DNA from: Sphyrna mokarran
Taxonomy: Eukaryota
Assembly: GCA_024679065.1 (NCBI GenBank)
Contig: JAGIQG010000004.1
Coordinates: 50,220,001 to 50,284,000 of the forward strand
Length of the DNA stretch: 64,000 bases
Direction of reading: 5' to 3'
Shown: positions 1 to 64,000 of the stretch, in pieces
Numbering within the stretch: position 1 is the first letter of the stretch
Layout of the letters: each line of letters begins with the position of its first letter
The notes under the pieces: generated by a model
The model's database searches: none
The model's input: the letters and a program-made list of their open reading frames with translations, nothing else
What the model was told of the DNA's origin: nothing
Made by a program: the position numbers and the translations under genes

Positions 1-610
1 GCAGGAAAGGATGTCCCAAAGTATGGTACATTGGGGAAATCATGCAGACGCTACGACAACGGATGAATGAACACTGTTCGACAACCACCAGACACGGGTG
101 TTCTCTTCCAGTTGGGGAACACTTTAGCAGTCATGGGCATTCAGCCTCTGATCTTTGTGTAAGTGTTCCCCAAGGCAGCCTTTATGACACACAACAGCAC
201 AGAGTCACTGAGCAGAGACTGATAGATAAGTTGCACACACATGAGGATGGCCTCAACCAGGATCTTGGGTTCATGACACACTACTATAACCCCCATGATT
301 TGCCTGGGCTTGCAAAATTTCACTAACTAGCCTGTTTGGAGACAGTACATATCTCTTTAACCTGTGCTTAACCCTCTCTCCACTCACATTGTCTGTACCT
401 TTAAGACTTCATTACCTGTAAAGACTTGCATTCCAACCATTATTTTGTAAATTGAGTTGTGTCTTTATATGCCCTCTTTGTGAACAGAATTCCTACTTCC
501 TGAATGAAGAAGCAGTGCTCTGAAAGCTACTGGCTTCTGCTACTAAATAAACCTATTGGACTTTAATCTGGTGTTGTGAGACTTCTTACTGTGCCAGCAT
601 CTCCACATCA
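1..610 (+). mobile_element. Penelope-like retroelement 3' part (GIY-YIG endonuclease C-terminus and 3' UTR)
   Basis: WYIGE.MQTLRQRMNEH..SLPVGEHFSSHGH; same family as 32957-34556; degenerate hammerhead at ~497-533. Confidence 0.9.
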
Positions 611-654
611 CAGATATCTCCACCCAGGGCCCTGCATACACTCTATATAGATAT

Positions 655-995
655 CCCATATCTCTCTCTTAACCTATGCATAATGCTCTTTTCACTTACA
701 TTGTCAGTATCTTTAAGACTTGAATAGGAGGTTAGTTGTAAAGATTTGCATTCTAATCTGTAATCTGTAAACTGTCTGTGCTGTTATATGCTCTGTCTGA
801 GGCCAGACTTCTTCATTCACCTGACAAAGGAGCAAACACCAAAAGCTTGTGAGATTACTATCAAATAAATTGGTTGGACTTAAACATGGTGTTGTCAGAT
901 TTCTTACCAGGTATCTCCATCCAGGGCCCTTCACACACTCTGTGCAGGTATCTCCAATAAGAAGTCTCACAACACTGGGTTAAAGTCCAACAAGT
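655..995. mobile_element. Penelope 3' UTR fragment (+) and inverted terminal fragment (-)
   Basis: Similar to 350-600; 958-993 is the reverse complement of the terminal motif. Confidence 0.7.
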
Positions 996-1194
996 ATATA
1001 GAACAAAGGAACAAAGAACAACACAGCAGAGAAAAAAGGCCCTTTGACCTAACAAGCCAGCACCGTCATTTTAACATTCAGTGAATGCCTCATTCCAATC
1101 CTTCTTCTACCTATGACTTATGCCTACGCCTCTAGGATTCCACAATAAAAGTGTGCAAATTTACAGAATTATTTATGTGTACCAGATTGAGGGA

Positions 1195-1400
1195 GGCCTA
1201 ATTTAGGGACAATTTGTTAACATCAATCAGCCTAAAAGCACATTTTTGGGGTGTGGGAGGAAACTGGAGCATCGGAGAAAACCCATGCAAGCACAGGGAG
1301 AATGTGCATACTCCTGCAGACACCAACTCAAGTCGATCCAACCCAGGTCCGTGTATCTGCACAGCAAACAGTGATAGTCACTGAGCTGTTGTGTTGCCTG
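1195..1400 (-). mobile_element. HE1-like V-SINE, decayed
   Basis: gggaggaaactggagcatcggagaaaaccca V-domain core. Confidence 0.75.
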
Positions 1401-1539
1401 TCAGTTGGTCCAGTTTAAGCATACACTAACAATGTGAAGCACTAGGCAATTCTGGAAGCAACATCCAAGAGCACTCTCACACAACCCACCATATGTATGG
1501 CCCTTGCTGGCCAATAAGGCGGACCAAATCACCTGTGGA

Positions 1540-1744
1540 ATTTGATAGTAAACCCACTAGCTTTCAGAGTTTGCCCTGTTGTCAGATGAGTGGAGAGTGG
1601 AGAGAGAACGCTCCACTCACTTGACGAAGGAGCAAATTCTGAAAGCTTGTGGGTTTACTATCAAATAAACTTGTTGGACTTTAACCTGGTGTTGTGAGTT
1701 TTTTTTACTGTGTTTACACCAGTCCAATGCCAGCATCTCCACAT
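1540..1744. mobile_element. Fold-back Penelope terminal fragment
   Basis: Inverted arms 1540-1595 and 1611-1666 followed by the family 3' end ...ccagcatctccacat. Confidence 0.75.
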
Positions 1745-3919
1745 TAGGTATCCTCACCCAGAGTCCTTCACACTCTCTATATAGGTTTCTCCACCCAAAG
1801 CCCTGCTCTGTACTTACTCTGTACAGGTATCTCCACCCAGGGCCTTTCACACATTCTGTACAGTATCTCCACCCACTCCATGTACTCTGATTCTCGCAGG
1901 CTGAAAAACAGCAAGATTTAATTTCAGTTTGGTGTGATTAACGTTTTCTGTTTTAAATTAAAATACTTTAGCCAAAGTATACTTTTACTTTGTCTCAGTT
2001 CTGTTTTCTGTTCAGTGTTTCATCTGTCCTGATTTGGCAGAATATGCATTCAACTTTTGGTGACCCAGTAGTCATTGCAGACTAAAAATCACCCATTCAG
2101 AATCAGTATAATCCACCTTCTCCAATTCCATGTTACCCCCATCCCCCCACAATCTGTTATGATTTACAAGGTGCAGATGGCGTAACCACGCACCTTCCTT
2201 TACCCCATAATTTACCCTTGTGCCTTGCACCATCTCAATATCCGAGAGCTACCTCCTGGCCAGGCAGTGATGTGGGAGGCTGAAGATCATGAGCAAGGAG
2301 ATATTGATGAGGAAGAATTACTCTCACTCCATCTGACATACAGTCGCCAGCTCAGAGACAGATACTAAACATAGTTTGACGGGTGACATGAAACAGGATC
2401 TGTACATGGAGAATCACAGGGCAGCTCAAGCAGAAGGAAAGGACTGTATGGGCTGCTGCTCCAAGGAGGGTGAAGTGGTAGATTGGCTCTGTTACCAAGT
2501 TCTCAGGTGGAAGCTTCAGTGTAATGAAACACAGAAAAAGGTTGATTTACGTTCAAACTGAAATGCTTGGTACATTGGCAGGCCTGCCAGAAAGTCTGTT
2601 GTTACATATGGAGTACAGAGGAGACAGGCTCCTACTTGGCACAAGGACTTGTACAGAACATGAACTCTGTCCTTTCCAATCTGGAGGTTGTGATGATACA
2701 GTGCCTTTACGAAATGTATTTATGTCATGTTTCTTGTGAAGGGACTGTTTTATACTCCAACTCTGATTACAATGCTGATAGTCTACAAATAGCAGCACAT
2801 CTGTGATCCTGCAGAAGGTTAATTACTCCTAATTATTGGAGTGTTTGTTTTAATCTAGGCTCAAGCATTACTGTTATTCTTCTAGTGCTCCCTGGGGGTT
2901 CAGAGTACGGTGTAATTAGCTTAATTGACACAAATGTGAGTGGGTGGATCTTGGCTGACAGGAAGTATAAAAGTAGGCAATTTGTTTGAATTTGAATGGA
3001 GCAGTAATTCATTGCTTTCCCTCCTTGCTTTCAAAGAGATATATCTCTCCAGAAGTTTGCAAAAGGCAAGTATTGTTTTCTCCCTCTCCTTCTTTCTAGA
3101 GACTGCTGTTTGAGAGGCAGAAGACAGATATCTCCTCAGAGATATTAAAAGGCTGGAAGACTTGCAAATCAAGTAAGCTATATTTTTGGTAACTGATTCT
3201 TAAGAGAAATTTATTTATTTAATGAATATTACTTAAATTGGAACAATTAGAGTTAGCTAATAGCTAATTATACCTTGTTATGTTTAAATATTTCAATTGG
3301 TAAAATTTGTACAAATCTTTTTGGTATAGTTAAACTGTATTATTAAATGAAGTTTGTTTGAGTAAACTTCCCAGTGGGTCAATAGAATCATACCTGAAGC
3401 AAAACATCTTATGCTCACACTAAAGCCAAAATAGTTGGGGTCTAGGCTAACTTCATAGCATACCTTGGACTTTTTGCCCTGTTCCTAACAGGGTGGTGGC
3501 TGAAATGACTTAATTATGTTAAGGGTTGTGGGTTTTAAACAAAAAGAAAAGGACATGCATTCAGACTAACAACAATAGATTTATTTCAGGAGCTGTTGAC
3601 TGAACAGTGATCCTGAAATTAAATAGGATTCTAATGACATTGCCATCAAATTATGTGATTGGCTCTTAAAATAATCATGCAACTACTTAGTGGTTTAAAG
3701 ATATAAAATCAAGTTTAACAGAAAAGAGGGTGAATGTTTAATGGGAGTTTCTTAAGGTAGAATAGGGGTGTTTCATCAAAGATGGGAATGTCATTGTGCA
3801 TTCTAGTTAAAATGTGTGACATGGTTGTGCAAAGTAGTGAATCAACCTCAAAATTGGAGGAGTAGTTCTGAACACAAAGCACACTGATTTGACTAAATTG
3901 GTGGGAGAGAGTACTCCTC

Positions 3920-5760
3920 AGTTCTCTTTACCAGGAGATAAGGTAATGGTGAAACTCATGACAGACAAAAAGGGGCTAGTAACTCACTGGGAAAGGCCTT
4001 TTTCTGTGCTGGTTACAAGGTAAAAATATCCTAATTGTTGAGAAGTGTTGCCCATGCTGGACTCAGTTAAAGCTGTAGTTCAGTGGTAAGCCTCAAGGTA
4101 GTGAACCTGACAGTGATTATAATAGTTAAAGTAGAGAAAATCTGATTAGATGGAATTTATTCTGATTGCTAATTTTAAGGCTGTGAGGTCATCAATGTTG
4201 TATTGTAGATTATTGCCAGCAGAAGAAATCTGGAGCTCTATTACAACTCCAATCAAGTGCAGCCTGACATTCCCCATCAGAAGCAAGTCAAGTTGCAAGT
4301 GTGTGGTGCAGTGATTATGCAAGTTTTGTAAACAAGCTGTGTTATTACCTGACATTGATCAACAATTGTGTTTGATTGTAAGACAGAAGTTAGAGACTGC
4401 TATAATGAATGCACATGATTATATCTTTACAGAATGAATGTACAGATTTTGACTCAGGTGAGACCAGCACCTGAGGTCCTTCATTGTTCCCCTTGAGAGA
4501 AATGTGTTAATACTTGTGTATGACACTCACACTTTGACCAGTCAGGCAAAGTGTTGGGTATGTTTGCACATCTCCATACATCCAGGAGGGGAAAATACCT
4601 TTACAGCCAATGGCCATGACATGGTCAAAATTGGTAAAGGTGAGTCAAACAGCACAGAATTCCAAGTATCCTGGACATCCGATACCAGGATTCATCAGTA
4701 GAGAAGTAAGGAAAGAATTTCAGTAACATTGAGTCTTGTGCAGGGAGATTAGGTCATATAAACATATCTATAACATGGGAACCCAGCTCCTAGTTTAGTT
4801 TTTAAAACAGCCAACCCCAAAACCAAAAGGGAAATATTGTGCTAGAAATATGAGAGGCCAACAAGAAAACTTAGGCATGAATGATTGCGACCACATGGTA
4901 GATCAAGCCACTCAGCAATATCTTGAGTCCATCCAATAATGACCAATCTTACAATATTTCTCATTGTTTTAGAGGAGGCAACATTTATCCAACTCCCAAT
5001 AGAACATATTGGATTTGTGGGGATAGGATATATCCTTGGCTTCCTGTGAAATGGAAGAGGTCATGTTATGTTGGATATGTAATCCCATACATATCAGACT
5101 CAAACTCTCTCTCCTGCCAAGACATCAACAAGCTACTAAGAAACAGAATGGTTCCATGGCATATTGTTTCTCCAATATGAAGTAACTAAAGCAGTGTATG
5201 AAATTCTGGGTCTGCACTCCATTTTGGAACGAGTCACCACTAATACAGCAACTGCTCTTGCTAGGATAAATGATGAGATGATAGCCATGCGTACAGTGAT
5301 ACTTAAACACAGGTTGGCATTGGATTATTTCTTGGTCGCAAGAGATGGGACTTGTGCAGTAATTGGATCTGAGTGTTGCAAGTATATACCAGATACTTCA
5401 GAAAACTTAATTGATTTGATTAGTCATATCTGGAAAGTGATAGAGAAACTCAAAGACCCTGAACCATTTACCTTAGCTGATTGGCTAGCTCCTTGGGATC
5501 ATCAATCCTATAAGGGATTGCAATATCCTTCATGGTGATCTTGGTACAGATGGTTCTTAATGTAATTAAGTGTGCCTGTGCAAGGTTGTCCAAGTCCACA
5601 AAAGGGATGGTACCTGTGATGGCATTAAGGTGAGCAAGCATAACACAAAGGGACTAATTGTTCTTCAAGACACAGAAACAAACATTAGGACTTCTATTTA
5701 GTGGCCTAATGTTGGGCTACAGCTAAGGGCCAAAAGCAGGGATAATGGGGGCAGTATAGA
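3920..5760 (+). mobile_element. Second ERV remnant: integrase C-terminus, env and PPT-like tract
   Basis: PGDKVMVK near 3930; CWVCLHISIH at ~4550; YWICG..YPWLP..W..SCYVG at ~5005; ORF 5164-5538 with LKHRLALDYFLVARDGTCAVIGSECCKYIPD; purine tract at ~5731-5744. Confidence 0.85.
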
Positions 5761-7614
5761 ATTCTTAGTATGGGGCCCTTCATTTTAGTTTTACTATATA
5801 AGTAGATTCGGTTATAGTAATTATAAAGTGCCTTATAGTGAGAATTCACAATGTGCCTAGTACAAAATACAAAAGTATTATAAACTGCATAACCACAAAT
5901 TAACCAAGTACTATTAGGTTTTCAATTTATATGTATTGTCACCTTGCTGACTTTGTTCTGAATGCAGCATGATGAGAAACAGTGATAGACAAGCCAAATT
6001 CTTCCAACACAATGGAGAACAAAGGCAATTTCTCTATCTTTGGGTATGCAAAAACAGATTTAATCATAGGCCTGGTGATTAAGGCAGTAAATCCCTTCGT
6101 GGCTAGTGAGGCTGGAGCAGTCTCTAGCTGCTTTCCAGCGAGAGTGACTCCTTTTGCCAAATAAAAATCAGATATTAACTATAGCCTTGGACACTGAAAA
6201 TGATGTGGGTTTGGTTTCATTGGTAATGGAGGAGGAACCTACATGGCAAGAATCTAATAATCTCCTATTCCTGTTGACAGGTGAATCATTATTGGCAAAG
6301 GTGATGTCTAATATTGTGATTGGGGCCCTCCAGTCTGATTGACAAGACTGGATGAGACTTTGAAACGTTCAGAATAATATAATAAATATACATTGCAATG
6401 TTAGCTCAGGGGATAGGCAATCCTCAATGACTGTCTTTCTTCTGATACATGCATTAGCAAGTAAATTCTTTTTCATTCTTAACTACATACTGTCTTTCAC
6501 AGTCTGTGTATTGGTTGAGTAAGGTCAACTATATACAGGGCACCCCAGGGGGACACTTCAGAAAATCATTCATACAGGATATCACTGGGATCTTTTCAGA
6601 AATGGACAAGCCCTTAATTAGAGACAAGCATGGCAGATGTCTGCAGACAACTGGCCTTATGGAGGTGCTGGGGGGGGGGGGGGGTCTCCTACACCCCCTC
6701 CCCCCCACTCCTACACTCTCTGCAGCTACAGCTATTAGTGGCTCACAGATGCTGCCATTGGCCACATTGTGGAGAGGTTTCTAACAAAAGGCAGCACCTG
6801 AGACTCAGGTTGGGGAGGAGGTACTGGGGGAAGTGGTGCAGAGGGAAATGTTTTGAGAGAAAAGCCCCCACATCAATCTACCCTTTCTCCATCTTCCCCC
6901 TCATGATCCACCCACATTTCCCTGAGCCAGGAGCTGGAGAACTCTTTGAACTTTAGTGACTTCCTGGACTATCAAAAGGAAACTTTCCTTTTCCTATTTA
7001 AGGATGCAGTCTGGATATGGAGGCTCAAATATATTCTTTACTGTGATTCATACTCTATTCAGGGGGCCATTCACCCTATGGACAGGCATCAGTGGAAAGG
7101 CTTTGAGACACCATGGCACTCGTGTTAGAGATGAAATCCTCCAGTCTCTCTCCATTCATATTTAGAGCTGATGGCAAAGATGGAGAACCTCAGTTATTTT
7201 CTGAATTGTCCTGTTCATCAATAACACCACTCCCTGCTCCACCCTCCAGGTGGGCAAAGCTTAGTGGCTCCTTCACTCTCCAATGGGGATTCTCCAGAGC
7301 TCTCCTTGTCTCCACTACCTGCTCCCTGTCATTGCTTCATCAAGGTGAGCTGCATGTATGTGTGACTCCCATAACAATGTTTGCTGAGTGACCTGTATCA
7401 TATAGGACTTCTTCTACAGAGAAGATATGGATTCAAACTGAGAAGGTGACAAGGCCATCGTTGTGCAGATTATCATCTCTCAGTGGCTGTCAACATCATT
7501 AACATGAGTAAGTGTCTGGATGGGTGATGTATAGTTTTGACCACCAGAAAGCTGGGATATCTTCATCTTTAATGGACAGACATGTTGGTATCTAGCCTAT
7601 GTATAGTGCCGCTT

Positions 7615-7771
7615 CATAAGAACATGGAGTAGGCCTTCGAGCCTGCCCCCACCATTCAGTAAGATCATTGCTGATCTGAAGTAGATCAGTTCCACTTTCT
7701 CTCCATAACTGTAACTCCCTTGTCTATCAGAAATCTATCTATCCATGACTTGTATATATTCAACAAGGTAG
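7615..7771 (-). mobile_element. CR1-like LINE 3' end, left piece split by the ERV
   Basis: cataagaacatggagtaggcc..ccattc.. 3'-end signature; sequence continues at 13273. Confidence 0.75.
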
Positions 7772-8298
7772 TGTTATAGTGTATGAACAAAGCAGTTGCA
7801 TAATGGGGAAAAATAGTCAAGTAATTTGTATAAAAGAGCTGACCAAGCTATTCCAAATTGCCAGACCCCTGTAAAACTGACTCAGATTAACCTAAGACAT
7901 GACAAAACATCAGAAGGTCAAGACCTGATCAGGCTGACTCCATCTAAATTAGGGTTGGAGTGAAGCAAGATGGTCAGAGTCACAGAACCTTTTTGTTTCT
8001 TCAAAAGACAAGATAATGACATTATTGATGAGACAGGGATCTCGGAGATCACTGGATGCTAATACAATTGATGATGTATTACTAATTGAACATGTACACT
8101 GATAAGAAAAAGGTATAACTATGGAATGATTCTTGTAGCTGGTGCAGTCTTAGGATAGAATCAGCTGGACTGCTCTCTGTCTTCAAGACTCTGCCATATA
8201 CTGCATGCAGTTTTGTGATAATAAAGTTGTTGTTTTTGCAAAGCAAACTTTGTTTAGTTTTATTATCGCACTCAGAAAACAAGAAATTCTCCACTACA
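7772..8298 (+). repeat. 5' LTR (527 bp)
   Basis: TGT...ACA termini, colinear with 12697-13268, AATAAA near 8220. Confidence 0.9.
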
Positions 8299-10379
8299 AT
8301 ATCTGGTGCTGCGAGAGCAGAAACCAATATCCTGGGTGAATTCTGTGGGGGACTGAAGAAGTGACCGAGCCACGACCTGAAGAAGAGACGGATGCTGGCA
8401 TGAGATAAGATTTGTCTTGGTCTATCTCTTTATCTCGGATCAGTGCTGTGACCCTTCATCCCTTATGGAGGACACTGACAGGTGACTGTATTCGAACCTA
8501 AATTATATTGTGCATAGTGACCCCCTTGATCTCATGTGGATTTGAATCAAGGTTACATAAGTTTATTTGGGCAAGGAACCCCTTGATCTTGTGCAGATTC
8601 AGATCAGGGTTATACAGACTTAGGGGTCAGGGACCCTGTGATTTGATTCTGGTACTACTTTGGGTCAGGGATCCTGCAATTTGATTTTGCTACCAGGAAA
8701 TTTTATTACCATTTTTGCCAGGGACACGGTATACTGACATTATGGGACAGATTCCTAGACAAGACACAGGTATTATCTGGTACATGACTGTTTGGAGAAG
8801 AAGGGGAATTTATCACAACAGGAGGCACCCAAATCAAACTTGGCCAGCTTTATTAGAGGCCAGTGAGCTCCCATCAGTAAAGAAACAAGCAGGCTGACTC
8901 CATATGGTAGAGAGAGGGCGTAATTTGATCGAGAGCCTGGTGTAATAGGGTATAGCCAATCGAAGTGAATTGCTTCAAGTTTAATAACTTGCATACAGAT
9001 CAGACAGATTTGAGTTCTGCCATTTAGGAAAGGTGGCATTACATTACATCTGAAAAGTTATAAGGACAGTTAACCATTTAGGCACACAGTAGATTTGATT
9101 TTGTACTTGGCCTGTGTTGGTTACAAAGGCAGAGCGGTGGAAATTAATCAGATTGCTGCACATTAGAATGCTTTCAGTATTTCTTTGTGCATCTGTGCTC
9201 CAAGTGATAAGATCCAGTTGTGTGCTCTTGTAAAATGTTTTGTTTTAATGTGCAAGGGTCTTAATTTAGTAGGGATATTTAAAGATGATAAAAATAGATC
9301 TTATTTTGGATTTTCTGGATCAGGCTTTTGTAAATTTAAAAATCTATTCTAGATAGGAATAATTCTTTCATTGTCAGTTCTAAGTGTTTGAAGAGTCCAT
9401 CTGAGTGAACTTACACCCCTGCCCTTCTGCTGTAATGAGCAGAGAATTAACCCATTCTGTCCCAGACAGCATAGATCTTAGTGTTTATAAGATTTGCAGT
9501 AATTTTAGGACAAAGTCAAAATTTTTAAAAAATCTAACAGAAGAGGGAGTTACATAAGATAGAATAGGAGCACATGTTTAAACATGTGCAATTAGTGAAT
9601 CAAACAAACCTGGAGTAGAGCTCATCATAAAGCGCACCCTGTTGTAATAATTTTTATATTTCAGTGTCTTCATGTGGTTTGGTCATTTGTTTGTTTTTGT
9701 GGAGTATTTATTGCAAACATTAAATGCAATGCTTTATATTTCAGTTTAACTTCAAAGGGGCTGAGAAATTGTGAAAACTGTTAAAGTATAAGATTTTTTG
9801 AGTATAATTACAGTTTAGAAGAAAGATGACTTTACCCAAATGCATGTTGGAAGCTACCATGTATGTTTCATAGTGGTTGCATGGATATTTTCTTATTTGC
9901 TTTAATGTTTTTCCCCTAATTGTGATATTACAACAGTGGGTTTGGTAGAGTTAAAATGAAAATTGGAAAGTAAATTAAAGTTTAAGAAATGATATTGACT
10001 TGAGGGAACTACGTGCTCTTTCCTTTGTCTTGAAGTAGAAATTATGCGAGAGTTAATTGAGAAGTTAAGGAATAAGTAACTTCACGGAGAGATTAGGCTA
10101 GGTACCACGAACAATCATTAAGTTGGAGGGATAATGCACATTGAAGAGGGATTGAGGCATGTGTAGATGGCAAGTTGAAGGATTGGGAAACTTTGAAATT
10201 GGGAAATGAAACGTGATGAGATGAAAAGACAAGTAGAGGGCATGAAGCCATTGGCTGATAGGCAGGTTGGGCTAGCTCATCAGAGTAAACAGGAGGATCC
10301 TCCCAGTTGCCCTGGCATGCTGCTGTTTCCCTATTCAGGCAATACAGAGGAAAAGGAGGAGTTGACCCCTAGACCTCTC

Positions 10380-11660
10380 CTTTGGGTTAAAAATCTCCTT
10401 GATGCTGTTCAGCTTCCTTGCCAATTGGCTGTTATTAAATGTGTTGCACATACAAAAGGGGACACTTCTTGCAATTAGGGAATGCCTGGGCTGATTCAGC
10501 TGCCAAGGCAGCAGCTATATTGGCCTCTGTTCCCACTGGAGGTAATCAGGCTCTAAATTGGGTACCTGCATTAGGGACAAAGAGTATGCCAGAGATAACT
10601 GAGCCTCAATGTTTACAGAGGGACACCTCTGATTCTGAGCACACAATGGAAGTCAATGGTATTCATACTCCTGGGCATGGGACCTCTGGCTTGCTTCAAT
10701 TAAGTTTGTATTCTGGATTCTTTATTACCAGTACTTATTGACTATTTTTATTCTTGTATCCACCTTGGCAAGGAGGGAATGGGACAGCTACTTCTAAACT
10801 TGGTGGCACACAGAGTTGAATACAGCAGCACAAACGCAGCTGGATCGATGCTTCAATTTGCATGAGAAATAATAAGGGTAAAGGAATTAAATGCCCTGTT
10901 GAAACCACTTCCTTGCCAGATGGCCCTTTTACCTGTATACAACTTTATTGAATTACCAAAAGTACATTGCTATAAATATTGAGTAAATGGATTGAAGCCT
11001 TCCCCACCAGGAATTGTACTGCACATAGTGGTGAAATTGTTGTTGACAGAAGTTATTCCCCATTGAGGTCTCCAAAATGGTGAGCTCAGATTAATACCAA
11101 ATTACACAGTACTCAATCAAACAACAACTGCAATGCACATATCCCCCACAGCCAGCAGGAATTGTGGAAAGGGCTAATGGAACTTTAAAAGAAAAATAAG
11201 CTAAATTGACTGAAGAAACTGGATTAGATTGGCTAAAGGTATTGTCCTTGGCACTGTTTCACATGCGAGTGATTTCCCCATTCACAGACCAGACTGGCAG
11301 CTGCAAAGATAGTCTACGGTCAGTCAATAAGGACTCCCTGGAATGCCCATAAAAAACCACTAGAGGGAGTATATCTCCAGGTAGTGGGGGAACAGTTGCA
11401 GAATTATTTGAAGCAATTAACACTTTCTTTGAAGTTTCTCCACTCCCTGGTGAAACAAGCACATCTTCCCAACAGCAGGGACAGCCACCTCTTGACATCC
11501 CATGATCAAACCCAAAGACTACATATTGGTAAAGAATTGGGATAGAAAGAAACTAGGACAAAGCTGAAGCAGACCTTTTCAACTACTACTGACCATGATG
11601 ACTTCTGTCAATCTTGAAGGGTGTCCAAGTTGGATACATTCTTCTGATTAGTAGAAGATT
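10380..11660 (+). pseudogene. ERV pol remnant (RNase H C-terminus and integrase)
   Basis: LLDAVQLPCQLAVIKCVAHTKG..GNAWADSAAKAAA; WIEAFPT; YPPQPAGIVERANGTLKEK; multiple stops and frameshifts. Confidence 0.85.
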
Positions 11661-11679
11661 GTCTCCAACACAGGATGAG

Positions 11680-12640
11680 GATCTTCATATTTTGAATATT
11701 TGGACTTAATGGACACATGGTAGTCAAAAGTCAAGCTACCCAAAGACTGCATGCTAATACTTCATATATGTATGCTGAAAAATTGAATATAAGCAGAGTT
11801 GGGTTTGTACCCATATCCCCATCCATTCAAAAGGAGGAATACCTCTCTAACCCCTCCCATTCCATTTACCAGAGACAGTGGAATGGATTTTGTCAAAATC
11901 GAACAGGAATTGGGGGAGATGTGATAAAATGGAAATCAGCTGGCTACAAAATGACTAGGTTTTCAGCTTGGTACCAGCCTGTTGCTGGTAATTGTCTTGT
12001 TTCCAACCTCCTTTATTATCCCCTCAAATGATGTTCAAGGTTCCCTATGTTTTAGTAAACCAGGGAAAGGAAAGTTGATGGGGCAATGTAAATGCAACCT
12101 TATAGCTGAGTGGCAAGGATCAGTAGCAAATCTATCTAACAAGTTTGTTTGTTCTTTATTGGTCCAAGGTATGGAATATAACCTCCAAATAGCTCATGGG
12201 CACATACACTCCCAATACCCTGGATGACATTGGCTGATGATTTTACTGTCTATAATAGAAAAACTGGCAAACATAACAGCAGCAGAAGCCAGGACAACTG
12301 GATAGGCACTGGCTGAGGTCTCAGCTGAGCTGGTGGCTGTTTGGACTGTGGCACTACAAAATCAAATGGCTTTGGACTATCTATTAGCCCTGCAGGGAGG
12401 AATGTGTGCTATTGCAGGTCAGGCATGCTGCAATTATATCACAGACCTCAAAGTATCACCAACTTGGCTTCTTACATCAAGAGGCAGGCTAATCTGCTTC
12501 AGGAGGTTGGCCAGGAATTTCATGACTATAGCCCACTGCATTGGTTAGGTCACAGATTATTTGATTGGATCTTTAAGGCTTTTTGCTACTATTACTGTTA
12601 CTTGGGATAGGATTGCTTGTTTGCTTATGTAGATGCATTA
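11680..12640 (+). pseudogene. ERV env remnant, gamma-type
   Basis: Frameshifted (C)WVCTHIPIH SU motif; immunosuppressive domain and CX6CC in ALQNQMALDYLLALQGGMCAIAGQACCNYI. Confidence 0.88.
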
Positions 12641-12696
12641 TTGAGTCACAGATATATCTATTTAGTTAGATGTCATGATGTGACAAAAGGAGGGAA

Positions 12697-13268
12697 TATG
12701 ATAGTGTATGAATGAAGCAGTGGCATGATGGGAAACATGGTCAAGTAATTGCTATAAAGGATAGCTGACCAAGCTATTCCAAATTGCTAGATCCCTATAA
12801 AACTGAGTCAATAACCTAAGACATGACAAACATCAGAAGGTCAAGACCTGATAATGCTGACTCCACGTATCTTAGGGCTGGAGGAGTAAGGCAAGAGAAG
12901 ATGGGAGTCACTGAACCTTCCATTATATCAGAAAACAAGATATGGTCAGATCATGGAACCTTTTTGTTCTTTGAAAGAACAAGACAATGATTGATGAAAT
13001 AGATGGCTTTGAGGTCACAGGATGCTAATACAAATGATGTATTAATAATTGAACATATACCTTTTTCTTATCAGTGTACAACTATGGAACTGATTCTTGT
13101 AGCTGGTGTGGGTTTGGTATAGAATCAGCAGTTTGTGGGGACTGCTCTGTCTCCAAGACTCTGCCATATACTGCATGCAGTTTTGTGATAATAAAAGTTA
13201 TTGTTTTTGCAAAGCAAATTTTGTTTAGTTTTACTATCACAGCTCAGAACAAGAAATTCTCTACAACA
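12697..13268 (+). repeat. 3' LTR (572 bp)
   Basis: Follows the PPT, ends ACA, followed by the TSD. Confidence 0.9.
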
Positions 13269-13272
13269 GTAG

Positions 13273-13980
13273 CCTCCACCACTTGAATGGGCAGAGGATT
13301 CCAGAGATTCACCATCCTTTGAGAGAAGTTTCTTAACTCCATTCTAAACTGCCCCCTTCTTATTTTGAGGCTGTGCCCTCTAGTTCTGTTTTCCTTTCTA
13401 AGCAGAAAAAATCTCTCTACCTTTACCCTATCTAACCCCTTCATTATTTTCTAAGTCTCTATAAGATTCCCCTCTGCTTTCTAAACTGAGTACAGGCTCA
13501 GTCTATTCAATCTCTCCTCATAAGCTATCCCCCTCACCTCTTATCAGCCTGGTGAACCTTCTCTGTACTCCCTCCAAGGCCAATATCCCCTTTTTGCAAA
13601 TAAGGGGACCAAAACTGCACACAGTACTCCAGTTGCAGCCTCCCCAATGCCCTGTACAGTTGCAACAAGACCTCCCTGCTTTTATATTCTGTCCCCCTTC
13701 GCTATAAAGGCCAACAATCCATTTGCCTTCTTGATCACCTGCAGACTGGGTTTTTGTGATTTGTGCACAAGGACCCCCAGGTCCTTCTGCACTGCAGCTC
13801 TTCACCCTTTAAATAATTCCTCCTACTATTATTTCTACCAAAGTGGATAACCTCACATTAGCAAATGTTATACTCCATCTGCCAGGTCCTCATTCAGCCT
13901 ATCTAGATCTCTCTGCAGACTTTCCATGCAATTTGCTTTTCCACTCATCTTTGTGTCATCAACAAATTTTGTTAACCTAT
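13273..13980 (-). mobile_element. CR1-like LINE ORF2 C-terminal fragment, right piece
   Basis: ALEGVQRRFTRLI; TRGHSLKIR..FRMELRNFSQRMVNLWNPLP. Confidence 0.88.
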
Positions 13981-14322
13981 GCTCAGCCCTCTGCAGCTGT
14001 CAGTATATAGGTGACTCAAGGGCTCCTTCTCATATTCTACTGTTCCCTGGAGCTCTATGTTCCCTTCTCTCAAGATAGATAGGCAGCCCTAAGAATAGGA
14101 TCTGTGCAAGTATTGACAAGCTAAAAGACTGTAGGGTCAGTGAGAGAGATGGATATGACATGGCAATAAACTATCCAACATGGCTGCTCTGTAGAGGAAG
14201 GGATAGGTGCAAGGTTTGTTGGTCTGCAGAAGATTGGGGAATGAATGTGAGGGGTTTGCCTTTGCATGTGCCATGTCCACTGCCCACATGGTCTTTAAAA
14301 CTCTTGTTCCAATCTATCTTAG

Positions 14323-15903
14323 AGCAAGGCATTACCCTTTTGCAGCTGACCTCCTCAGCAACTTCCAGCTAATCCTGTTTGTTCCCTAATTTTATATTCT
14401 TCCTCAGATCTATGGGGAACAGAATCTCCCTGGGGAGCTTCCAGCACAAAGTAAGATGAATAGGACACACCTGAGAATTTTGACACAGTTTTCCCATATC
14501 TGTGAAGCTCTTAACTCTGCTCTGATACTTCCAGATTGTTTATATTCTCATCCTTACAAAGGCCTCTATAAATAATGGAACGATCTGCAATGGGTTGTTA
14601 TAAAGCCCACTCACTGTATTTGTTCCAGATACTCAGAATACAAAGGATGTGCCTGAATTAAAAAGCCACCCACAAACACACTGCTGAAACCTCCTGATTC
14701 CTGACCTGCTGTTAAACTCCTCCATTGTCAGCGGCTCTGATAGTCACCAAGGTCCAGAAAAATTCAAAAATCTTATTGCGTTTCTAAATCTGTTCACATG
14801 GCTTTGGGCCCTGGTTAAGTCACATGAATTGAGCTGTTGTACTGTGGTAATGATATACTACCCTATAACGTCCTTAAATGGAGGTTCCCCTCCTCTCTCC
14901 CTCTAATGGAAACCCAATGGGGTATCTGGGAGCCGTGCCAATCAAGGGCAAGATTCCTTCATAAAGAGAGGGTGGAAAAAGAAGATAGTTGAATGTAGAT
15001 CACTCCTGTTCATCCCACTGTGACCACCTTGAACTCTGCATGCCGAGGAGACTTCACACTGCAAGACTCAGGAATCACAGACGGAAACCTAAAACGTAAA
15101 AAAAGCTGAAGAAAATATGGGGCAACCATTTTGCTTTGCAAATCTTTTAGGTCCAGATGGGAGCGTTAAAGACTGTTGTGGTTTCCACTGCTCAGCGTGT
15201 GGTCTGACACTTTTGTTGGTTAGTACTGGTGTTGACATCTGCAATTACGTATATTTTGTACTGCATAACTTTAGATGCAAAGATACTGTGCTTCTCTCAA
15301 ACAAGTTGTGTCCTGTAAAGTCAATGAAGACATGACTGTATAATACAGTTACCACCATTAGGGTATGGCAAGAAACTATATCCGCCTCCCAAAATAAACC
15401 CGAAGCCTATTTTAATGAAAATATGCAGGAAGAGTTTGAAATTCTGCAGGGACCCGGTTTTACAGGGCTGGAGATTCGGTGGCTCCTAGACTAGCTTAGC
15501 ACCATTGCTCAAACATCTCATTAAAACTCTTGCACCAATGTATTCATGGGCAAGACATCACCTTCCTGTAGCTGACTCCTCTGCAACTTCCAGCTAACCC
15601 TGTTTGTTCGCTGAGATATCTTACTGTGTTTACCCCAGTCCAACGCCGGCATCACTACATTGTATTCTTACTTAGATCCATGGGGAACAAAATCTCCCTG
15701 AGTGCACTTTAGCTCCAAGCACAATAAACAGGGCACACCTGAGAATTTGATAGTTTCCCCACCTCTGTGAAGTTCTTAACTCTGTTCTGACACTTCTAGA
15801 TTGTTTCTATTCTTATCCTTACAACGGTCCCTTTAAATAATGAAGCTGAAATAGACTGAAGTGGGCCGTCATAAAGCTCACTCACTGTAATTGTTCCAGA
15901 ATC
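14323..15903. repeat. Local ~320-bp direct duplication (14323-14635 and 15550-15903)
   Basis: Colinear similarity; the second copy carries a ~50-bp Penelope terminal insert at ~15612-15660. Confidence 0.85.
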
Positions 15904-16539
15904 CAGGAAAAGAACTGGGGACCCTCAAAGTCACCACCTCGGCACTTCTGAATGTGATTATCAGTTTCTTGGCAGCAGTTATGCCTGGAGGTTACAGAAG
16001 TCAGTGAATGATGGAGTTGAGCGCCAGCCAGAGATTCAGACTGAAGCTTTGATGAGAGAACTCGCCTCTCGGTGGGATGGTCTAAGACGTCCTTCCAACA
16101 CTGTCCTTGAACACTGTAGTGATGCTAAACCTGTTCCAGCTTACATAATCTGTGGCTTTTTTCAATTCAGTGAACTCATGGGAAGTATATTCTACCAGAC
16201 AAATTGGTGAGTTTGCTTTTGCTGCCAAAATATACTTCATGCAAAAAAAACAAGAGAACATTACAAATATTTCAAAATGACCATCACAAAAAGTATAATG
16301 ATATTCAAGTTCTCTGCATAAGTCACAGACTTTTGTCCCTATATTGGTCCCTATATGGGAGTCTTCAACAATAGGCATAGCCTAAAGTCAAGAATATGTC
16401 TTGTTAGGACGGCGGCGCGGGCTCGTTGGGCCGAAGGGCCTGTTTCCCGTGCTGTGTTGCTCTTTGTTCTTTGTTTGACATTTCAATTTTTCCCAATAAA
16501 ATGCTTTATTCGTAAAATTTCTGAAAAGTTGATCACTGA

Positions 16540-16772
16540 ATGGACACTTTTTAGCACCTTCTCAGCCTTCTATATCCCTTTGTCCCATTCCACCTCCTCC
16601 CACCCTGATAATATAAATCTCCGCTAATTCTCTTTGCTCTTACCTCTGACGAAGGGTCATCTAGACTCGAAACATTGGCTCTATTCTCTCTCCACTGATG
16701 CTATCAGACCTTTTCCAGCATTTTATGTTTTTGTTGCAAATTCCAGCATTCGCAGTATTTTTGCTTTTATCT
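16540..16772 (+). mobile_element. Second Penelope-derived short repeat family with a minimal hammerhead motif
   Basis: CTGACGA-stem-GAAAC core followed by ctctccac..gatgct..cagacc..ttccagcatt; related copies at ~22495-22650 (-), ~31140-31230 (+), ~31950-32045 (-), ~40630-40710 (-) and ~47180-47235 (+). Confidence 0.65.
16641..16680 (+). ncRNA. Degenerate minimal type I hammerhead ribozyme
   Basis: CTGACGA (16646-16652), stem II GGGTC/GACTC, GAAAC (16669-16673); the stem III palindrome ACGT is mutated to ACAT. Confidence 0.5.
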
Positions 16773-16804
16773 TAATATTTATGAACAAGCCGCCTCTGTA
16801 GACG

Positions 16805-16960
16805 AGGCTGGGGCGGGGGTGCGGGGGCGAGTTTGGGATGGGAGAAGTGATTGAACCTCTGTTTAACGGCATTTATCTTTCGGGCAGATCTCGCCGTTTC
16901 TGTGTGTGTGGGGTGGGGTGTTGGGCGAGGCGCTCCATCTGCAAAGCGGCCAATAAACAG
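16805..16960 (+). promoter_or_regulatory. Putative promoter of the IgSF gene (GC boxes, CCAAT)
   Basis: GGGGCGGGG at ~16810-16818 and CCAAT at 16950-16954, in CpG-containing sequence 130-280 bp upstream of the ATG. Confidence 0.5.
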
Positions 16961-17085
16961 AGTCAGGCTCTGGGTACAAACCGCAGTTTGAAGCAGACTA
17001 TCGGTGAGGGGGGAGCTCTGAAGGGGCAGGACTCTCTGTCCTCAGCAACAACAGCAGCTGTACCGTTTAACTGCCAGTTCTCAAC

Positions 17086-17140
17086 ATGGGAAAGTGGATT
17101 CTCCTGCACGCTGTGCTCACGGCCGCAATCCTCCCTGCAG
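17086..17140 (+). CDS. Exon 1, signal peptide MGKWILLHAVLTAAILPA
   Basis: ATG in good context (caacATGG), hydrophobic leader, phase-1 donor CAG|gtgtgt. Confidence 0.85.
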
Positions 17141-20100
17141 GTGTGTGTCCCGGAAACTAAAGTGCAATATCTTCCCATTCAAGAACATTTGACAGTTTAA
17201 TTCTCTTTCAATGGCGCTCCCTCCCTGATCATTTGGGGATGTAAAAGGTTTCAGTGAGTCCTGAACTTGTGCAAAGTGTTGTAGTGTGAAATGTTAACTC
17301 TGACACTCTCACTCGATAGATTCTGCTCGCCTTGCTGAGTGTTTGCAGTGTATTCATTGCTGATACTCTTTTTCTCCCCACAGTTGCTGCGAATCCCACT
17401 TTCCGTGTGGGTCAACACCCAGAAGTGCTGAACACGAGCAGAGGCTCCAATGTGACTTTCTACTGTAGCTTCCCATTTGCCCGGGACATTTCCACTGTCC
17501 GGGTGAAATGGTGGAAAGAGGGCGAGCGGAGTTTCCTCCAGGCAAAACGTGATAGAAGATATCGATTTGAAATACGGAATAAAGCCAGCGCTGTCTTTAT
17601 GCTCCTGAATGTGGATGTCCCGGACTCCGGCCGCTATTACTGTAGAGTTAGCAACGAGGGCAAAGCGGACAATGGGACCGGCACAAGGCTGCTAGTTACC
17701 GGTGAGTGACTGACAACTGAAAGTATTTCCTGCAAAGTGAGAACAACCCTGGGAAATGTAACTGGAGCTCATCCCGCCACTGCAAGCCCAGTCTCAGTCC
17801 TTAGTGAGGTTACAGATTAGTCAGAGAGATAGATTAGGGTCAGCACAGCGATTCTAAACATTAACACTGAAATCATTGACCGGGGTCAGGAGTGCTCTCC
17901 CTGGTAGTGAGCTGGAGGCAGCTCCAATCAAGGCATTAAAGAGGATATTGAATAGAAACAAATGTGCAGGGATACGGGGACTATCGGCAATAATCCTGGA
18001 TTTTATTGGAATATTTGTTTGGGGACTGAGTACCCTGGAGCTGAAGAGTTTGCTTTCCTCTGGAAATCCTGCTGATGGAGGGTCGCTGTCTCAGAAATCC
18101 TCAGCCCCTAAGCTGCAACTTTCAATAGAAGAGACCGGTCAGGTTTCTGTCTTCTTCGCCTGTGTATCTCACCGCCAAAAATCTAAATTGGACAAAATAT
18201 ATTCAGACACAGAATGAGAATCCAGCAAAACTTAAGAGAGTAAACAAAACTGTGAGCTTTTCAGCATTTTTAAAATCTTTCGCCTGAAAATGACTGACAG
18301 GGATCTGGAATAAAATTCATCCCACTCATTAGCAGACGTTTTAACTCGTTTATTTCACGTCATAAATTTGCAATGACTCAAGGTTTGTTACAAGTTAACT
18401 TATTTGCAAGATTTCAAAGACACACTTGTTTATCAAATTTCTCCCTCGGTCATTTTCCTTTTGGTTGTTGTTGCATCTGTCAAAAACTTCATTTCTGAAC
18501 TGGATTAAATAACATTAAAATCGGAGCTATTGACAGACTATTAACTAAATTAATCTGGAAATAAAGTTGTATCATAGCAAGTAGAGAAGGAAAGTATTCA
18601 GTTTGACTGAGGAGAAAGATCCCGTTCTTTTTCCGAAAAGAAGTTCCAGGAATTAGTCTCATCCCGAGATCCAGCTGCTGATGTTCAAAATGAGTTTAGG
18701 ATGGTTTGGAAATCTCTCGGAAAGAAGGTAGTTCATCTTCAGATACATTCAGGAGTGAGACTGGATCCATCTTTCCGCTGTGTCTGTTTTACTTGGACAT
18801 TTGAAGCTGCTTTCTTCATCTCTGTCTCTGCTCACGGGGACAGCCTCACACCGAGAGACTCTTTCCCGTTTTTTCCCGGAATCTCTCGCCTCATTCTGTA
18901 AACCTAACCCTCTCTGTAGACTGTCACCTCAATAGAAATATGAAAGGTCCAAGATACGCAAAATATATTCCATGTAACTGACACATTCGAGGGTAGCATG
19001 GTGGGACAGTGGTTAGTACTGCTGCCTCATACTCCAGGGACCTAGGTCCAATTCCCAGCTTGGGTCTCTGTATGGAGTTTGCATGTTCTCCCCGTGTCTC
19101 CGTGGATTTCCTCCGGGTGTTCCGGTTTCCTCCCACAATCCAAAGATGTGCAGATTAGGCGGATTGGCCATGCTAAATTGCCCTTTATTGCCCCTTAGTG
19201 TCCCGGGCTGTGTATGTTAGAGGGATTAGCAGAGTAAAAATGTGAGGTTTCAGGGATGGGGTCTGGGTGGATTGTTGTCGGCGCAGATTCGATGGGCCAA
19301 ATGGCCTCCTTTGCACTATAGGGATTCTATGATTCTATGACACTATCTGGATATTAAAGGTTGATCCTTGTGTGTTAAGACTCACATCACGGCCAGAGAG
19401 ATGTCAGGATCCTGGCACTTTGAAATTATTAATGACTTTTCGATGTAGAATTTCATCAACAGTCAGTAGCAAGCAGAGGGAGTGAACTGAGTGTTGAGCG
19501 CCTTATAAAGAACAATCAGTTTGGACTTCGAACGTACCAGCAAAGTATTAACAGTAAAGGGGTTTATTATTAAACTAGGGAAGAGGTTGGTGACAATTTC
19601 AACTGTTGAATGACTGATACGAACGTATTTGCAAAATGTATTCAGTTTATTCATTTTATTCTGTGTGACACTTTAAGCCATTCAAGGCTTTGAAATCAAC
19701 AGGAGTGTTCTCAGAATGACTCAAATTCCCTCTGATATTTTAGTAATTTCCGTTAGCTTTCCACCTGCACGAAGAGGTGTTTCTATGTTCTCACAGGAGG
19801 GAGAAAACCAGAGCGAAAGAGAGAAATGAGGATTTTGAAGGCTAGAATGAGTTGCTGACCCAGTAGAGGTGTTGGAGGGAGAGTTGGAATTCGCATAGAG
19901 TGAATGGGCCACTGCTGATGGGATCAAACAACAGTGACCCAACTGTGAATATATCCGCTGAGCATTACCAAAATGGGATGGGGGCAATCAACGGACAGAT
20001 TTGAATATAAGGATGAGGATTTTGAATTTGATTGTTAGGAGGGAGGGGGGTGAGATCAAGGGAAATCGACACGCGCTGGGTGGGGGGAGGGGAGCGGGTT

Positions 20101-23100
20101 CCTTACTCTGGAATAGTTCATTTGGGAACTTTATTCCTCGAGGTGGTCACTGTTACCCAGGCTTTAGCAGAAGAGAGATAGAAAGGGGAGGATTGGAAGG
20201 GTAGAGTTTGAGCAGGGGACGTCGGGTAAAAGACTGGGCTTGCAATTGATTAGTAAAGCAAGTTTCATATTTCCAGGCAGCTTGGTTCTGTGAGGGGGGA
20301 GATGAAAAATGAAGATGTCTTTTACGGCGTTATTGATATTTAGTCCGGGGGCACTTTTGGTAGATTCCATATCTAAAGATTAGAAATATCAGCCGGAAAG
20401 ATGGAGACAGCTTTAGGATCCAGCGAAAAGCTGGAGAGTTAGGAGAGGGAGCATCTTCGGCTTCTATATTGAGGTTTGCCCAGACTCCAGCTGATATTCC
20501 AGAAGATTTGGATATAAATGAAGAACGAGATCTCAATCATTGAACACGGTACTCAGAGTGATACCCAGTCACTAAAAGCTGCTGATGACAATATCATCAC
20601 AGCTAACTTTGAGATACCGTGAGGACCTCAAAGTAGGGACACAGCTGACTGGGGCTATTGACATTAACAGTGTTAGGGAGATTGCTGCAGAAGCAGCAGT
20701 AATCTATTACAAGCAACTTTATTCATGACTTCCACTAGTACGGTCCATGTTATAGCAACCTGACAGGAGCGACCCAGACAAGGAGTGGGAGTAGATTTTT
20801 AACATGTGCGTCAGATCAGAATGGACAAGTTAGTGGTATTTGGAGAGAATGATAGGGCCAAAAAGACAACAAAAAAAAACTGCCTTGTCTTTAAGCTGTG
20901 GGAAACAGCTCCAGATAACTGTACCATGAATGTATTCACTCGGAACCAACAGCTTGATGTGGAGATTGGCTCATTGCGCTATACCCTCTATCAGAATGGG
21001 TTGCCGGGACTATGTCTATACCCCCGGATTCTTCTCCGCCTCAGCAACCCATCCTTTCCGAGTGTAACACGAAACTAATTACAACAATCGAGTTGGCCAT
21101 CATTCATTAGACCCGCTGCATGGGTACGCAAACTGTGCAATGCGTACCCACAAACGTTCAATATCAACTAATATTAAATGTTATCTGAAATACACAACCT
21201 AAGAGAGGAGTGGAAATAAACAGAAACAAAAGGTATATTCGACACAAAAAGCACTCTCCTTCTACACTATCATTACCCCAAATGACCGCACGTACCATCA
21301 CCGTTTCTTCTGAGTTTTATCTAGAAACGGTCACATTAATATACCAGATATGAGCTCCTGTATTATTCAGAGTTAAACATCACTTTTGGCCCTTCGCTTT
21401 TAGCAGCTTTGATGGATCGAGAGTTGTTCACTCAATCTAAAAATAATGGAATGCGTTTATTCGAGAAAAAAGGGAAGTGTTGTGGCTGGGGGCAGAATGA
21501 GAGGTTTCTCCATTCCCTTCGGAACTGGGTGAGGCCTAATCTTTCCACAGGGAATATCAGGAGGCCATTCAGTCCCGTGGAACCAGCCCATCCGATCATT
21601 GTTCGTCATTGACTTCATTTCACACACTCACCTTTGGCTAGCAAAGATCTTACCAATTACAGATTTAAAATGTAAAACTGGTGTAATGATTCCTTTGGAG
21701 ATTGAAATTTCCTTATTTCGCTTCTGAAATGTCTGGCTCGAATTTTTAGACTTTACCCCGAGTCCTAAAGCAACAGATCTAGTTTCCAGTTGTCGTCCCT
21801 AGCTCTTCCTCTGAATATTTTAAAATCATCCCCTTAATATTTTAAACTCAAGGGAATGCAACCCCAGTTACTGTGACTGATTGAAGTGCAAATATCATCC
21901 GGGTAAATCTCCACTCGCTTCAATGTATCCGTTCTCTAGTGTGTTCAGAATTGTTCAGTTACTTCCGATATGGTCTTTGCATTGCTGGCCTTTTAAATTA
22001 TGTTCCAAAGCAATTCATGACATTTTAATCGTTGGTGTACCTGGATACCGTCTCCCACCTCCCCCATCCCTCACTCCCACCCATCTGTCTCTTTCGAATC
22101 TCCACTGACCATTTACCATTTTCACCATTTACAATAAACTCTTTTTCTTGCCTCCAGGAATAGACCTCATATTTACCAATGTTGAAATCTATTTGGCACA
22201 GATTTACCCTTTCACCTGGAATTATGAAGAAACTATGTTCCTAGTTACGCTGTTCTCAATGTCTGTGAGTTAGGCAAATGCGGATAAGTGGCTTTGTATC
22301 GCACCATCGAAAGCGCCAACGAGTCAATTAAGTGACTAGTTGAGGCCTCAGCTCAGATCAAATCAGAGTAACTGCACATTGTCCCAGTCTCAGTCTCCAG
22401 TGCCTCGTGCGCTTTCAATAATCAGCCTTCAATTCGATGGATTTTAACCCTGCACAAAATTTGAACATTCCCACACAACAAATCTCGTTGGGATAATAGC
22501 AAATTACTGTGAATGCTGGCAAATGAAACAAAAACTGAAACATGCTGGAAAATCTCAGCAGGTCTGACAGCAACTGTGGAGAGGGAATGGAGCCAATGTT
22601 TCGAGTCTAGATCACTCTTGCTGTCAAACCCCCTGAGATTTTTCAGCAAATATTACTGGGTATTGTTCGTATTGATTTATAACCAAGTCTAGGCACTGAC
22701 AGTCCGATCAGTGAATTAACCCGAGTCATTCCAAAGGCTCTGCAATTATTTAGAATATAAATGTGTGCAGTGCAAATTCAAACCTCTGTCGCGCTCCAGT
22801 ATCTTTGTGAAGCGTTTAGCAGGGTCGGTCGATGTCAGAAATTGGATAAGACTCGGGCATTGAAACAAATACCGGCAACTGTGTTTGAGAATAGAAATTG
22901 CTTTTATTCTGGACGGGATTAGGAAACAAGGCGGGGAGCCTCCCACTGTCCCAGTTTCTAATTCCAGAGTCATTCTCCTGTCGTAACTTCGGCGGAAAGC
23001 CGGGAGAAATGGCTCTGACTTTGATCTCCTTCACAAGTAAACGCCAATATTACAAAGGTAACTGCAATCGGGAGAAAATAATTAAGGATCCCGATGTGAA

Positions 23101-26100
23101 TACGAGTGGGAGAGAAATAATTGAATACGAAAAAGATACATGTTTTCAGAGTGAAATGAAGCCAAGAGAACGATTAAAGGTGGGTTTGAATGAAATCTGA
23201 TGAATTTCCATCAGAATAATGTGACATTTCTCTCCTCCGCTCCCGAAGCTCCCCCCGCTTCTCCACAGATTGTCCCCACTCTCTTTGGAAAAGAATCGCC
23301 GGTTTTCCTCAGGCTCGCCTGTAACTCCGGCACATTTCACTCCAAGGAGCTGAGCTTCAAATGGTTTGTGAACGGCTCCGAGATTGTAAAGGGGATCCGC
23401 ACAGAGGCAAAGCCATCAGGACCGGGCGAACTCTTCCAGCTTTCCAGCTTTCTGGAGGAATCGCAGCCTGTGCAGAATGGGACAGTTTATACCTGCCGAG
23501 TCTCCTACCTGGACAGCCAGATGCAGACCCATTACACCTACATGTCCAGCCTGGCAGGTATGGTCACTCTAAGAGGTCGCGAATCTTGCATGTCTTGTTA
23601 ACTGATGTGATGGACAGCATTGAATTTTAGATTTCCTGGGGGGCACTGGGTGGGAAAATCTCCTGTTTTTATCGGGAGGGGAAATGATGAAGGACTGAAA
23701 TAATTCGATAATTTAGATTGGAATCCTAGATGATATTTTGGATGACTCCGCCTTAGTGACAATGAAAACGGCACTGACTTTATTATTCAGTGCAGGCTTT
23801 ACTAAATGGCCAGAACCGTCTATATGGAATGTCCTGGCTGAAAGGGTGGATGGGGGGAACAAGAATTTTATAAAGGCTATTGGATATCAATCCGAAAAAA
23901 AAGGGATTTGTAAGGAAGAGAGATTCAAATGGAAATAACTAGATTAGTCTTCCATAGGTAGGAGGGGCCAAGTGGCCGCCTCCCGTGTTGCACGTTTGCC
24001 CTATCAGTGGCATTTCCCTTTCCAAGTAGAAGCGGCAAGCTGAAATGTTCTGGGCGCATGTTTTTTAGCATTAGAGTGATCCAGTAACGTCCATTCCCCA
24101 CTTTGGGGCAAGAGCTGACTGAAAACATTGAAATAAGAGATGCTCACACCCGTTCACATTCGCAGCGCTGATGCCAGCCGGCAGAGTGATACAATAGAAC
24201 CTGCCCGTTTCATATTAACGCAAAAGATCACCAACCTAACAGTTAACTTCATTCGAAGTCACTCGGATGGCATTGACCTTCATTGATAAGAAAGTGTTAA
24301 CAGCGCATCCATATTCATTAGAGAGTGAAGAACCCAAAAAACAATGTCTAGTTTTTGCGACAATGTGACCTGGAATTGAACAAGCACGTGTATTAATATG
24401 GTACATGTTTCTGTTTAAAGTGCTTCAAGAAAAGAACTCTTTCTCCAAATGCTTTCTTGAAACCTTGAAACTTCTTCAAGGTAGCAATACTCTTATCCTT
24501 TGGGAAAACTCCTATAGTTGAGAAATTAAAATAGAAACTGTTCGATTTTAAATGGCATTGACACGTTTTAAAAGCAGAACTCAGGGAAGAGTGAGCTTTT
24601 ATGGTGAATGGGGGCACAATTAGAACGGGAGAGGAGTGAAACGAGAGAGGAGTAAATTAAAACATTTCTCCTTTACTCAATACCCCATTGTCATCCTGAC
24701 AATTTTAACAATACGTGCGTGTTTCTAACCAATATTATTTGCACCTACTATGTTTACTTACCAGGATGTGGTAACAGTCAGATTAAATCATACTGTGTAT
24801 CAGTGCTTGAATTAAGTGTTGAAAGATGCATATGTTGTATTGTTCACACATTTCCTGTGATGTAATATAACTATTACATTGAGTTAAAATATTTGCGCTT
24901 TGACATTTTGCAGAGCGAAAATCAGACATTATACCCTGGTGGATCTATATCTGTATCGGGAGTGGGGCTCTCCTCCTGCTCTTGATTATTACATCAATTA
25001 TATGTAAATTCTGTGTATGCAGAGGTAAGCATGCTGGAATTTGCAAAATGGTTTTGATTTCGAATTTTCAATATATTTGATTTTTAACACGTTACAGTAA
25101 ACTGAAGTGATATTGTAAGTGAATTATATTTGTCTGAAGTAACTGTTTTATGGATTTCAATAACATGTTTAGTGAACACTGAGAAAGTGTCTGTAAGCAT
25201 GGAGAAGTCTTCAGTGATAAATGTTATTGCATTTATTGTGCATCACTGGACAATCTCTTGTTAGGCATGACATCCACATGTGAATAGAATCCATTTTGTA
25301 GGATCTCACTAAATGCAAGAGAGGCAAACAGATGAATCACTGCCAGAGATACTTGCGCTATGTATTGCATCAAGTATCCTAACATGACATATTTCACAGT
25401 GCACTCCTATAGCCTAGTTCTGCCCCATGGTAAATATGACAGAAAAGAGTTGTATTTTAATTATTGCAAGCGCAGTATGTACGTTATCCTGGAGTCATGT
25501 TGTTTCCTTACAAATCTACAAGTAAAATTATGGTAACACTCCTTTATTTCAAATGCTTACATGTTAGATTTTCTCAAAAGCTTTTTAAAATAATAAATTC
25601 TGCATTTTATCAATAGCAAAGACCATAAAGTAACGACGTTATATAGGTTACATCGGGTTGGTTCCAATACATCCAAAGGCCATGGACCACATCAACTTGT
25701 AACCTAGATAAAGGATACTATTCAAATATTGGGCTCACTCCCATTCATCCTCACAATCTAGATATTGGAGATCATCTTACCTTCCTTCATAATCTTGAAT
25801 AAGAGACCAGCTTGTGATGTTGAAGCTAATTGGATCTATCGAGTAAAGTTAATAATTAACTAAATTTAATTAGATTAATTCATATTCAGGCTATTTGCTT
25901 TGAGGAATAGCTGGTATTGACTCTAATAATTATTACTGAGACTCATTTGATTGCCAATTGATATTAATCAGTTGTTCTGAGCTGATGTGTAGATTTTGTT
26001 TTCAAGTGAGGTGATGAGAAATGAATCATTAAAATGAATCAATGAACAATTATGTTAATAATTAGTGGACATCTGTTTTGAAAAATAAGAGCTCTATTAA

Positions 26101-27461
26101 ATTATGAAATTGAGATGTTTCCATTAATTGATGTAGTTCACAGGCAGTAATGCATTGAAAGGCAATTTGCTAATGTTTAAAGTTTTAAGTCATTCTATTT
26201 ACTATCCATTTATTCTAGGCAAACAGAGGAAAAGAGAGAAAAGATGTGTTCAGGAAAAGCAGGTAACTTCCAATAAGCATTTTAAAATAAGCTCTTCTGA
26301 AATCCCTTAACGAATTTTGTGTAAAATAAAATACCCTAAACAACAAAAAAGAAAATTGAGATTATGCAACAAAGGTTTTCATTGAATTTTGCTGTGGTCA
26401 TTTCATTTTGAGTCCTAGGCATAAGTAGAATGTAATACATAGAAATTATTATGTTCCCTTTGTTATCTTGTTGGATTATTGAGTGACTTTTATTTATATA
26501 TGTGCATATGTATATTTAATCATTCACCTGGAAGTATTAACTCATGCTGGAGTAGAACTTTATAGACTAGGTTTCCTCTGGTACCTTATTGAAGTGATGT
26601 AGAGATGTCAGTGTTGGACTGGTATAAACACAGTAAGAAGTCTCACAACACCAGGTTAAAGTCCAACCAGTTTATTTGATAGTAATCTCACAAGTTTCAG
26701 AAATAGTGTTCTTCCATTAAGTGTGTGGAAGGTTCTGATCAGACAAGGGCATAAAAAGTCACACATAATTTACAGAATACTGATTAGAGTGCAAATCTTT
26801 ACAGCTAATCTGCTATTCAAATCTTAAAGATGCAGACAATGTGAGTGGAGACAGCATTAGCAAAAGTTAAAAAGATGTATATTGTCTCCAGACAGGACAG
26901 TAAATCAGATTTTACAAGCCCAGGCAAGTCATGGGGATTACAGATAGTGTGACATGAACCCAAGATCCCGGTTGAGGCCATGCTCATGTGTGTGGAACTT
27001 GGCTGTCAGTCTACTGAGCGATTCTGTGCTGTTGTGTGTCGTGAGGGCCGCCTTGGAGAATGCTTACCCAAAGATCTGATCATGGGTTGGGTTGCAACCA
27101 AGTACTCACAGAAAAGGCTAGCAGTCAGGTGAATAGTGAAAGTAGAAAAAGCCTGGGCCAAGCACAATCCATTTTCTTGTGGGGCACAGAGGGATTTGGA
27201 TACTATCAAAATCAATCTCCTGTCAATCTCTTTTGTACTATTGTCTTGCAGCATATGCAAAAAGCAGCTAATAACGAGATGGTATATACAGCTATGGATT
27301 TCAACAACCTAGCTAAAGACACAAAGTACCAGCAGATGGAGAAGAGAAAAGCATGTCCCCATCTGCCACCAAGAAACCAGCAGAGAGGTGACAAGGTCGT
27401 TTATGCAACACCCCCACCCAAACAATACCAGGGCAGAAAGATGGGCCGCTCTGTGCAATGA
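17086..27461 (+). CDS. Six-exon IgSF type I membrane receptor: signal peptide - VJ-type V domain - C1 domain - TM - tyrosine-motif tail (SIRP/NKp30/VJ-C1-like), 348 aa
   Basis: Exons 17086-17140, 17384-17701, 23249-23557, 24914-25024, 26219-26262 and 27252-27461 total 1047 nt (348 codons + TGA). All introns are GT-AG with phases 1,1,1,1,0, and the joined frame has no stop. Confidence 0.9.
17384..17701 (+). CDS. Exon 2, V-set Ig domain with germline J-like G strand
   Basis: Acceptor ttttctccccacag; motifs VTFYC, VKWWK, DSGRYYC and NGTGTRLLVT; phase-1 donor G|gtgagt. Confidence 0.95.
18990..19340 (+). mobile_element. HE1-like tRNA-derived V-SINE in intron 2
   Basis: tRNA-like head (ggtgggacagtggttagtact), V domain, (gattctat)n tail. 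Confidence 0.9.
23249..23557 (+). CDS. Exon 3, C1-set Ig domain
   Basis: Phase-compatible acceptor tttctctcctccgctcccgaag; APPASPQI...RLACNSGTFHSKELSFKWFVNG...FQLSSFL...GTVYTCRVSY; phase-1 donor CAG|gtatgg. Confidence 0.92.
24914..25024 (+). CDS. Exon 4, transmembrane segment ERKSDIIPWWIYICIGSGALLLLLIITSIICKFCVCR
   Basis: Acceptor ttttgcag, donor AG|gtaagc, long uncharged hydrophobic run, phases match the flanking exons. Confidence 0.9.
26219..26262 (+). CDS. Exon 5, basic juxtamembrane cytoplasmic exon GKQRKREKRCVQEKQ
   Basis: Acceptor tttattctag, donor CAG|gtaact; bridges phase 1 to phase 0 as needed to keep the last exon in frame. Confidence 0.8.
26596..27078 (-). mobile_element. Penelope 3' fragment in intron 5 of the IgSF gene
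   Basis: Colinear with 32957-33400 and the reverse complement of 150-610. Confidence 0.85.
27252..27461 (+). CDS. Exon 6, cytoplasmic tail with MVYTAM, KYQQM and VVYATP tyrosine motifs
   Basis: Acceptor ttgtcttgcag, in frame to TGA at 27459-27461; AATAAA signals near 27638 and 27785. Confidence 0.85.
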   Translation, partial: HMQKAANNEMVYTAMDFNNLAKDTKYQQMEKRKACPHLPPRNQQRGDKVVYATPPPKQYQGRKMGRSVQ

Positions 27462-28667
27462 ATGCAAGCACAACATATCAGTTACTTGCAAGAAGTTGCT
27501 TCTACAAACTTATCTGATCCTGAGATAACAGTTCAAATATATATACTTGTGTCACTTTTTATAGAGCTAATTAAAACCAAATGTTTTCTTACTGTCCCTT
27601 CATGAATGTTGCTGACTAACAGCTTTTGAGTTACAAAAATAAATAATATGATGGCAATTGATGATAGTGACAATAGCTTCATTAGTGTTAGGCAGCAATT
27701 GTCTTAATGTCGCATTCTGTTAAGGAACTGTGAGGTTTACGCGAATTAAAACTAGAAACTAAAAATGGTTTTGTATCAAATCACAATAAAAATGTCCAAA
27801 CCTCTCCCCTCCCCTCAACACTGACATTCTTACCTTGAAAAGCTCAAAGTACGCTAGAAACCAAAACCTGCACAGTGCACTGTCAGAACTATTTCACTAT
27901 TTTGTTCCTCTTGGTTGAGTGAGTTTACATGCAGAACCGATAGCAAATATTGCTGAGGGATTGAAGTAATATTTTTGGAAAGTAAGTTGTGAGGACATAA
28001 AACGAAACAATGATTGTGAACGTAGAGAGATGTTTTGTGCAGCACCAACAGAGAAAATTATAAAGTAAATAATGTCTCAGCTAAGTTTAATGAGCAACTT
28101 CTTCACAAACAGAGTGGGTGGTGAATAAGTGTCGTTCAGATCAATCCTTCCACAGACTATGTACAGTTTGGTCTGTGGTGTACTCCTGTCCAAGTACAAA
28201 TGAGCAGCTAAATTGAGACCAGACTGTAAACCAGGAAAACATGAATACAAGAGAGCACATTCATTTGTACCATTCCACTAAAACCTGTTTGATCTCAAGA
28301 CCTAGGAATGTCTTCCAGATAATGTTTAATATATGGCCACATTTAACCACATATTTATGTGGCTTTTCATAGGAGCAGACAAAGAAAGGAATGTGGCTAT
28401 TCAGGCCATCAGTGCCTAGGCCAGCCCTTTGAAAATGCTGTTGAATTACTACCACTGCTTTTAGAATCTTTTTTTAAATAAAACCATTAATTGTACTGTC
28501 AATTGCTTCTAATAGGAATCCCTATCAGAGATCAATTTTTTCCATGCTAAAAATAATATATTTGAGCCAAAGCAAATTTCAATTACTTTCAGTTTCGGAC
28601 AGTTTTCTCTGCGCACTGCTCACTGCTGTTTCCTGCTTTCCAACACAGCCCACATATTTGCCATTAT

Positions 28668-28818
28668 TTTCAAGAACTTCTCCCATCCTGCCCGCCACTG
28701 GAGTCCTAGCGGCCGGCGGATGGCTGGGGGCCGGGGCGGGGTGGTGGGGTACCGACAATGTAAAGGTCCATTGAAGTCGGGCGGTTTGTAGGCGAGCACG
28801 GCCGAAGAATCCCGCCAA
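28668..28818. mobile_element. GC-rich MITE-like short repeat
   Basis: Imperfect inverted ends; similar motifs at ~42450-42560 and ~49505-49590. Confidence 0.45.
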
Positions 28819-29712
28819 GAATGTCTTACAAATGGAAATGGATAAAGTTACTTGCTAATGAATTGCTATACACCTCAAATTGTTAGAGTACTCCCACTGA
28901 TGTACATTGAGCATTAGTCATTTGCATGTACTGCAATTGTAGAGCATGCTCTGTGCTAAGGCGCAAATAGGAACGGGGCTTGATGGTAGAATCACAATTT
29001 ACATGCATAGTTGGGGACATCATAACTGTAGATGGACGGGCAACCTGCTGTGTAAGACTGATTGGTCATGTTAGTTGTTTAAAAAAGTTTCAATGCTACA
29101 TGAATGTAACTCGTTAATACCACACCAATCCACGGTTAAGGCAGATATTACAAAAGTGCACATGAATAAAACAATAATATTTTGATCTTATCTTAAGATT
29201 ATGGGAGGTTAATACATTAGTGCCGAGAGATCAAAGTCAGCGGCTTTAGTGATTATTCAGTATGTTGTGTGTAGCTCGAGTACTCAATGTGTAGGTTTGT
29301 TATGTATATCTTTGCTTTGTAAATTCTATCTAAATAAAGGTTTCTATTTCTGTAACTGGAGTCTCAGAATGTAATGTCATTTCAATTTAAGTCACACAGT
29401 AAACTGGGCAAGTCCTTGTGCATTCAATTCGCATTCACGTTTCATAAAACTAATATTTCTGCGTAAAAATTAAAATGATTTGGATTTGTCTCTTGGTGTT
29501 CAAAAGATATCTTCAGTCAAGCTCCTCAAGTAATCACAATTAATTCCCGTCTTACACGTTCCCATTTGGAATTCAGTGTGAATTCTCGGATAAAACAAAC
29601 TTTCGGCGGTAGTTTTCAAATCTTGCATTAGGCTCTGAGCAGACTGTAGGATGCAATGAAAGTCACCATCTGGTGAAGTGGCGTCAATTCCTAATAATTT
29701 CTGAAACAGAGG

Positions 29713-30523
29713 CAGCGCATTGTACAACTTCCAGATTGAAATTCACGTATTATTCTGATTCAAAAGCCGAGTGAAATGTCTGTCCAGTCTCCTAAACTCT
29801 GGACAGATGCATCACAGTTGAGCATTGCAGGGATTTGCATGCGGCGCACTCTATATCTATAAATATACATTATGCGGTGGAAACTAGAAGAGAACTCTGC
29901 CATTAAATACTTATGTTTAACCCTAAATCTCGAGTCTCGGTGAGCTGCAGAGGGGCCGGTTTGATATCAACATCAATATCATCGATATCAATTTAATTTT
30001 CTTTGTTCTTTGGGTAGGGGGTTTTATTTCAGTCGGGCAGCCTGCAGGCATGGAGGGCCGAAAGGCCTGTTGTTGTGCTGTAATTTTCTTTGTATCAGAT
30101 ACACCCCATCCAAAATACTGGTGGGACCCTATTTACAATGAGGAACTATGTTTATTACTGCATTTGGGATGTGTGAATTGTCTTTAGATTTTTTTACAGA
30201 GCTGCAAATAACAAGTAGCAATTGCTGAATGACTGCAAGCACAGACATCAGAGAGCTGGACGCGCTTCACTAAATGTTCACTGATGTCTAAGAGGGATCT
30301 TCGGATGTATACTTCAAATAAAAAGAGGCAACAGGCAGAAAGATTATTTCTCCTATGTGAAGGTACCGTCCCTATTTGGAGCTGCGACGCTAATAACCTG
30401 ATTATGTCCTCGGCCCCCTTGTGCTGCATTTCTTCAAAGTTGGGAGACTGGACTGAGGCCTTTCACCCGGCTTTTGAATCAGTATAACATGGGAATTCCA
30501 ATCTGGGGTTGTGCAATGAGCTG
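29713..30523. repeat. Diverged ~104-bp inverted repeat (29713-29816 and 30420-30523)
   Basis: Shared core ggagactggac..tttcac.cggcttttgaatcag..aat.tcaatctgg..gttgt.caatg.gctg in opposite orientations. Confidence 0.8.
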
Positions 30524-30699
30524 ACACATTATCTTGCAGAGCTTTTGCGGTAATTTTATTTTGCAACTGTCTTTTGCGGGTCGTGACACAGTTCTAAATT
30601 CAACCAGTTTTTCATACAAATCTAGAAATTTGGTGAAAGGTGGACAAACACTTCAAAAATGGTTGAAAACAAACAAGACCCTAACATTTGAAAAATACT

Positions 30700-31015
30700 C
30701 AGAATCTCTACAATGCAGAAGGATTCGGCCCATCGAGTCTGCACCGACAACAATCCCATCCAGACTCTACGTAAACCCACATTTTTGTCGCGTTAATCCC
30801 TCTAACCTACGCATTCCAGGACACTAACGGTCAATTTAGCATGGCTAATGCACTTATCACGCACATCTTTGGACTGTGGGAGAAAATCGCAGGAAACCCA
30901 CGCAGACACGGGGAGAAAGTGCAAGATCCAAACAGACAGCGATCCAAGCCGGGAATCAAACCCAAGTCCCTGGCGCTGTAAGGCAGCAGGGTTAACCACT
31001 GTGCCACCGTGCTGT
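30700..31015 (-). mobile_element. HE1-like V-SINE
   Basis: Reverse complement of the 18990-19340 family. Confidence 0.88.
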
Positions 31016-31475
31016 CCATGATTATTTCACAGTTGTGAAATAAAAGACTCTGATGTGAAGACAAGAAGTTACACAGAAAATGCAATGGGATACAAGCTTG
31101 TCATAAACTAAAAGCATCACTTTGGGGTGCTGCCGACAATTGATTTGAGATGCTAACTATTTCTCTGTCCGCAACTGATGCCAGATCTGCTGAGAATTTC
31201 GTGTATTCGTTGTTTCTCTTTCAGATTTTGTTTTCTGGTCTTTGGATTGTAGTTCACAAAAAACAGCAACAATTGTTACTTGGAGTTTGTTGCAAAACTG
31301 GGTAGAATCAAAGTCATCTTTTCATTTCAATAAAATTCATCCAAACTCAAATTTCCAATCATTATTTTATTTTTAAGTCAGATGTCACAAATAACCTGTC
31401 AGGAATTGTTATTTGCTAGTTAAAATAATTGTTAATTGCTAGTTATTGTTAATTGCTAGTTAAAATAGTCATACC

Positions 31476-31757
31476 GGGAGGCAGTGGGGTAATGGTATTG
31501 TCACTGGACTGGTAATTCAGAGACGCAGGAAAACGGTCTGCGTTCGAAGCACCCCACCACCATGGCAGAGGTGAGATTGAATAAGACGAATCTGGAATTA
31601 AAATTCTAATGATGACAATGAAACCATTGTCAATTTCCCTTTGGGAGAGGAAATCTACTGTCCTTACCTGGTCTAGTGACTATATATAATTTCAGATGTA
31701 CAGCAATAGCGTTGACTGTTAATTGCAACTTGAAGGATGATTAGGGATGGAATAAAT
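31476..31757 (+). mobile_element. tRNA-derived SINE of a different family
   Basis: A/B-box-like head (ggggtaatggt..gttcgaa); 3' tail ..gggatggaataaat resembles the LINE-like end near 37700-37730. Confidence 0.55.
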
Positions 31758-32255
31758 AACACCCCTTACTTTGAAAAAAATGAGCCTTCACAATAGTATC
31801 CTGGAATTATGCAGAGAAAAATAATTCTTAAAATTTCAATTCTGCTGAACTTTATTTATAAGTTTGAACAATTGTGTTTGAAGTTCAGTGATAAGTTTGT
31901 ACCATTAATCTGTGAAATACAATTATTCTCTCTTCTGATTATCTCAGTGAAACCAAAACAGAAAACGCCAGAGATACTCAGCAATGACGGAGAGAGAAAT
32001 AATGTTAATATTTCAAATCGGTGGCCTTACATCAGAACTGACCCAGTGAAAGAATTTGCTTTTTGAGCCGAATAGGAAGCTGAATTTGTGTTCTATGCTT
32101 ATTTATAATCCTTCTGAATGTTGGTGCTTTCTCTCTCGCTTGCCTTTTAAACGTATGCGACTTAGATGTATAAACTAGACCTCTTCATCCCATGTAAACC
32201 TCCCTGCTGTAGCTGCAGTGGCCGCTGGCTAAACTCAAACGATGTTACTACACAG

Positions 32256-32271
32256 CAGCGCCATCTGGTGG
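32256..32271 (-). promoter_or_regulatory. CTCF-binding motif
   Basis: Minus strand reads CCACCAGATGGCGCTG, a close match to the vertebrate CTCF core consensus, in apparently non-repeat DNA. Confidence 0.65.
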
Positions 32272-32956
32272 ATAACATATTATAAGCGGTGTGAATGTGA
32301 AATCTTTTCTCAATCGTTTTCTAGTACTGACTTGTTTGAATACCGATTCCTGCACCGACAGCTGATCCGGTGCGAGGAAGTGCAAAACCCTGGTGCAACC
32401 ATTTAGCTTCAACTGGGAATGAAATTGCGTTCATTCATTCACCGTTGAACGAACTCCAGTTCATGAATTCCACCTCATTGGGAATGGCAGAAAAATAGTC
32501 CATCGTCCGATTGCAAAATCATTCCCTGTAACTTCTTTAAACAACTTTGCGATCCGTCTCTCTCTCTTTCGCTTTGACCCCAAATCTGCAATTACCTCCC
32601 GGAAAGCTCAGCGAGTAAAGGAGCAGGAGGTTCTTGCTCCGATTCCTGGAAGTGATGTTTTAACTCATCTAGAGATGGTTAGACGTGAAAGGTGCAACAA
32701 TCCGCAACTTCCATACGTTAAGAGAAGTGAAAAAAAATACTCATTCCCAGAGAGAAAAGGGTTAGTGTTGTAGTCTCAGGGAAAGGTTCTGAATCTTGTA
32801 TAACTAACCATTAAATGACTATTGGTAACGCAAAACTAGACACGAAGTCCAAGTTGGAAGCTGCCTCCATGTTTGCTTCCACATAGATCTTTGTCTGGTC
32901 CAAGACTGGCTATGACACTGGGGCCAAGTGACTCATCACTCTGTGGGTGGAACTGT

Positions 32957-34556
32957 ACAGTAAGAAGTCTCACAACACCAAGTTAAAGTGGAACATGCTT
33001 ATATGGTATCATAAGCCACTAGCTTTTGGAATGTTGCCCCGTCCTCAGGTAAGTGGGAGTTCTGTTCACAAGTAGAGCATATAAAGACACAAACTCAATT
33101 TACAAAATAATGGTTGGAATGTGAGTCTTTACAGATAATCAAGTCTTAAAGTTACAGGTAATGTGAGTGGAGAGAGGGTTAAGCACAGGTTAAAGAGATG
33201 TGCATTGTCTCCAGCCAGGAAGGTTAGTGAGATTTTGCAAGCCTAGGTACGTCGTGGGGATTACAGATAGTGTGATATGAACTCAAGATCCCGGTTGAGG
33301 CTGTCCTCATGTATGCAGAACTTGGCTATCAGTGTCTGCTCAGCAACTCTGCGTTGTTGTGAAGGCCATCTTGGAGAACACTTACCCAAAGATCTGAGGC
33401 CCATGACCACTGAAGTGTCCCCCAACAGGAAGGGAACACTCTTGCCTGGTGAATGTCAAGCAGTGTTCATTCATCTGTTGTCATAGTGTCTGCATGGTCT
33501 CCCCAGTGAACCATGTCTCAAAACATCCTTTCCTGCAACCTATCAGGTCAACAACGTTGGCTGAGTTGCAAGTGTATGTGCCGTGTACCTGGTAGATGGT
33601 ATTCTCATGTGAGATTATGTCATCCGTGTCAATGACCCGGCATGTCTTGCAGAGGTTGCTGCGGCAGGGTTGTGTGGTATTGTGGTCACTGTTCTCCTGA
33701 AGGCTGGGTAGCCTGCTGCGGACAATAGTCTGTTTGAGGTTGTTGCGGTTGTTTGAAGGCAAGATGTGGGGGTGTGGGGATGGCCTTGGTGAGATGTTCT
33801 TCTCCATCAATGACATGTTGAAGGCTCCAGAGAAGATGTCATAGCTTTTCCGCTCTGGGGAAGTACTGGACGATGAAGGGAAGTCTGTCCGGCGTGTCCT
33901 GTGTTTGTCTTCTGAGAAGGTCGATGCAGTTTTTTCTGTGGCATGTCGGAACTGTCGATCGATAAGTCGAGTGCCATATCCTGTTCTTATGAGGCCATCT
34001 TTCAGTATCTGGAGGTGTCTGTTGCAATCCTCCTCATCTGAGCAGATCCTGTGTGTTCGGAGGGCTTATCCATAGGGGATAGGTTCTTTAACGTCAGCAA
34101 AGAAGCTGAAGAAATGGAGTATCATGAGGTTTCCATGGGCTTGTGGTACAGTGAAGTGCTGAAGTGACCATCCTTAATGGAGATGCGTGTGTCCAAGAAT
34201 GCAACCAATTCTGGAGAGTAATCCATGGTGAGTCTGATGGTGGGATGGAACTTGTTGATATCATCATATAGTTGTTTCAGTGATTGTTCACTGTGATTCC
34301 AAAGGAAAAAAATGTCATCGATGTACCTAGTGTATAGAATCAGTTGAAGGTCCTGTGCGGTGAAGGTCCTATACATGATGTTGACATATTGAGGTGTGAA
34401 TTTGGTCCCCATGGCTGTCCTTTGTGTCTGGATGAAAAACTGGCTGTTGAAGGTGAAGGATGAAATGGATGAAGTGGCTCGTGCTACAAATAAACTGTTG
34501 GACTTTAACCTGGTATTGTGAGATTTCTTACTGTGTTTACCCCAGCATCTCCACAT
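32957..34556 (-). mobile_element. Penelope-like element, 5'-truncated (RT and GIY-YIG remnants) with inverted terminal fragment
   Basis: TAMGTKFTPQY and YTRYIDDIFFLW (RT); TYTCNSANVV..IGC..C..WFTGETMQTL (GIY-YIG); + strand terminal fragment 34470-34556; flanks ggtggaactg / ggtggtactg are a probable TSD. Confidence 0.92.
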
Positions 34557-34596
34557 TGGTGGTACTGGAGGCAAATCCACACTAACACTTTCAACA

Positions 34597-34908
34597 CCAT
34601 AGAATGCCTACAGTGCAGAAGGAGGCCATTAGGTGCATTGAGTCTACACCAACAACAATTCCACTGAAACCTTATTCCTTCATATTTATCCTACTAATCG
34701 CCTGACAGTAGGCTCAATTTATCATGGTCAATCTACCTAATCTGTACATCTTTGGACTATGGGAGGAAACAAACACTCAGAGGAATCCCATACAGACACG
34801 GGGAAAATGTGCAAACTCCATATAGAGACTGACCCAAGGCTGGAATTGAACCCAGGTCCCTGGCGCTATGAGGCTGCAGTGGAAACTACTGTACCACCGT
34901 GTCACCCA
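34597..34908 (-). mobile_element. HE1-like V-SINE
   Basis: Same family core and tail. Confidence 0.85.
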
Positions 34909-34949
34909 AATACCTTTGTTCTACAGTTGGGGGTGATGAACAACGGAAA

Positions 34950-36790
34950 TAATTGAAAAAGAAAAGAAAGTTAGAATTAAGAAAATTGGAGTTCTATTCG
35001 TTTACCAATTGGCTGCATTAATTGAACAAGTCTCAGTCCACTATTGGGCTGATGACAAAGCAAAAATCAAAAAGTTGGAATCACGCTATAGGAAACTAGA
35101 AAAGAGAAACCAAATTTTAGAGGACCCCGGCTGGGAATCCTTGTCTCCCTATGGGCCGGCTGTACAACCCATGGCATCCATGGGAGACTTTGTTCGTGGA
35201 GTTAAACGCTGAGTTCGGTGTTCAGGAATGCCCGAAACTGCCGAAACAGATGGAACCTTTTTACAAGCATTTAAAGATGGGCTGTCACTAGCTCACCAAA
35301 ATATCCTTAAAATGGCAGTTCTTGGAACCCAGTTCTATGATGAATTAATGGAATGGATTTCTGGGACTAAGGATGGACCAGACGATAAACAACATCCAAG
35401 ATTAAAGCAGGACCACATAGCCTTAACTAATAGGATCAAGCTTAAGGGGATTTGTCATAATTGTGGAAGCCAGGCCATTTCACCCGGGACTGTTGGGCCC
35501 CAAGCAGAGCGGGTAAGAGGAAAATGCTTACATGCCAATTTTTCAATAAGGATGACCACACATAGGCCACTTGTTGGAGCAAATACAGACATCCTAGTCA
35601 GGCTTCCCCTGCCATCACAGAGAGGGTAAACTGACAAGGGGCAGCCCCTGCAAGTTCGAGTTAGAAGGAGGGTAGAATCTATATATCTGCATTAGTAGGA
35701 AGCCGACAATGTGAAACGCTGGTGGACATGGGAACTTCCATATCTATCACTGACCTACCCTTACCAACCACTAATAAAATGATCTATGTAAGAGGAATTA
35801 ATAGACAGAAGACTCCTGTCTGCTTAAGCGAAGTAAGAAGCCTCACAACACCAGGTTAAAGTCCAATAGGTTTATTTGATAGCTATTAAATAAACTGGTT
35901 AGGCTTTAACCTGGTGTTATGAAACTTTTTACTGCGTTTACCCCAGTTCAATGCCAGCATCTCTACATCATGCTTAAGAGAAACCATCCTAGTAGAAATT
36001 AATAACCTGTATATACCTATGTAATTTTATGATGTAAAAATAATGAAGGAACCATTATGGGAAATGACCTGATGAAGGAATATGAAGTCTTAATAGATTG
36101 TGGGAAGGACAATTTGATTCAGAAGAAAAGGCAGGGTAGGAACATACGTAAACCATTTAGAAATCGTCCATGTCACGTCTGCAATAGGACACGACTGGCA
36201 GTTAGAAGGTAACGGATTTGGCGCCACTTGTGCCTCAGTTCCAGGGGTCTGGGCAAAAACTAAACTGGATACCAAGCTAATTAAAATTAATCCCAAAATA
36301 GTAGAAGGTTCAGAACATAAACCTCACCAACAATATCCGATGAAACCTGAAGCCAAGAAGGCGGCTGAGGAAATTGTGAAGGTATTGGTGGAAAAAGGGA
36401 TCCTGCAGGAGACCACTAACTCCTTGACTTGGTAGGTGTCCAAACCAGATGGGAGTTGCTGATTAAGCATTGATTATATAGCTTTATTTAAAGTAATTCC
36501 TAAAGTGCGTCCCATTATGGTCAGTCACTCCACCATCCTAAACAGATTTTCATCATCCTGTTAGATTTTTATGGTATTAGACATTGCCAAGAGTTTTGGT
36601 CCATCCCTTTGAATTTTAATTCACAGGGTAAATTTGCTTCACAGTGGGTAATAAGCAATACACTTGAACTAGGCTCTCTTAGGGATTCCATAACAGCTCG
36701 GCCATATTTCACCAAGTAATGAATAAAACACTGAAGCAAATGGAGCTCCCAGAGGGGAGCACAATTTTACAGTATGTGGATGACATCTAG
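34950..36790 (+). mobile_element. Decayed gag-protease-RT of an LTR retroelement with spumavirus/lokiretrovirus-like RT
   Basis: Frameshifted zinc knuckle CHNCGSQ(G)HFTRDC at ~35453; protease TLVDMGTS at ~35716; RT QQYPMKPEAK, KPDGS, LSIDY, VLDIA, QYT.TRL..GFHNSSAIFH and LQYVDDI ending ~36787. Confidence 0.85.
35833..35970. mobile_element. 138-bp palindromic Penelope mini-insertion in the retroviral protease region
   Basis: Head-to-head terminal motifs; 12-bp TSD tgcttaagcgaa (35821-35832) / tgcttaagagaa (35971-35982). Confidence 0.85.
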
Positions 36791-37056
36791 ATTTAGGACC
36801 AAGATGAGGAAACATTTCTTCACCCATAGGGTAGTGAGCCTATAGAATTCTCTACCACAGGAGGTTGTGGCGACAAAGTCACTCAATATATTCAAGAGAG
36901 ATGGAAATTCTTTAGATTTTAATGAGATCAAGGGTTATGGGGACAAAGCAGGAACCTGACATTGAGATAGAGAAGCAGCCATGATCATACTGACTGATGA
37001 AGCAGGCTCAACAGGTCAAATAGCCTATTCCTGCTCCTAGTTTCTATGTTTCTTAT
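36790..37056 (+). mobile_element. CR1-like LINE 3' end
   Basis: atttcttcacccatagggtagtg..aattctctacc signature ending in a tatgtttctta tail. Confidence 0.75.
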
Positions 37057-38829
37057 AAACAGCATAAGCAAGACATCTCATTATAAAACGTGTCAGAGCA
37101 TTGTCATCATTGTCTTGACTAGGAAAATACACCATGCTGCATTAAATGGTGGCTTATCGCCAGTTAGAAAAAGAGGGGAAATTTTAGCAAGAGCTGCTAC
37201 CCTTCCTATTCAGTCCTGCTATATGACTAAGTTTTATCAAGTACATCAGTTTTCAGAACAATGTGCTTGGTGATAGCTTGCAAGACAAGGGCTTCCTTGA
37301 TGAGATCCAAGCCATGTAAGCAAGCTAACTCACCAGCATTGAGATTCCTCAGAGCAAAGCTGTCTATATACTTTCTTTCCAAGGTACTCAGACATGTGTT
37401 TCAACATCAACACCTCTCCACCTTGTCCAGGGCTTCTTCTTTACCTTCTAAGCTTACAAATGAACAAAGTACCTTCCAAGCTCATGACCACTACCATCTA
37501 GAAAGACAAGATCAGCAGACACGCAGAAACACCACCACTTGGAAATTCATCTCCAAACCACTCACCATCCTGACTCAGAAATATATTGCCATTCTTTCAC
37601 TGGCTGTGTCAAAATTCCAGAAGTTCCTTCCTAATAGCACTGTGGTGGTATTTACACCATATGGACTGCAATAGCTCAAGAAATCAACTTACTGCCACCT
37701 TCTCAATGACAACTGGAATGGAGAATAAATGATAGCCTGGGTAACAATGCCCACCATCATATAAAACATGACATTCACAGAAAAAGCATCCAAGAGTTAA
37801 GTATTAAAAACAAATCTCTCTGTAGAAGTCAACAAGGGATAAAGATATAACTGTCACATCAGGTAAAGTTTGTACTTTATAATAATGGGGATTGTAGTGG
37901 GAGATTCTTTAGATGGTGGCCTAACTTCTTAAAAACTTAAAATCACAAACTCACAAAGGCAAGATCTCTGCTCAAAGATGTAAATAACGTTTATTTTAAA
38001 AACATACGAGACAAACAAAACAGTAACCAAGGCCATCGGGAGGCCTTTGGATGTTGAATAGCTCTGGGTCAGTGCTACAAGACCTCTCCAAAGATCTAAG
38101 GCGCTGAGCCAATATATAGTATGATTATAGTTTCTGTTATCGAAGATACTCCTTCCAATTAGCTTAGGTTCAATTTCATTCCAGGTCAACATGTCAGTCC
38201 AGAACATGATAGATTTCCTCAGCCGATTGTGATATGCTTACTTGTCATAATGATATTCCATTTGTCCATCTAATACCAGATTTCTTCCCTTTGGCAAAAC
38301 TCACTTCCTGGTTGCTAAATTGCTAAGAATGCCTTTACTATAATTCCTTTCTCACAGGCATATTACCAAATCAATCAGATAGAACCTTCCTTGGGCCCTC
38401 AACAATACATGCCTTCATTTAATACATCAGATTTCAAACGTTGTGCCAACATTTTGATATTATAATGTTTATTCTGCTGATCTTTGGATTTTATTATTGA
38501 ACTCTATCATTATTTCTGCAGCATTTGCATTTTTGACTGAGGCGAACAAATTCATTTACATACACATCTTTATTAAAATACATTTAATATGCTAAAATAC
38601 AGAATCACTTAATATTTCAATATATAGATACTTTAAAAATCATCTCATTTATTTTAATTCCATTATTGCATTCATATATGAGCAAAACGTTAACATTGTC
38701 TTATTGAGTATAATCATGTTAACCCTTTCCTACGAAACTGTCACTAAAATTAACAATCTGCCTGTGGATCTGCTATAAAAAAACATCCTTTCATGTTGAA
38801 CACGAAGTTTGGGAAGTTGCATGATTTTT

Positions 38830-41800
38830 CATATTTGATTTCTTTGCTCCTCGAAATGTAAATTTTGTTTGTTTTTTTTTTGCCAGTCCTGGATTAGAAC
38901 AGCCCTTTCCGGTAATAAAAAGTTAGCCAGTCTTAGCACAGAAACTGCTTCTTGCGGCGCACTTTTTTCCTGTAGACCTTTTTGCCAGTCAGTTTTTGCC
39001 TTCCGACTATACGGCAATATGCACAACATTCATTTAATTCGAGGCACCGAAAGCAAAATCGATAACGGCAATTGGGACACTACATCTGGACAGCCTCTGG
39101 TGCAACGCTGTGTTAAAGCCTCACAGTTAGCGCAGGCTCGTATTTCAGGACATCCATATACTGGACTTGTCTGGTCTTTGATTGTACCACAGCTCTGAAG
39201 TAGAGCTGTCAGACTGCATGCAGCATTCGTTACCGCAGTTATCGCTCTGCACATCAGTATCTTCCACTCCCTCACACACTCCCAGCAGAACTGAAAGATT
39301 TTCTTTGATTTCTCTAAGCAGGACAGACACTGAACACACTGCTTCTCGGCATCTATTCTCTGTACACAGACACTGCAGACTAGACACTGAGGGAGAAAAT
39401 GAGACAAGGTGTCAGTAACATAAATATTTGTATTTATATTCAGAATGTGAATTATGGGAACATCAATTTAGGACAGAAAAATAGGAAATACATTTTAGTT
39501 TGATATCGCCTGTTGCACTGCACAGAATAATCGAACTGACTCCGTCATGATTTTGGCAAGTTTGATTACAAATATTGCTGCCATTGTGTTAATTATTAAT
39601 AAGAACATCAGGAGTAGGCCATTCAGCCCTTCAAACTTGTTCCATCATTGTATTAGATGACAGCTGATCTGAAACTAACCCCATTTATCCACTATATTTT
39701 TAGATAGATATGCTTACTAACAGAAATTTACCAATCACATTCTTGAATGCTCCGTTAGTTGGAGCATCAACTCCCTTTGAAAGATATTCCAATTAACACA
39801 GTGGGACATTTTTAACTGCTTCCAGCTAAGTGTGTCATTTGATGCCTTCCTTTGAACATTAATCTATTTTCTTTATCATAAATCACGTGACCAAACCTGA
39901 TCATAATTTGAACCTATTTTCCTCTTTTATATCAGCATAACTTACCTGAATCTTTCAGAGATTCTTTCCACATTTAAACATATCGTCACATTGGTAACTG
40001 CTACCAGACATTGTGTACATGCAGTTATTTGCTGACTTTGTGCCAATTATCCAATGTTGGACTTATCCATCTCATTTCTTCTAAGTGTATTTATACATTC
40101 AGGGAAGTTAAAATGCATGGGAGTACATGTTTATACAAAGGATAGAAGACAAGGGATAGAACATTTCTGGAAATAGGTCACAAGTGTGACATTACAAGTT
40201 ATTTATCATTTTATTAAGTACCAATCCCTTTTGTTTCTTATTAATAGCTGCAAATAGCTAGAAGATGTTTATTCAGTATGTTCAAACCTTTTTATTCAGT
40301 TAGCATTGTTACTATTGAATGTTAGATAGGATCCTTCCCAGTTTCCATTGAGGCTGGAACTAAAACATAAATCAGAGTATCTGCGCAGAAAGTCAGAATA
40401 ATGCCATTTTGTTTTGATAATTTCCCATTTTAGTCTCTGCCCCAGCCTCACACAACACGTTAACAACTAACTGTACCAGCACTATCGTACATCTCAATAT
40501 AGCTCAGTCTCTTACATCAATCACCAGTCTTCCATTTGGATCTTGTTAATCCTGGACACTTTCTTCAGTTCTCTTCCCTCCTGAATTTTCCTGTCTCTGC
40601 ATTTCTCCATTAACTTCTTCTCATTTATAACAAAAACAAAATCTCAGCAGGTCTGGCAACATCTGTGGACAGAGGATATTTTGATTCAACATAACTCTTC
40701 TTCATGGCTAAAGAGAGGGTGAAATGTGTTGCATTCAAATTTTTACAAGTTAGTTTCATCCTGTAATTTGATTTATAGAGTTGTTGAGTCATAGAGATTT
40801 ACAGCATGGAAACAGGCCCTTCGGCCCAACTTGTCAATGCTGCCCCTTTTTTAACCCCTAAGCTAGTCACATTTGCCACGTTTTGGCCTATATTCCTCTA
40901 TACCCAAGTTACCCATGTAACTGTCTAAATGCTTTTTGAAAGACAAAATTGTACCTGCCTCTATTACTATCTCTAGCAGCTTGTTCCAGACACTCACTAT
41001 CTTCTGTGTGAAAAAATTGCCCCTCTGGACCCTTTTGATTCTCTCCCTTCTCACCTTAAATCCATGCCCTTTTGGTTTAGACTCCCCTACTTTTGAGAAA
41101 AGATATTGATTATCTAGCTCATCTATGCCTCCTCATTATTTTATAGACCTCTATAAGATCACCGCTAAGTCTCCTGCATACCAGAGAAAAAAGTCCCAGT
41201 CTAGGCAGCATCTCCTTATAACTCAAACCACCATGTCCCAGTAGCATCCTAGTAAATCTTTTCTGCACTCTTTCTAGTTTAATAATATAATTTTTATAAT
41301 AGGGTGACTAAAATTGTACACTGTATTCCAGGAGTGGCCTTATCAATGTTTTGTGCATCAACAAGATATCCCTACTCCTGTATTCAATGTTCTATCCAAT
41401 GAGACCAAGCATGCTGAATGCATTCTTCACCACTTTGTCCACCTGTGCCTCCACGTTCAAGGAGCTTTAAACACATACCTCTAGATTTCTTTGTTCTGTA
41501 ACTCTCCCCGGTGCCCTACCATTAACTGAGTAAGATCTGCCCTAGTTCAATTGGCCAAAATGCATCACCTCGCATTTGCCCAAATCAAATTTCATTGAAA
41601 CCATTTGAAACTCCATTTGAAACCAGCAAAGGTTTGGAGAACAACCCCACTCCCATTTAAGCTGCAGTATTGATGCTAATTGGGAAATCCATAAACAGGT
41701 AAGGAAATAACTAATAAGGAATTAATTAGAGGCAGTGTGGTGATCTTTCACCATCAATAGTTATTGTCACAATTTGCTTTGGATATTTTCTTGGTTGCCA

Positions 41801-44098
41801 TGGTGCTAATCATTTTTGTGAAAGGCCTGAACAACTTGCATTCAGAAGTTGGCTGTGTTATGCGATGTTCGATTAAATGACAGCATAATCTGAGTTGGGG
41901 ATAAAGACCGTGTTTGATTTGAATTTTGTGTGTTTTACACATAGCCCTATCTAACTTTCACCGATGCTTGAACTTCAACAAAACAACACAAAGAAAATAC
42001 AAAATCATTAAACAGTTTCATTTTAGAGACAGGAAGTGAAGCTACTAAGGACCAAAGGTTCTCTAATACCTACTTGATTCATCAGTAACGAGATATGGGG
42101 GATTTATAACTATCCTCATTTAATGAACTTCATTAACTCTTTATGATGGCTCAATCTAATTTGGGCCAATTGTTAAATTCTTCAAATTTTATTCATTGCA
42201 ACATGTCTTTTGTCCTTATCTTCATTAAAGTGATTGGTCAATGAGAGTGGACGGTCTATCAGTGATGTCCCAGAAATCAAGGCCAGTTTCCTCTCGATGT
42301 GTGCAGTTTAAGAGAAACATGAGTAAAATCCACCCTAATTATAGATCCAGGAAGGGAAAACTGACCTGTTGGTCCCAGCGTGAACTATGCTGTGGACCCC
42401 AATTTCCCACAAACTGCCTCATTTAGTTTTAAAAAAGATGAAACGACAGAGTTATTCTCCGGCCAGGATGGTCTAAAAGCCGGAAATTCCCGCCCGACTG
42501 TCAATGGGATGTCAGACTGTCCGCTAAAATTCCAGCGACGGGCGGGAAGGGAGAATTCTGGTTACAGAGACAGCTCAATCCTAAATCATTTATATATTAA
42601 AAAAATCCTAAATAACACAAGTTACCTTTCGGTACAATGACTCCTTTTGCGCCGTTATTGTACTGAGCTGCTTCTTATACAGACTGTGTTCCTCCGGTGT
42701 CAACTGTGCAAGGTGCAGTACCTCCTGTCTGGGCCATTCCTTCACACACACGGGGCAGTTAAACGTGAAACGACCCTATAGAGAATCAACTGCTATTTAA
42801 AGATGCTGCCTTCAATCATCCTGAGCATGATCCGGTATCCAGTCAAAAACACAAACTCTTGTAACAAGGAATTAAACTGCAACAGATGTGCACAGGGTAA
42901 GTGAATGAATTCAGAGTCCCAATGGGAATGTAAAAATGAGTTACCAGTTGCAATAAATCGAAGGGAACTATTTAGACAATTTAGATATAGAATATGTATC
43001 AATAGCCTTTGATATTTTTCTTAGTACTTAGATGATTTTCCTGCGAATATAGGATGGCAAACCTCGCTGGGGCAATGATTTTTAAAGATAATTCTGCAGC
43101 AACAATGTAATAGTTGAGAGGAATGTAAAAGTATATCGGGTGCAAAAAGCTCAGCAAAGCAGCATCCAGGGACCATAGAAGCTGAGAATATATCCTATAC
43201 GGAAACAGATTGTATTTGGAAAGTACCTGCTCAAACTTGTTTATTGTGTAGGTATGCTCAGGAGCTTGGTAATGCACTATGGGGTAGTTTTTTTTGTTTA
43301 TATCCAATTCAATCCAATCAAAATCCAATTCAAAGTCTCAGCAAGTGACAAATTCCAGATCCAAGCTGGCAAGAAAGACTCATCACTTTCTGTCTTGGGC
43401 TTGATCTACATGATCCAAGCTGATTGGAGTAGGCATTGCACCTCCTCCCAGGCTTGATCTCATTTGCACCTTAGGCCTAGATGCTGTTTTAAAAAAATTG
43501 CTTCAAATGAAACCTTAGTGTTACCCCTTCACTTCAACCAAATGCAGGATACCAAAACTACACTTGATCTTAGCCAAAAGGCTGAGCTCTGATTATAATT
43601 ACCCTGCAGCTGATTAGCAACCCAGTATGAAGTTCTAGGTAATCTTAAACTCTTGTTAAATCTTCTCAGAGAACATTTTATGGAAATCCCAGTGATCCTT
43701 ATGGAATACTGATCTGTGAAAATAATGGACTGAATGTTTGATTTGATTTATTAATGTTGCATGTACTAGTATTGTTTTCACAATACTTGGAGTACTTCAC
43801 AATTGCACTCAATACTTGGCTCCTTCACAATCTACTTGCCTCTGATCTCTCCCATATTTTGATTAATCCACAACCATAAAGAGACTGATTATGAAGTGGA
43901 GAAAAGGTCAGTGGTAAATTAGGGCAGAACAGTTGTTTCCAGTTCTATAATTCACTCCCTCCATTGTCATAGACTAACCTTGGAGCTTATGCTCAACACT
44001 GGGAAATATTTCTGTCTTGTTGTGAACTTACCTCATCTTATATCATTCCCTCAGACAATTGGAATTTACCAGATAGTCACAGGATGCTTTATATCATC
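38830..44098 (-). pseudogene. RBR-type (IBR/RING2) E3 ubiquitin ligase-like gene, copy A, disrupted
   Basis: Intact 150-nt exon 42626-42775 (GRFTFNCPVCVKEWPRQEVLHLAQLTPEEHSLYKKQL...YRK). The last exon starts at 39386 and has -1, +4 and -2 indels relative to copy B. A degraded small exon lies at ~44032-44098. Confidence 0.8.
40780..41600 (-). mobile_element. CR1-like LINE 3' fragment
   Basis: RGNFFTQKIVSVWNKL..SFKKHLDSYM and a 3' UTR hairpin ggcccttcggccc. Confidence 0.85.
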
Positions 44099-45340
44099 CT
44101 ACAAACAAGAACTAGCCTAGATTGAAACTAGTCATTTTCAATTGATTAAACTCATTGACCTTTTGGACTGAATGGCCTATTTCTGGGCTGTAAATACTTT
44201 GTAATTTGCACTCATGAATCAAAGTTCAGTGTTAATTGACAAGACTGGTAGGTCATACGTGGGAGTGGCATTGGAATCAAAAGGAGATAATCAGAATTTA
44301 CAAACTGAATTTGAGAATCAGTGTGTGAATATACAAATCAGAAAGTGCTCAATGCAGACAAATATAAATTGGGGAAAATGGATGTTAGATATACAGAAAG
44401 ATTTTGGTTTTGAAATTGCAATATGCGAAGTTGAGGGAAACACAGGAAATCTTAATAAACCTAATGTTAAATATGTCCTAAAAAATGAAAAGCAGAGGGC
44501 AATAAAGACAAAGGAAGCTAAACCACAAAACAGGGATTCCCAAGTTGTGGGTCATGAATCCCAGTGGGATGACAAGATGAACAATTGGGATCATGAGCTC
44601 TAGGACATCAATGACGGCAGTGGAACCAAGTCACCGATATGGACAAGCCTGAGACTAGTAGTGAGGTTGCTGTAAATGTGGAAGATAAGTTTGACTGTGA
44701 GCAAGGCCCTAACCACTGACACCAATAGATCTTGTGAAGTGGTCAGTGTCTTTGGTTATCTTTGGAGTCTGTATCCCTGCTGTTTGAACCCCTATCCTGC
44801 ACCTCCCACTCACATATCACTCTGGGTTCATACCCAATGTGAAGCATTAGAATAGAATCAGGCAGAAAAATGTTTTAGAAATGGATGGGTCTGCGTCAAA
44901 TGATATAATTTAATTGCATCTTTACAGTTGTCAAAACAAGGAAGACATTCAGGGACTGGAACACAGAAAAGGCCATGAAGCTGATCCTCAGTGTCAGAGT
45001 TATCACAACAACCTCTGGAATAGGGATTTCCATTCCCAAAGAGAAACTGGCAGACAAAATATTTCATCAATTAAAAGGACAGATTTGCAATGTTACTTTC
45101 AAATAAATTGAGGATGGGATGAGAGAGCGATAGAGAGTGGAGGCAGATGATGAGGCTGTACCCAGAGTCAATGATTCCATTAATGGAAATTATGCTGTAA
45201 AATTGCAGAATTAAAAATCCTTCCACTGGGTTCCCTGTAACTGCAGCATTGTATCCCCTACAATAACTAAAACTGAGCTGTCTGGCTACACATACTGGGA
45301 AGTACAGATCACGCACCCTGTCACCATTATCTAAAATATG

Positions 45341-45622
45341 TGGGTGGCGTGGTGACACAGTGGTTAGCAACTGCTGCTTCACAGCTCCAGGGACCTTGAT
45401 TCCCGGCTTGGGTCACTGTCTGTGTGGAGTTTGCACGTTCTCCTCTTGTCTGTGTGGGTTCTCTCGTTTCCTCACACAGTCTGAAGATATGCAGATTAGG
45501 TGCATTGGCTATGCTAAATTGCTCCTTAGTGTCCCAAAATGCATAGGTTAGAGAGATTATCAGAGTAAATATGTGGGTTTACAGGGATAGAGTCTGGGTG
45601 GGATTGGTGTCAATGCAGACTC
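45341..45622 (+). mobile_element. HE1-like V-SINE (unit A only)
   Basis: Head and V domain. Confidence 0.85.
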
Positions 45623-46081
45623 ATACTTGTTAGGAGAGAGACAATGATCGTTGTTGTCGCTGCCTAACTGTTATAATTGTGGGTTTAATTTCCTCTACAG
45701 GTGTGTGGGAGAGGGGGGAGGAGGTGTTGGTGAGTGAGTTGTCTTAGGTTTTTTGCTGTTGGAAACTGTTCTGTTGTTGCCTGTTCTCCTGGATGGGGCT
45801 TCAGTACCTAACATCCAAAACTTAAACTGGTGATGGTTGTAAGAAATCAAACGCAAATGCAGGTGGTGTGGAACACTGAGGATAGTACAGAAGTAGGCCA
45901 TATAGAAAACTGTGTATATGAGAGATTGTGGGCCCAATTTTACCATGGCATTATGCCTTTTTTTGGGCTCAAACTTGGTAAAATCGGGTGCGAGGTGAAT
46001 AGTACGATCCGTATCTGAGCCGATTCCTTTTTTACCAAGGCCCGAAAATGGCTGCTTTCAGGATTGTGCTAGAAACGAGTG

Positions 46082-46500
46082 TAGAACATAGAACATTACA
46101 GCACAGAACAGGCCCTTCGGCCTTCGATGTTGCGCTGACCAATATAAAAAGCAATGACCCTCCAAACTAAACCATTCCCTTCTCTTCCATATACTTATCA
46201 ACTAACCTCTTAAACGCCACAAACTTGGCGCATCTACAACAGCTGCAGGCAGGGCATTCCACTCCCTAATCACTCTTTGAGTAAAGAACCTACCTCTGAT
46301 ATCCGTCCTATAACTCATACCCCTTAATTTAAAGCTGTGTCCCCTCGTGCTAGCTTTCTCCATCCTAGGCAAAAGGCTATCACTTTCCACCCTATCTAAA
46401 CCTCTAATCATCTTATATGTTTCGATAAGGTCCCCTCTTAGCCGCCTCCTTTCTAACAAAAACAACCTCAAATCCCTCAGCCTCTCTTCATAAGATCTGT
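46082..46500 (-). mobile_element. Young CR1-like LINE, heavily 5'-truncated
   Basis: SYEERLRDLRLFLLERRRLRGDLIETYKMIRGLD; (tatgttc)n tail; closely similar to 55756-56180 and 63103-63520. Confidence 0.92.
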
Positions 46501-48001
46501 GACGGCCATTTATATGTATTTGCATGCATTTAAGTTGAATTAATGGGCTGGATGGCCTGCACGCTGAGGGCTCTGGCTGGCTTCCAGGTATCTGGGACAT
46601 ATCCGTGACATCCTCTTCATCCCACTGTCCCCGATATGCCCTCTTGTCAGGAAATGGAGGAGTCAGAAGGTGTAGCCACACCCACAGTCTCCTGGATGAA
46701 AAGACCTGGCGTGGGCTCGAGCCCATTTCCTCCCTTGGAGTTCCTGTTGGCCCCTGAGGCACTACGTGGGATGGTGGTGCATCTGCAGTGAGCTCCAGCA
46801 TCACCTGTATTGCCAGTCCTGGAGGATCACTTACAGCCTACCCATGTGGTTGAGCCCTCTGCGATGGCCACTTGAGTCAGGGAGACACCTATCAATGGCC
46901 ACACAAGTGCCCTCTGAGACTTGGCCACACTCTGCAACCCGTCAGCCATGACCCTCTGCGACTAGGCTCCATTCTCAAGTGCTGCTGCTGCAGCTCGCTA
47001 TGTCTCAAGACTGTCCCACTGGCTCTCCTGCAAGTTCAGCAGCCCCTCAGCTATGGCCCCCTGTGAATGGGCCACATTCACAAGAGCTGCAGACAAAGCC
47101 TGCTGCAAGCTCTCGAGCCTCTCGCCCATGGGCCGCAGAATCTCGAGAAGCCTGTTCAGTCCCCTCAGCTGTGGCCTGCTTACAGACGTTGCCAGACCTG
47201 CTGAGATTTTCCAGCATTTTCTTTTCTGGTTTCTTTAAATCTTGCCTCTCACACTCAAAACCCATGCCCCCTAGAAGTTACCTCAAATTGAGTGGAGGGT
47301 CAACAGATGCTCATTTCTTGATTCTAGCTTGAACATGCTATCCACTAACAGCCTGCATCTCCCATCCCCTGAATGCTCTTCAAAGGAAGTGAAGACCCAG
47401 AAGTCTGGCTCACCATCGCATCTTCGCCCTCTCTCTAGCATTATGGTCGGTCTTGTCCTGAGGAGACAGAAGGAGCCATGAAAAAAATGATGCCGTTACT
47501 CCTGCAGAGTATCAGGTAGTGGCCCTTAGAGGGAAGCATAGTGTGGGGCTTTTGGGGGATAGAAAGGAGGTGCTTGGGGGTCAGGGGCTCGAAGCATGAA
47601 GGTACTGGGGATGGGAGAATCTGGAGGCGATTTGGAGGAAGATGCAAGGTGGGGTTAAGCACTCACCTTTGCTGCCCGGATAAGAGTATTGATCTTCTTG
47701 TGACATTGCTTCTCTGTTCTGTGGGTCAGTGCCACAGCACTGACCGAGGTGACATCTGCCTCCTAGACTACATTGCTATCAGAACCCCTGGGTCTGCATC
47801 CTCTTGGGGGAAGAGATAATCCCGCCTTGCCTCCGCCATATCTAGCAGCCTCCAGAGGTTGCCCTTGGTAAATCAGGGGGCTGGTCATATGCCCATCTTT
47901 TTCCTGCACTGACTGCCTGCCCATCCTTGGGGTTTTTATGGAGCTGCCCCTCATTAGGGCAGATCAGCTACAGGCAGGTTGGCAGAGCAATACAAGAAGT
48001 T

Positions 48002-48290
48002 ATGGCATGGTGGCACAGTGGTTAGCATTGCTGCCTCACAGTACCAGGGACCTGGGTTCGATTCTCAGTATGGGTCACTGTCAGTGTGGAGTTTGTACGT
48101 TCTCCCTGTGTCTGCTTGGGTTTCCTCCAGGTGCTCCGGTTTCCTCGCACCATCCGAAGATATGCAGGTTAGGTGCATTGCCCATGCTAAATTTTCTCTC
48201 TGTACCCAAACAGGCATCGGAGGGTGGCAACTAGGAGATTTTCACAGTGACTTCATCACAGTGTGAATATAAGCCTCCTTGTGACTACAT
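48002..48290 (+). mobile_element. V-SINE with alternative 3' tail
   Basis: HE1-like head and core; tail ..ttttcacagtgacttcat..aagcct..cttgtgac shared with 62029-62320. Confidence 0.8.
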
Positions 48291-48530
48291 GTAAAGTTAA
48301 GTTTATTTATTAATTTGCTTGTCAGCATTGAAGTGAGGGCAAGTGAGCACATGCAGGTTTGCTGATAGGGCTGGGGATCAGTGCCTCTGTGGTTGGGAAT
48401 GGGGAGAGAGAGGGAAGTGTCATACAGCTATTGGAGTCAGGAGGGGATGGGTGCCTTTTGCAGGAGGGTCCATAGTGTTGATGGGGGAGGGGGGAATCAT
48501 TCTGACTGATATCAAGAGGGAGGGGATATC

Positions 48531-48735
48531 TCTATCTGAGATCAGTGATGGGGGGAAGGGGGAGAGGTTCCACTGCCACTCTGCCTGAGATTAGTGAGTG
48601 AGGTGAAGGGGAGATCCACTGCCACTCTGCCTGAGTCAGTGGAGGGGAAAGGAGAAGGTGGATCACTCTACCTGAGATCAGTGAGGGTGAAAGGGTCCGC
48701 TGCCACTCTGCCTGAGATTGGTGAGGGGAAGGTGG
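48531..48735 (+). repeat. Degenerate ~45-55-bp tandem repeat (ctgagatcagtgagggg..ccactgccactctgc)
   Basis: About five imperfect units inside the Harbinger-like element. Confidence 0.7.
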
Positions 48736-49309
48736 GGAGGGACCCACAATCGATCAGGGTAGCAGAGGGTGTGGGGAGTGGGGAATAAGGGGGTCAGTAA
48801 TGTCATTGGAGTGGAGTAATGTTTGTGAGGGTCAGAGGGAGGCCTGTGAGGGATGTGGCAGGGGAGTAGAGCAATTGCACATGAGCAATTGGAGGCATCG
48901 ATCAGAGCAAAGTTTTGGGCATGTTAAGTTCCACCCACAGGCTTGTATGGCGCAATTTGGAATTGCTGATATTTCTGCAGGCAGAGTGTGTTTGGGGGTG
49001 CCTCAGAATGGGTCTAAAAGTCAGACCACTTTCAAGTCCACCCAGCACTTCAAATCCAAATGGTAAACTGGGAGGGAGGAGGGAGTGAGTGTATAAAAGC
49101 ACAGATACATCACATAAACCGATCAATACCATGCAAGTTCAATGATGCATTGTCTTACAATACATTCCTTTGAAAAATAAAAGTTCAGCATGATACAAAA
49201 TCCATGGCCCACCCAGTAAGTTAATGATAATATTAGATTAAAAGAAATCACTTATAATACTACAGAGAACAATCTATGGATTGGGAATGTTTTCAAAACC
49301 AAGAGAATG

Positions 49310-50400
49310 TTACCTGGTAGTTGTTAAAGAGGCATTAAATAGATTATGAGAATATGCTAACCTGAAATAAAAACAGATCTTGAGATCTTTTATATATAAA
49401 TATAAAGAGAAGAAAGTAGCTAAAGAAAATGCTTGTTCCTTAGAAGCTGAGACAGGAAATTATTACTGGGAATGAGGAAATGATAGAGATGTTGAAAAAA
49501 CATTGAGCCAGACTTTCCCGTCCTGCCTGCCATAGAAATCATAACAAACACGGGACAGATCATACAAAGATTTACCAGTCTGGGGGCGAGCAGGGCTAAA
49601 AACACAATGCTGGTGTGTCTATTTTCACAGTAGAATACAGGTTGCACATTAGAAATAGAATGTGACATAGAAGCTAAAGAGAATGAGGAAATTAAGATAA
49701 TTAATTAATTTTTCTCTGATAATTAATATCAGAGAAAATGTATTGGAGAATCCTAATTGAATGAAATCTAACAAATCCTCAGATTCAATGAGAAATAGCA
49801 AAGACATCCATTAATTCTGTACCTATTGTTTTTGAAAAATTCTATTGCATACTAGAAATAGTATTCCACTATGAAGATAAACACACCGGCAGTGTGTTTT
49901 TGGCCATGCAGACTCCCAGACTGGAAAATCCTGCCTGAGGTCAACAGATTTCGAAGTGGTCCTGCCAGATTAGAAGCTGGTCAACAAAACATTGCTTTTC
50001 AACAAGAGGAGAGAGAAAAACAGGAAACTCAGGCCATGTAGCCTGACATCTATCTTGGGAAAATGCTGGAAGCAATTATTAAGGCAGTCTTAACAATGTG
50101 CTTCAAAAAATACAGCATTCAAACAAATCAATGTAATTTTCTAAGATGGGAATCCTCTTGACAAATTTGCTGGTGTTTTTTGAAGATGAATAAAAAGGAA
50201 CCAATAGATGTAGTGTACCTAAATTTCCAGAAGGATCATTAGGTTCAAGGCACTTAAGGGGCAAGTTAAGAGCTCAGAGTTGTGGGTAATATAAAGGATC
50301 AGATAATGGACAATAAGCAGGGAGTAGGCATTAACAACACATTTTAATTTTGGCTTGTGAAGTGTTACAAGGATCAGTGCTGAGGCTTCAGCTATTTAGA
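49310..50400 (+). mobile_element. Old CR1-like LINE remnant (pre-duplication), unit A
   Basis: Decayed ORF2-like DNA, paralogous to 61650-62830. Confidence 0.6.
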
Positions 50401-52464
50401 ATCCAGAAAAATGAGAAGCTCTCTCAATGATTCTGATCAGACGCTCACTAGCTCTTTTTAAGCAGTACTAGTGCAGGTGTCAGGCAAAAATAATTTTTAT
50501 TTATATAAATGGCTTTACAGAATTAAATCATCCCAAACTGCTTCACAGGATTGGTTAACTGACAGAATTAGAGACCAATTGTAGTGTATTAATTTAAAAT
50601 TAATGCTGGAGTTGGATGTAGAATCATTGGGTAGAATTTTCAATATTTTTTCAAAGAGTTAGTCCCGGTGAGAAAGCCAGACAGAATTCCCTTTCTTCAA
50701 AAAATAAATTGTAGGTGTTGTCTTGTCAAATCAACAGATAGTTTATTTAGTGCTAATGACTGATTAAATCCCAATTCTTACATTCATTTTGCAGATGCAT
50801 AAAATTAAATATTTTGTTCTCTCTACTGGAAAACAAAGAATTTTAATCCTTGAACGAAGCCTCAATCTGTTAACGGAACAAGCGTTTCTGCTGGTTAATA
50901 GAGGTAAAACCAGCTCTCAAAGTACTAGCTGCGAAATAAAAACTGATTGTAGAAATCTTGATGTTTAGGCAACAGCACATACTGAATTGAAAGGCAATGG
51001 ACAACTGTATTATCATAATTACATCAGCAGTCACCTACAGAAAACTGCATTCTTAATAATGGAGGCTAAGACACATTGGAACAATGACTATAATGTTTGT
51101 TATTGAATATAAACTTCTTGGACAATTCTATTGTGGTTTCCATAGAAATCTTTAACCTGTGAACACAGAGCAGACAAGCCTGAACAGAGAACTTTGTGGA
51201 AAAAATCCTCTAAATAGCACCAAACACACTGAGTAACTCCAAAAGAAATTCTAATTATGTTTTTAACAAAATCCAAAATTAAATTATCCATACAGAGTAG
51301 AGGAGCACACTTCACCATGGCTGATTAGAATTGTAAACCAGTATTCAAATCAGGAATACCAGTTGATTTCCCCCATTCTAATTAAAGACATTGAATCCTG
51401 AAGTAATGCACTATTGGTATGGAACAACTAAAGTTCTTTCCCAATCCATTTGGTTAACACCTTCTCATTGTGTTTGCTGCTCAAAAGCTGATCCTTGATG
51501 CTGAACTGTAGTGAAATGCTTGATTTTCACTATGGATGGAGAGAGGAGGCCAACCTCAAATCACCAGAATGAAACCATTTGGGATGAAAAGGGTTTATAT
51601 GGCACACTTAGAGAAATGTTCCCATGACAGAAAGGAGCAATGGCTAATTGACAAAATTTACAGTGACTGGCAAAAGAACCAGACGTGACAAGAAAACAGT
51701 AGTTTTATCTGTTTATATGGTTAGATTTGAGAATGCACCATATGATAGAGTGGCATTTATAGGTTCTAGAGGGATTCGGAGACATGGAACATTTCACAAG
51801 GTAGGCAGCAGACAAGTCAAATTCCCCACAAACAAAATCAGCAAAACCTCACACTATAAAACTTGAAAGAGCACTGTCACCATTTCATTGGCCAGGGAAA
51901 CACATCACATTGCACTAAATGGTAGCTACCACCAGTTAGAGACTTCAAGAGGAGTTGCTGCCCTTCCTGTTCAATCCTGGTAAAAGACTATTAGATTTAC
52001 TAAGTACATCAGTTCTCAGGAAGACCTATTTGGTTGCAGCCTTTATGATGTAGGCTATTTTGATGTCCGAAACATCCAAGGTCCAAGTCATACAGCAATT
52101 GATCAGTCACCAGTGACTTTATTGAGATCCATTTGGACAAAATTGTCTGTGGACTTCATTTCCAGAGTTTTTCAGTGATGGGTTTGTCGAGGTCAGCACC
52201 TTGCCATCTTGCCCAGAGCTGCTTCCTCTTTACTGTCTAAGCCTTTACATGAGGAATGTCCACTCAGCAGAGGGAGAAGTGGGGGAGCTGCTGGTATTCA
52301 CAGGAAAAGCATCCAAACAAGAACTTGGAGGAAATATTTGAAAAGAGTTTCACTGTAGAAGGCTGCAAGGGATAAAGATATAGCAATCACATCAGTTAAA
52401 GCTTCTACTTTGTATCAGGATCTCTGCAAAAACAACATTTAGGGAATTGCACGTGAGCTTGGAT

Positions 52465-52998
52465 TCACAGCCCATCTAAACATGAATTTCTTCTCTGGCG
52501 GTTTCTATGATGCTCTCGGAGGAAGTGTCTTTCCATGATTAAGTAAGTCATTCTTGCAAATGCATCATCATCTTTCCACATTTCATAATCCTTTTTGCCA
52601 GTCAGCTTTTGTCTTCCGGCTATACTGCAATCTGTACAATATCCATATAATTCAAGGCACCGAAAGCAAAATACATAATGGCAACGGGGACACTTCACAG
52701 ATGGACAACCTGTAGTGCAATGCTGTGTTAAAGTCTCACAATTTGGGCAGGCTCGTATCTCAGGACATCCATACACTGGACTTGTCGGGCCTTTGATTGT
52801 ACCACAGCTCTGAAGCAGAGCTGTCAGACTGCAGCATTCGTTACCGCAGTTATCACTCTGCACATCAGTATTCTTCCACTCCCTCACACACTCCCAGCAG
52901 AACTGAAAGATTTTCTTTGATTTCTGTGAGCAAGACAGACACTGAACACACTGCTTCTCGGCATCTATTCTCTTTATACAGACACCACAGACGGGACA
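52465..52998 (-). CDS. Open terminal exon encoding IBR-like and RING2/Rcat-like Cys-rich domains
   Basis: Acceptor ttttctccctcag; CPVC...CVQCLSC...FCWECVREW...CGNECC and RACPNCETLTQHCTTGCPSVKCPRCHYVFCFRCL match the RBR CPxC..GC..CxxC..FCxxC pattern. Confidence 0.75.
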   Translation of the reverse strand, partial: CPVCGVCIKRIDAEKQCVQCLSCSQKSKKIFQFCWECVREWKNTDVQSDNCGNECCSLTALLQSCGTIKGPTSPVYGCPEIRACPNCETLTQHCTTGCPSVKCPRCHYVFCFRCLELYGYCTDCSIAGRQKLTGKKDYEMWKDDDAFARMTYLIMERHFLREHHRNRQRRNSCLDGL

Positions 52999-53387
52999 CT
53001 GAGGGAGAAAATGAGACAAGATGTCAGTGACATAAATATCTGTATTTATGTTCAGAATGTGAATTATGGGAATATCAATTTAGAACAGAAAAATAGGAAA
53101 TCTGTATCATTTACATTTTTAGCATGTTACCACCTATTGCACTGCACAGAACTACCCAATATTAGCCCACTGATCCCATCTTGATTTTGATATGTTTGAT
53201 TGCTAATATCTCTGCCATTGTGTAAACTATTAATAAGAATATAGGAACAGGAGTAGGCCCTCCATAATTGCTCTTTCATTCTATTAGCTGATCTGAAACT
53301 AACCTCGTTTATCCACATTAAGCATATTTATCTAGAATATAGAGCTAAAAACAAAAATCTAGCAATCATATTCTTGAATGCTCCATT

Positions 53388-53988
53388 TGTTCTGAAAGGG
53401 TTAATAATTACATAGGTTTAAAAATCCTATAAGCTAAATGAGAAAAGAATGCATGTCCTCATTAAAGTCAAGCAAGGTAAGCTTCAAGACTTTGTTATAA
53501 GGGAGGAAATCCTAGAATTTAAGTTTATGTAATAAAGGTCCTTCACCTGAGAGAATTCATTAAGTCAAGCATGGGAGAGATAATTGATATCTACAAACAT
53601 AGGTACAAGCTGAATGTTAAGTATAATTTGTAACAATAATAAGCAAGATCAGCTAACATGTTCAAACCTTCACACTGATTGGATATTACAAGTAAGCAGG
53701 CAGATAACGGTTATGATTGATTTTAACATTTGTATCTTATGCATGATGTAACAGTTGTGAGTGGATAGAAATAATTCCTATTCCTTGCTTGGTATATGTT
53801 AACTACGTGTAATCATATATTTATTTGTATATCCCTTTTTTTCAGGCTGGCCACTAGCTGGCATTTAGGTTCTTGTTATACATCTCAAATAAATGGCTGT
53901 TTGAGAAACTCCAAGATTTGGTCTGGTTACTTAAAGGGAACAAAGTTGTAATAACGTAAAAGGCTGAAAACCAAACAACCCAAGAACA
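53388..53988. mobile_element. Probable solo LTR (601 bp)
   Basis: Termini TGTTCT...AGAACA form an inverted repeat; internal AATAAA; absent at the paralogous site in unit A (~39750). No clean TSD. Confidence 0.65.
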
Positions 53989-55504
53989 CTTCCAGCATCA
54001 ATGACCTTTTAAAGAAAAAATTCTAAATTTTTTTAAAATCTCATTTAACACTGTCTGATATTCTTTCTCAATTGTTTCTACCGAGATACCACAAACACAA
54101 CATCTTCCTCTAAATTTTTGTCAGTGTTTCATTTATCAGAAATCTCATAAATAAGCCTGGTCATAATTTGAATCTGCATTCCTTGCTTTTTTATCATCAG
54201 CTTAACTAACCCGAGTCTCTCAGAGATTCTCTTTCTATATCTAAATATATTGTCCCACTAAATCTTGTAAGAAACCAAAAACAGGATTGTGCCCGTAAGA
54301 TCTGTTTGGGATTTTCCCCATCTGCCCTCCCCTAATATGATTAGGTCCATGCCCAGGAACAGTGAAAGCCTGATTAGAATATATTAGCATGGGCTAAAAT
54401 ATAATTAGCAGGCTTAATGTCACTACTTCTGCCTTCAATGTATTGTCCCACCCAGCCAGTGGGATGTCATGCCAGCACCCCAATCACTACTGGTTTTCAA
54501 AAACAAAGCTACCAGTCACAATGACCATTCTGGGTGCGCACAGCAAGTATTGCCCGTGGATAGCGAGGGATATGCCCAGGCAGTGCCTGCCCCAGCTTCT
54601 TCCTCAGAGTTTATTCATTACCACATGACTGCTTGTCCTTTCCTTCCTTAAAGTGATTGGTCGATGAGAGTGGATTATCCATCAATGATGTCCCAGAAAT
54701 CAAGGCCAACTTCTCTTTAACATGTGCAGCTTAAGAGAAATATGAACAGAATCCACCTGGATTATAGATGGAGGATGAGAAAACTGACCTCCTGGTCCCA
54801 ATCTGAACTAGGCTGCGGACCTCAATGTCCCACAAACTGCCTCATTTAGCTTTAGCCACAGAATTATTCTAGATCAGGAGGCCATTCAGCCCATTGTATC
54901 TGAAACAATACTCCAAATGAAGCAATGAATGAGTCCCATGTATCAGCTTCTCCCATGAAACAGACAGCGAGTCATTTAAAAAAGTTAGTTAATACACTTG
55001 GTTTGAAAATATAGACACAGCTCAATTGTAAATCATTTATACAAAGAAGCAAAGATCAAAAATCCTGAATAACGCAAGTTACCTTTTGGTATGATGATTG
55101 TTCTTGTGCCATTATTCTGCTGAACTGCTCCTCATACAGACGATGTTTCCTCAGTGTCAACTGTGCAAGGTACAGTTCTTCCTGCCAGAGCCACTCCTAC
55201 TCTCACAATTGGAGCAGTCAAACGTGGAAAATCTCTATGGAGAATCAACTGTTGTTTTATGGTGCCTTCAATCATCCCAAGCATGGTCCAGTCAAAAACA
55301 AACTTGTAATAATTTTGTAATAATCAATCAAGCACCAATTAGACTGCAATAAATGTACACAAGGTAGTTGAATGAACTTAGAGTTGTGCTTCATAAAAAT
55401 ATGTAACACTGAGAATTTAAGAATGAGTTACCAGCTGGAATGAATCTAAGGGAACAATTCAAATTATTTAGAAATATATACCAAGATATAGAATATACAT
55501 CAAG

Positions 55505-55755
55505 AGCAGCATTGTGACACAGTAGTTAGCACTGCTGCCTCACAGCGCCAGGGACCCAGGTTCAATTCCAGCCTTGTGTAAGTTTGCTCTTTCTCCCTAT
55601 GTCTGGGTGGGTTTCCTCCAAGTGCTCCAGTTTCTTCCCACAGTCCAGAGATGTGCAGATTAGGTAGATCGGCCAGGCTAAATTGCCGTTTAATGTCTAA
55701 AGATGTGTACATTCAGGAAATTAGTGGGGTACATGCATGGGGTTACAGGGATAGA
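55505..55755 (+). mobile_element. HE1-like V-SINE 5' part; tail continues at 57073-57152
   Basis: Split by the CR1 insertion. Confidence 0.85.
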
Positions 55756-57072
55756 ACATAGAACATGAAACATTACAGCGCAGAACAGGCCCTTCGGCCT
55801 TCGATGTTGCGCTGACCAATTAGGAAAAAGCAATGACCCTCTAACCTAAACCATTCCCTTTTCTTCCATAAACTTATCTACTAACCTCTTAAACGCCACC
55901 AAACTTGGCGCATCTACAACTGCAGCAGGCAGGGCATTCCATACCCTTACCACCCTCTGGGTAAAGAACCTACCTCTGACATCCGACCTATAACTACCAC
56001 CCCTTAATTTAAAGCTATGTCCCCTCGTGCTAGCTTCCTCCATCCTAGGAAAAAGGCTATCACTGTCCACCCTATCTAAACCTCTAATCATCTTGTATGT
56101 TTCAATAAGGTCTCCTCTTAGCCGCCTTCTTTCTAACGCAAACAACCTCAAATCCCTCAGCCTCTCTTCATAAGACCTGCCCTCCATACCAGGCACCATC
56201 CTGGTAAACCTCCTCTGTACCCTCTCCAATGCCTCCACATCTTTCTTATAATGTGGGGACCAGAACTGCACACAATACTCCAAGTGCGGCCGCACTAGAG
56301 TTTTGTACAGTTGCAACATGATGCTGCGGCTCCTAAATTCAATCCCCCTACCAATAAAAGCTAAGTCTCCATATGCCTTCTTAACAACCTTATCGACTTG
56401 ATTGCCAACTTTCAGGGATCTATTCACATATACACCAAGATCCCTCTGTTCATCAACACTATTAAGAATCCTACCATTAGCCCTATACTCTACACATTTA
56501 TTATTCCTGCCAAAGTGCATTACCTCACACTTTTCCACATTAAACTCCATTGCCACCTCTCAGCCCAGCTCTGCAACTTGTCCAAGTCTCTCTGCAAACT
56601 ATAACACCCCTCTTCACTATCTACCACTCCTTCGACTTTGGTGTCATCCGCAAATTTACTAATCCATCCTTCAATACCCTCATCCAGATCATTTATAAAA
56701 ATTACAAACAGCAGGGGCTCCAAAACAGATCCCTGAGGTACACTACTTGTAACTGAACTCCACGATGACTATATTCCATCAACAACCACCCTCTGTCTTC
56801 TATCTGCTAGCCAATTCCTAATCCAATTAGCTAAATCACCCTCAATCCCATACGTCTGCATTTTCTGCAGAAGCCTTCCATGGGCCACCTTATTGAACAC
56901 CTTACTAAAGTCCATATATACCACATCAATTGCCTTACCCCCATCCACCTCTTTGGTCACTTTTTCAAAAAACTCAATAATGTTAGTACGGCACGACCTA
57001 CCCTTCACAAAACCATGCTGACTATTCCCAATCAATTCATTTCTCTCTAAATAACGATAAATCCTATTTATA
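55756..57072 (-). mobile_element. Young CR1-like LINE (RT and C-terminus) inserted in a SINE
   Basis: QHGFVKGRSC, DVVYMDFSK, KFADDTK and a 236-aa C-terminal ORF; TSD GGATAGA at 55749-55755 and 57073-57079. Confidence 0.95.
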
Positions 57073-60000
57073 GGATAGAGTGGGGGACAGGTCCTAGGTA
57101 ATATGTTCTGAGAATTGTTGCAGGCTGAATGGACTGTGGGGATTCTATGAAGAATCTTTAACGTATTTCCAGCTGCATGCATAATTTTTCTGTTAATACA
57201 GGATTACTAAGCATCAGTGGGCAATGCTTTTTGAAAGATAATTTTGCAGCAACTGGCTTTTCTATGATGCAACAGTCAGGAGGAATGTAAAAATGCATCG
57301 GATAAAAGCCCAGCAAAGCAGCATCAAGGGAACCACAAAAATGTCAGAAACTGAGAACACGTCCTGTAGTGACACAGATTGTACTGGAAAGTACTTGCTC
57401 AGACTGGTTTAGTGTGCATATGCTGAGTATCTTGGTAATACACTGTGGGATAGTTTTATTACAAAGTTGCTTTAGTTACAGTTATCCTGCAGATGATTAG
57501 CAACCCAGTATGAAGCTCCACATGATCTTGAACACAGATTGTTAACTCTCCTCAGAGAGCACCTGACTGGAAATCTTAGTGATCCTTATGGAATTAGTGA
57601 CAATGTTCCTGATGTAAAAATAATGGACTGAATATGACTCAGTACTTGTCTCCTTCACAATATAATTGCCTCTGATCTTTCCCATATTCTGATTAATCCA
57701 CAGCTATAAATAGGACCATAGAAGTATCATAGAATCCCTACAGTGCAAAAGGAGGCCGATTGGCCCATTGAGCCTGCATCGTCATCAATCTCACCCAGGC
57801 CCTGTTCCTGTAATCCTACATACTTATCCTGCTAATCTTGCTGATACCAAGTGGCAACTTATGGTGGCCAAACAACCTAAAAATGACTGATTATGATGTG
57901 GAGAAACTCTCACTGGTGAATTAGGGCAAAACAGTTGTTTCCTATTCTATAATCTGCCCCCTCCATTGTCACAACCAACATGGCATTTATGAAACATGGA
58001 AATATTTCTGTCTTGTTGTGAACTCACCTCACCCAGAAGTGCCTTACACCATTTCCTCAAATCAGATGGTCACAGGATACTTTATATTCTCCTACAAACA
58101 AGAAGTAGCCTAAATTGAAACCTGTCATTTTCAATTGATTAAACTCATTGACATTTTGGACTGAATGGCCTATTTCTGTGCTGTAAATATTTTGTAATCT
58201 GCACCCATGAGTCAAAGCTCACTGTTAATTGACGAGAATAGCAGGTCATATCATGTGGGAGTGGCACTGGAAACAAAAGGAGATAGGCATAATTTAACAA
58301 ACTGAATTTGAGTATCAGTGTGAGAGCACACAAAGCAGAAAGCAGTCAATGCAGATGAGTGTAAATTGGGGAAAATGGGTGTTAGATATAAGAAAGAGTG
58401 GTTTTGAAATAGCAATAGGCAAAATTGAGGGAAACACAGGAAATCTCAGTAAACTTGATATTCAATATGTCCTACCAATGGAAAAGAGGGGGCAATAAAG
58501 ACAACAGGATGCTAAACCACATAAAACAAGGATTCCTATGAATCTCAGTGGGATGACAAGATGAACAATTGGGATCATGAGCTCTAGGGCATCAGTGACG
58601 GCAGTGGAACCAAATCACTGATATGGACAAGCCTGAGATTAGTAGTGAAGCTGCTGTAAATGTGGAAGATAAGTTGAACTGTGAGCAAGGCCCTAACCAC
58701 TGACACCAATAGATCTTGTGAAGTGGTCAGTGTCTTTGTTTATTTTTGGAGTCTGTATCCCTGCTGTTTGAACCCCTATCCTGCACCTCCCACCCACATA
58801 TCACTCTGGGTTCACACCCAATGTGAAGCATTAAAATAGGATCGGGCAGTTTTAGAAATGGATGGGTCTGAGTCAAATGATATAATTTAATTGCATTTTT
58901 ACAGTTGTCAAAATAAGGAATTCAGGGACTGGAACACAGAAAAGGCCATGAAGCTGATCCTCAGTGTCAGAGTTATCACAACAACCTCTGGAAAAGGGAT
59001 TGCCATTCCTGAAGACAAACCGGCAGACAAAATATTTCATCAATTAAAAAGATAGATTTGCAATGTTACTTTCAAATAAATTGAGGGTGGGATGAGAGAG
59101 AGATGGAGAGTGGAGGAAGATGATGAGGCTGTACCCAGAGTCAATGATTCCATTAATGGAAATTGTGCTGTAAAATCGCAGAATTAAAAATCCTTCCACT
59201 GGGTTCCCTGTAACTGAAGCTTTGTATCCCCTACAATAATTAAAACTCAGCTGTCTGGTTACATACATTGGGAAGTACAGACCACATACTCGGTCACTAT
59301 GATCTACAATAATGCACATTACTGCATTCATCTCTCACAAAGTCTGTCATGTCACCAAGAAAATATCTGTAAATATATCCAAATGAAAACTGATGACTCG
59401 GGCTGCAAGTTAGAAATAAGTCACATCTGTTTTGCAAAGTTATAAACTGAGCATTTTCACAGCACCCAACAGAAGCTGGATATATTCATCTTAAACTTGT
59501 CCTTTTCCAGACAGACATCTTTAAGCCCCATTCAATAAGCTGACTCCATAAATCTGGTTGATCATTTTGCAACTAAATGAACAAGCACACAGTTTATAGC
59601 CAGATTCTCTCAATGGTATATCATACCTCCTGTTAGTTTAGAAGATACTAAGGACAGTTAAAACAGAAATCTTCCTTACAATTACCCCCCACCCACCCCC
59701 GTCTCCATCGCCTCTCAGGCCTCACCATTAAGATCTGCTCCAATGTGAGGCCATTCAACATAGCATAAACTGGAAATTAAGCAGCACAGGGTTTGTGTCC
59801 ATCCTAGTACATAACAATGAGAGTGAGTGAATCAGGAAAGCGGTTCCTTGCTATAATTCATAATTAAACAGTTAATGTAAAATACTGCTGATCAAAATAT
59901 CCAGACTTGGCTCCTGTTCCTACAATGAGTTACAGAGCAATCATTCCAGTTTTGTTCTAATTCACTGGGTCATCATTGCTGCCATTCTCCACACAGACAA

Positions 60001-61649
60001 GCTGAAACTCTATTCAGCTGTAATCAGCCACAACAAACATACAAAGAATAGCTTACAGTTCACAATTCTGTTTTAAACATCTGGAAAGTGCTTTTTACCT
60101 GTCTCCAGATAACTCACTGCAGTGACAAACTAAAATCTTTTACAATCTGTTTCAGTGACAACGATTTACATTCTTTCCTACTGAATTTAAAATGCTGAAT
60201 GTTTGTTCAGTAGAAACTGCTTCAATTTCCTGAGACTCATCCAGCTTTCAGTTTCATTCTGTCTCAATGAATTCACAACAGCTAAAAGGGGAACATTCCA
60301 CTTTTACACAGGGAAGCTGCTGACTGATCATGTAAAATATTTCATGACAATCATAAATAAAATCCAGTCAGTCACTTTGTATGCTGCTATTGCACAGCTG
60401 ATAATGACTACCATTCCAAACTGGAACCATCAAGTAGTTTATCAATCTGTATCAAATACAACTGAAACTGATATCTTGGGCTGAGATCAATCTCCTGGCC
60501 AATTGAATAGAAGTTTAAATTGACAGAAGGAGGTGGAGGGATCAGGAGAAGGGAGATTTAGAAATCAAATCAACAGAGCAGAGTCACGATGTCAGAAAGA
60601 AAGTAGTGGGACAGGAAAAGACACGAGAACTTAACATTAAACAGGCATCAGTCAATCGGGCCAATGCATGCAACAGTGGTAAAAATAAAATGTTTTTTGT
60701 GTGAATGCAAATAAATATCTGCAATAAGATAGATGAACTAGTGACATAAAAAGATAAATCACTCATTCTTGATCACCATTACATATACGTGGTTATATGT
60801 AGAACAAGGCTGGAAAATAAATGTTCCAGAATCCAGAGTGCACGAAATTTTGGACAGATTGGCAGAATGGGGAAGGAGGAGGGAGAGCACTGATAACATG
60901 ACCATCTCAGGATAATGTTATCTTAGATCCAGTACTATAAAATGAGGTACAGTTAATAAGGCAAAGAAAAAAATCTGCTGTGAAACAGTGATCATAATAG
61001 TATTGAATCCCATCTAAATTTGAAATCACAAACATATCTCCCATCATGACAGTAGAATGATTGACCAGGTCATTTTACTGACTGCAGTAACAGCGTGCTT
61101 GAGAGTTGTGTCTTTATACACCTTCTGACCCCACCCCTGTTTATGAAGCAATGCCTTAAATTGGATCATCTGATTGGTTTACTAACCCCACTCTGACAAT
61201 TAACCTTTCAGGGGAAAGACCAAGTTTATAGTTGTCTTTGAACATGCCTAACTGTTATAAAGGTGGGTTTCATTTCTCTTATGGGCGGGCGGAGGTGTGG
61301 TCTTAGGCCTTTTGTTCTTTGCTATTGGAAATTCTTCAAAGTCTTCTCCACAGCTTCATCCTTTTCCCAGCATGAGATAAGCTGGGACCATAGGGCTTCA
61401 ATACAACCAGCTTACATTTATTATTGTGAAAGAAATAATAGAACAGACATGTGATAGAAAGTGATCAATAAATGCAATATCAATGATACATTGGCTTATG
61501 ATACATTCCTTTGAAAAAAAAAGCTCAGTATATATGAAATCCATGGTCCAACCAGTAAGTTAATGATAATATTAGATTGCAAGAAATGGTTTATTTTGCT
61601 ACAGAGAACAGTCTATGGATTGGGAATGTTTTCAAAACCAAGAAGATGT

Positions 61650-63100
61650 TACTTGGTAGTTAATAAAGAGGCATAAAATAGATTATGAAAATATATTAAC
61701 CTGAAATAAAAACAGATCACAAGATCTTATATGTATATATAAATAAAAAGGAAGAGCATAGCTAGAGAAAATGCTTGTTCCTTGGAAGCTGAGACAGGAG
61801 ATTATCACTGGGAATGAGGAAATGATGGAGCGATATTGTATCTTCACCATGGAAGACAATTTGCTTACCAGAAATAGAATGTGATGTAAGGGCTAAAAAA
61901 AAAAATGAGGAAATTAAGATAATTAATTTCAGAGAAAATATTTTGGCGAAACAAAATGGAGTAAAATCTAACAAATCATCAGGACTTGATGGCCTACACA
62001 TCAAGGTTGAATAAGAAATATATTTTATGGGGCAGCACCGTGGCATAGTGGTTATCACTGCTGCCTCACAGCATCAGGGACCCGGCTTGGGTCACTGTCT
62101 GTGGGATGTTTTTCACATTCTCCCTGTGTCTGCGTGGGTTTCCTTTGGGTGTTCCAGTTTCCTCGCATGGTCTGAAAGACTCCTGGTTAGCTACATTGGC
62201 CATCCAAATTTTCCTTCAATATAACTGAGCAGGCACTAGAGTGCAGCAACTAAGGGATTTTCACAGTAACTTCATTGCAGTGTTAATGTAAGCCTACTTG
62301 TGACATGAATAAATAAACTTAAAGAAATCGCAAATATATCCATTACCTATGCCTTTTGAAAAATGCTCAAATTTAGGAGTGGTCCTATCAGATTAGAAGC
62401 TGGCCAACGAAACATTGCTTTTCAATAAAGGGGGAGAGAGAAAATAGGAAACCTCAGGCCATGTAACCCAACATCAGTCCTGGGAAAACACTGGAATTTA
62501 TTATGAAAACAGTCTTAACAATGCACCTAGAAAAGTATAGCATCATTCAAACAAATCAGTATGGTTTCTAGGATGGAAATCTTCTTGACAAATATATTTG
62601 TGTTTTTTGAGGATGTAAAGATGGCTAAAGAGGTATCAATAGATTTACAACAGGGATTTATTAGGTGTCAGGAAAATGTTTAAGAACCAGAGACAAAAAC
62701 TCATGGAGTTATGGGTAATATGAAGGACTGGTTAATGGACAGAAGCAAAGAATAGGCATTAACAACACACATTAATTTTGGCTTGAAGTGTTACAAGGAT
62801 CAGTGCTGAGGTTTCAGCTATTTATCATATTATAAAGATTTAGATGAAAAAATAGAGTAATGTATCCAGGTTGCTAATAATACAAAGCTAGATGGGAAGG
62901 TAAGCTATGGGGAGGACACAAAGTATGTTACAAGAAATATAGGAAGGTTGAGTGAATAATAGGTTTGAAACTTATAAGTGTTGATATTCAGATTGATGTG
63001 GATATGCTCATGCAATGAGCACATAAAGTTAGCCTGGAGGTACAGCAAAACCAGTAGAAAAACAAATAACATGCTGGCCTTTAATGCAAGAGGAATGGAG
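61650..63100 (+). mobile_element. Old CR1-like LINE remnant (pre-duplication), unit B
   Basis: Paralogous to 49310-50400; interrupted by a SINE and by the young CR1. Confidence 0.6.
62029..62320 (+). mobile_element. V-SINE with alternative 3' tail (unit B only)
   Basis: Head gggcagcaccgtggcatagtggtt, V domain, aataaataaa end. Confidence 0.85.
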
Positions 63101-63102
63101 GA

Positions 63103-64000
63103 TAGAACATAGAACATTACAGCGCAGAACAGGCCCTTCGGCCCTCGATGTTGCGCCGACCAGTTAGGAAAAAGTAATGACCCTCCAACCTAAACCATTC
63201 CCTTTTCGTCCATAAACTTATCTACTAACCTCTTAAACGCCACCAAACTTGGCGCATCTGCAACTGCCGCAGGCAGGGCATTCCATACCCTTACCACCCT
63301 CTGGGTAAAGAACCTACCTCTGACATCTGTCCTAAAACCACCACCCCTTAATTTAAAGCTATGTCCCCTCGTGCTAGCTTTCTCCATCATAGGAAAAAGG
63401 CTATCACTGTCCACCCTATCTAAACCTCTAATCATCTTATATGTTTCAATAAGGTCCCCTCTTAGCCGCCTCCTTTCTAACGAAAACAACCTCAAATCCC
63501 TCAACCTCTCTTCATAAGACCTGCCCTCCATACCAGGCAACATCCTGGTAAACCTCCTCTGTACCCTCTCCAAAGCCTCCACATCTTTCTTATAATGTGG
63601 GGACCAGAACTGCACACCATACTCCAAGTGCGGCCGCACTAGAGTTTTGTACAGTTGCAACATGACGTTGCGGCTCCGAAATTCAATCCCCTACCAATAA
63701 AAGCTAAGACTCCATATGCCTTCTTAACAACCTTATCGACTTGACTGCCTACTTTCAGGGATCTATGCACATATACACCAAGATACCTCTGTTCATCAAC
63801 ACTATTAAGAATCCTACCATTAGCCCTATACTCTACACATTTATTATTCCTGCCATAGTGCATTACCTCACACTTTTCCACATTAAACTCCATTTGCCAC
63901 CTCTCGGCCCAGCTCTGCAACTTGTCTAAGTCTCTCTGCAAACTATAACACCCCTCTTCACTATCTACCACTCCTTCGACTTTGGTGTCATCCGCAAATT
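63103..64000 (-). mobile_element. Young CR1-like LINE running off the window end
   Basis: Near-identical to 55756-56655; ORF2 C-terminus with one frameshift. Confidence 0.95.

What the first reader, a model, noticed from the sequence alone, without database searches (positions are those of the whole stretch)
17086..27461. Intact non-rearranging VJ-C1 receptor built like a single antigen-receptor chain
Seen: one exon encodes a complete V domain with a J-like G strand (YYC-x9-GTGTRLLV) and no flanking RSS. It is followed by one C1-set exon, a TM exon and two cytoplasmic exons, with phase-1 introns between domains. Known: C1-set domains are largely restricted to Ig, TCR, MHC/B2M, tapasin, SIRP and B7-H6-like proteins, and a germline-joined VJ plus C1 is the proposed layout of the pre-RAG antigen-receptor ancestor. 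Inference: in a cartilaginous fish this could be an uncharacterised VJ-C1 lineage rather than a true SIRP (V-C1-C1) or NKp30 (V only).
Basis: partly seen in the sequence, partly recalled or inferred. Interest (0 to 1): 0.85.

Follow-up and report, generated by a model that had tools for sequence, protein, structure and literature searches.

The report
Shark SIRP-like V–C1 membrane receptor gene
This is an intact shark gene for a cell-surface receptor with one antibody-like variable domain and one constant domain; it is conserved across sharks and skates and belongs to a large receptor family, so it is a useful but not exceptional clue to how antigen receptors arose.

Summary
A six-exon gene lies on the + strand at 17086-17461... 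precisely 17086-27461: leader, VJ-type Ig exon, C1-set exon, TM exon and two cytoplasmic exons. All splice sites are canonical, the domain introns are phase 1, and there is no RSS.

It is not a lone relic. Twelve other elasmobranch species have an annotated, colinear orthologue. NCBI calls these 'SIRP-alpha-like', 'SIRP-gamma-like', 'TCR-beta-like' or 'uncharacterized'. The orthologues form one clade (100/99 on C1). That clade sits inside a Chondrichthyes-wide V-C1-TM family, many of whose members carry SIRP-alpha-like ITIM tails (16 of 25).

The V domain is short and I-set-like. It has no inter-chain cysteine, an uncharged TM and a conserved long tail. I read it as a germline-encoded, self-signalling immune-type receptor, not an antigen-receptor chain.

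By architecture it is neither a true SIRP (only one C1) nor NKp30 (it has a C1).

First readers of this scan noted at least 8 similar VJ-C1 receptors elsewhere in this genome.

The parts
17086..17140 (+). Exon 1: start codon and signal peptide (18 codons plus 1 base), phase-1 donor
   Evidence: Read directly. Donor CAG|gtgtgt. tblastn of orthologue P0153 residues 1-18 lands here.
17384..17701 (+). Exon 2: single-exon VJ-type Ig domain (V-set / I-set borderline) with a G-x-G J-like G strand, two Cys and three N-x-S/T sites
   Evidence: Pfam V-set 8.1e-9 and I-set 3.1e-8. Family V HMM 140.8 bits, the only V hit in the six-frame scan of the window. 53-69% identical to 8 orthologues. No RSS.
23249..23557 (+). 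Exon 3: C1-set Ig domain, with two Cys 58 apart, a conserved Trp, and a Y-x-C-x-V motif after the second Cys
   Evidence: Pfam C1-set 8.2e-8. Family C1 HMM 115.4 bits, the only C1 hit in the window. 50-73% identical to 8 orthologues. Clade support 100/99.
24914..25024 (+). Exon 4: short stalk, uncharged transmembrane helix and a Cys-rich juxtamembrane stretch. It is 111 nt and phase 1-1, so it can be skipped in frame.
   Evidence: 62-81% identity to orthologues. NCBI isoform P0157 of S. torazame lacks exactly this exon.
26219..26262 (+). Exon 5: basic membrane-proximal cytoplasmic segment (14 codons plus a split codon)
27252..27461 (+). Exon 6: cytoplasmic tail (69 codons plus TGA) with 4 Tyr, a PxxPxR motif and a C-terminal Tyr motif found in all orthologues
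   Evidence: 38-81% identity to orthologues. tblastn E 1e-33 with P0153.
27570..27643 (+). Candidate polyadenylation signals (ATTAAA at 27570, AATAAA at 27638), 110-180 nt after the stop codon
   Evidence: Pattern scan only. Not verified by reads.

Best explanation
This is an intact gene for a type I membrane protein with a signal peptide, one germline-joined VJ-type Ig domain, one C1-set domain, a short stalk, an uncharged TM helix and a cytoplasmic tail of about 120 residues.

Shown:
- It is the orthologue of a gene present once, or in very few copies, in sharks and a skate.
- It belongs to a Chondrichthyes-wide multigene family of V-C1-TM receptors. Other members of that family carry SIRP-alpha-like ITIM tails.

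Inferred mechanism:
- It acts as a germline-encoded immune-type surface receptor of the SIRP kind.
- The membrane-distal V domain binds a conserved ligand, probably a host ligand. The C1 domain serves as a spacer.
- The receptor signals on its own through its tail. The tail has two conserved tyrosine motifs, which look like degenerate ITIMs, and a PxxPxR SH3-ligand motif. It does not signal through charged-TM adaptor partners.
- Skipping the in-frame TM exon would give a soluble form.

It does not rearrange and does not look built to pair covalently like an Ig or TCR chain.
For: Gene structure and domains.

Orthologues:
- phmmer of the V exon against 1.84 billion representatives gave P0004 (347 aa, 60% identity, E 7e-35).
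- Annotated orthologues of 326-366 aa exist in 12 elasmobranch species.
- The 5 orthologues that were run map exon for exon onto the window.
- Identity is 53-69% (V), 50-73% (C1), 62-81% (TM) and 38-81% (tail) to the 8 aligned.

Clade: the C1 tree puts 13 of 13 group rows, window included, in one clade at 100/99. Its internal order follows shark taxonomy (quick tree).

Family:
- About 60 further V-C1 proteins were found. All 16 of those checked by name are chondrichthyan.
- 16 of 25 members with at least 60 residues after the C1 domain carry a canonical ITIM.

Tail and TM:
- The TM has no charged residue, and the ectodomain has only the four intradomain Cys.
- PxxPxR is present in the window and in 11 of 12 orthologues.
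- The C-terminal Tyr motif is present in all 8 aligned orthologues and the window.
- The first Tyr motif is present in 7 of those 8.

Other:
- A TM-skipped isoform is annotated in S. torazame.
- SIRP-alpha (2wng) matches the orthologue profile at E 2.5e-12 and SIRP-gamma at 2.9e-11.
- The Atlas lists SIRP-alpha clusters among the nearest of the Rhincodon orthologue.
Against: - No transcript evidence. No RNA run was listed, so the joins rest on splice signals and on gene models from other species, whose own support I cannot see.
- The tail has no canonical ITIM, ITSM or ITAM (0 in the window and 0 in 12 orthologues), so the signalling direction is unknown.
- The orthologue profile matches Ig lambda light chains slightly better than SIRP-alpha (1.6e-13 against 2.5e-12).
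- The V-only profile does not bring SIRP or NKp30 into its best 60 PDB matches.
- No tree with curated SIRP, NCR3, PRARP or Ig/TCR references could be built.
- The ligand and the expressing cell type are unknown.
Confidence: 0.72

Rival explanations
1. It is a surviving member of the lineage from which rearranging antigen-receptor chains arose. On this view it is a pre-RAG-type VJ-C1 chain closer to Ig/TCR than to SIRP or NKp30, and it pairs through its V and C1 faces.
For: - It has a VJ exon plus a C1 exon plus a TM exon, with phase-1 introns.
- The best single-chain PDB matches of the orthologue profile are Ig lambda light chains, covering both domains (E 1.6e-13).
- The V-only profile matches shark V-NAR (3.9e-13) and CD79b (1.8e-12).
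- The C1 exon's best PDB matches are Ig heavy-chain constant domains.
Against: - There is no inter-chain Cys, no charged TM residue and a long signalling tail.
- The V domain is short and scores best against I-set domains of titin, Robo and contactin.
- Its nearest relatives are dozens of paralogues with ITIM tails.
- The margin of Ig lambda over SIRP-alpha is about tenfold in E-value, which decides nothing.
- First-reader notes place the MHC genes of this genome on other pieces (unchecked).
Confidence: 0.1
2. It is one of the 'highly divergent shark NCR3 (NKp30) family genes' already described in the nurse shark (Kinlein et al. 2021, which I could not read). It would then be already known under another name.
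For: - The sister group (K-rich tail) has a V-only isoform that NCBI names NCR3-like (P0019).
- In the V tree the two groups sit together at 89 SH-aLRT.
- The G strand carries the N-glycosylated G-x-G motif that I recall from NKp30.
- PMC12227049 section 19 lists eight nurse shark NCR3 entries.
Against: - The gene has a C1 domain and an uncharged TM. NKp30 as I recall it is V-only with a basic TM residue.
- Human NKp30 is absent from the best 60 PDB matches of the V exon, of the V-only profile and of the orthologue profile.
- Three protein searches returned no nurse shark protein and no protein that a depositor had named NCR3.
- A first-reader note puts an AIF1-linked NKp30-like gene on another piece of this genome (unchecked).
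Confidence: 0.1
3. It is a true SIRP orthologue (alpha, beta or gamma lineage) that lost one C1 domain and its ITIMs.
For: - NCBI names 4 of the 12 orthologues SIRP-alpha-like or SIRP-gamma-like.
- SIRP-alpha and SIRP-gamma appear among the PDB matches and among the Atlas leads.
- Paralogues carry tails with T/V-x-Y-A-x-L and E-Y-A motifs like those I recall from SIRP-alpha.
Against: - There is one C1 exon only and no decayed second one.
- No family member that I saw has V-C1-C1.
- There is no canonical ITIM.
- The similarity to SIRP-alpha is no greater than to Ig lambda.
- The names are automatic best-hit labels. The same orthologue group is also called TCR-beta-like and uncharacterized.
Confidence: 0.05
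4. It is an unexpressed or decaying gene copy whose open frame is fortuitous.
For: No RNA run could be listed. The window is rich in transposon fragments.
Against: - There are 348 open codons over six exons with six canonical splice pairs.
- Structural residues are conserved, and the tail is up to 81% identical to orthologues.
- The clade's branch order follows the species tree.
Confidence: 0.03

Closest known systems
SIRP family (SIRP-alpha, -beta, -gamma)
   Same: - N-terminal V-type ligand-binding domain followed by C1-set domain(s), then a TM, encoded in the germline.
- The family behaves like paired receptors. In Heterodontus, P0172 has this gene's kind of V on an ITIM-type C1, TM and tail.
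- Paralogues carry ITIM tails.
- PDB profile match to 2wng at E 2.5e-12.
- SIRPs were already proposed as kin of the antigen-receptor precursor (PMC2785349, abstract and section 16).
   Different: - One C1 domain, not two.
- No canonical ITIM (unlike SIRP-alpha) and no basic TM residue (unlike SIRP-beta as I recall it).
- The V domain is shorter and I-set-like.
- Orthology and CD47 binding were not tested.
[quoted passage not shown] 2019, J Immunol; seen only as a citation in PMC10751288 and PMC11599192)
   Same: As I recall it, PRARP is a non-rearranging VJ + C + TM + tail protein in non-mammalian vertebrates, which is the same layout. A turtle protein of that layout (P0176) matches the family profile at E 1.2e-13.
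   Different: - The paper was not held, so PRARP's defining features are recalled, not read.
- P0176's V scores only 18 bits against the window's V exon, and its C domain does not match the family C1 HMM at domain E 0.01 or better.
- PMC10751288 calls PRARP MHC-linked. This gene's linkage is unknown.
NKp30 / NCR3
   Same: A non-rearranging VJ-type domain with a G-x-G G strand. The sister group's V-only isoform is auto-named NCR3-like.
   Different: - It has a C1 domain, an uncharged TM and a long tail.
- Human NKp30 is not among the best 60 PDB matches.
UrIg and UrIg2 (elasmobranch non-rearranging Ig-like genes)
   Same: A single-exon VJ with a split leader, followed by C1-type domains, in elasmobranchs (PMC12227049, sections 4 and 7).
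   Different: - UrIg has three C1 domains and is secreted.
- UrIg2 has nine to eleven C domains.
- This gene has one C1 domain and a signalling tail.
- No UrIg sequence was available for comparison.
Ig light chain / TCR chain
   Same: V(J)-C1 order. This is the best two-domain PDB match (Ig lambda, E 1.6e-13).
   Different: No RSS and no rearrangement, no inter-chain Cys, no charged TM, a long tail, and a short V domain.
IgNAR V and CD79b Ig domains
   Same: These are the best single-domain VJ-type PDB matches of the V-only profile (3.9e-13 and 1.8e-12). As I recall, both are V-like domains with a shortened C'-C'' region.
   Different: They sit in different proteins and architectures. The similarity is at the level of domain type only.

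Membership tests
SIRP | Ectodomain of one V-set and two C1-set domains (PMC2785349 abstract) | tested here: not met
   The six-frame scan of all 64 kb with family HMMs finds one V exon (140.8 bits) and one C1 exon (115.4 bits). The next best C1 hit has E 0.5. tblastn with own exons and with 120 family domains gave only one stray hit, which the HMM did not confirm.
SIRP | Cytoplasmic ITIMs that recruit SHP-1/2 (SIRP-alpha; PMC2785349 introduction) | tested here: not met
   The pattern [SIVL]xYxx[IVL] occurs 0 times in the window's tail and 0 times in 12 orthologues. For two of those the scripted tail was cut short, and I checked them by eye.
SIRP | Both domains nest in the SIRP clade, with synteny to the SIRP locus | not testable with these tools
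The PDB profile E-values put SIRP-alpha (2.5e-12) level with Ig lambda (1.6e-13).
NKp30 / NCR3 | A single VJ-type Ig domain with no C domain (recalled; PMC12227049 calls NCR3 a 'VJ domain gene') | tested here: not met
   A C1-set exon is present and conserved.
NKp30 / NCR3 | Location in the MHC class III region (recalled: next to AIF1) | tested here: inconclusive
   The window holds no MHC gene. First-reader notes put an AIF1/NKp30-like segment and the MHC genes on other pieces. These notes are unchecked.
Rearranging antigen-receptor chain (Ig/TCR) | Separate V and J segments flanked by RSS | tested here: not met
   V and J are one exon. No heptamer or nonamer occurs in 16500-24000.
Rearranging antigen-receptor chain (Ig/TCR) | C1-set constant domain after V | tested here: met
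   Pfam C1-set E 8.2e-8, above the cut-off.
Rearranging antigen-receptor chain (Ig/TCR) | Covalent or adaptor-dependent pairing: an inter-chain Cys in the connecting peptide, charged TM residues and a very short tail (established knowledge) | tested here: not met
   Only the four intradomain Cys lie in the ectodomain, the TM is uncharged, and the tail has about 120 residues.
UrIg / UrIg2 | VJ followed by three (UrIg) or nine or more (UrIg2) C1-type domains (PMC12227049, sections 4 and 7) | tested here: not met
   One C1 exon only.
PRARP | Non-rearranging VJ + C + TM + tail layout (recalled; paper not held) | tested here: inconclusive
   The layout matches what I recall. Sequence membership was not tested because no named PRARP sequence was available. 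The putative turtle relative P0176 is distant.
Chondrichthyan V-C1-TM family (unnamed; NCBI 'PTPNS1-like' and similar) | V and C1 domains alignable with the family, and the same exon-domain order | tested here: met
   - The window's V matches 96 stored proteins and its C1 matches 70.
- Family HMMs score 140.8 and 115.4 bits.
- Trees.
Chondrichthyan V-C1-TM family (unnamed; NCBI 'PTPNS1-like' and similar) | Members lie on one chromosome per species | tested here: inconclusive
   - In 6 species the orthologue and paralogues are reported on a contig of identical length: Heterodontus 99651266, Heptranchias 66547297, Hemiscyllium 84986831, C. punctatum 85023262, S. canicula 198790641, Carcharodon 193532774.
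- For this genome there are only first-reader notes of similar genes 4.05, 4.18 and 12.2 Mb away on the same piece.
- The window itself holds no second member.

The most novel reading that the evidence does not exclude
The whole chondrichthyan V-C1-TM family, with this slowly evolving near-single-copy gene as its most conserved member, is the sister of, or a direct survivor from, the non-rearranging VJ-C1-TM gene that the RAG transposon split. On this reading the protein pairs non-covalently through its V and C1 faces like an antigen-receptor chain. It would be a living, membrane-bound model of the pre-RAG receptor, complementary to the secreted UrIg.
Probability: 0.1. Interest if true: 0.8.

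Novelty: new member of a known kind. Interest (0 to 1): 0.4.

Why it matters
Non-rearranging genes that keep a joined VJ exon next to a C1 domain are the raw material for arguments about how Ig and TCR arose. SIRPs, NKp30, PRARP, UrIg and UrIg2 are the cases in print.

This gene adds three things:
- a membrane-bound VJ-C1 receptor conserved from skate to sharks;
- a large, apparently undescribed cartilaginous-fish family with paired-receptor behaviour;
- a sister group with a lysine-rich tail.

A proper description would give comparative immunologists a new chondrichthyan innate receptor family. That description needs trees against the named families, chromosomal position relative to the MHC and its paralogons, and expression data. 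It would also give one more calibration point for the V-C1 ancestor. As a single locus it is a solid but ordinary member of that kind.

Tried and rejected
- **Second or decayed C1 exon** (which would make it V-C1-C1). One tblastn hit of the skate C1 at 20053-20175 (E 4.4e-4, 1 of 120 queries) was not recovered by the family C1 HMM at E 10 or better. I rejected it as chance.
- **Weak own-exon hits at 47383-47523**. The sequence there has stops and no Ig pattern. Rejected.
- **ITAM-like reading of the two YxxM motifs, and the other first-reader note of a CD28-like PI3K tail.** YxxM is in the window twice, but the first one occurs in only 4 of 12 orthologues and the second in 3 of 12. These motifs are not conserved, so this is not the core mechanism.
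- **Canonical ITIM or ITSM.** None found.
- **Paralogous exons in the window.** None found.
- **RSS.** None found.
- **RNA support.** The look-up of sequencing runs listed no run, so read laying could not be used.
- **Synteny.** I used the contig lengths shown in the protein tables as a proxy. I could not place the white shark orthologue's 193.5 Mb contig relative to the MHC chromosome 19 named in PMC10751288.
- **Reference trees.** The trees therefore cover only the chondrichthyan family plus one reedfish outgroup on a very long branch.
- **Papers not held.** Flajnik 2012, Fu 2019, Flajnik 2023, Ohta and Flajnik 2015, Kinlein 2021, Ohta 2019. What I say about them is recalled or taken from citing papers.
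- **Supplements.** They were closed. The supplementary gene tables of PMC10751288 and PMC12227049 may list this family or its chromosome.
- **Joined protein.** Every search and tree used single exons of the window, or database proteins of other species.

Full report
**Observation.**
- leader, 17086-17140;
- V(J), 17384-17701;
- C1, 23249-23557;
- TM, 24914-25024;
- first cytoplasmic exon, 26219-26262;
- last exon, 27252-27461, with TGA at 27459-27461.

Every internal boundary is AG...GT with a pyrimidine tract. The first four introns are phase 1 and the last is phase 0. The exons add up to 1047 nt, which is 348 codons plus the stop.

The codons split by the introns give the residues that the orthologues show at the same points. 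I checked this by eye against alignment A1. Every search used one exon at a time or database proteins of other species.

**Domains.**
- Pfam scores the V exon as V-set (E 8.1e-9, 36.1 bits, the whole 109-position profile) and almost equally as I-set (E 3.1e-8). It scores the C1 exon as C1-set (E 8.2e-8, 32.9 bits against a cut-off of 21).
- Each domain has exactly two Cys and the conserved Trp.
- The G strand carries the G-x-G bulge motif in a J-like context. The spacing from the second Cys is ten residues, not nine.
- The V domain is short: 59 positions from Cys to Cys and 44 from the Trp to the second Cys.
- Its best PDB matches are I-set domains of titin, Robo, contactin and NCAM, both as a single sequence and as a V-only profile. 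Among single VJ-type domains the best are shark V-NAR (E 3.9e-13) and CD79b (E 1.8e-12). Neither NKp30 nor SIRP is in the best 60.
- I therefore describe it as a VJ-type domain without an evident C'' strand.
- No RSS heptamer or nonamer lies in 16500-24000.
- A six-frame scan of the whole window with HMMs built from the family's V and C1 domains finds exactly one V exon (140.8 bits) and one C1 exon (115.4 bits). The gene is V-C1, not V-C1-C1, and has no neighbour of its kind within 64 kb.

**Orthologues.**
- phmmer of the V exon against 1.84 billion cluster representatives gave 496 proteins at E 0.001 or better. The best single-domain hit was a 347-residue protein of Heptranchias perlo at 60% identity.
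- Searches from that protein and cluster look-ups gave full-length relatives of 326-366 residues in 12 species: Heptranchias, Cetorhinus, Carcharodon, Heterodontus, two Scyliorhinus, Rhincodon, Stegostoma, Hemiscyllium, two Chiloscyllium, and the skate Leucoraja.
- NCBI's automatic names for this one group vary. They include 'tyrosine-protein phosphatase non-receptor type substrate 1-like' (SIRP-alpha-like), 'signal-regulatory protein gamma-like', 'M1-specific T cell receptor beta chain-like' and 'uncharacterized protein'.
- Five of them, run by tblastn against the window, map exon for exon onto the six exons and nowhere else.
- Per-exon identity of the window to the eight aligned orthologues is 53-69% (V), 50-73% (C1), 62-81% (TM), 46-86% (cyt1) and 38-81% (last exon).
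- The TM and tail are thus at least as conserved as the ectodomain among sharks.

**Family and trees.**
- Around the orthologues lies a much larger set of V-C1-TM proteins. The window's V matches 96 stored proteins of 520 residues or fewer, and its C1 matches 70.
- Of the 20 non-orthologue proteins whose source I looked up, the 16 with a V-C1 layout all come from sharks, rays or the chimaera Callorhinchus. The four others are squamate multi-V proteins.
- There is a clear gap in score. The orthologues score 109-156 bits on V and 89-148 bits on C1. The next proteins score 93.5 and 64.3 bits.
- In the C1 tree (73 rows, 101 columns, IQ-TREE with bootstraps), the window and the 12 species form one clade with 100/99 support on a long stem. 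The window is sister to Scyliorhinus (97/74) inside a lamniform plus carcharhiniform set (98/88). The order of the other species follows taxonomy (quick version).
- In the V tree (59 rows, quick, SH-aLRT only), the shark orthologues form a clade at 86. Together with the skate they group with a second conserved set at 89.
- This second set ('group B') has a lysine- and arginine-rich tail, shares the start of the TM helix, reaches the chimaera, and is auto-named 'NCR3-like', 'NCR3 ligand 1-like' or 'Ig lambda-like'.
- With about 100 columns many deeper forks are unresolved. The only outgroup, a reedfish 'tapasin-related-like' protein, sits on a branch of 2.4-2.7, so the rooting is weak.

**Comparison with named families.**
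- A profile of eight orthologues searched against all PDB sequences matches Ig lambda light chains over both domains (best E 1.6e-13), SIRP-alpha 2wng (2.5e-12), SIRP-gamma 4i2x (2.9e-11), and TCR gamma and beta chains (about 5e-10 to 9e-10).
- The C1 exon alone matches Ig heavy-chain constant domains best.
- The Atlas look-alikes of the Rhincodon orthologue are V+C1 clusters, 'kappa light chain-like' and SIRP-alpha clusters (leads only).
- A family profile reaches a viper three-V ITIM protein, a turtle V-C-TM protein with a canonical J motif, a reedfish and a Xenopus protein at much weaker E-values.
- Sequence similarity therefore places the gene among the V-C1 proteins generally, about equally far from SIRP and from Ig light chains. 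It does not place it inside any named group.
- I could not build the decisive trees because no reference sequences could be brought in.

**How it probably works.**
- Shown: a signal peptide, two Ig domains with five N-x-S/T sites, no unpaired ectodomain Cys, a 26-residue uncharged helix with a small-x-small motif, a Cys-rich juxtamembrane stretch, a basic segment and a 69-residue last exon.
- The tail holds a first Tyr motif (present in 7 of the 8 aligned orthologues, lost in the skate).
- It holds a PxxPxR motif (window and 11 of 12 orthologues).
- It holds a C-terminal Tyr motif (all 8 aligned orthologues and the window).
- Neither Tyr motif fits the canonical ITIM. Position -2 is Met in the first, and position +3 is Pro in the second. 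No ITIM, ITSM or ITAM is present in the window or in the 12 orthologues.
- By contrast, 16 of 25 other family members with a long enough tail have at least one ITIM, and 0 of 14 group B members do.
- The window's two YxxM motifs are not conserved.
- Inferred: the protein is a self-signalling surface receptor of the SIRP kind. Its V domain recognises a conserved ligand, and its tail is read by SH2 and SH3 proteins after tyrosine phosphorylation. The sign of the signal is open.
- Two observations in other species fit an immune paired-receptor family. Heterodontus has a gene whose V is sister (99) to its orthologue's V but whose C1, TM and tail are of the ITIM type. Hemiscyllium has a near-identical copy with an Asp in the helix and the tail cut after the basic segment.
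- NCBI also models an isoform of the S. torazame gene that skips exactly the TM exon. That exon is 111 nt and phase 1-1 here too, so a soluble form is possible.

**Context.**
- Apart from this gene, the window holds transposon and retroelement fragments and a tandem duplication of about 11-13 kb (38977-50398 against 52590-62824, 78-87% identity). Each copy carries a Cys-rich ORF faintly like the IBR/RING2 part of ARIH2.
- Nothing in the window ties it to the MHC.
- In six other species the orthologue and paralogues are reported on contigs of identical length, so probably on one chromosome.
- First-reader notes of this scan report similar VJ-C1-ITIM genes 4.05, 4.18 and 12.2 Mb beyond the window on the same piece and on other pieces. 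They report MHC genes and an AIF1/NKp30-like segment on other pieces. These are unchecked notes.

**Literature.**
- I read PMC12227049 (outline, sections 4 and 7, passages). UrIg is VJ plus three C1 domains and is secreted. UrIg2 is VJ plus nine or more C domains with a TM. NCR3 is the 'other non-rearranging, MHC-linked VJ domain gene'.
- I read PMC10751288 (passages). NKp30 and PRARP are VJ genes in the MHC, and VJ-C1 precursors are proposed at 1R.
- I read PMC11599192 (passages), which lists the joined-VJ proteins.
- I read PMC2785349 (abstract, section 16). SIRP-alpha is V plus two C1 domains and was proposed as kin of the antigen-receptor precursor.
- Eight full-text searches found no paper describing a chondrichthyan V-C1 SIRP-like family.
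- This does not show that none exists. The papers most likely to bear on it were not held: Kinlein 2021 on eight divergent nurse shark NCR3 genes, Fu 2019 on PRARP, Flajnik 2012 and 2023, and Ohta 2015 and 2019. Supplements were closed.

**Verdict.**
The gene is a real, intact, non-rearranging VJ-C1 receptor that is not a SIRP or an NKp30 by architecture. It is also one orthologue group of a large SIRP-like family, already annotated automatically in a dozen genomes, and it has none of the pairing or adaptor features of an antigen-receptor chain.
- I file it as a new member of a known kind, the germline VJ-C1 immune-type receptors.
- Interest is moderate. It lies mainly in the family as a whole and in the untested possibility that the family stands close to the antigen-receptor ancestor.

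Noticed in passing
window 38977-50398 and 52590-62824: Tandem segmental duplication at 78-87% identity. Each copy carries a Cys-rich ORF on the - strand (39030-39407; 52465-53019). The ORF has a weak IBR/RING2-like match to ARIH2 (E 0.0064) and no Pfam hit. It may be an RBR-type ubiquitin-ligase gene or pseudogene pair.
   Followed up: partly
window 46202-46804 (-), 55846-57182 (-), 63190-63971 (-): Fragments of one LINE-type reverse-transcriptase family. Two copies are 96% identical over 900 nt.
   Followed up: no
window 5164-5538 (+) and 10206-10741 (+): ORFs that look retroviral to me, by recalled motifs only (an envelope TM-like Cys motif and an RNase H-like stretch). No Pfam hit at E 0.01 or better for the two ORFs tested. 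Observed only.
   Followed up: no
window 26630-27079, 32957-33536 and 1-592: Copies of one repeat (76-80% identity). One copy lies inside the last intron, just upstream of the final exon.
   Followed up: no
stored proteins P0172 / P0202 (Heterodontus francisci): A gene whose V domain is sister (99) to that species' orthologue of the window's gene, while its C1, TM and tail belong to the ITIM-bearing part of the family. This is a paired receptor, or an exon-shuffled or gene-converted copy.
   Followed up: partly
stored proteins P0190 / P0191 (Hemiscyllium ocellatum): A near-identical second copy of the orthologue, with an Asp inside the TM helix and the tail ending after the basic segment. NCBI names it 'SIRP beta-1-like'.
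   Followed up: no
stored proteins P0020, P0033, P0165, P0205-P0207 and others ('group B'): A second conserved V-C1-TM orthologue group from the chimaera to sharks and rays. It has a lysine- and arginine-rich, tyrosine-poor tail and the same TM start. It lies on the same contig as the window's orthologue in Hemiscyllium, C. punctatum, Carcharodon, Heptranchias, Heterodontus and S. canicula.
   Followed up: partly
stored proteins P0028, P0079, P0086, P0103, P0121 (squamate reptiles): Proteins with two or three tandem domains like this V domain, one with ITIM-type tails, auto-named 'titin-like', 'CEACAM1-like' or 'otk-like'. They are the nearest non-chondrichthyan relatives of the V domain.
   Followed up: no

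Follow-up and report, generated by a model that had tools for sequence, protein, structure and literature searches.

The window, a stretch of 64,000 nucleotides from a Sphyrna mokarran contig, carries on its plus strand a six-exon gene with the order leader, VJ, C1, transmembrane (TM) and tail, encoding 348 residues with GT-AG signals at every joint and consistent phases. The leader exon (17086–17140; phase 1) agrees with the leaders of the orthologues. It is followed by a V-set exon (17384–17701; Pfam V-set, E 8e-9) with a germline-joined, J-like GxGTxLxV end and by a C1-set exon (23249–23557; Pfam C1-set, E 8e-8), for which the PDB matches are immunoglobulin constant domains. The TM exon (24914–25024) encodes an uncharged core with a cysteine-rich inner edge and precedes two tail exons, a basic one of 44 nt (26219–26262) and a second one of 69 amino acids (27252–27461), starting in phase 0 behind a CAG acceptor and ending at TGA.

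The TM exon, tail exon 1 and tail exon 2 are joined at GT..AG with 0 differences in one contig of the public run X1, presumed to be RNA and used for splice joints only, which contains both joints of tail exon 1. The joints upstream of the TM exon are based on splice signals and on the agreement with orthologue models. An alternative acceptor for tail exon 2 at 27268 was dropped in view of the phase-0 end of tail exon 1 and of the contig, which is spliced at 27252. The exon at 27252–27461 supplies the tail of a surface receptor whose gene is spliced and of the non-rearranging VJ-C1 type; the exon's single match in its own genome is itself, and the tail tyrosines are Y291, Y305, Y330 and Y338.

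The juxtamembrane cysteine-rich segment (24990–25024) is kept in the orthologues and is probably palmitoylated. Among the database models, an isoform model of S. torazame (P0004) lacks the TM exon and two models of Hemiscyllium (P0017, P0018) have a truncated tail. Elsewhere in the window, two cysteine-rich open reading frames on the minus strand (39030–39467 and 52465–53079), presumably RING/IBR-type exons, are 78% identical over 129 amino acids and gave no Pfam match; the former appears frameshifted. Broken reading frames at 4902–5538, 9900–12600 and 34900–36500 resemble env-/pol-type retroviral remnants by eye, and the two of these three regions that were scanned gave no Pfam match.

Receptor family and orthologues

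A search of the genome with the V exon yielded at least 39 matches. Apart from the exon itself, these are 36 on the same contig and 2 weak matches elsewhere. The 36 others, 31–51% identical to the V exon of the window gene, form two clusters at distances of 4 and 12 Mb (G000:C993:54.19–55.03 Mb and 62.40–63.31 Mb; at least 36 V exons, some copies with stops). In the examined flanks of 90 kb and 110 kb no family member was found, and the open reading frames of at least 110 amino acids therein contained no marker genes, their matches being to mobile-element-type families only.

The paralogue tails examined are encoded by phase-0 exons with two tyrosines each. Tail exon 2 of the window gene corresponds to about one and a half of these tail units and has no intron where the paralogues have one, which suggests intron loss or exon fusion. 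For a count free of hand-picking we used 44 relatives picked solely by length and the presence of a TM segment (from P0010, P0029, P0030, P0032 and P0033–P0108), of which 26 carry a canonical ITIM, three CxH, one YxxP, one PxxPxR and none YxxM; in 10 of the 44, the TM segment or its immediate surroundings contain a charged residue. The window gene is thus a divergent member of a family whose tails mostly carry canonical ITIMs, and by its homologous ectodomain and tail scaffold it belongs to the chondrichthyan family of V-C1 paired receptors on this contig. A sister gene at G000:C993:54599173–54616959 (L032, L033, L056) shares the WWIY-type TM segment of the window gene; its tail has no tyrosine and carries a conserved CxxC (C[VIS]RC), as also observed in catshark, bamboo sharks and rays. 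The CxH of one gene might conceivably pair with the CxxC of the other.

One orthologue type was identified in 14 other elasmobranch species and in one chimaera, present as automatic RefSeq models under generic names. In a tree of ectodomain plus TM, 14 sequences form one side of a branch with 99/97 support. The chimaera branches first in this unrooted tree, which covers the sequences found before Stegostoma and Mobula birostris, and the window gene falls between catsharks and mackerel sharks on the one hand and no other group on the other. Literature searches at the family level and by orthologue identifiers returned no published description of the gene, which earlier VJ-C1 papers or their supplements may list, and the receptor family appears poorly described.

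Conservation of the tail motifs

The four motifs named in the preliminary description are all present in one plus-strand frame: MVYTAM (from 27279), TKYQQM (from 27321), PHLPPR (from 27357) and VVYATPPP (from 27396). Site 1, MVYTAMDF (Y291; 27279–27302), is the homologue of a family ITIM, with a +3 position drifting between V, I, L, M and E. At site 2, TKYQQM (Y305; 27321–27338), the tyrosine occupies a linker position, which holds His in most other galeomorph sharks. The sequence PHLPPR (27357–27374) is a class II SH3-type PxxPxR motif, and site 3, VVYATP (Y330; 27396–27413), is the homologue of the family LTYAxL with Pro at +3, matching the Abl substrate consensus. Two elements had been missed, namely a fourth tyrosine in KQYQGR (Y338; 27420–27437), which has no recognised motif and is found in 5/15 elasmobranchs, and a CxH (CPH; 27354–27362), which sits behind basic residues where the family has its second tyrosine and overlaps the proline motif.

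The TM core was confirmed to be free of charged residues, and the strict ITIM (S/I/V/L)xYxx(I/V/L) was absent from all 14 tails analysed (window gene and 13 orthologues) as well as, by eye, from the two orthologues added later (Stegostoma, Mobula birostris). The window gene is not a strict ITIM receptor. An ITSM reading of TKYQQM was rejected, with TxYxx(V/I) matched by 0/14 tails. Shuffling the 69-residue exon 100,000 times gave at least one YxxM in 26% and two YxxM in 2.3% of cases, YxxP in 30%, PxxPxR in 3.0% and CxH in 2.8%. Since the motifs were chosen after the fact, their mere presence proves little, and conservation is the test.

Conservation was counted over 15 elasmobranchs including S. 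mokarran, with one sequence per species and isoforms dropped. Site 1 reads YxxM in five species, Yxx[V/I/L] in six and YxxE in one, the tyrosine being absent from the remaining three, which are the batoids (3/3); all three batoids keep the PxxPxR and YAxP motifs. A relaxed ITIM with Met at −2 is found at site 1 in 6/15 elasmobranchs and in the chimaera. Site 2 is YxxM in 4/15 elasmobranchs and not in the chimaera. Taken together, eight species have YxxM at either site, seven and the chimaera at neither, and only S. mokarran at both.

These counts bear directly on the headline of the preliminary description, according to which two YxxM sites recruit PI3K p85 and render the receptor directly co-stimulatory, as in CD28. 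We now regard this as improbable, although the double YxxM of S. mokarran is infrequent among the shuffles, YxxM occurs in more than half of the elasmobranchs as compared to 0/44 relatives, YQQM is common to 4/5 species of the S. mokarran subclade, and CD300f is reported as a precedent for an inhibitory receptor also binding p85. The YxxM sites are not conserved, the two closest catsharks differing already at the +3 position of site 1 (E, V). YQQM moreover scores as a poor Src or Abl substrate (13.5–21.8 percentile), and the +1 residue favoured by p85 is hydrophobic or acidic rather than T or Q. The tail does not match the CD28 consensus [DEVI]YM[ND][MIVT] given in the relevant passage of PMC11599192, and it contains no YxN, hence no Grb2 SH2 site. 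The double YxxM of S. mokarran is likely a lineage accident, and PI3K binding would be at most a lineage add-on. As the outcome that would speak against it, the preliminary description had named orthologues with unconserved YxxM sites and with canonical ITIMs; the former were found, the latter were not seen.

Of all columns of the tail, those of the PI3K motifs belong to the least stable, and the proline and YAxP motifs, which the preliminary description had also noted as class II SH3 and YxxP sites, are the most stable. PxxPxR is kept in 14/15 elasmobranchs, Heterodontus having lost its first proline, and PxR in 15/15; at site 3, YA is found in 15/15 and YxxP in 14/15, Stegostoma having lost the +3 proline. 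Within the exon, residues P39, R41, Y51 and A52 are invariant (15/15), as compared to 10/15 for the median column. A different picture would emerge if the tail were a decaying ITIM scaffold with incidental motifs, in a receptor acting mainly via its ectodomain as decoy, ligand or partner chain. The quick turnover of sites 1, 2 and 4 and the database models lacking the TM exon or parts of the tail are in line with such decay, which we nevertheless consider highly improbable in view of the PxR and YA invariant throughout sharks and rays and shared with the chimaera.

Origin and predicted docking of the tail

To the profile built from 24 hand-picked, tyrosine-bearing paralogue tails, 13 of the 14 orthologue tails aligned better than all of their 200 shuffles each, the exception being Mobula. 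As the tails were hand-picked, the 24/24 ITIM count of the profile is circular, and 26/44 is the unpicked count. The alignment places site 1 on the first ITIM, CPH on the family's second tyrosine and site 3 on the next ITIM, LTYAxL, with YQQM falling into the linker and not onto an ITIM position; the family's second tyrosine and the terminal EYAE[VI] site are gone from the tail of the window gene. This homology to ITIM tails therefore supports the earlier proposal of a rewired ITIM scaffold. The chimaera orthologue, branching first, has MAYATLDF at site 1 and ITYATT at site 3, which gives the direction of change; with the tree unrooted, a course from ITIM to the current motifs would follow by parsimony from the chimaera and the relatives.

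In one alternative the receptor is still mainly inhibitory: SHP-2 would bind site 1, possibly together with site 3, the two forming a non-canonical ITIM pair that the proline motif only modulates. Passages in PMC12151841, citing Sweeney 2005 and Imhof 2006, give the SHP-2 N-SH2 consensus as (I/L/V/m)x pY(T/V/A)x(I/V/L/f) with an aromatic +5 residue, and the orthologue sequences MAYTAVDF and MVYTAIDF fit this consensus, which allows Met at −2 and has the aromatic +5. Met at −2 is also found in a paralogue ITIM (P0036, MVYATL). For the SHP2 C-SH2 domain, site 1 ranks at the 95.5–99.2 percentile in the 7 species with V/I/L at +3, and site 3 at the 85.7–99.8 percentile. Against this, the site-1 score drops to 79.6–87.1 where +3 is Met (5/15) or Glu (1/15), the batoids have no tyrosine there at all, the SHP2 matrix scores Pro at +3 unfavourably, and two of the family's tyrosine sites have been lost as described above. 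We thus consider a mainly inhibitory receptor possible though unlikely. Site 1 itself probably persists, in some lineages, as a weakening remnant of an SHP-2 site.

Our preferred explanation, to which we assign roughly even chances, is that the ITIM scaffold was rewired in elasmobranchs to SH3 and pYxxP (Abl/Crk-type) docking, rather than to PI3K. Upon ligand binding or clustering, an Abl- or Src-family kinase would phosphorylate Y330, a Crk/CrkL/Nck/Abl-type SH2 domain would bind the resulting pYATP, and an SH3 domain would hold the PxxPxR located 10 residues upstream of Y330. Two-point docking of this kind would favour an adhesion or cytoskeletal output.

Both YxxP and PxxPxR, each present in 14/15 elasmobranch orthologues, occur in only 1/44 relatives each. 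We scored the sites with kinase and SH2 matrices from the source data accompanying PMC10065799, all measured on human proteins. The YA[TS]P site ranked at the 99.4–100th percentile of the measured c-Abl matrix in all scored elasmobranchs (13/13), and the core VIYATP of four orthologues equals the core of the AblTide 2014 substrate listed in Table 1 of PMC10065799. Site 1 of S. mokarran reached the 98.8 percentile as a Src substrate and could therefore be phosphorylated. According to passages in PMC10279719, the Crk SH2 domain binds pYxx(P/L) and the Crk nSH3 domain PxLPxK; the membrane receptors DCBLD1/2 are described in part of PMC6029619 as binding CRKL through YxxP sites phosphorylated by Abl/Fyn. 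Several points temper the Abl/Crk explanation. The paralogue ITIMs already show a median percentile of 90.7 for Abl and the chimaera site 97.5, so that much of the Abl score of site 3 is inherited from the ITIM itself, and the high SHP2 C-SH2 ranking of site 3 stems from the same additive model. Furthermore, the matrices used are all human, the cited Crk consensus calls for Lys at the place of the Arg in PxxPxR and for a Leu that only 3/15 possess, and in the unrooted tree the orthologue clade does not fall within the ITIM-bearing genes.

The CxH overlapping the proline motif permits a further reading, compatible with Abl/Crk docking, in which CxH and the CxxC of Lck clasp a zinc ion, so that the receptor, in the manner of a coreceptor, would come with its kinase attached. 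[quoted passage not shown] The basic-CPH..PR context of the window gene resembles that of shark CD4 (CPH.xPR) and fish CD8 (RRCPH), as given in supplements 7 and 8 of PMC10768021; with a Cx(C/H) flanked by basic residues, as in the CD4/CD8-type Lck clasp, the element is a putative clasp. CxH is found in 11/15 elasmobranchs across 7 orders, and its Cys in 14/15, as compared to CxH in 3/44 relatives. The Lck-like gene of the same genome keeps its CxxC, followed by a Gln/Tyr-rich stretch, in the first coding exon (G000:C816, L071:9313–9432, minus strand); an early search for Lck by the CxxC pattern had given 7 matches, the best-looking of which had no kinase exons nearby. We still judge zinc clasping decidedly unlikely. 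CxH is lost in 4/5 Orectolobiformes (carpet sharks), which retain PxxPxR, is absent from the chimaera and, being three residues long, arises by chance in 2.8% of the shuffles; its Pro and His may be conserved for the SH3 motif that it overlaps.

Extended to the whole tail, zinc clasping would mean that an old, germline-encoded VJ-C1 receptor changed, in the shark-ray ancestor, from an ITIM scaffold to a coreceptor-like activating tail by means of CxH, SH3 ligand and Abl/Crk site, a scenario that we likewise hold to be doubtful at best. At the second tyrosine position a CxH would have evolved to hold Lck through zinc, in convergence with CD4/CD8, the overlapping SH3 ligand would have arisen, and the last ITIM would have turned into an Abl/Crk site via Pro at +3. 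If true, jawed vertebrates would have a third type of receptor tethered to Lck, and a switch from inhibition to activation would have come about without an ITAM adaptor.

In paired receptor families, activating members usually arise via tail truncation and a charged TM residue. The window gene appears to have taken a third path, maintained in both sharks and rays, on which the inhibitory scaffold is retained and its motifs are re-specified, with the chimaera orthologue preserving an intermediate state. A YxxM read from a single genome can be a lineage accident.

Comparison with known receptor systems

With the CD28 family the window gene shares an uncharged TM segment and a short tail with tyrosine and proline motifs. 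The pertinent part of PMC11599192 defines this family by a single extracellular V domain, a PPP-type CDR3 motif and the tail consensus given above. The window gene has an extra C1 domain, lacks proline in the segment from its second Cys to the G strand, and carries YTAM (5/15) and YQQM (4/15) instead of YM(N/D)M; it is not a member of the CD28 family. Shark CD4 and fish CD8 provide a similar arrangement of basic residues and CPH, to which shark CD4 and the window gene add xxPR, but differ in ectodomain and origin, and CxH is missing in 4/15 elasmobranch orthologues.

The SIRP-alpha/beta/gamma receptors resemble the window gene by their V plus C1 ectodomain and as a clustered family comprising ITIM members and charged-TM members, and several orthologues bear the RefSeq names SHPS-1-like or SIRP-gamma-like. 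SIRPs have a V-C1-C1 layout, whereas the window gene has one C1 exon, not two, in the gene model and in the orthologues, along with a J-like V end and no strict ITIM. NSFL1C is a neighbour gene of SIRP; we found SEP-domain exons, putatively of NSFL1C, on contigs C668 and C1326 and none on C993, the contig of the window gene, and a search for the opioid-peptide family PF01160 as a marker of SIRP synteny gave no match.

By structure the window gene is one of the non-rearranging VJ-C1 genes, such as Xenopus VJC1, chicken PRARP and shark UrIg/UrIg2, in which a single-exon VJ is followed by C1, as described in passages of PMC10751288 and PMC12227049. The window gene likewise has its V domain and J-like G strand in one exon, followed by C1. 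As compared to the shark genes in the parts of PMC12227049 concerned, UrIg is secreted with three C1 domains and UrIg2 has nine, whereas the window gene has one C1 domain and a TM segment.

In the way it may work, the window gene is reminiscent of DCBLD1/2, membrane receptors with conserved YxxP sites read by Abl and Crk-type SH2 domains, a likeness that would be one of functional analogy only. The DCBLD ectodomain is unrelated and its tail has 7–8 YxxP motifs as compared to one in the window gene, whose YxxP, unlike those of DCBLD, appears derived from an ITIM and is paired with PxxPxR. The conserved (I/V)YAxP that characterizes Abl/Crk YxxP docking receptors is present in the window gene.
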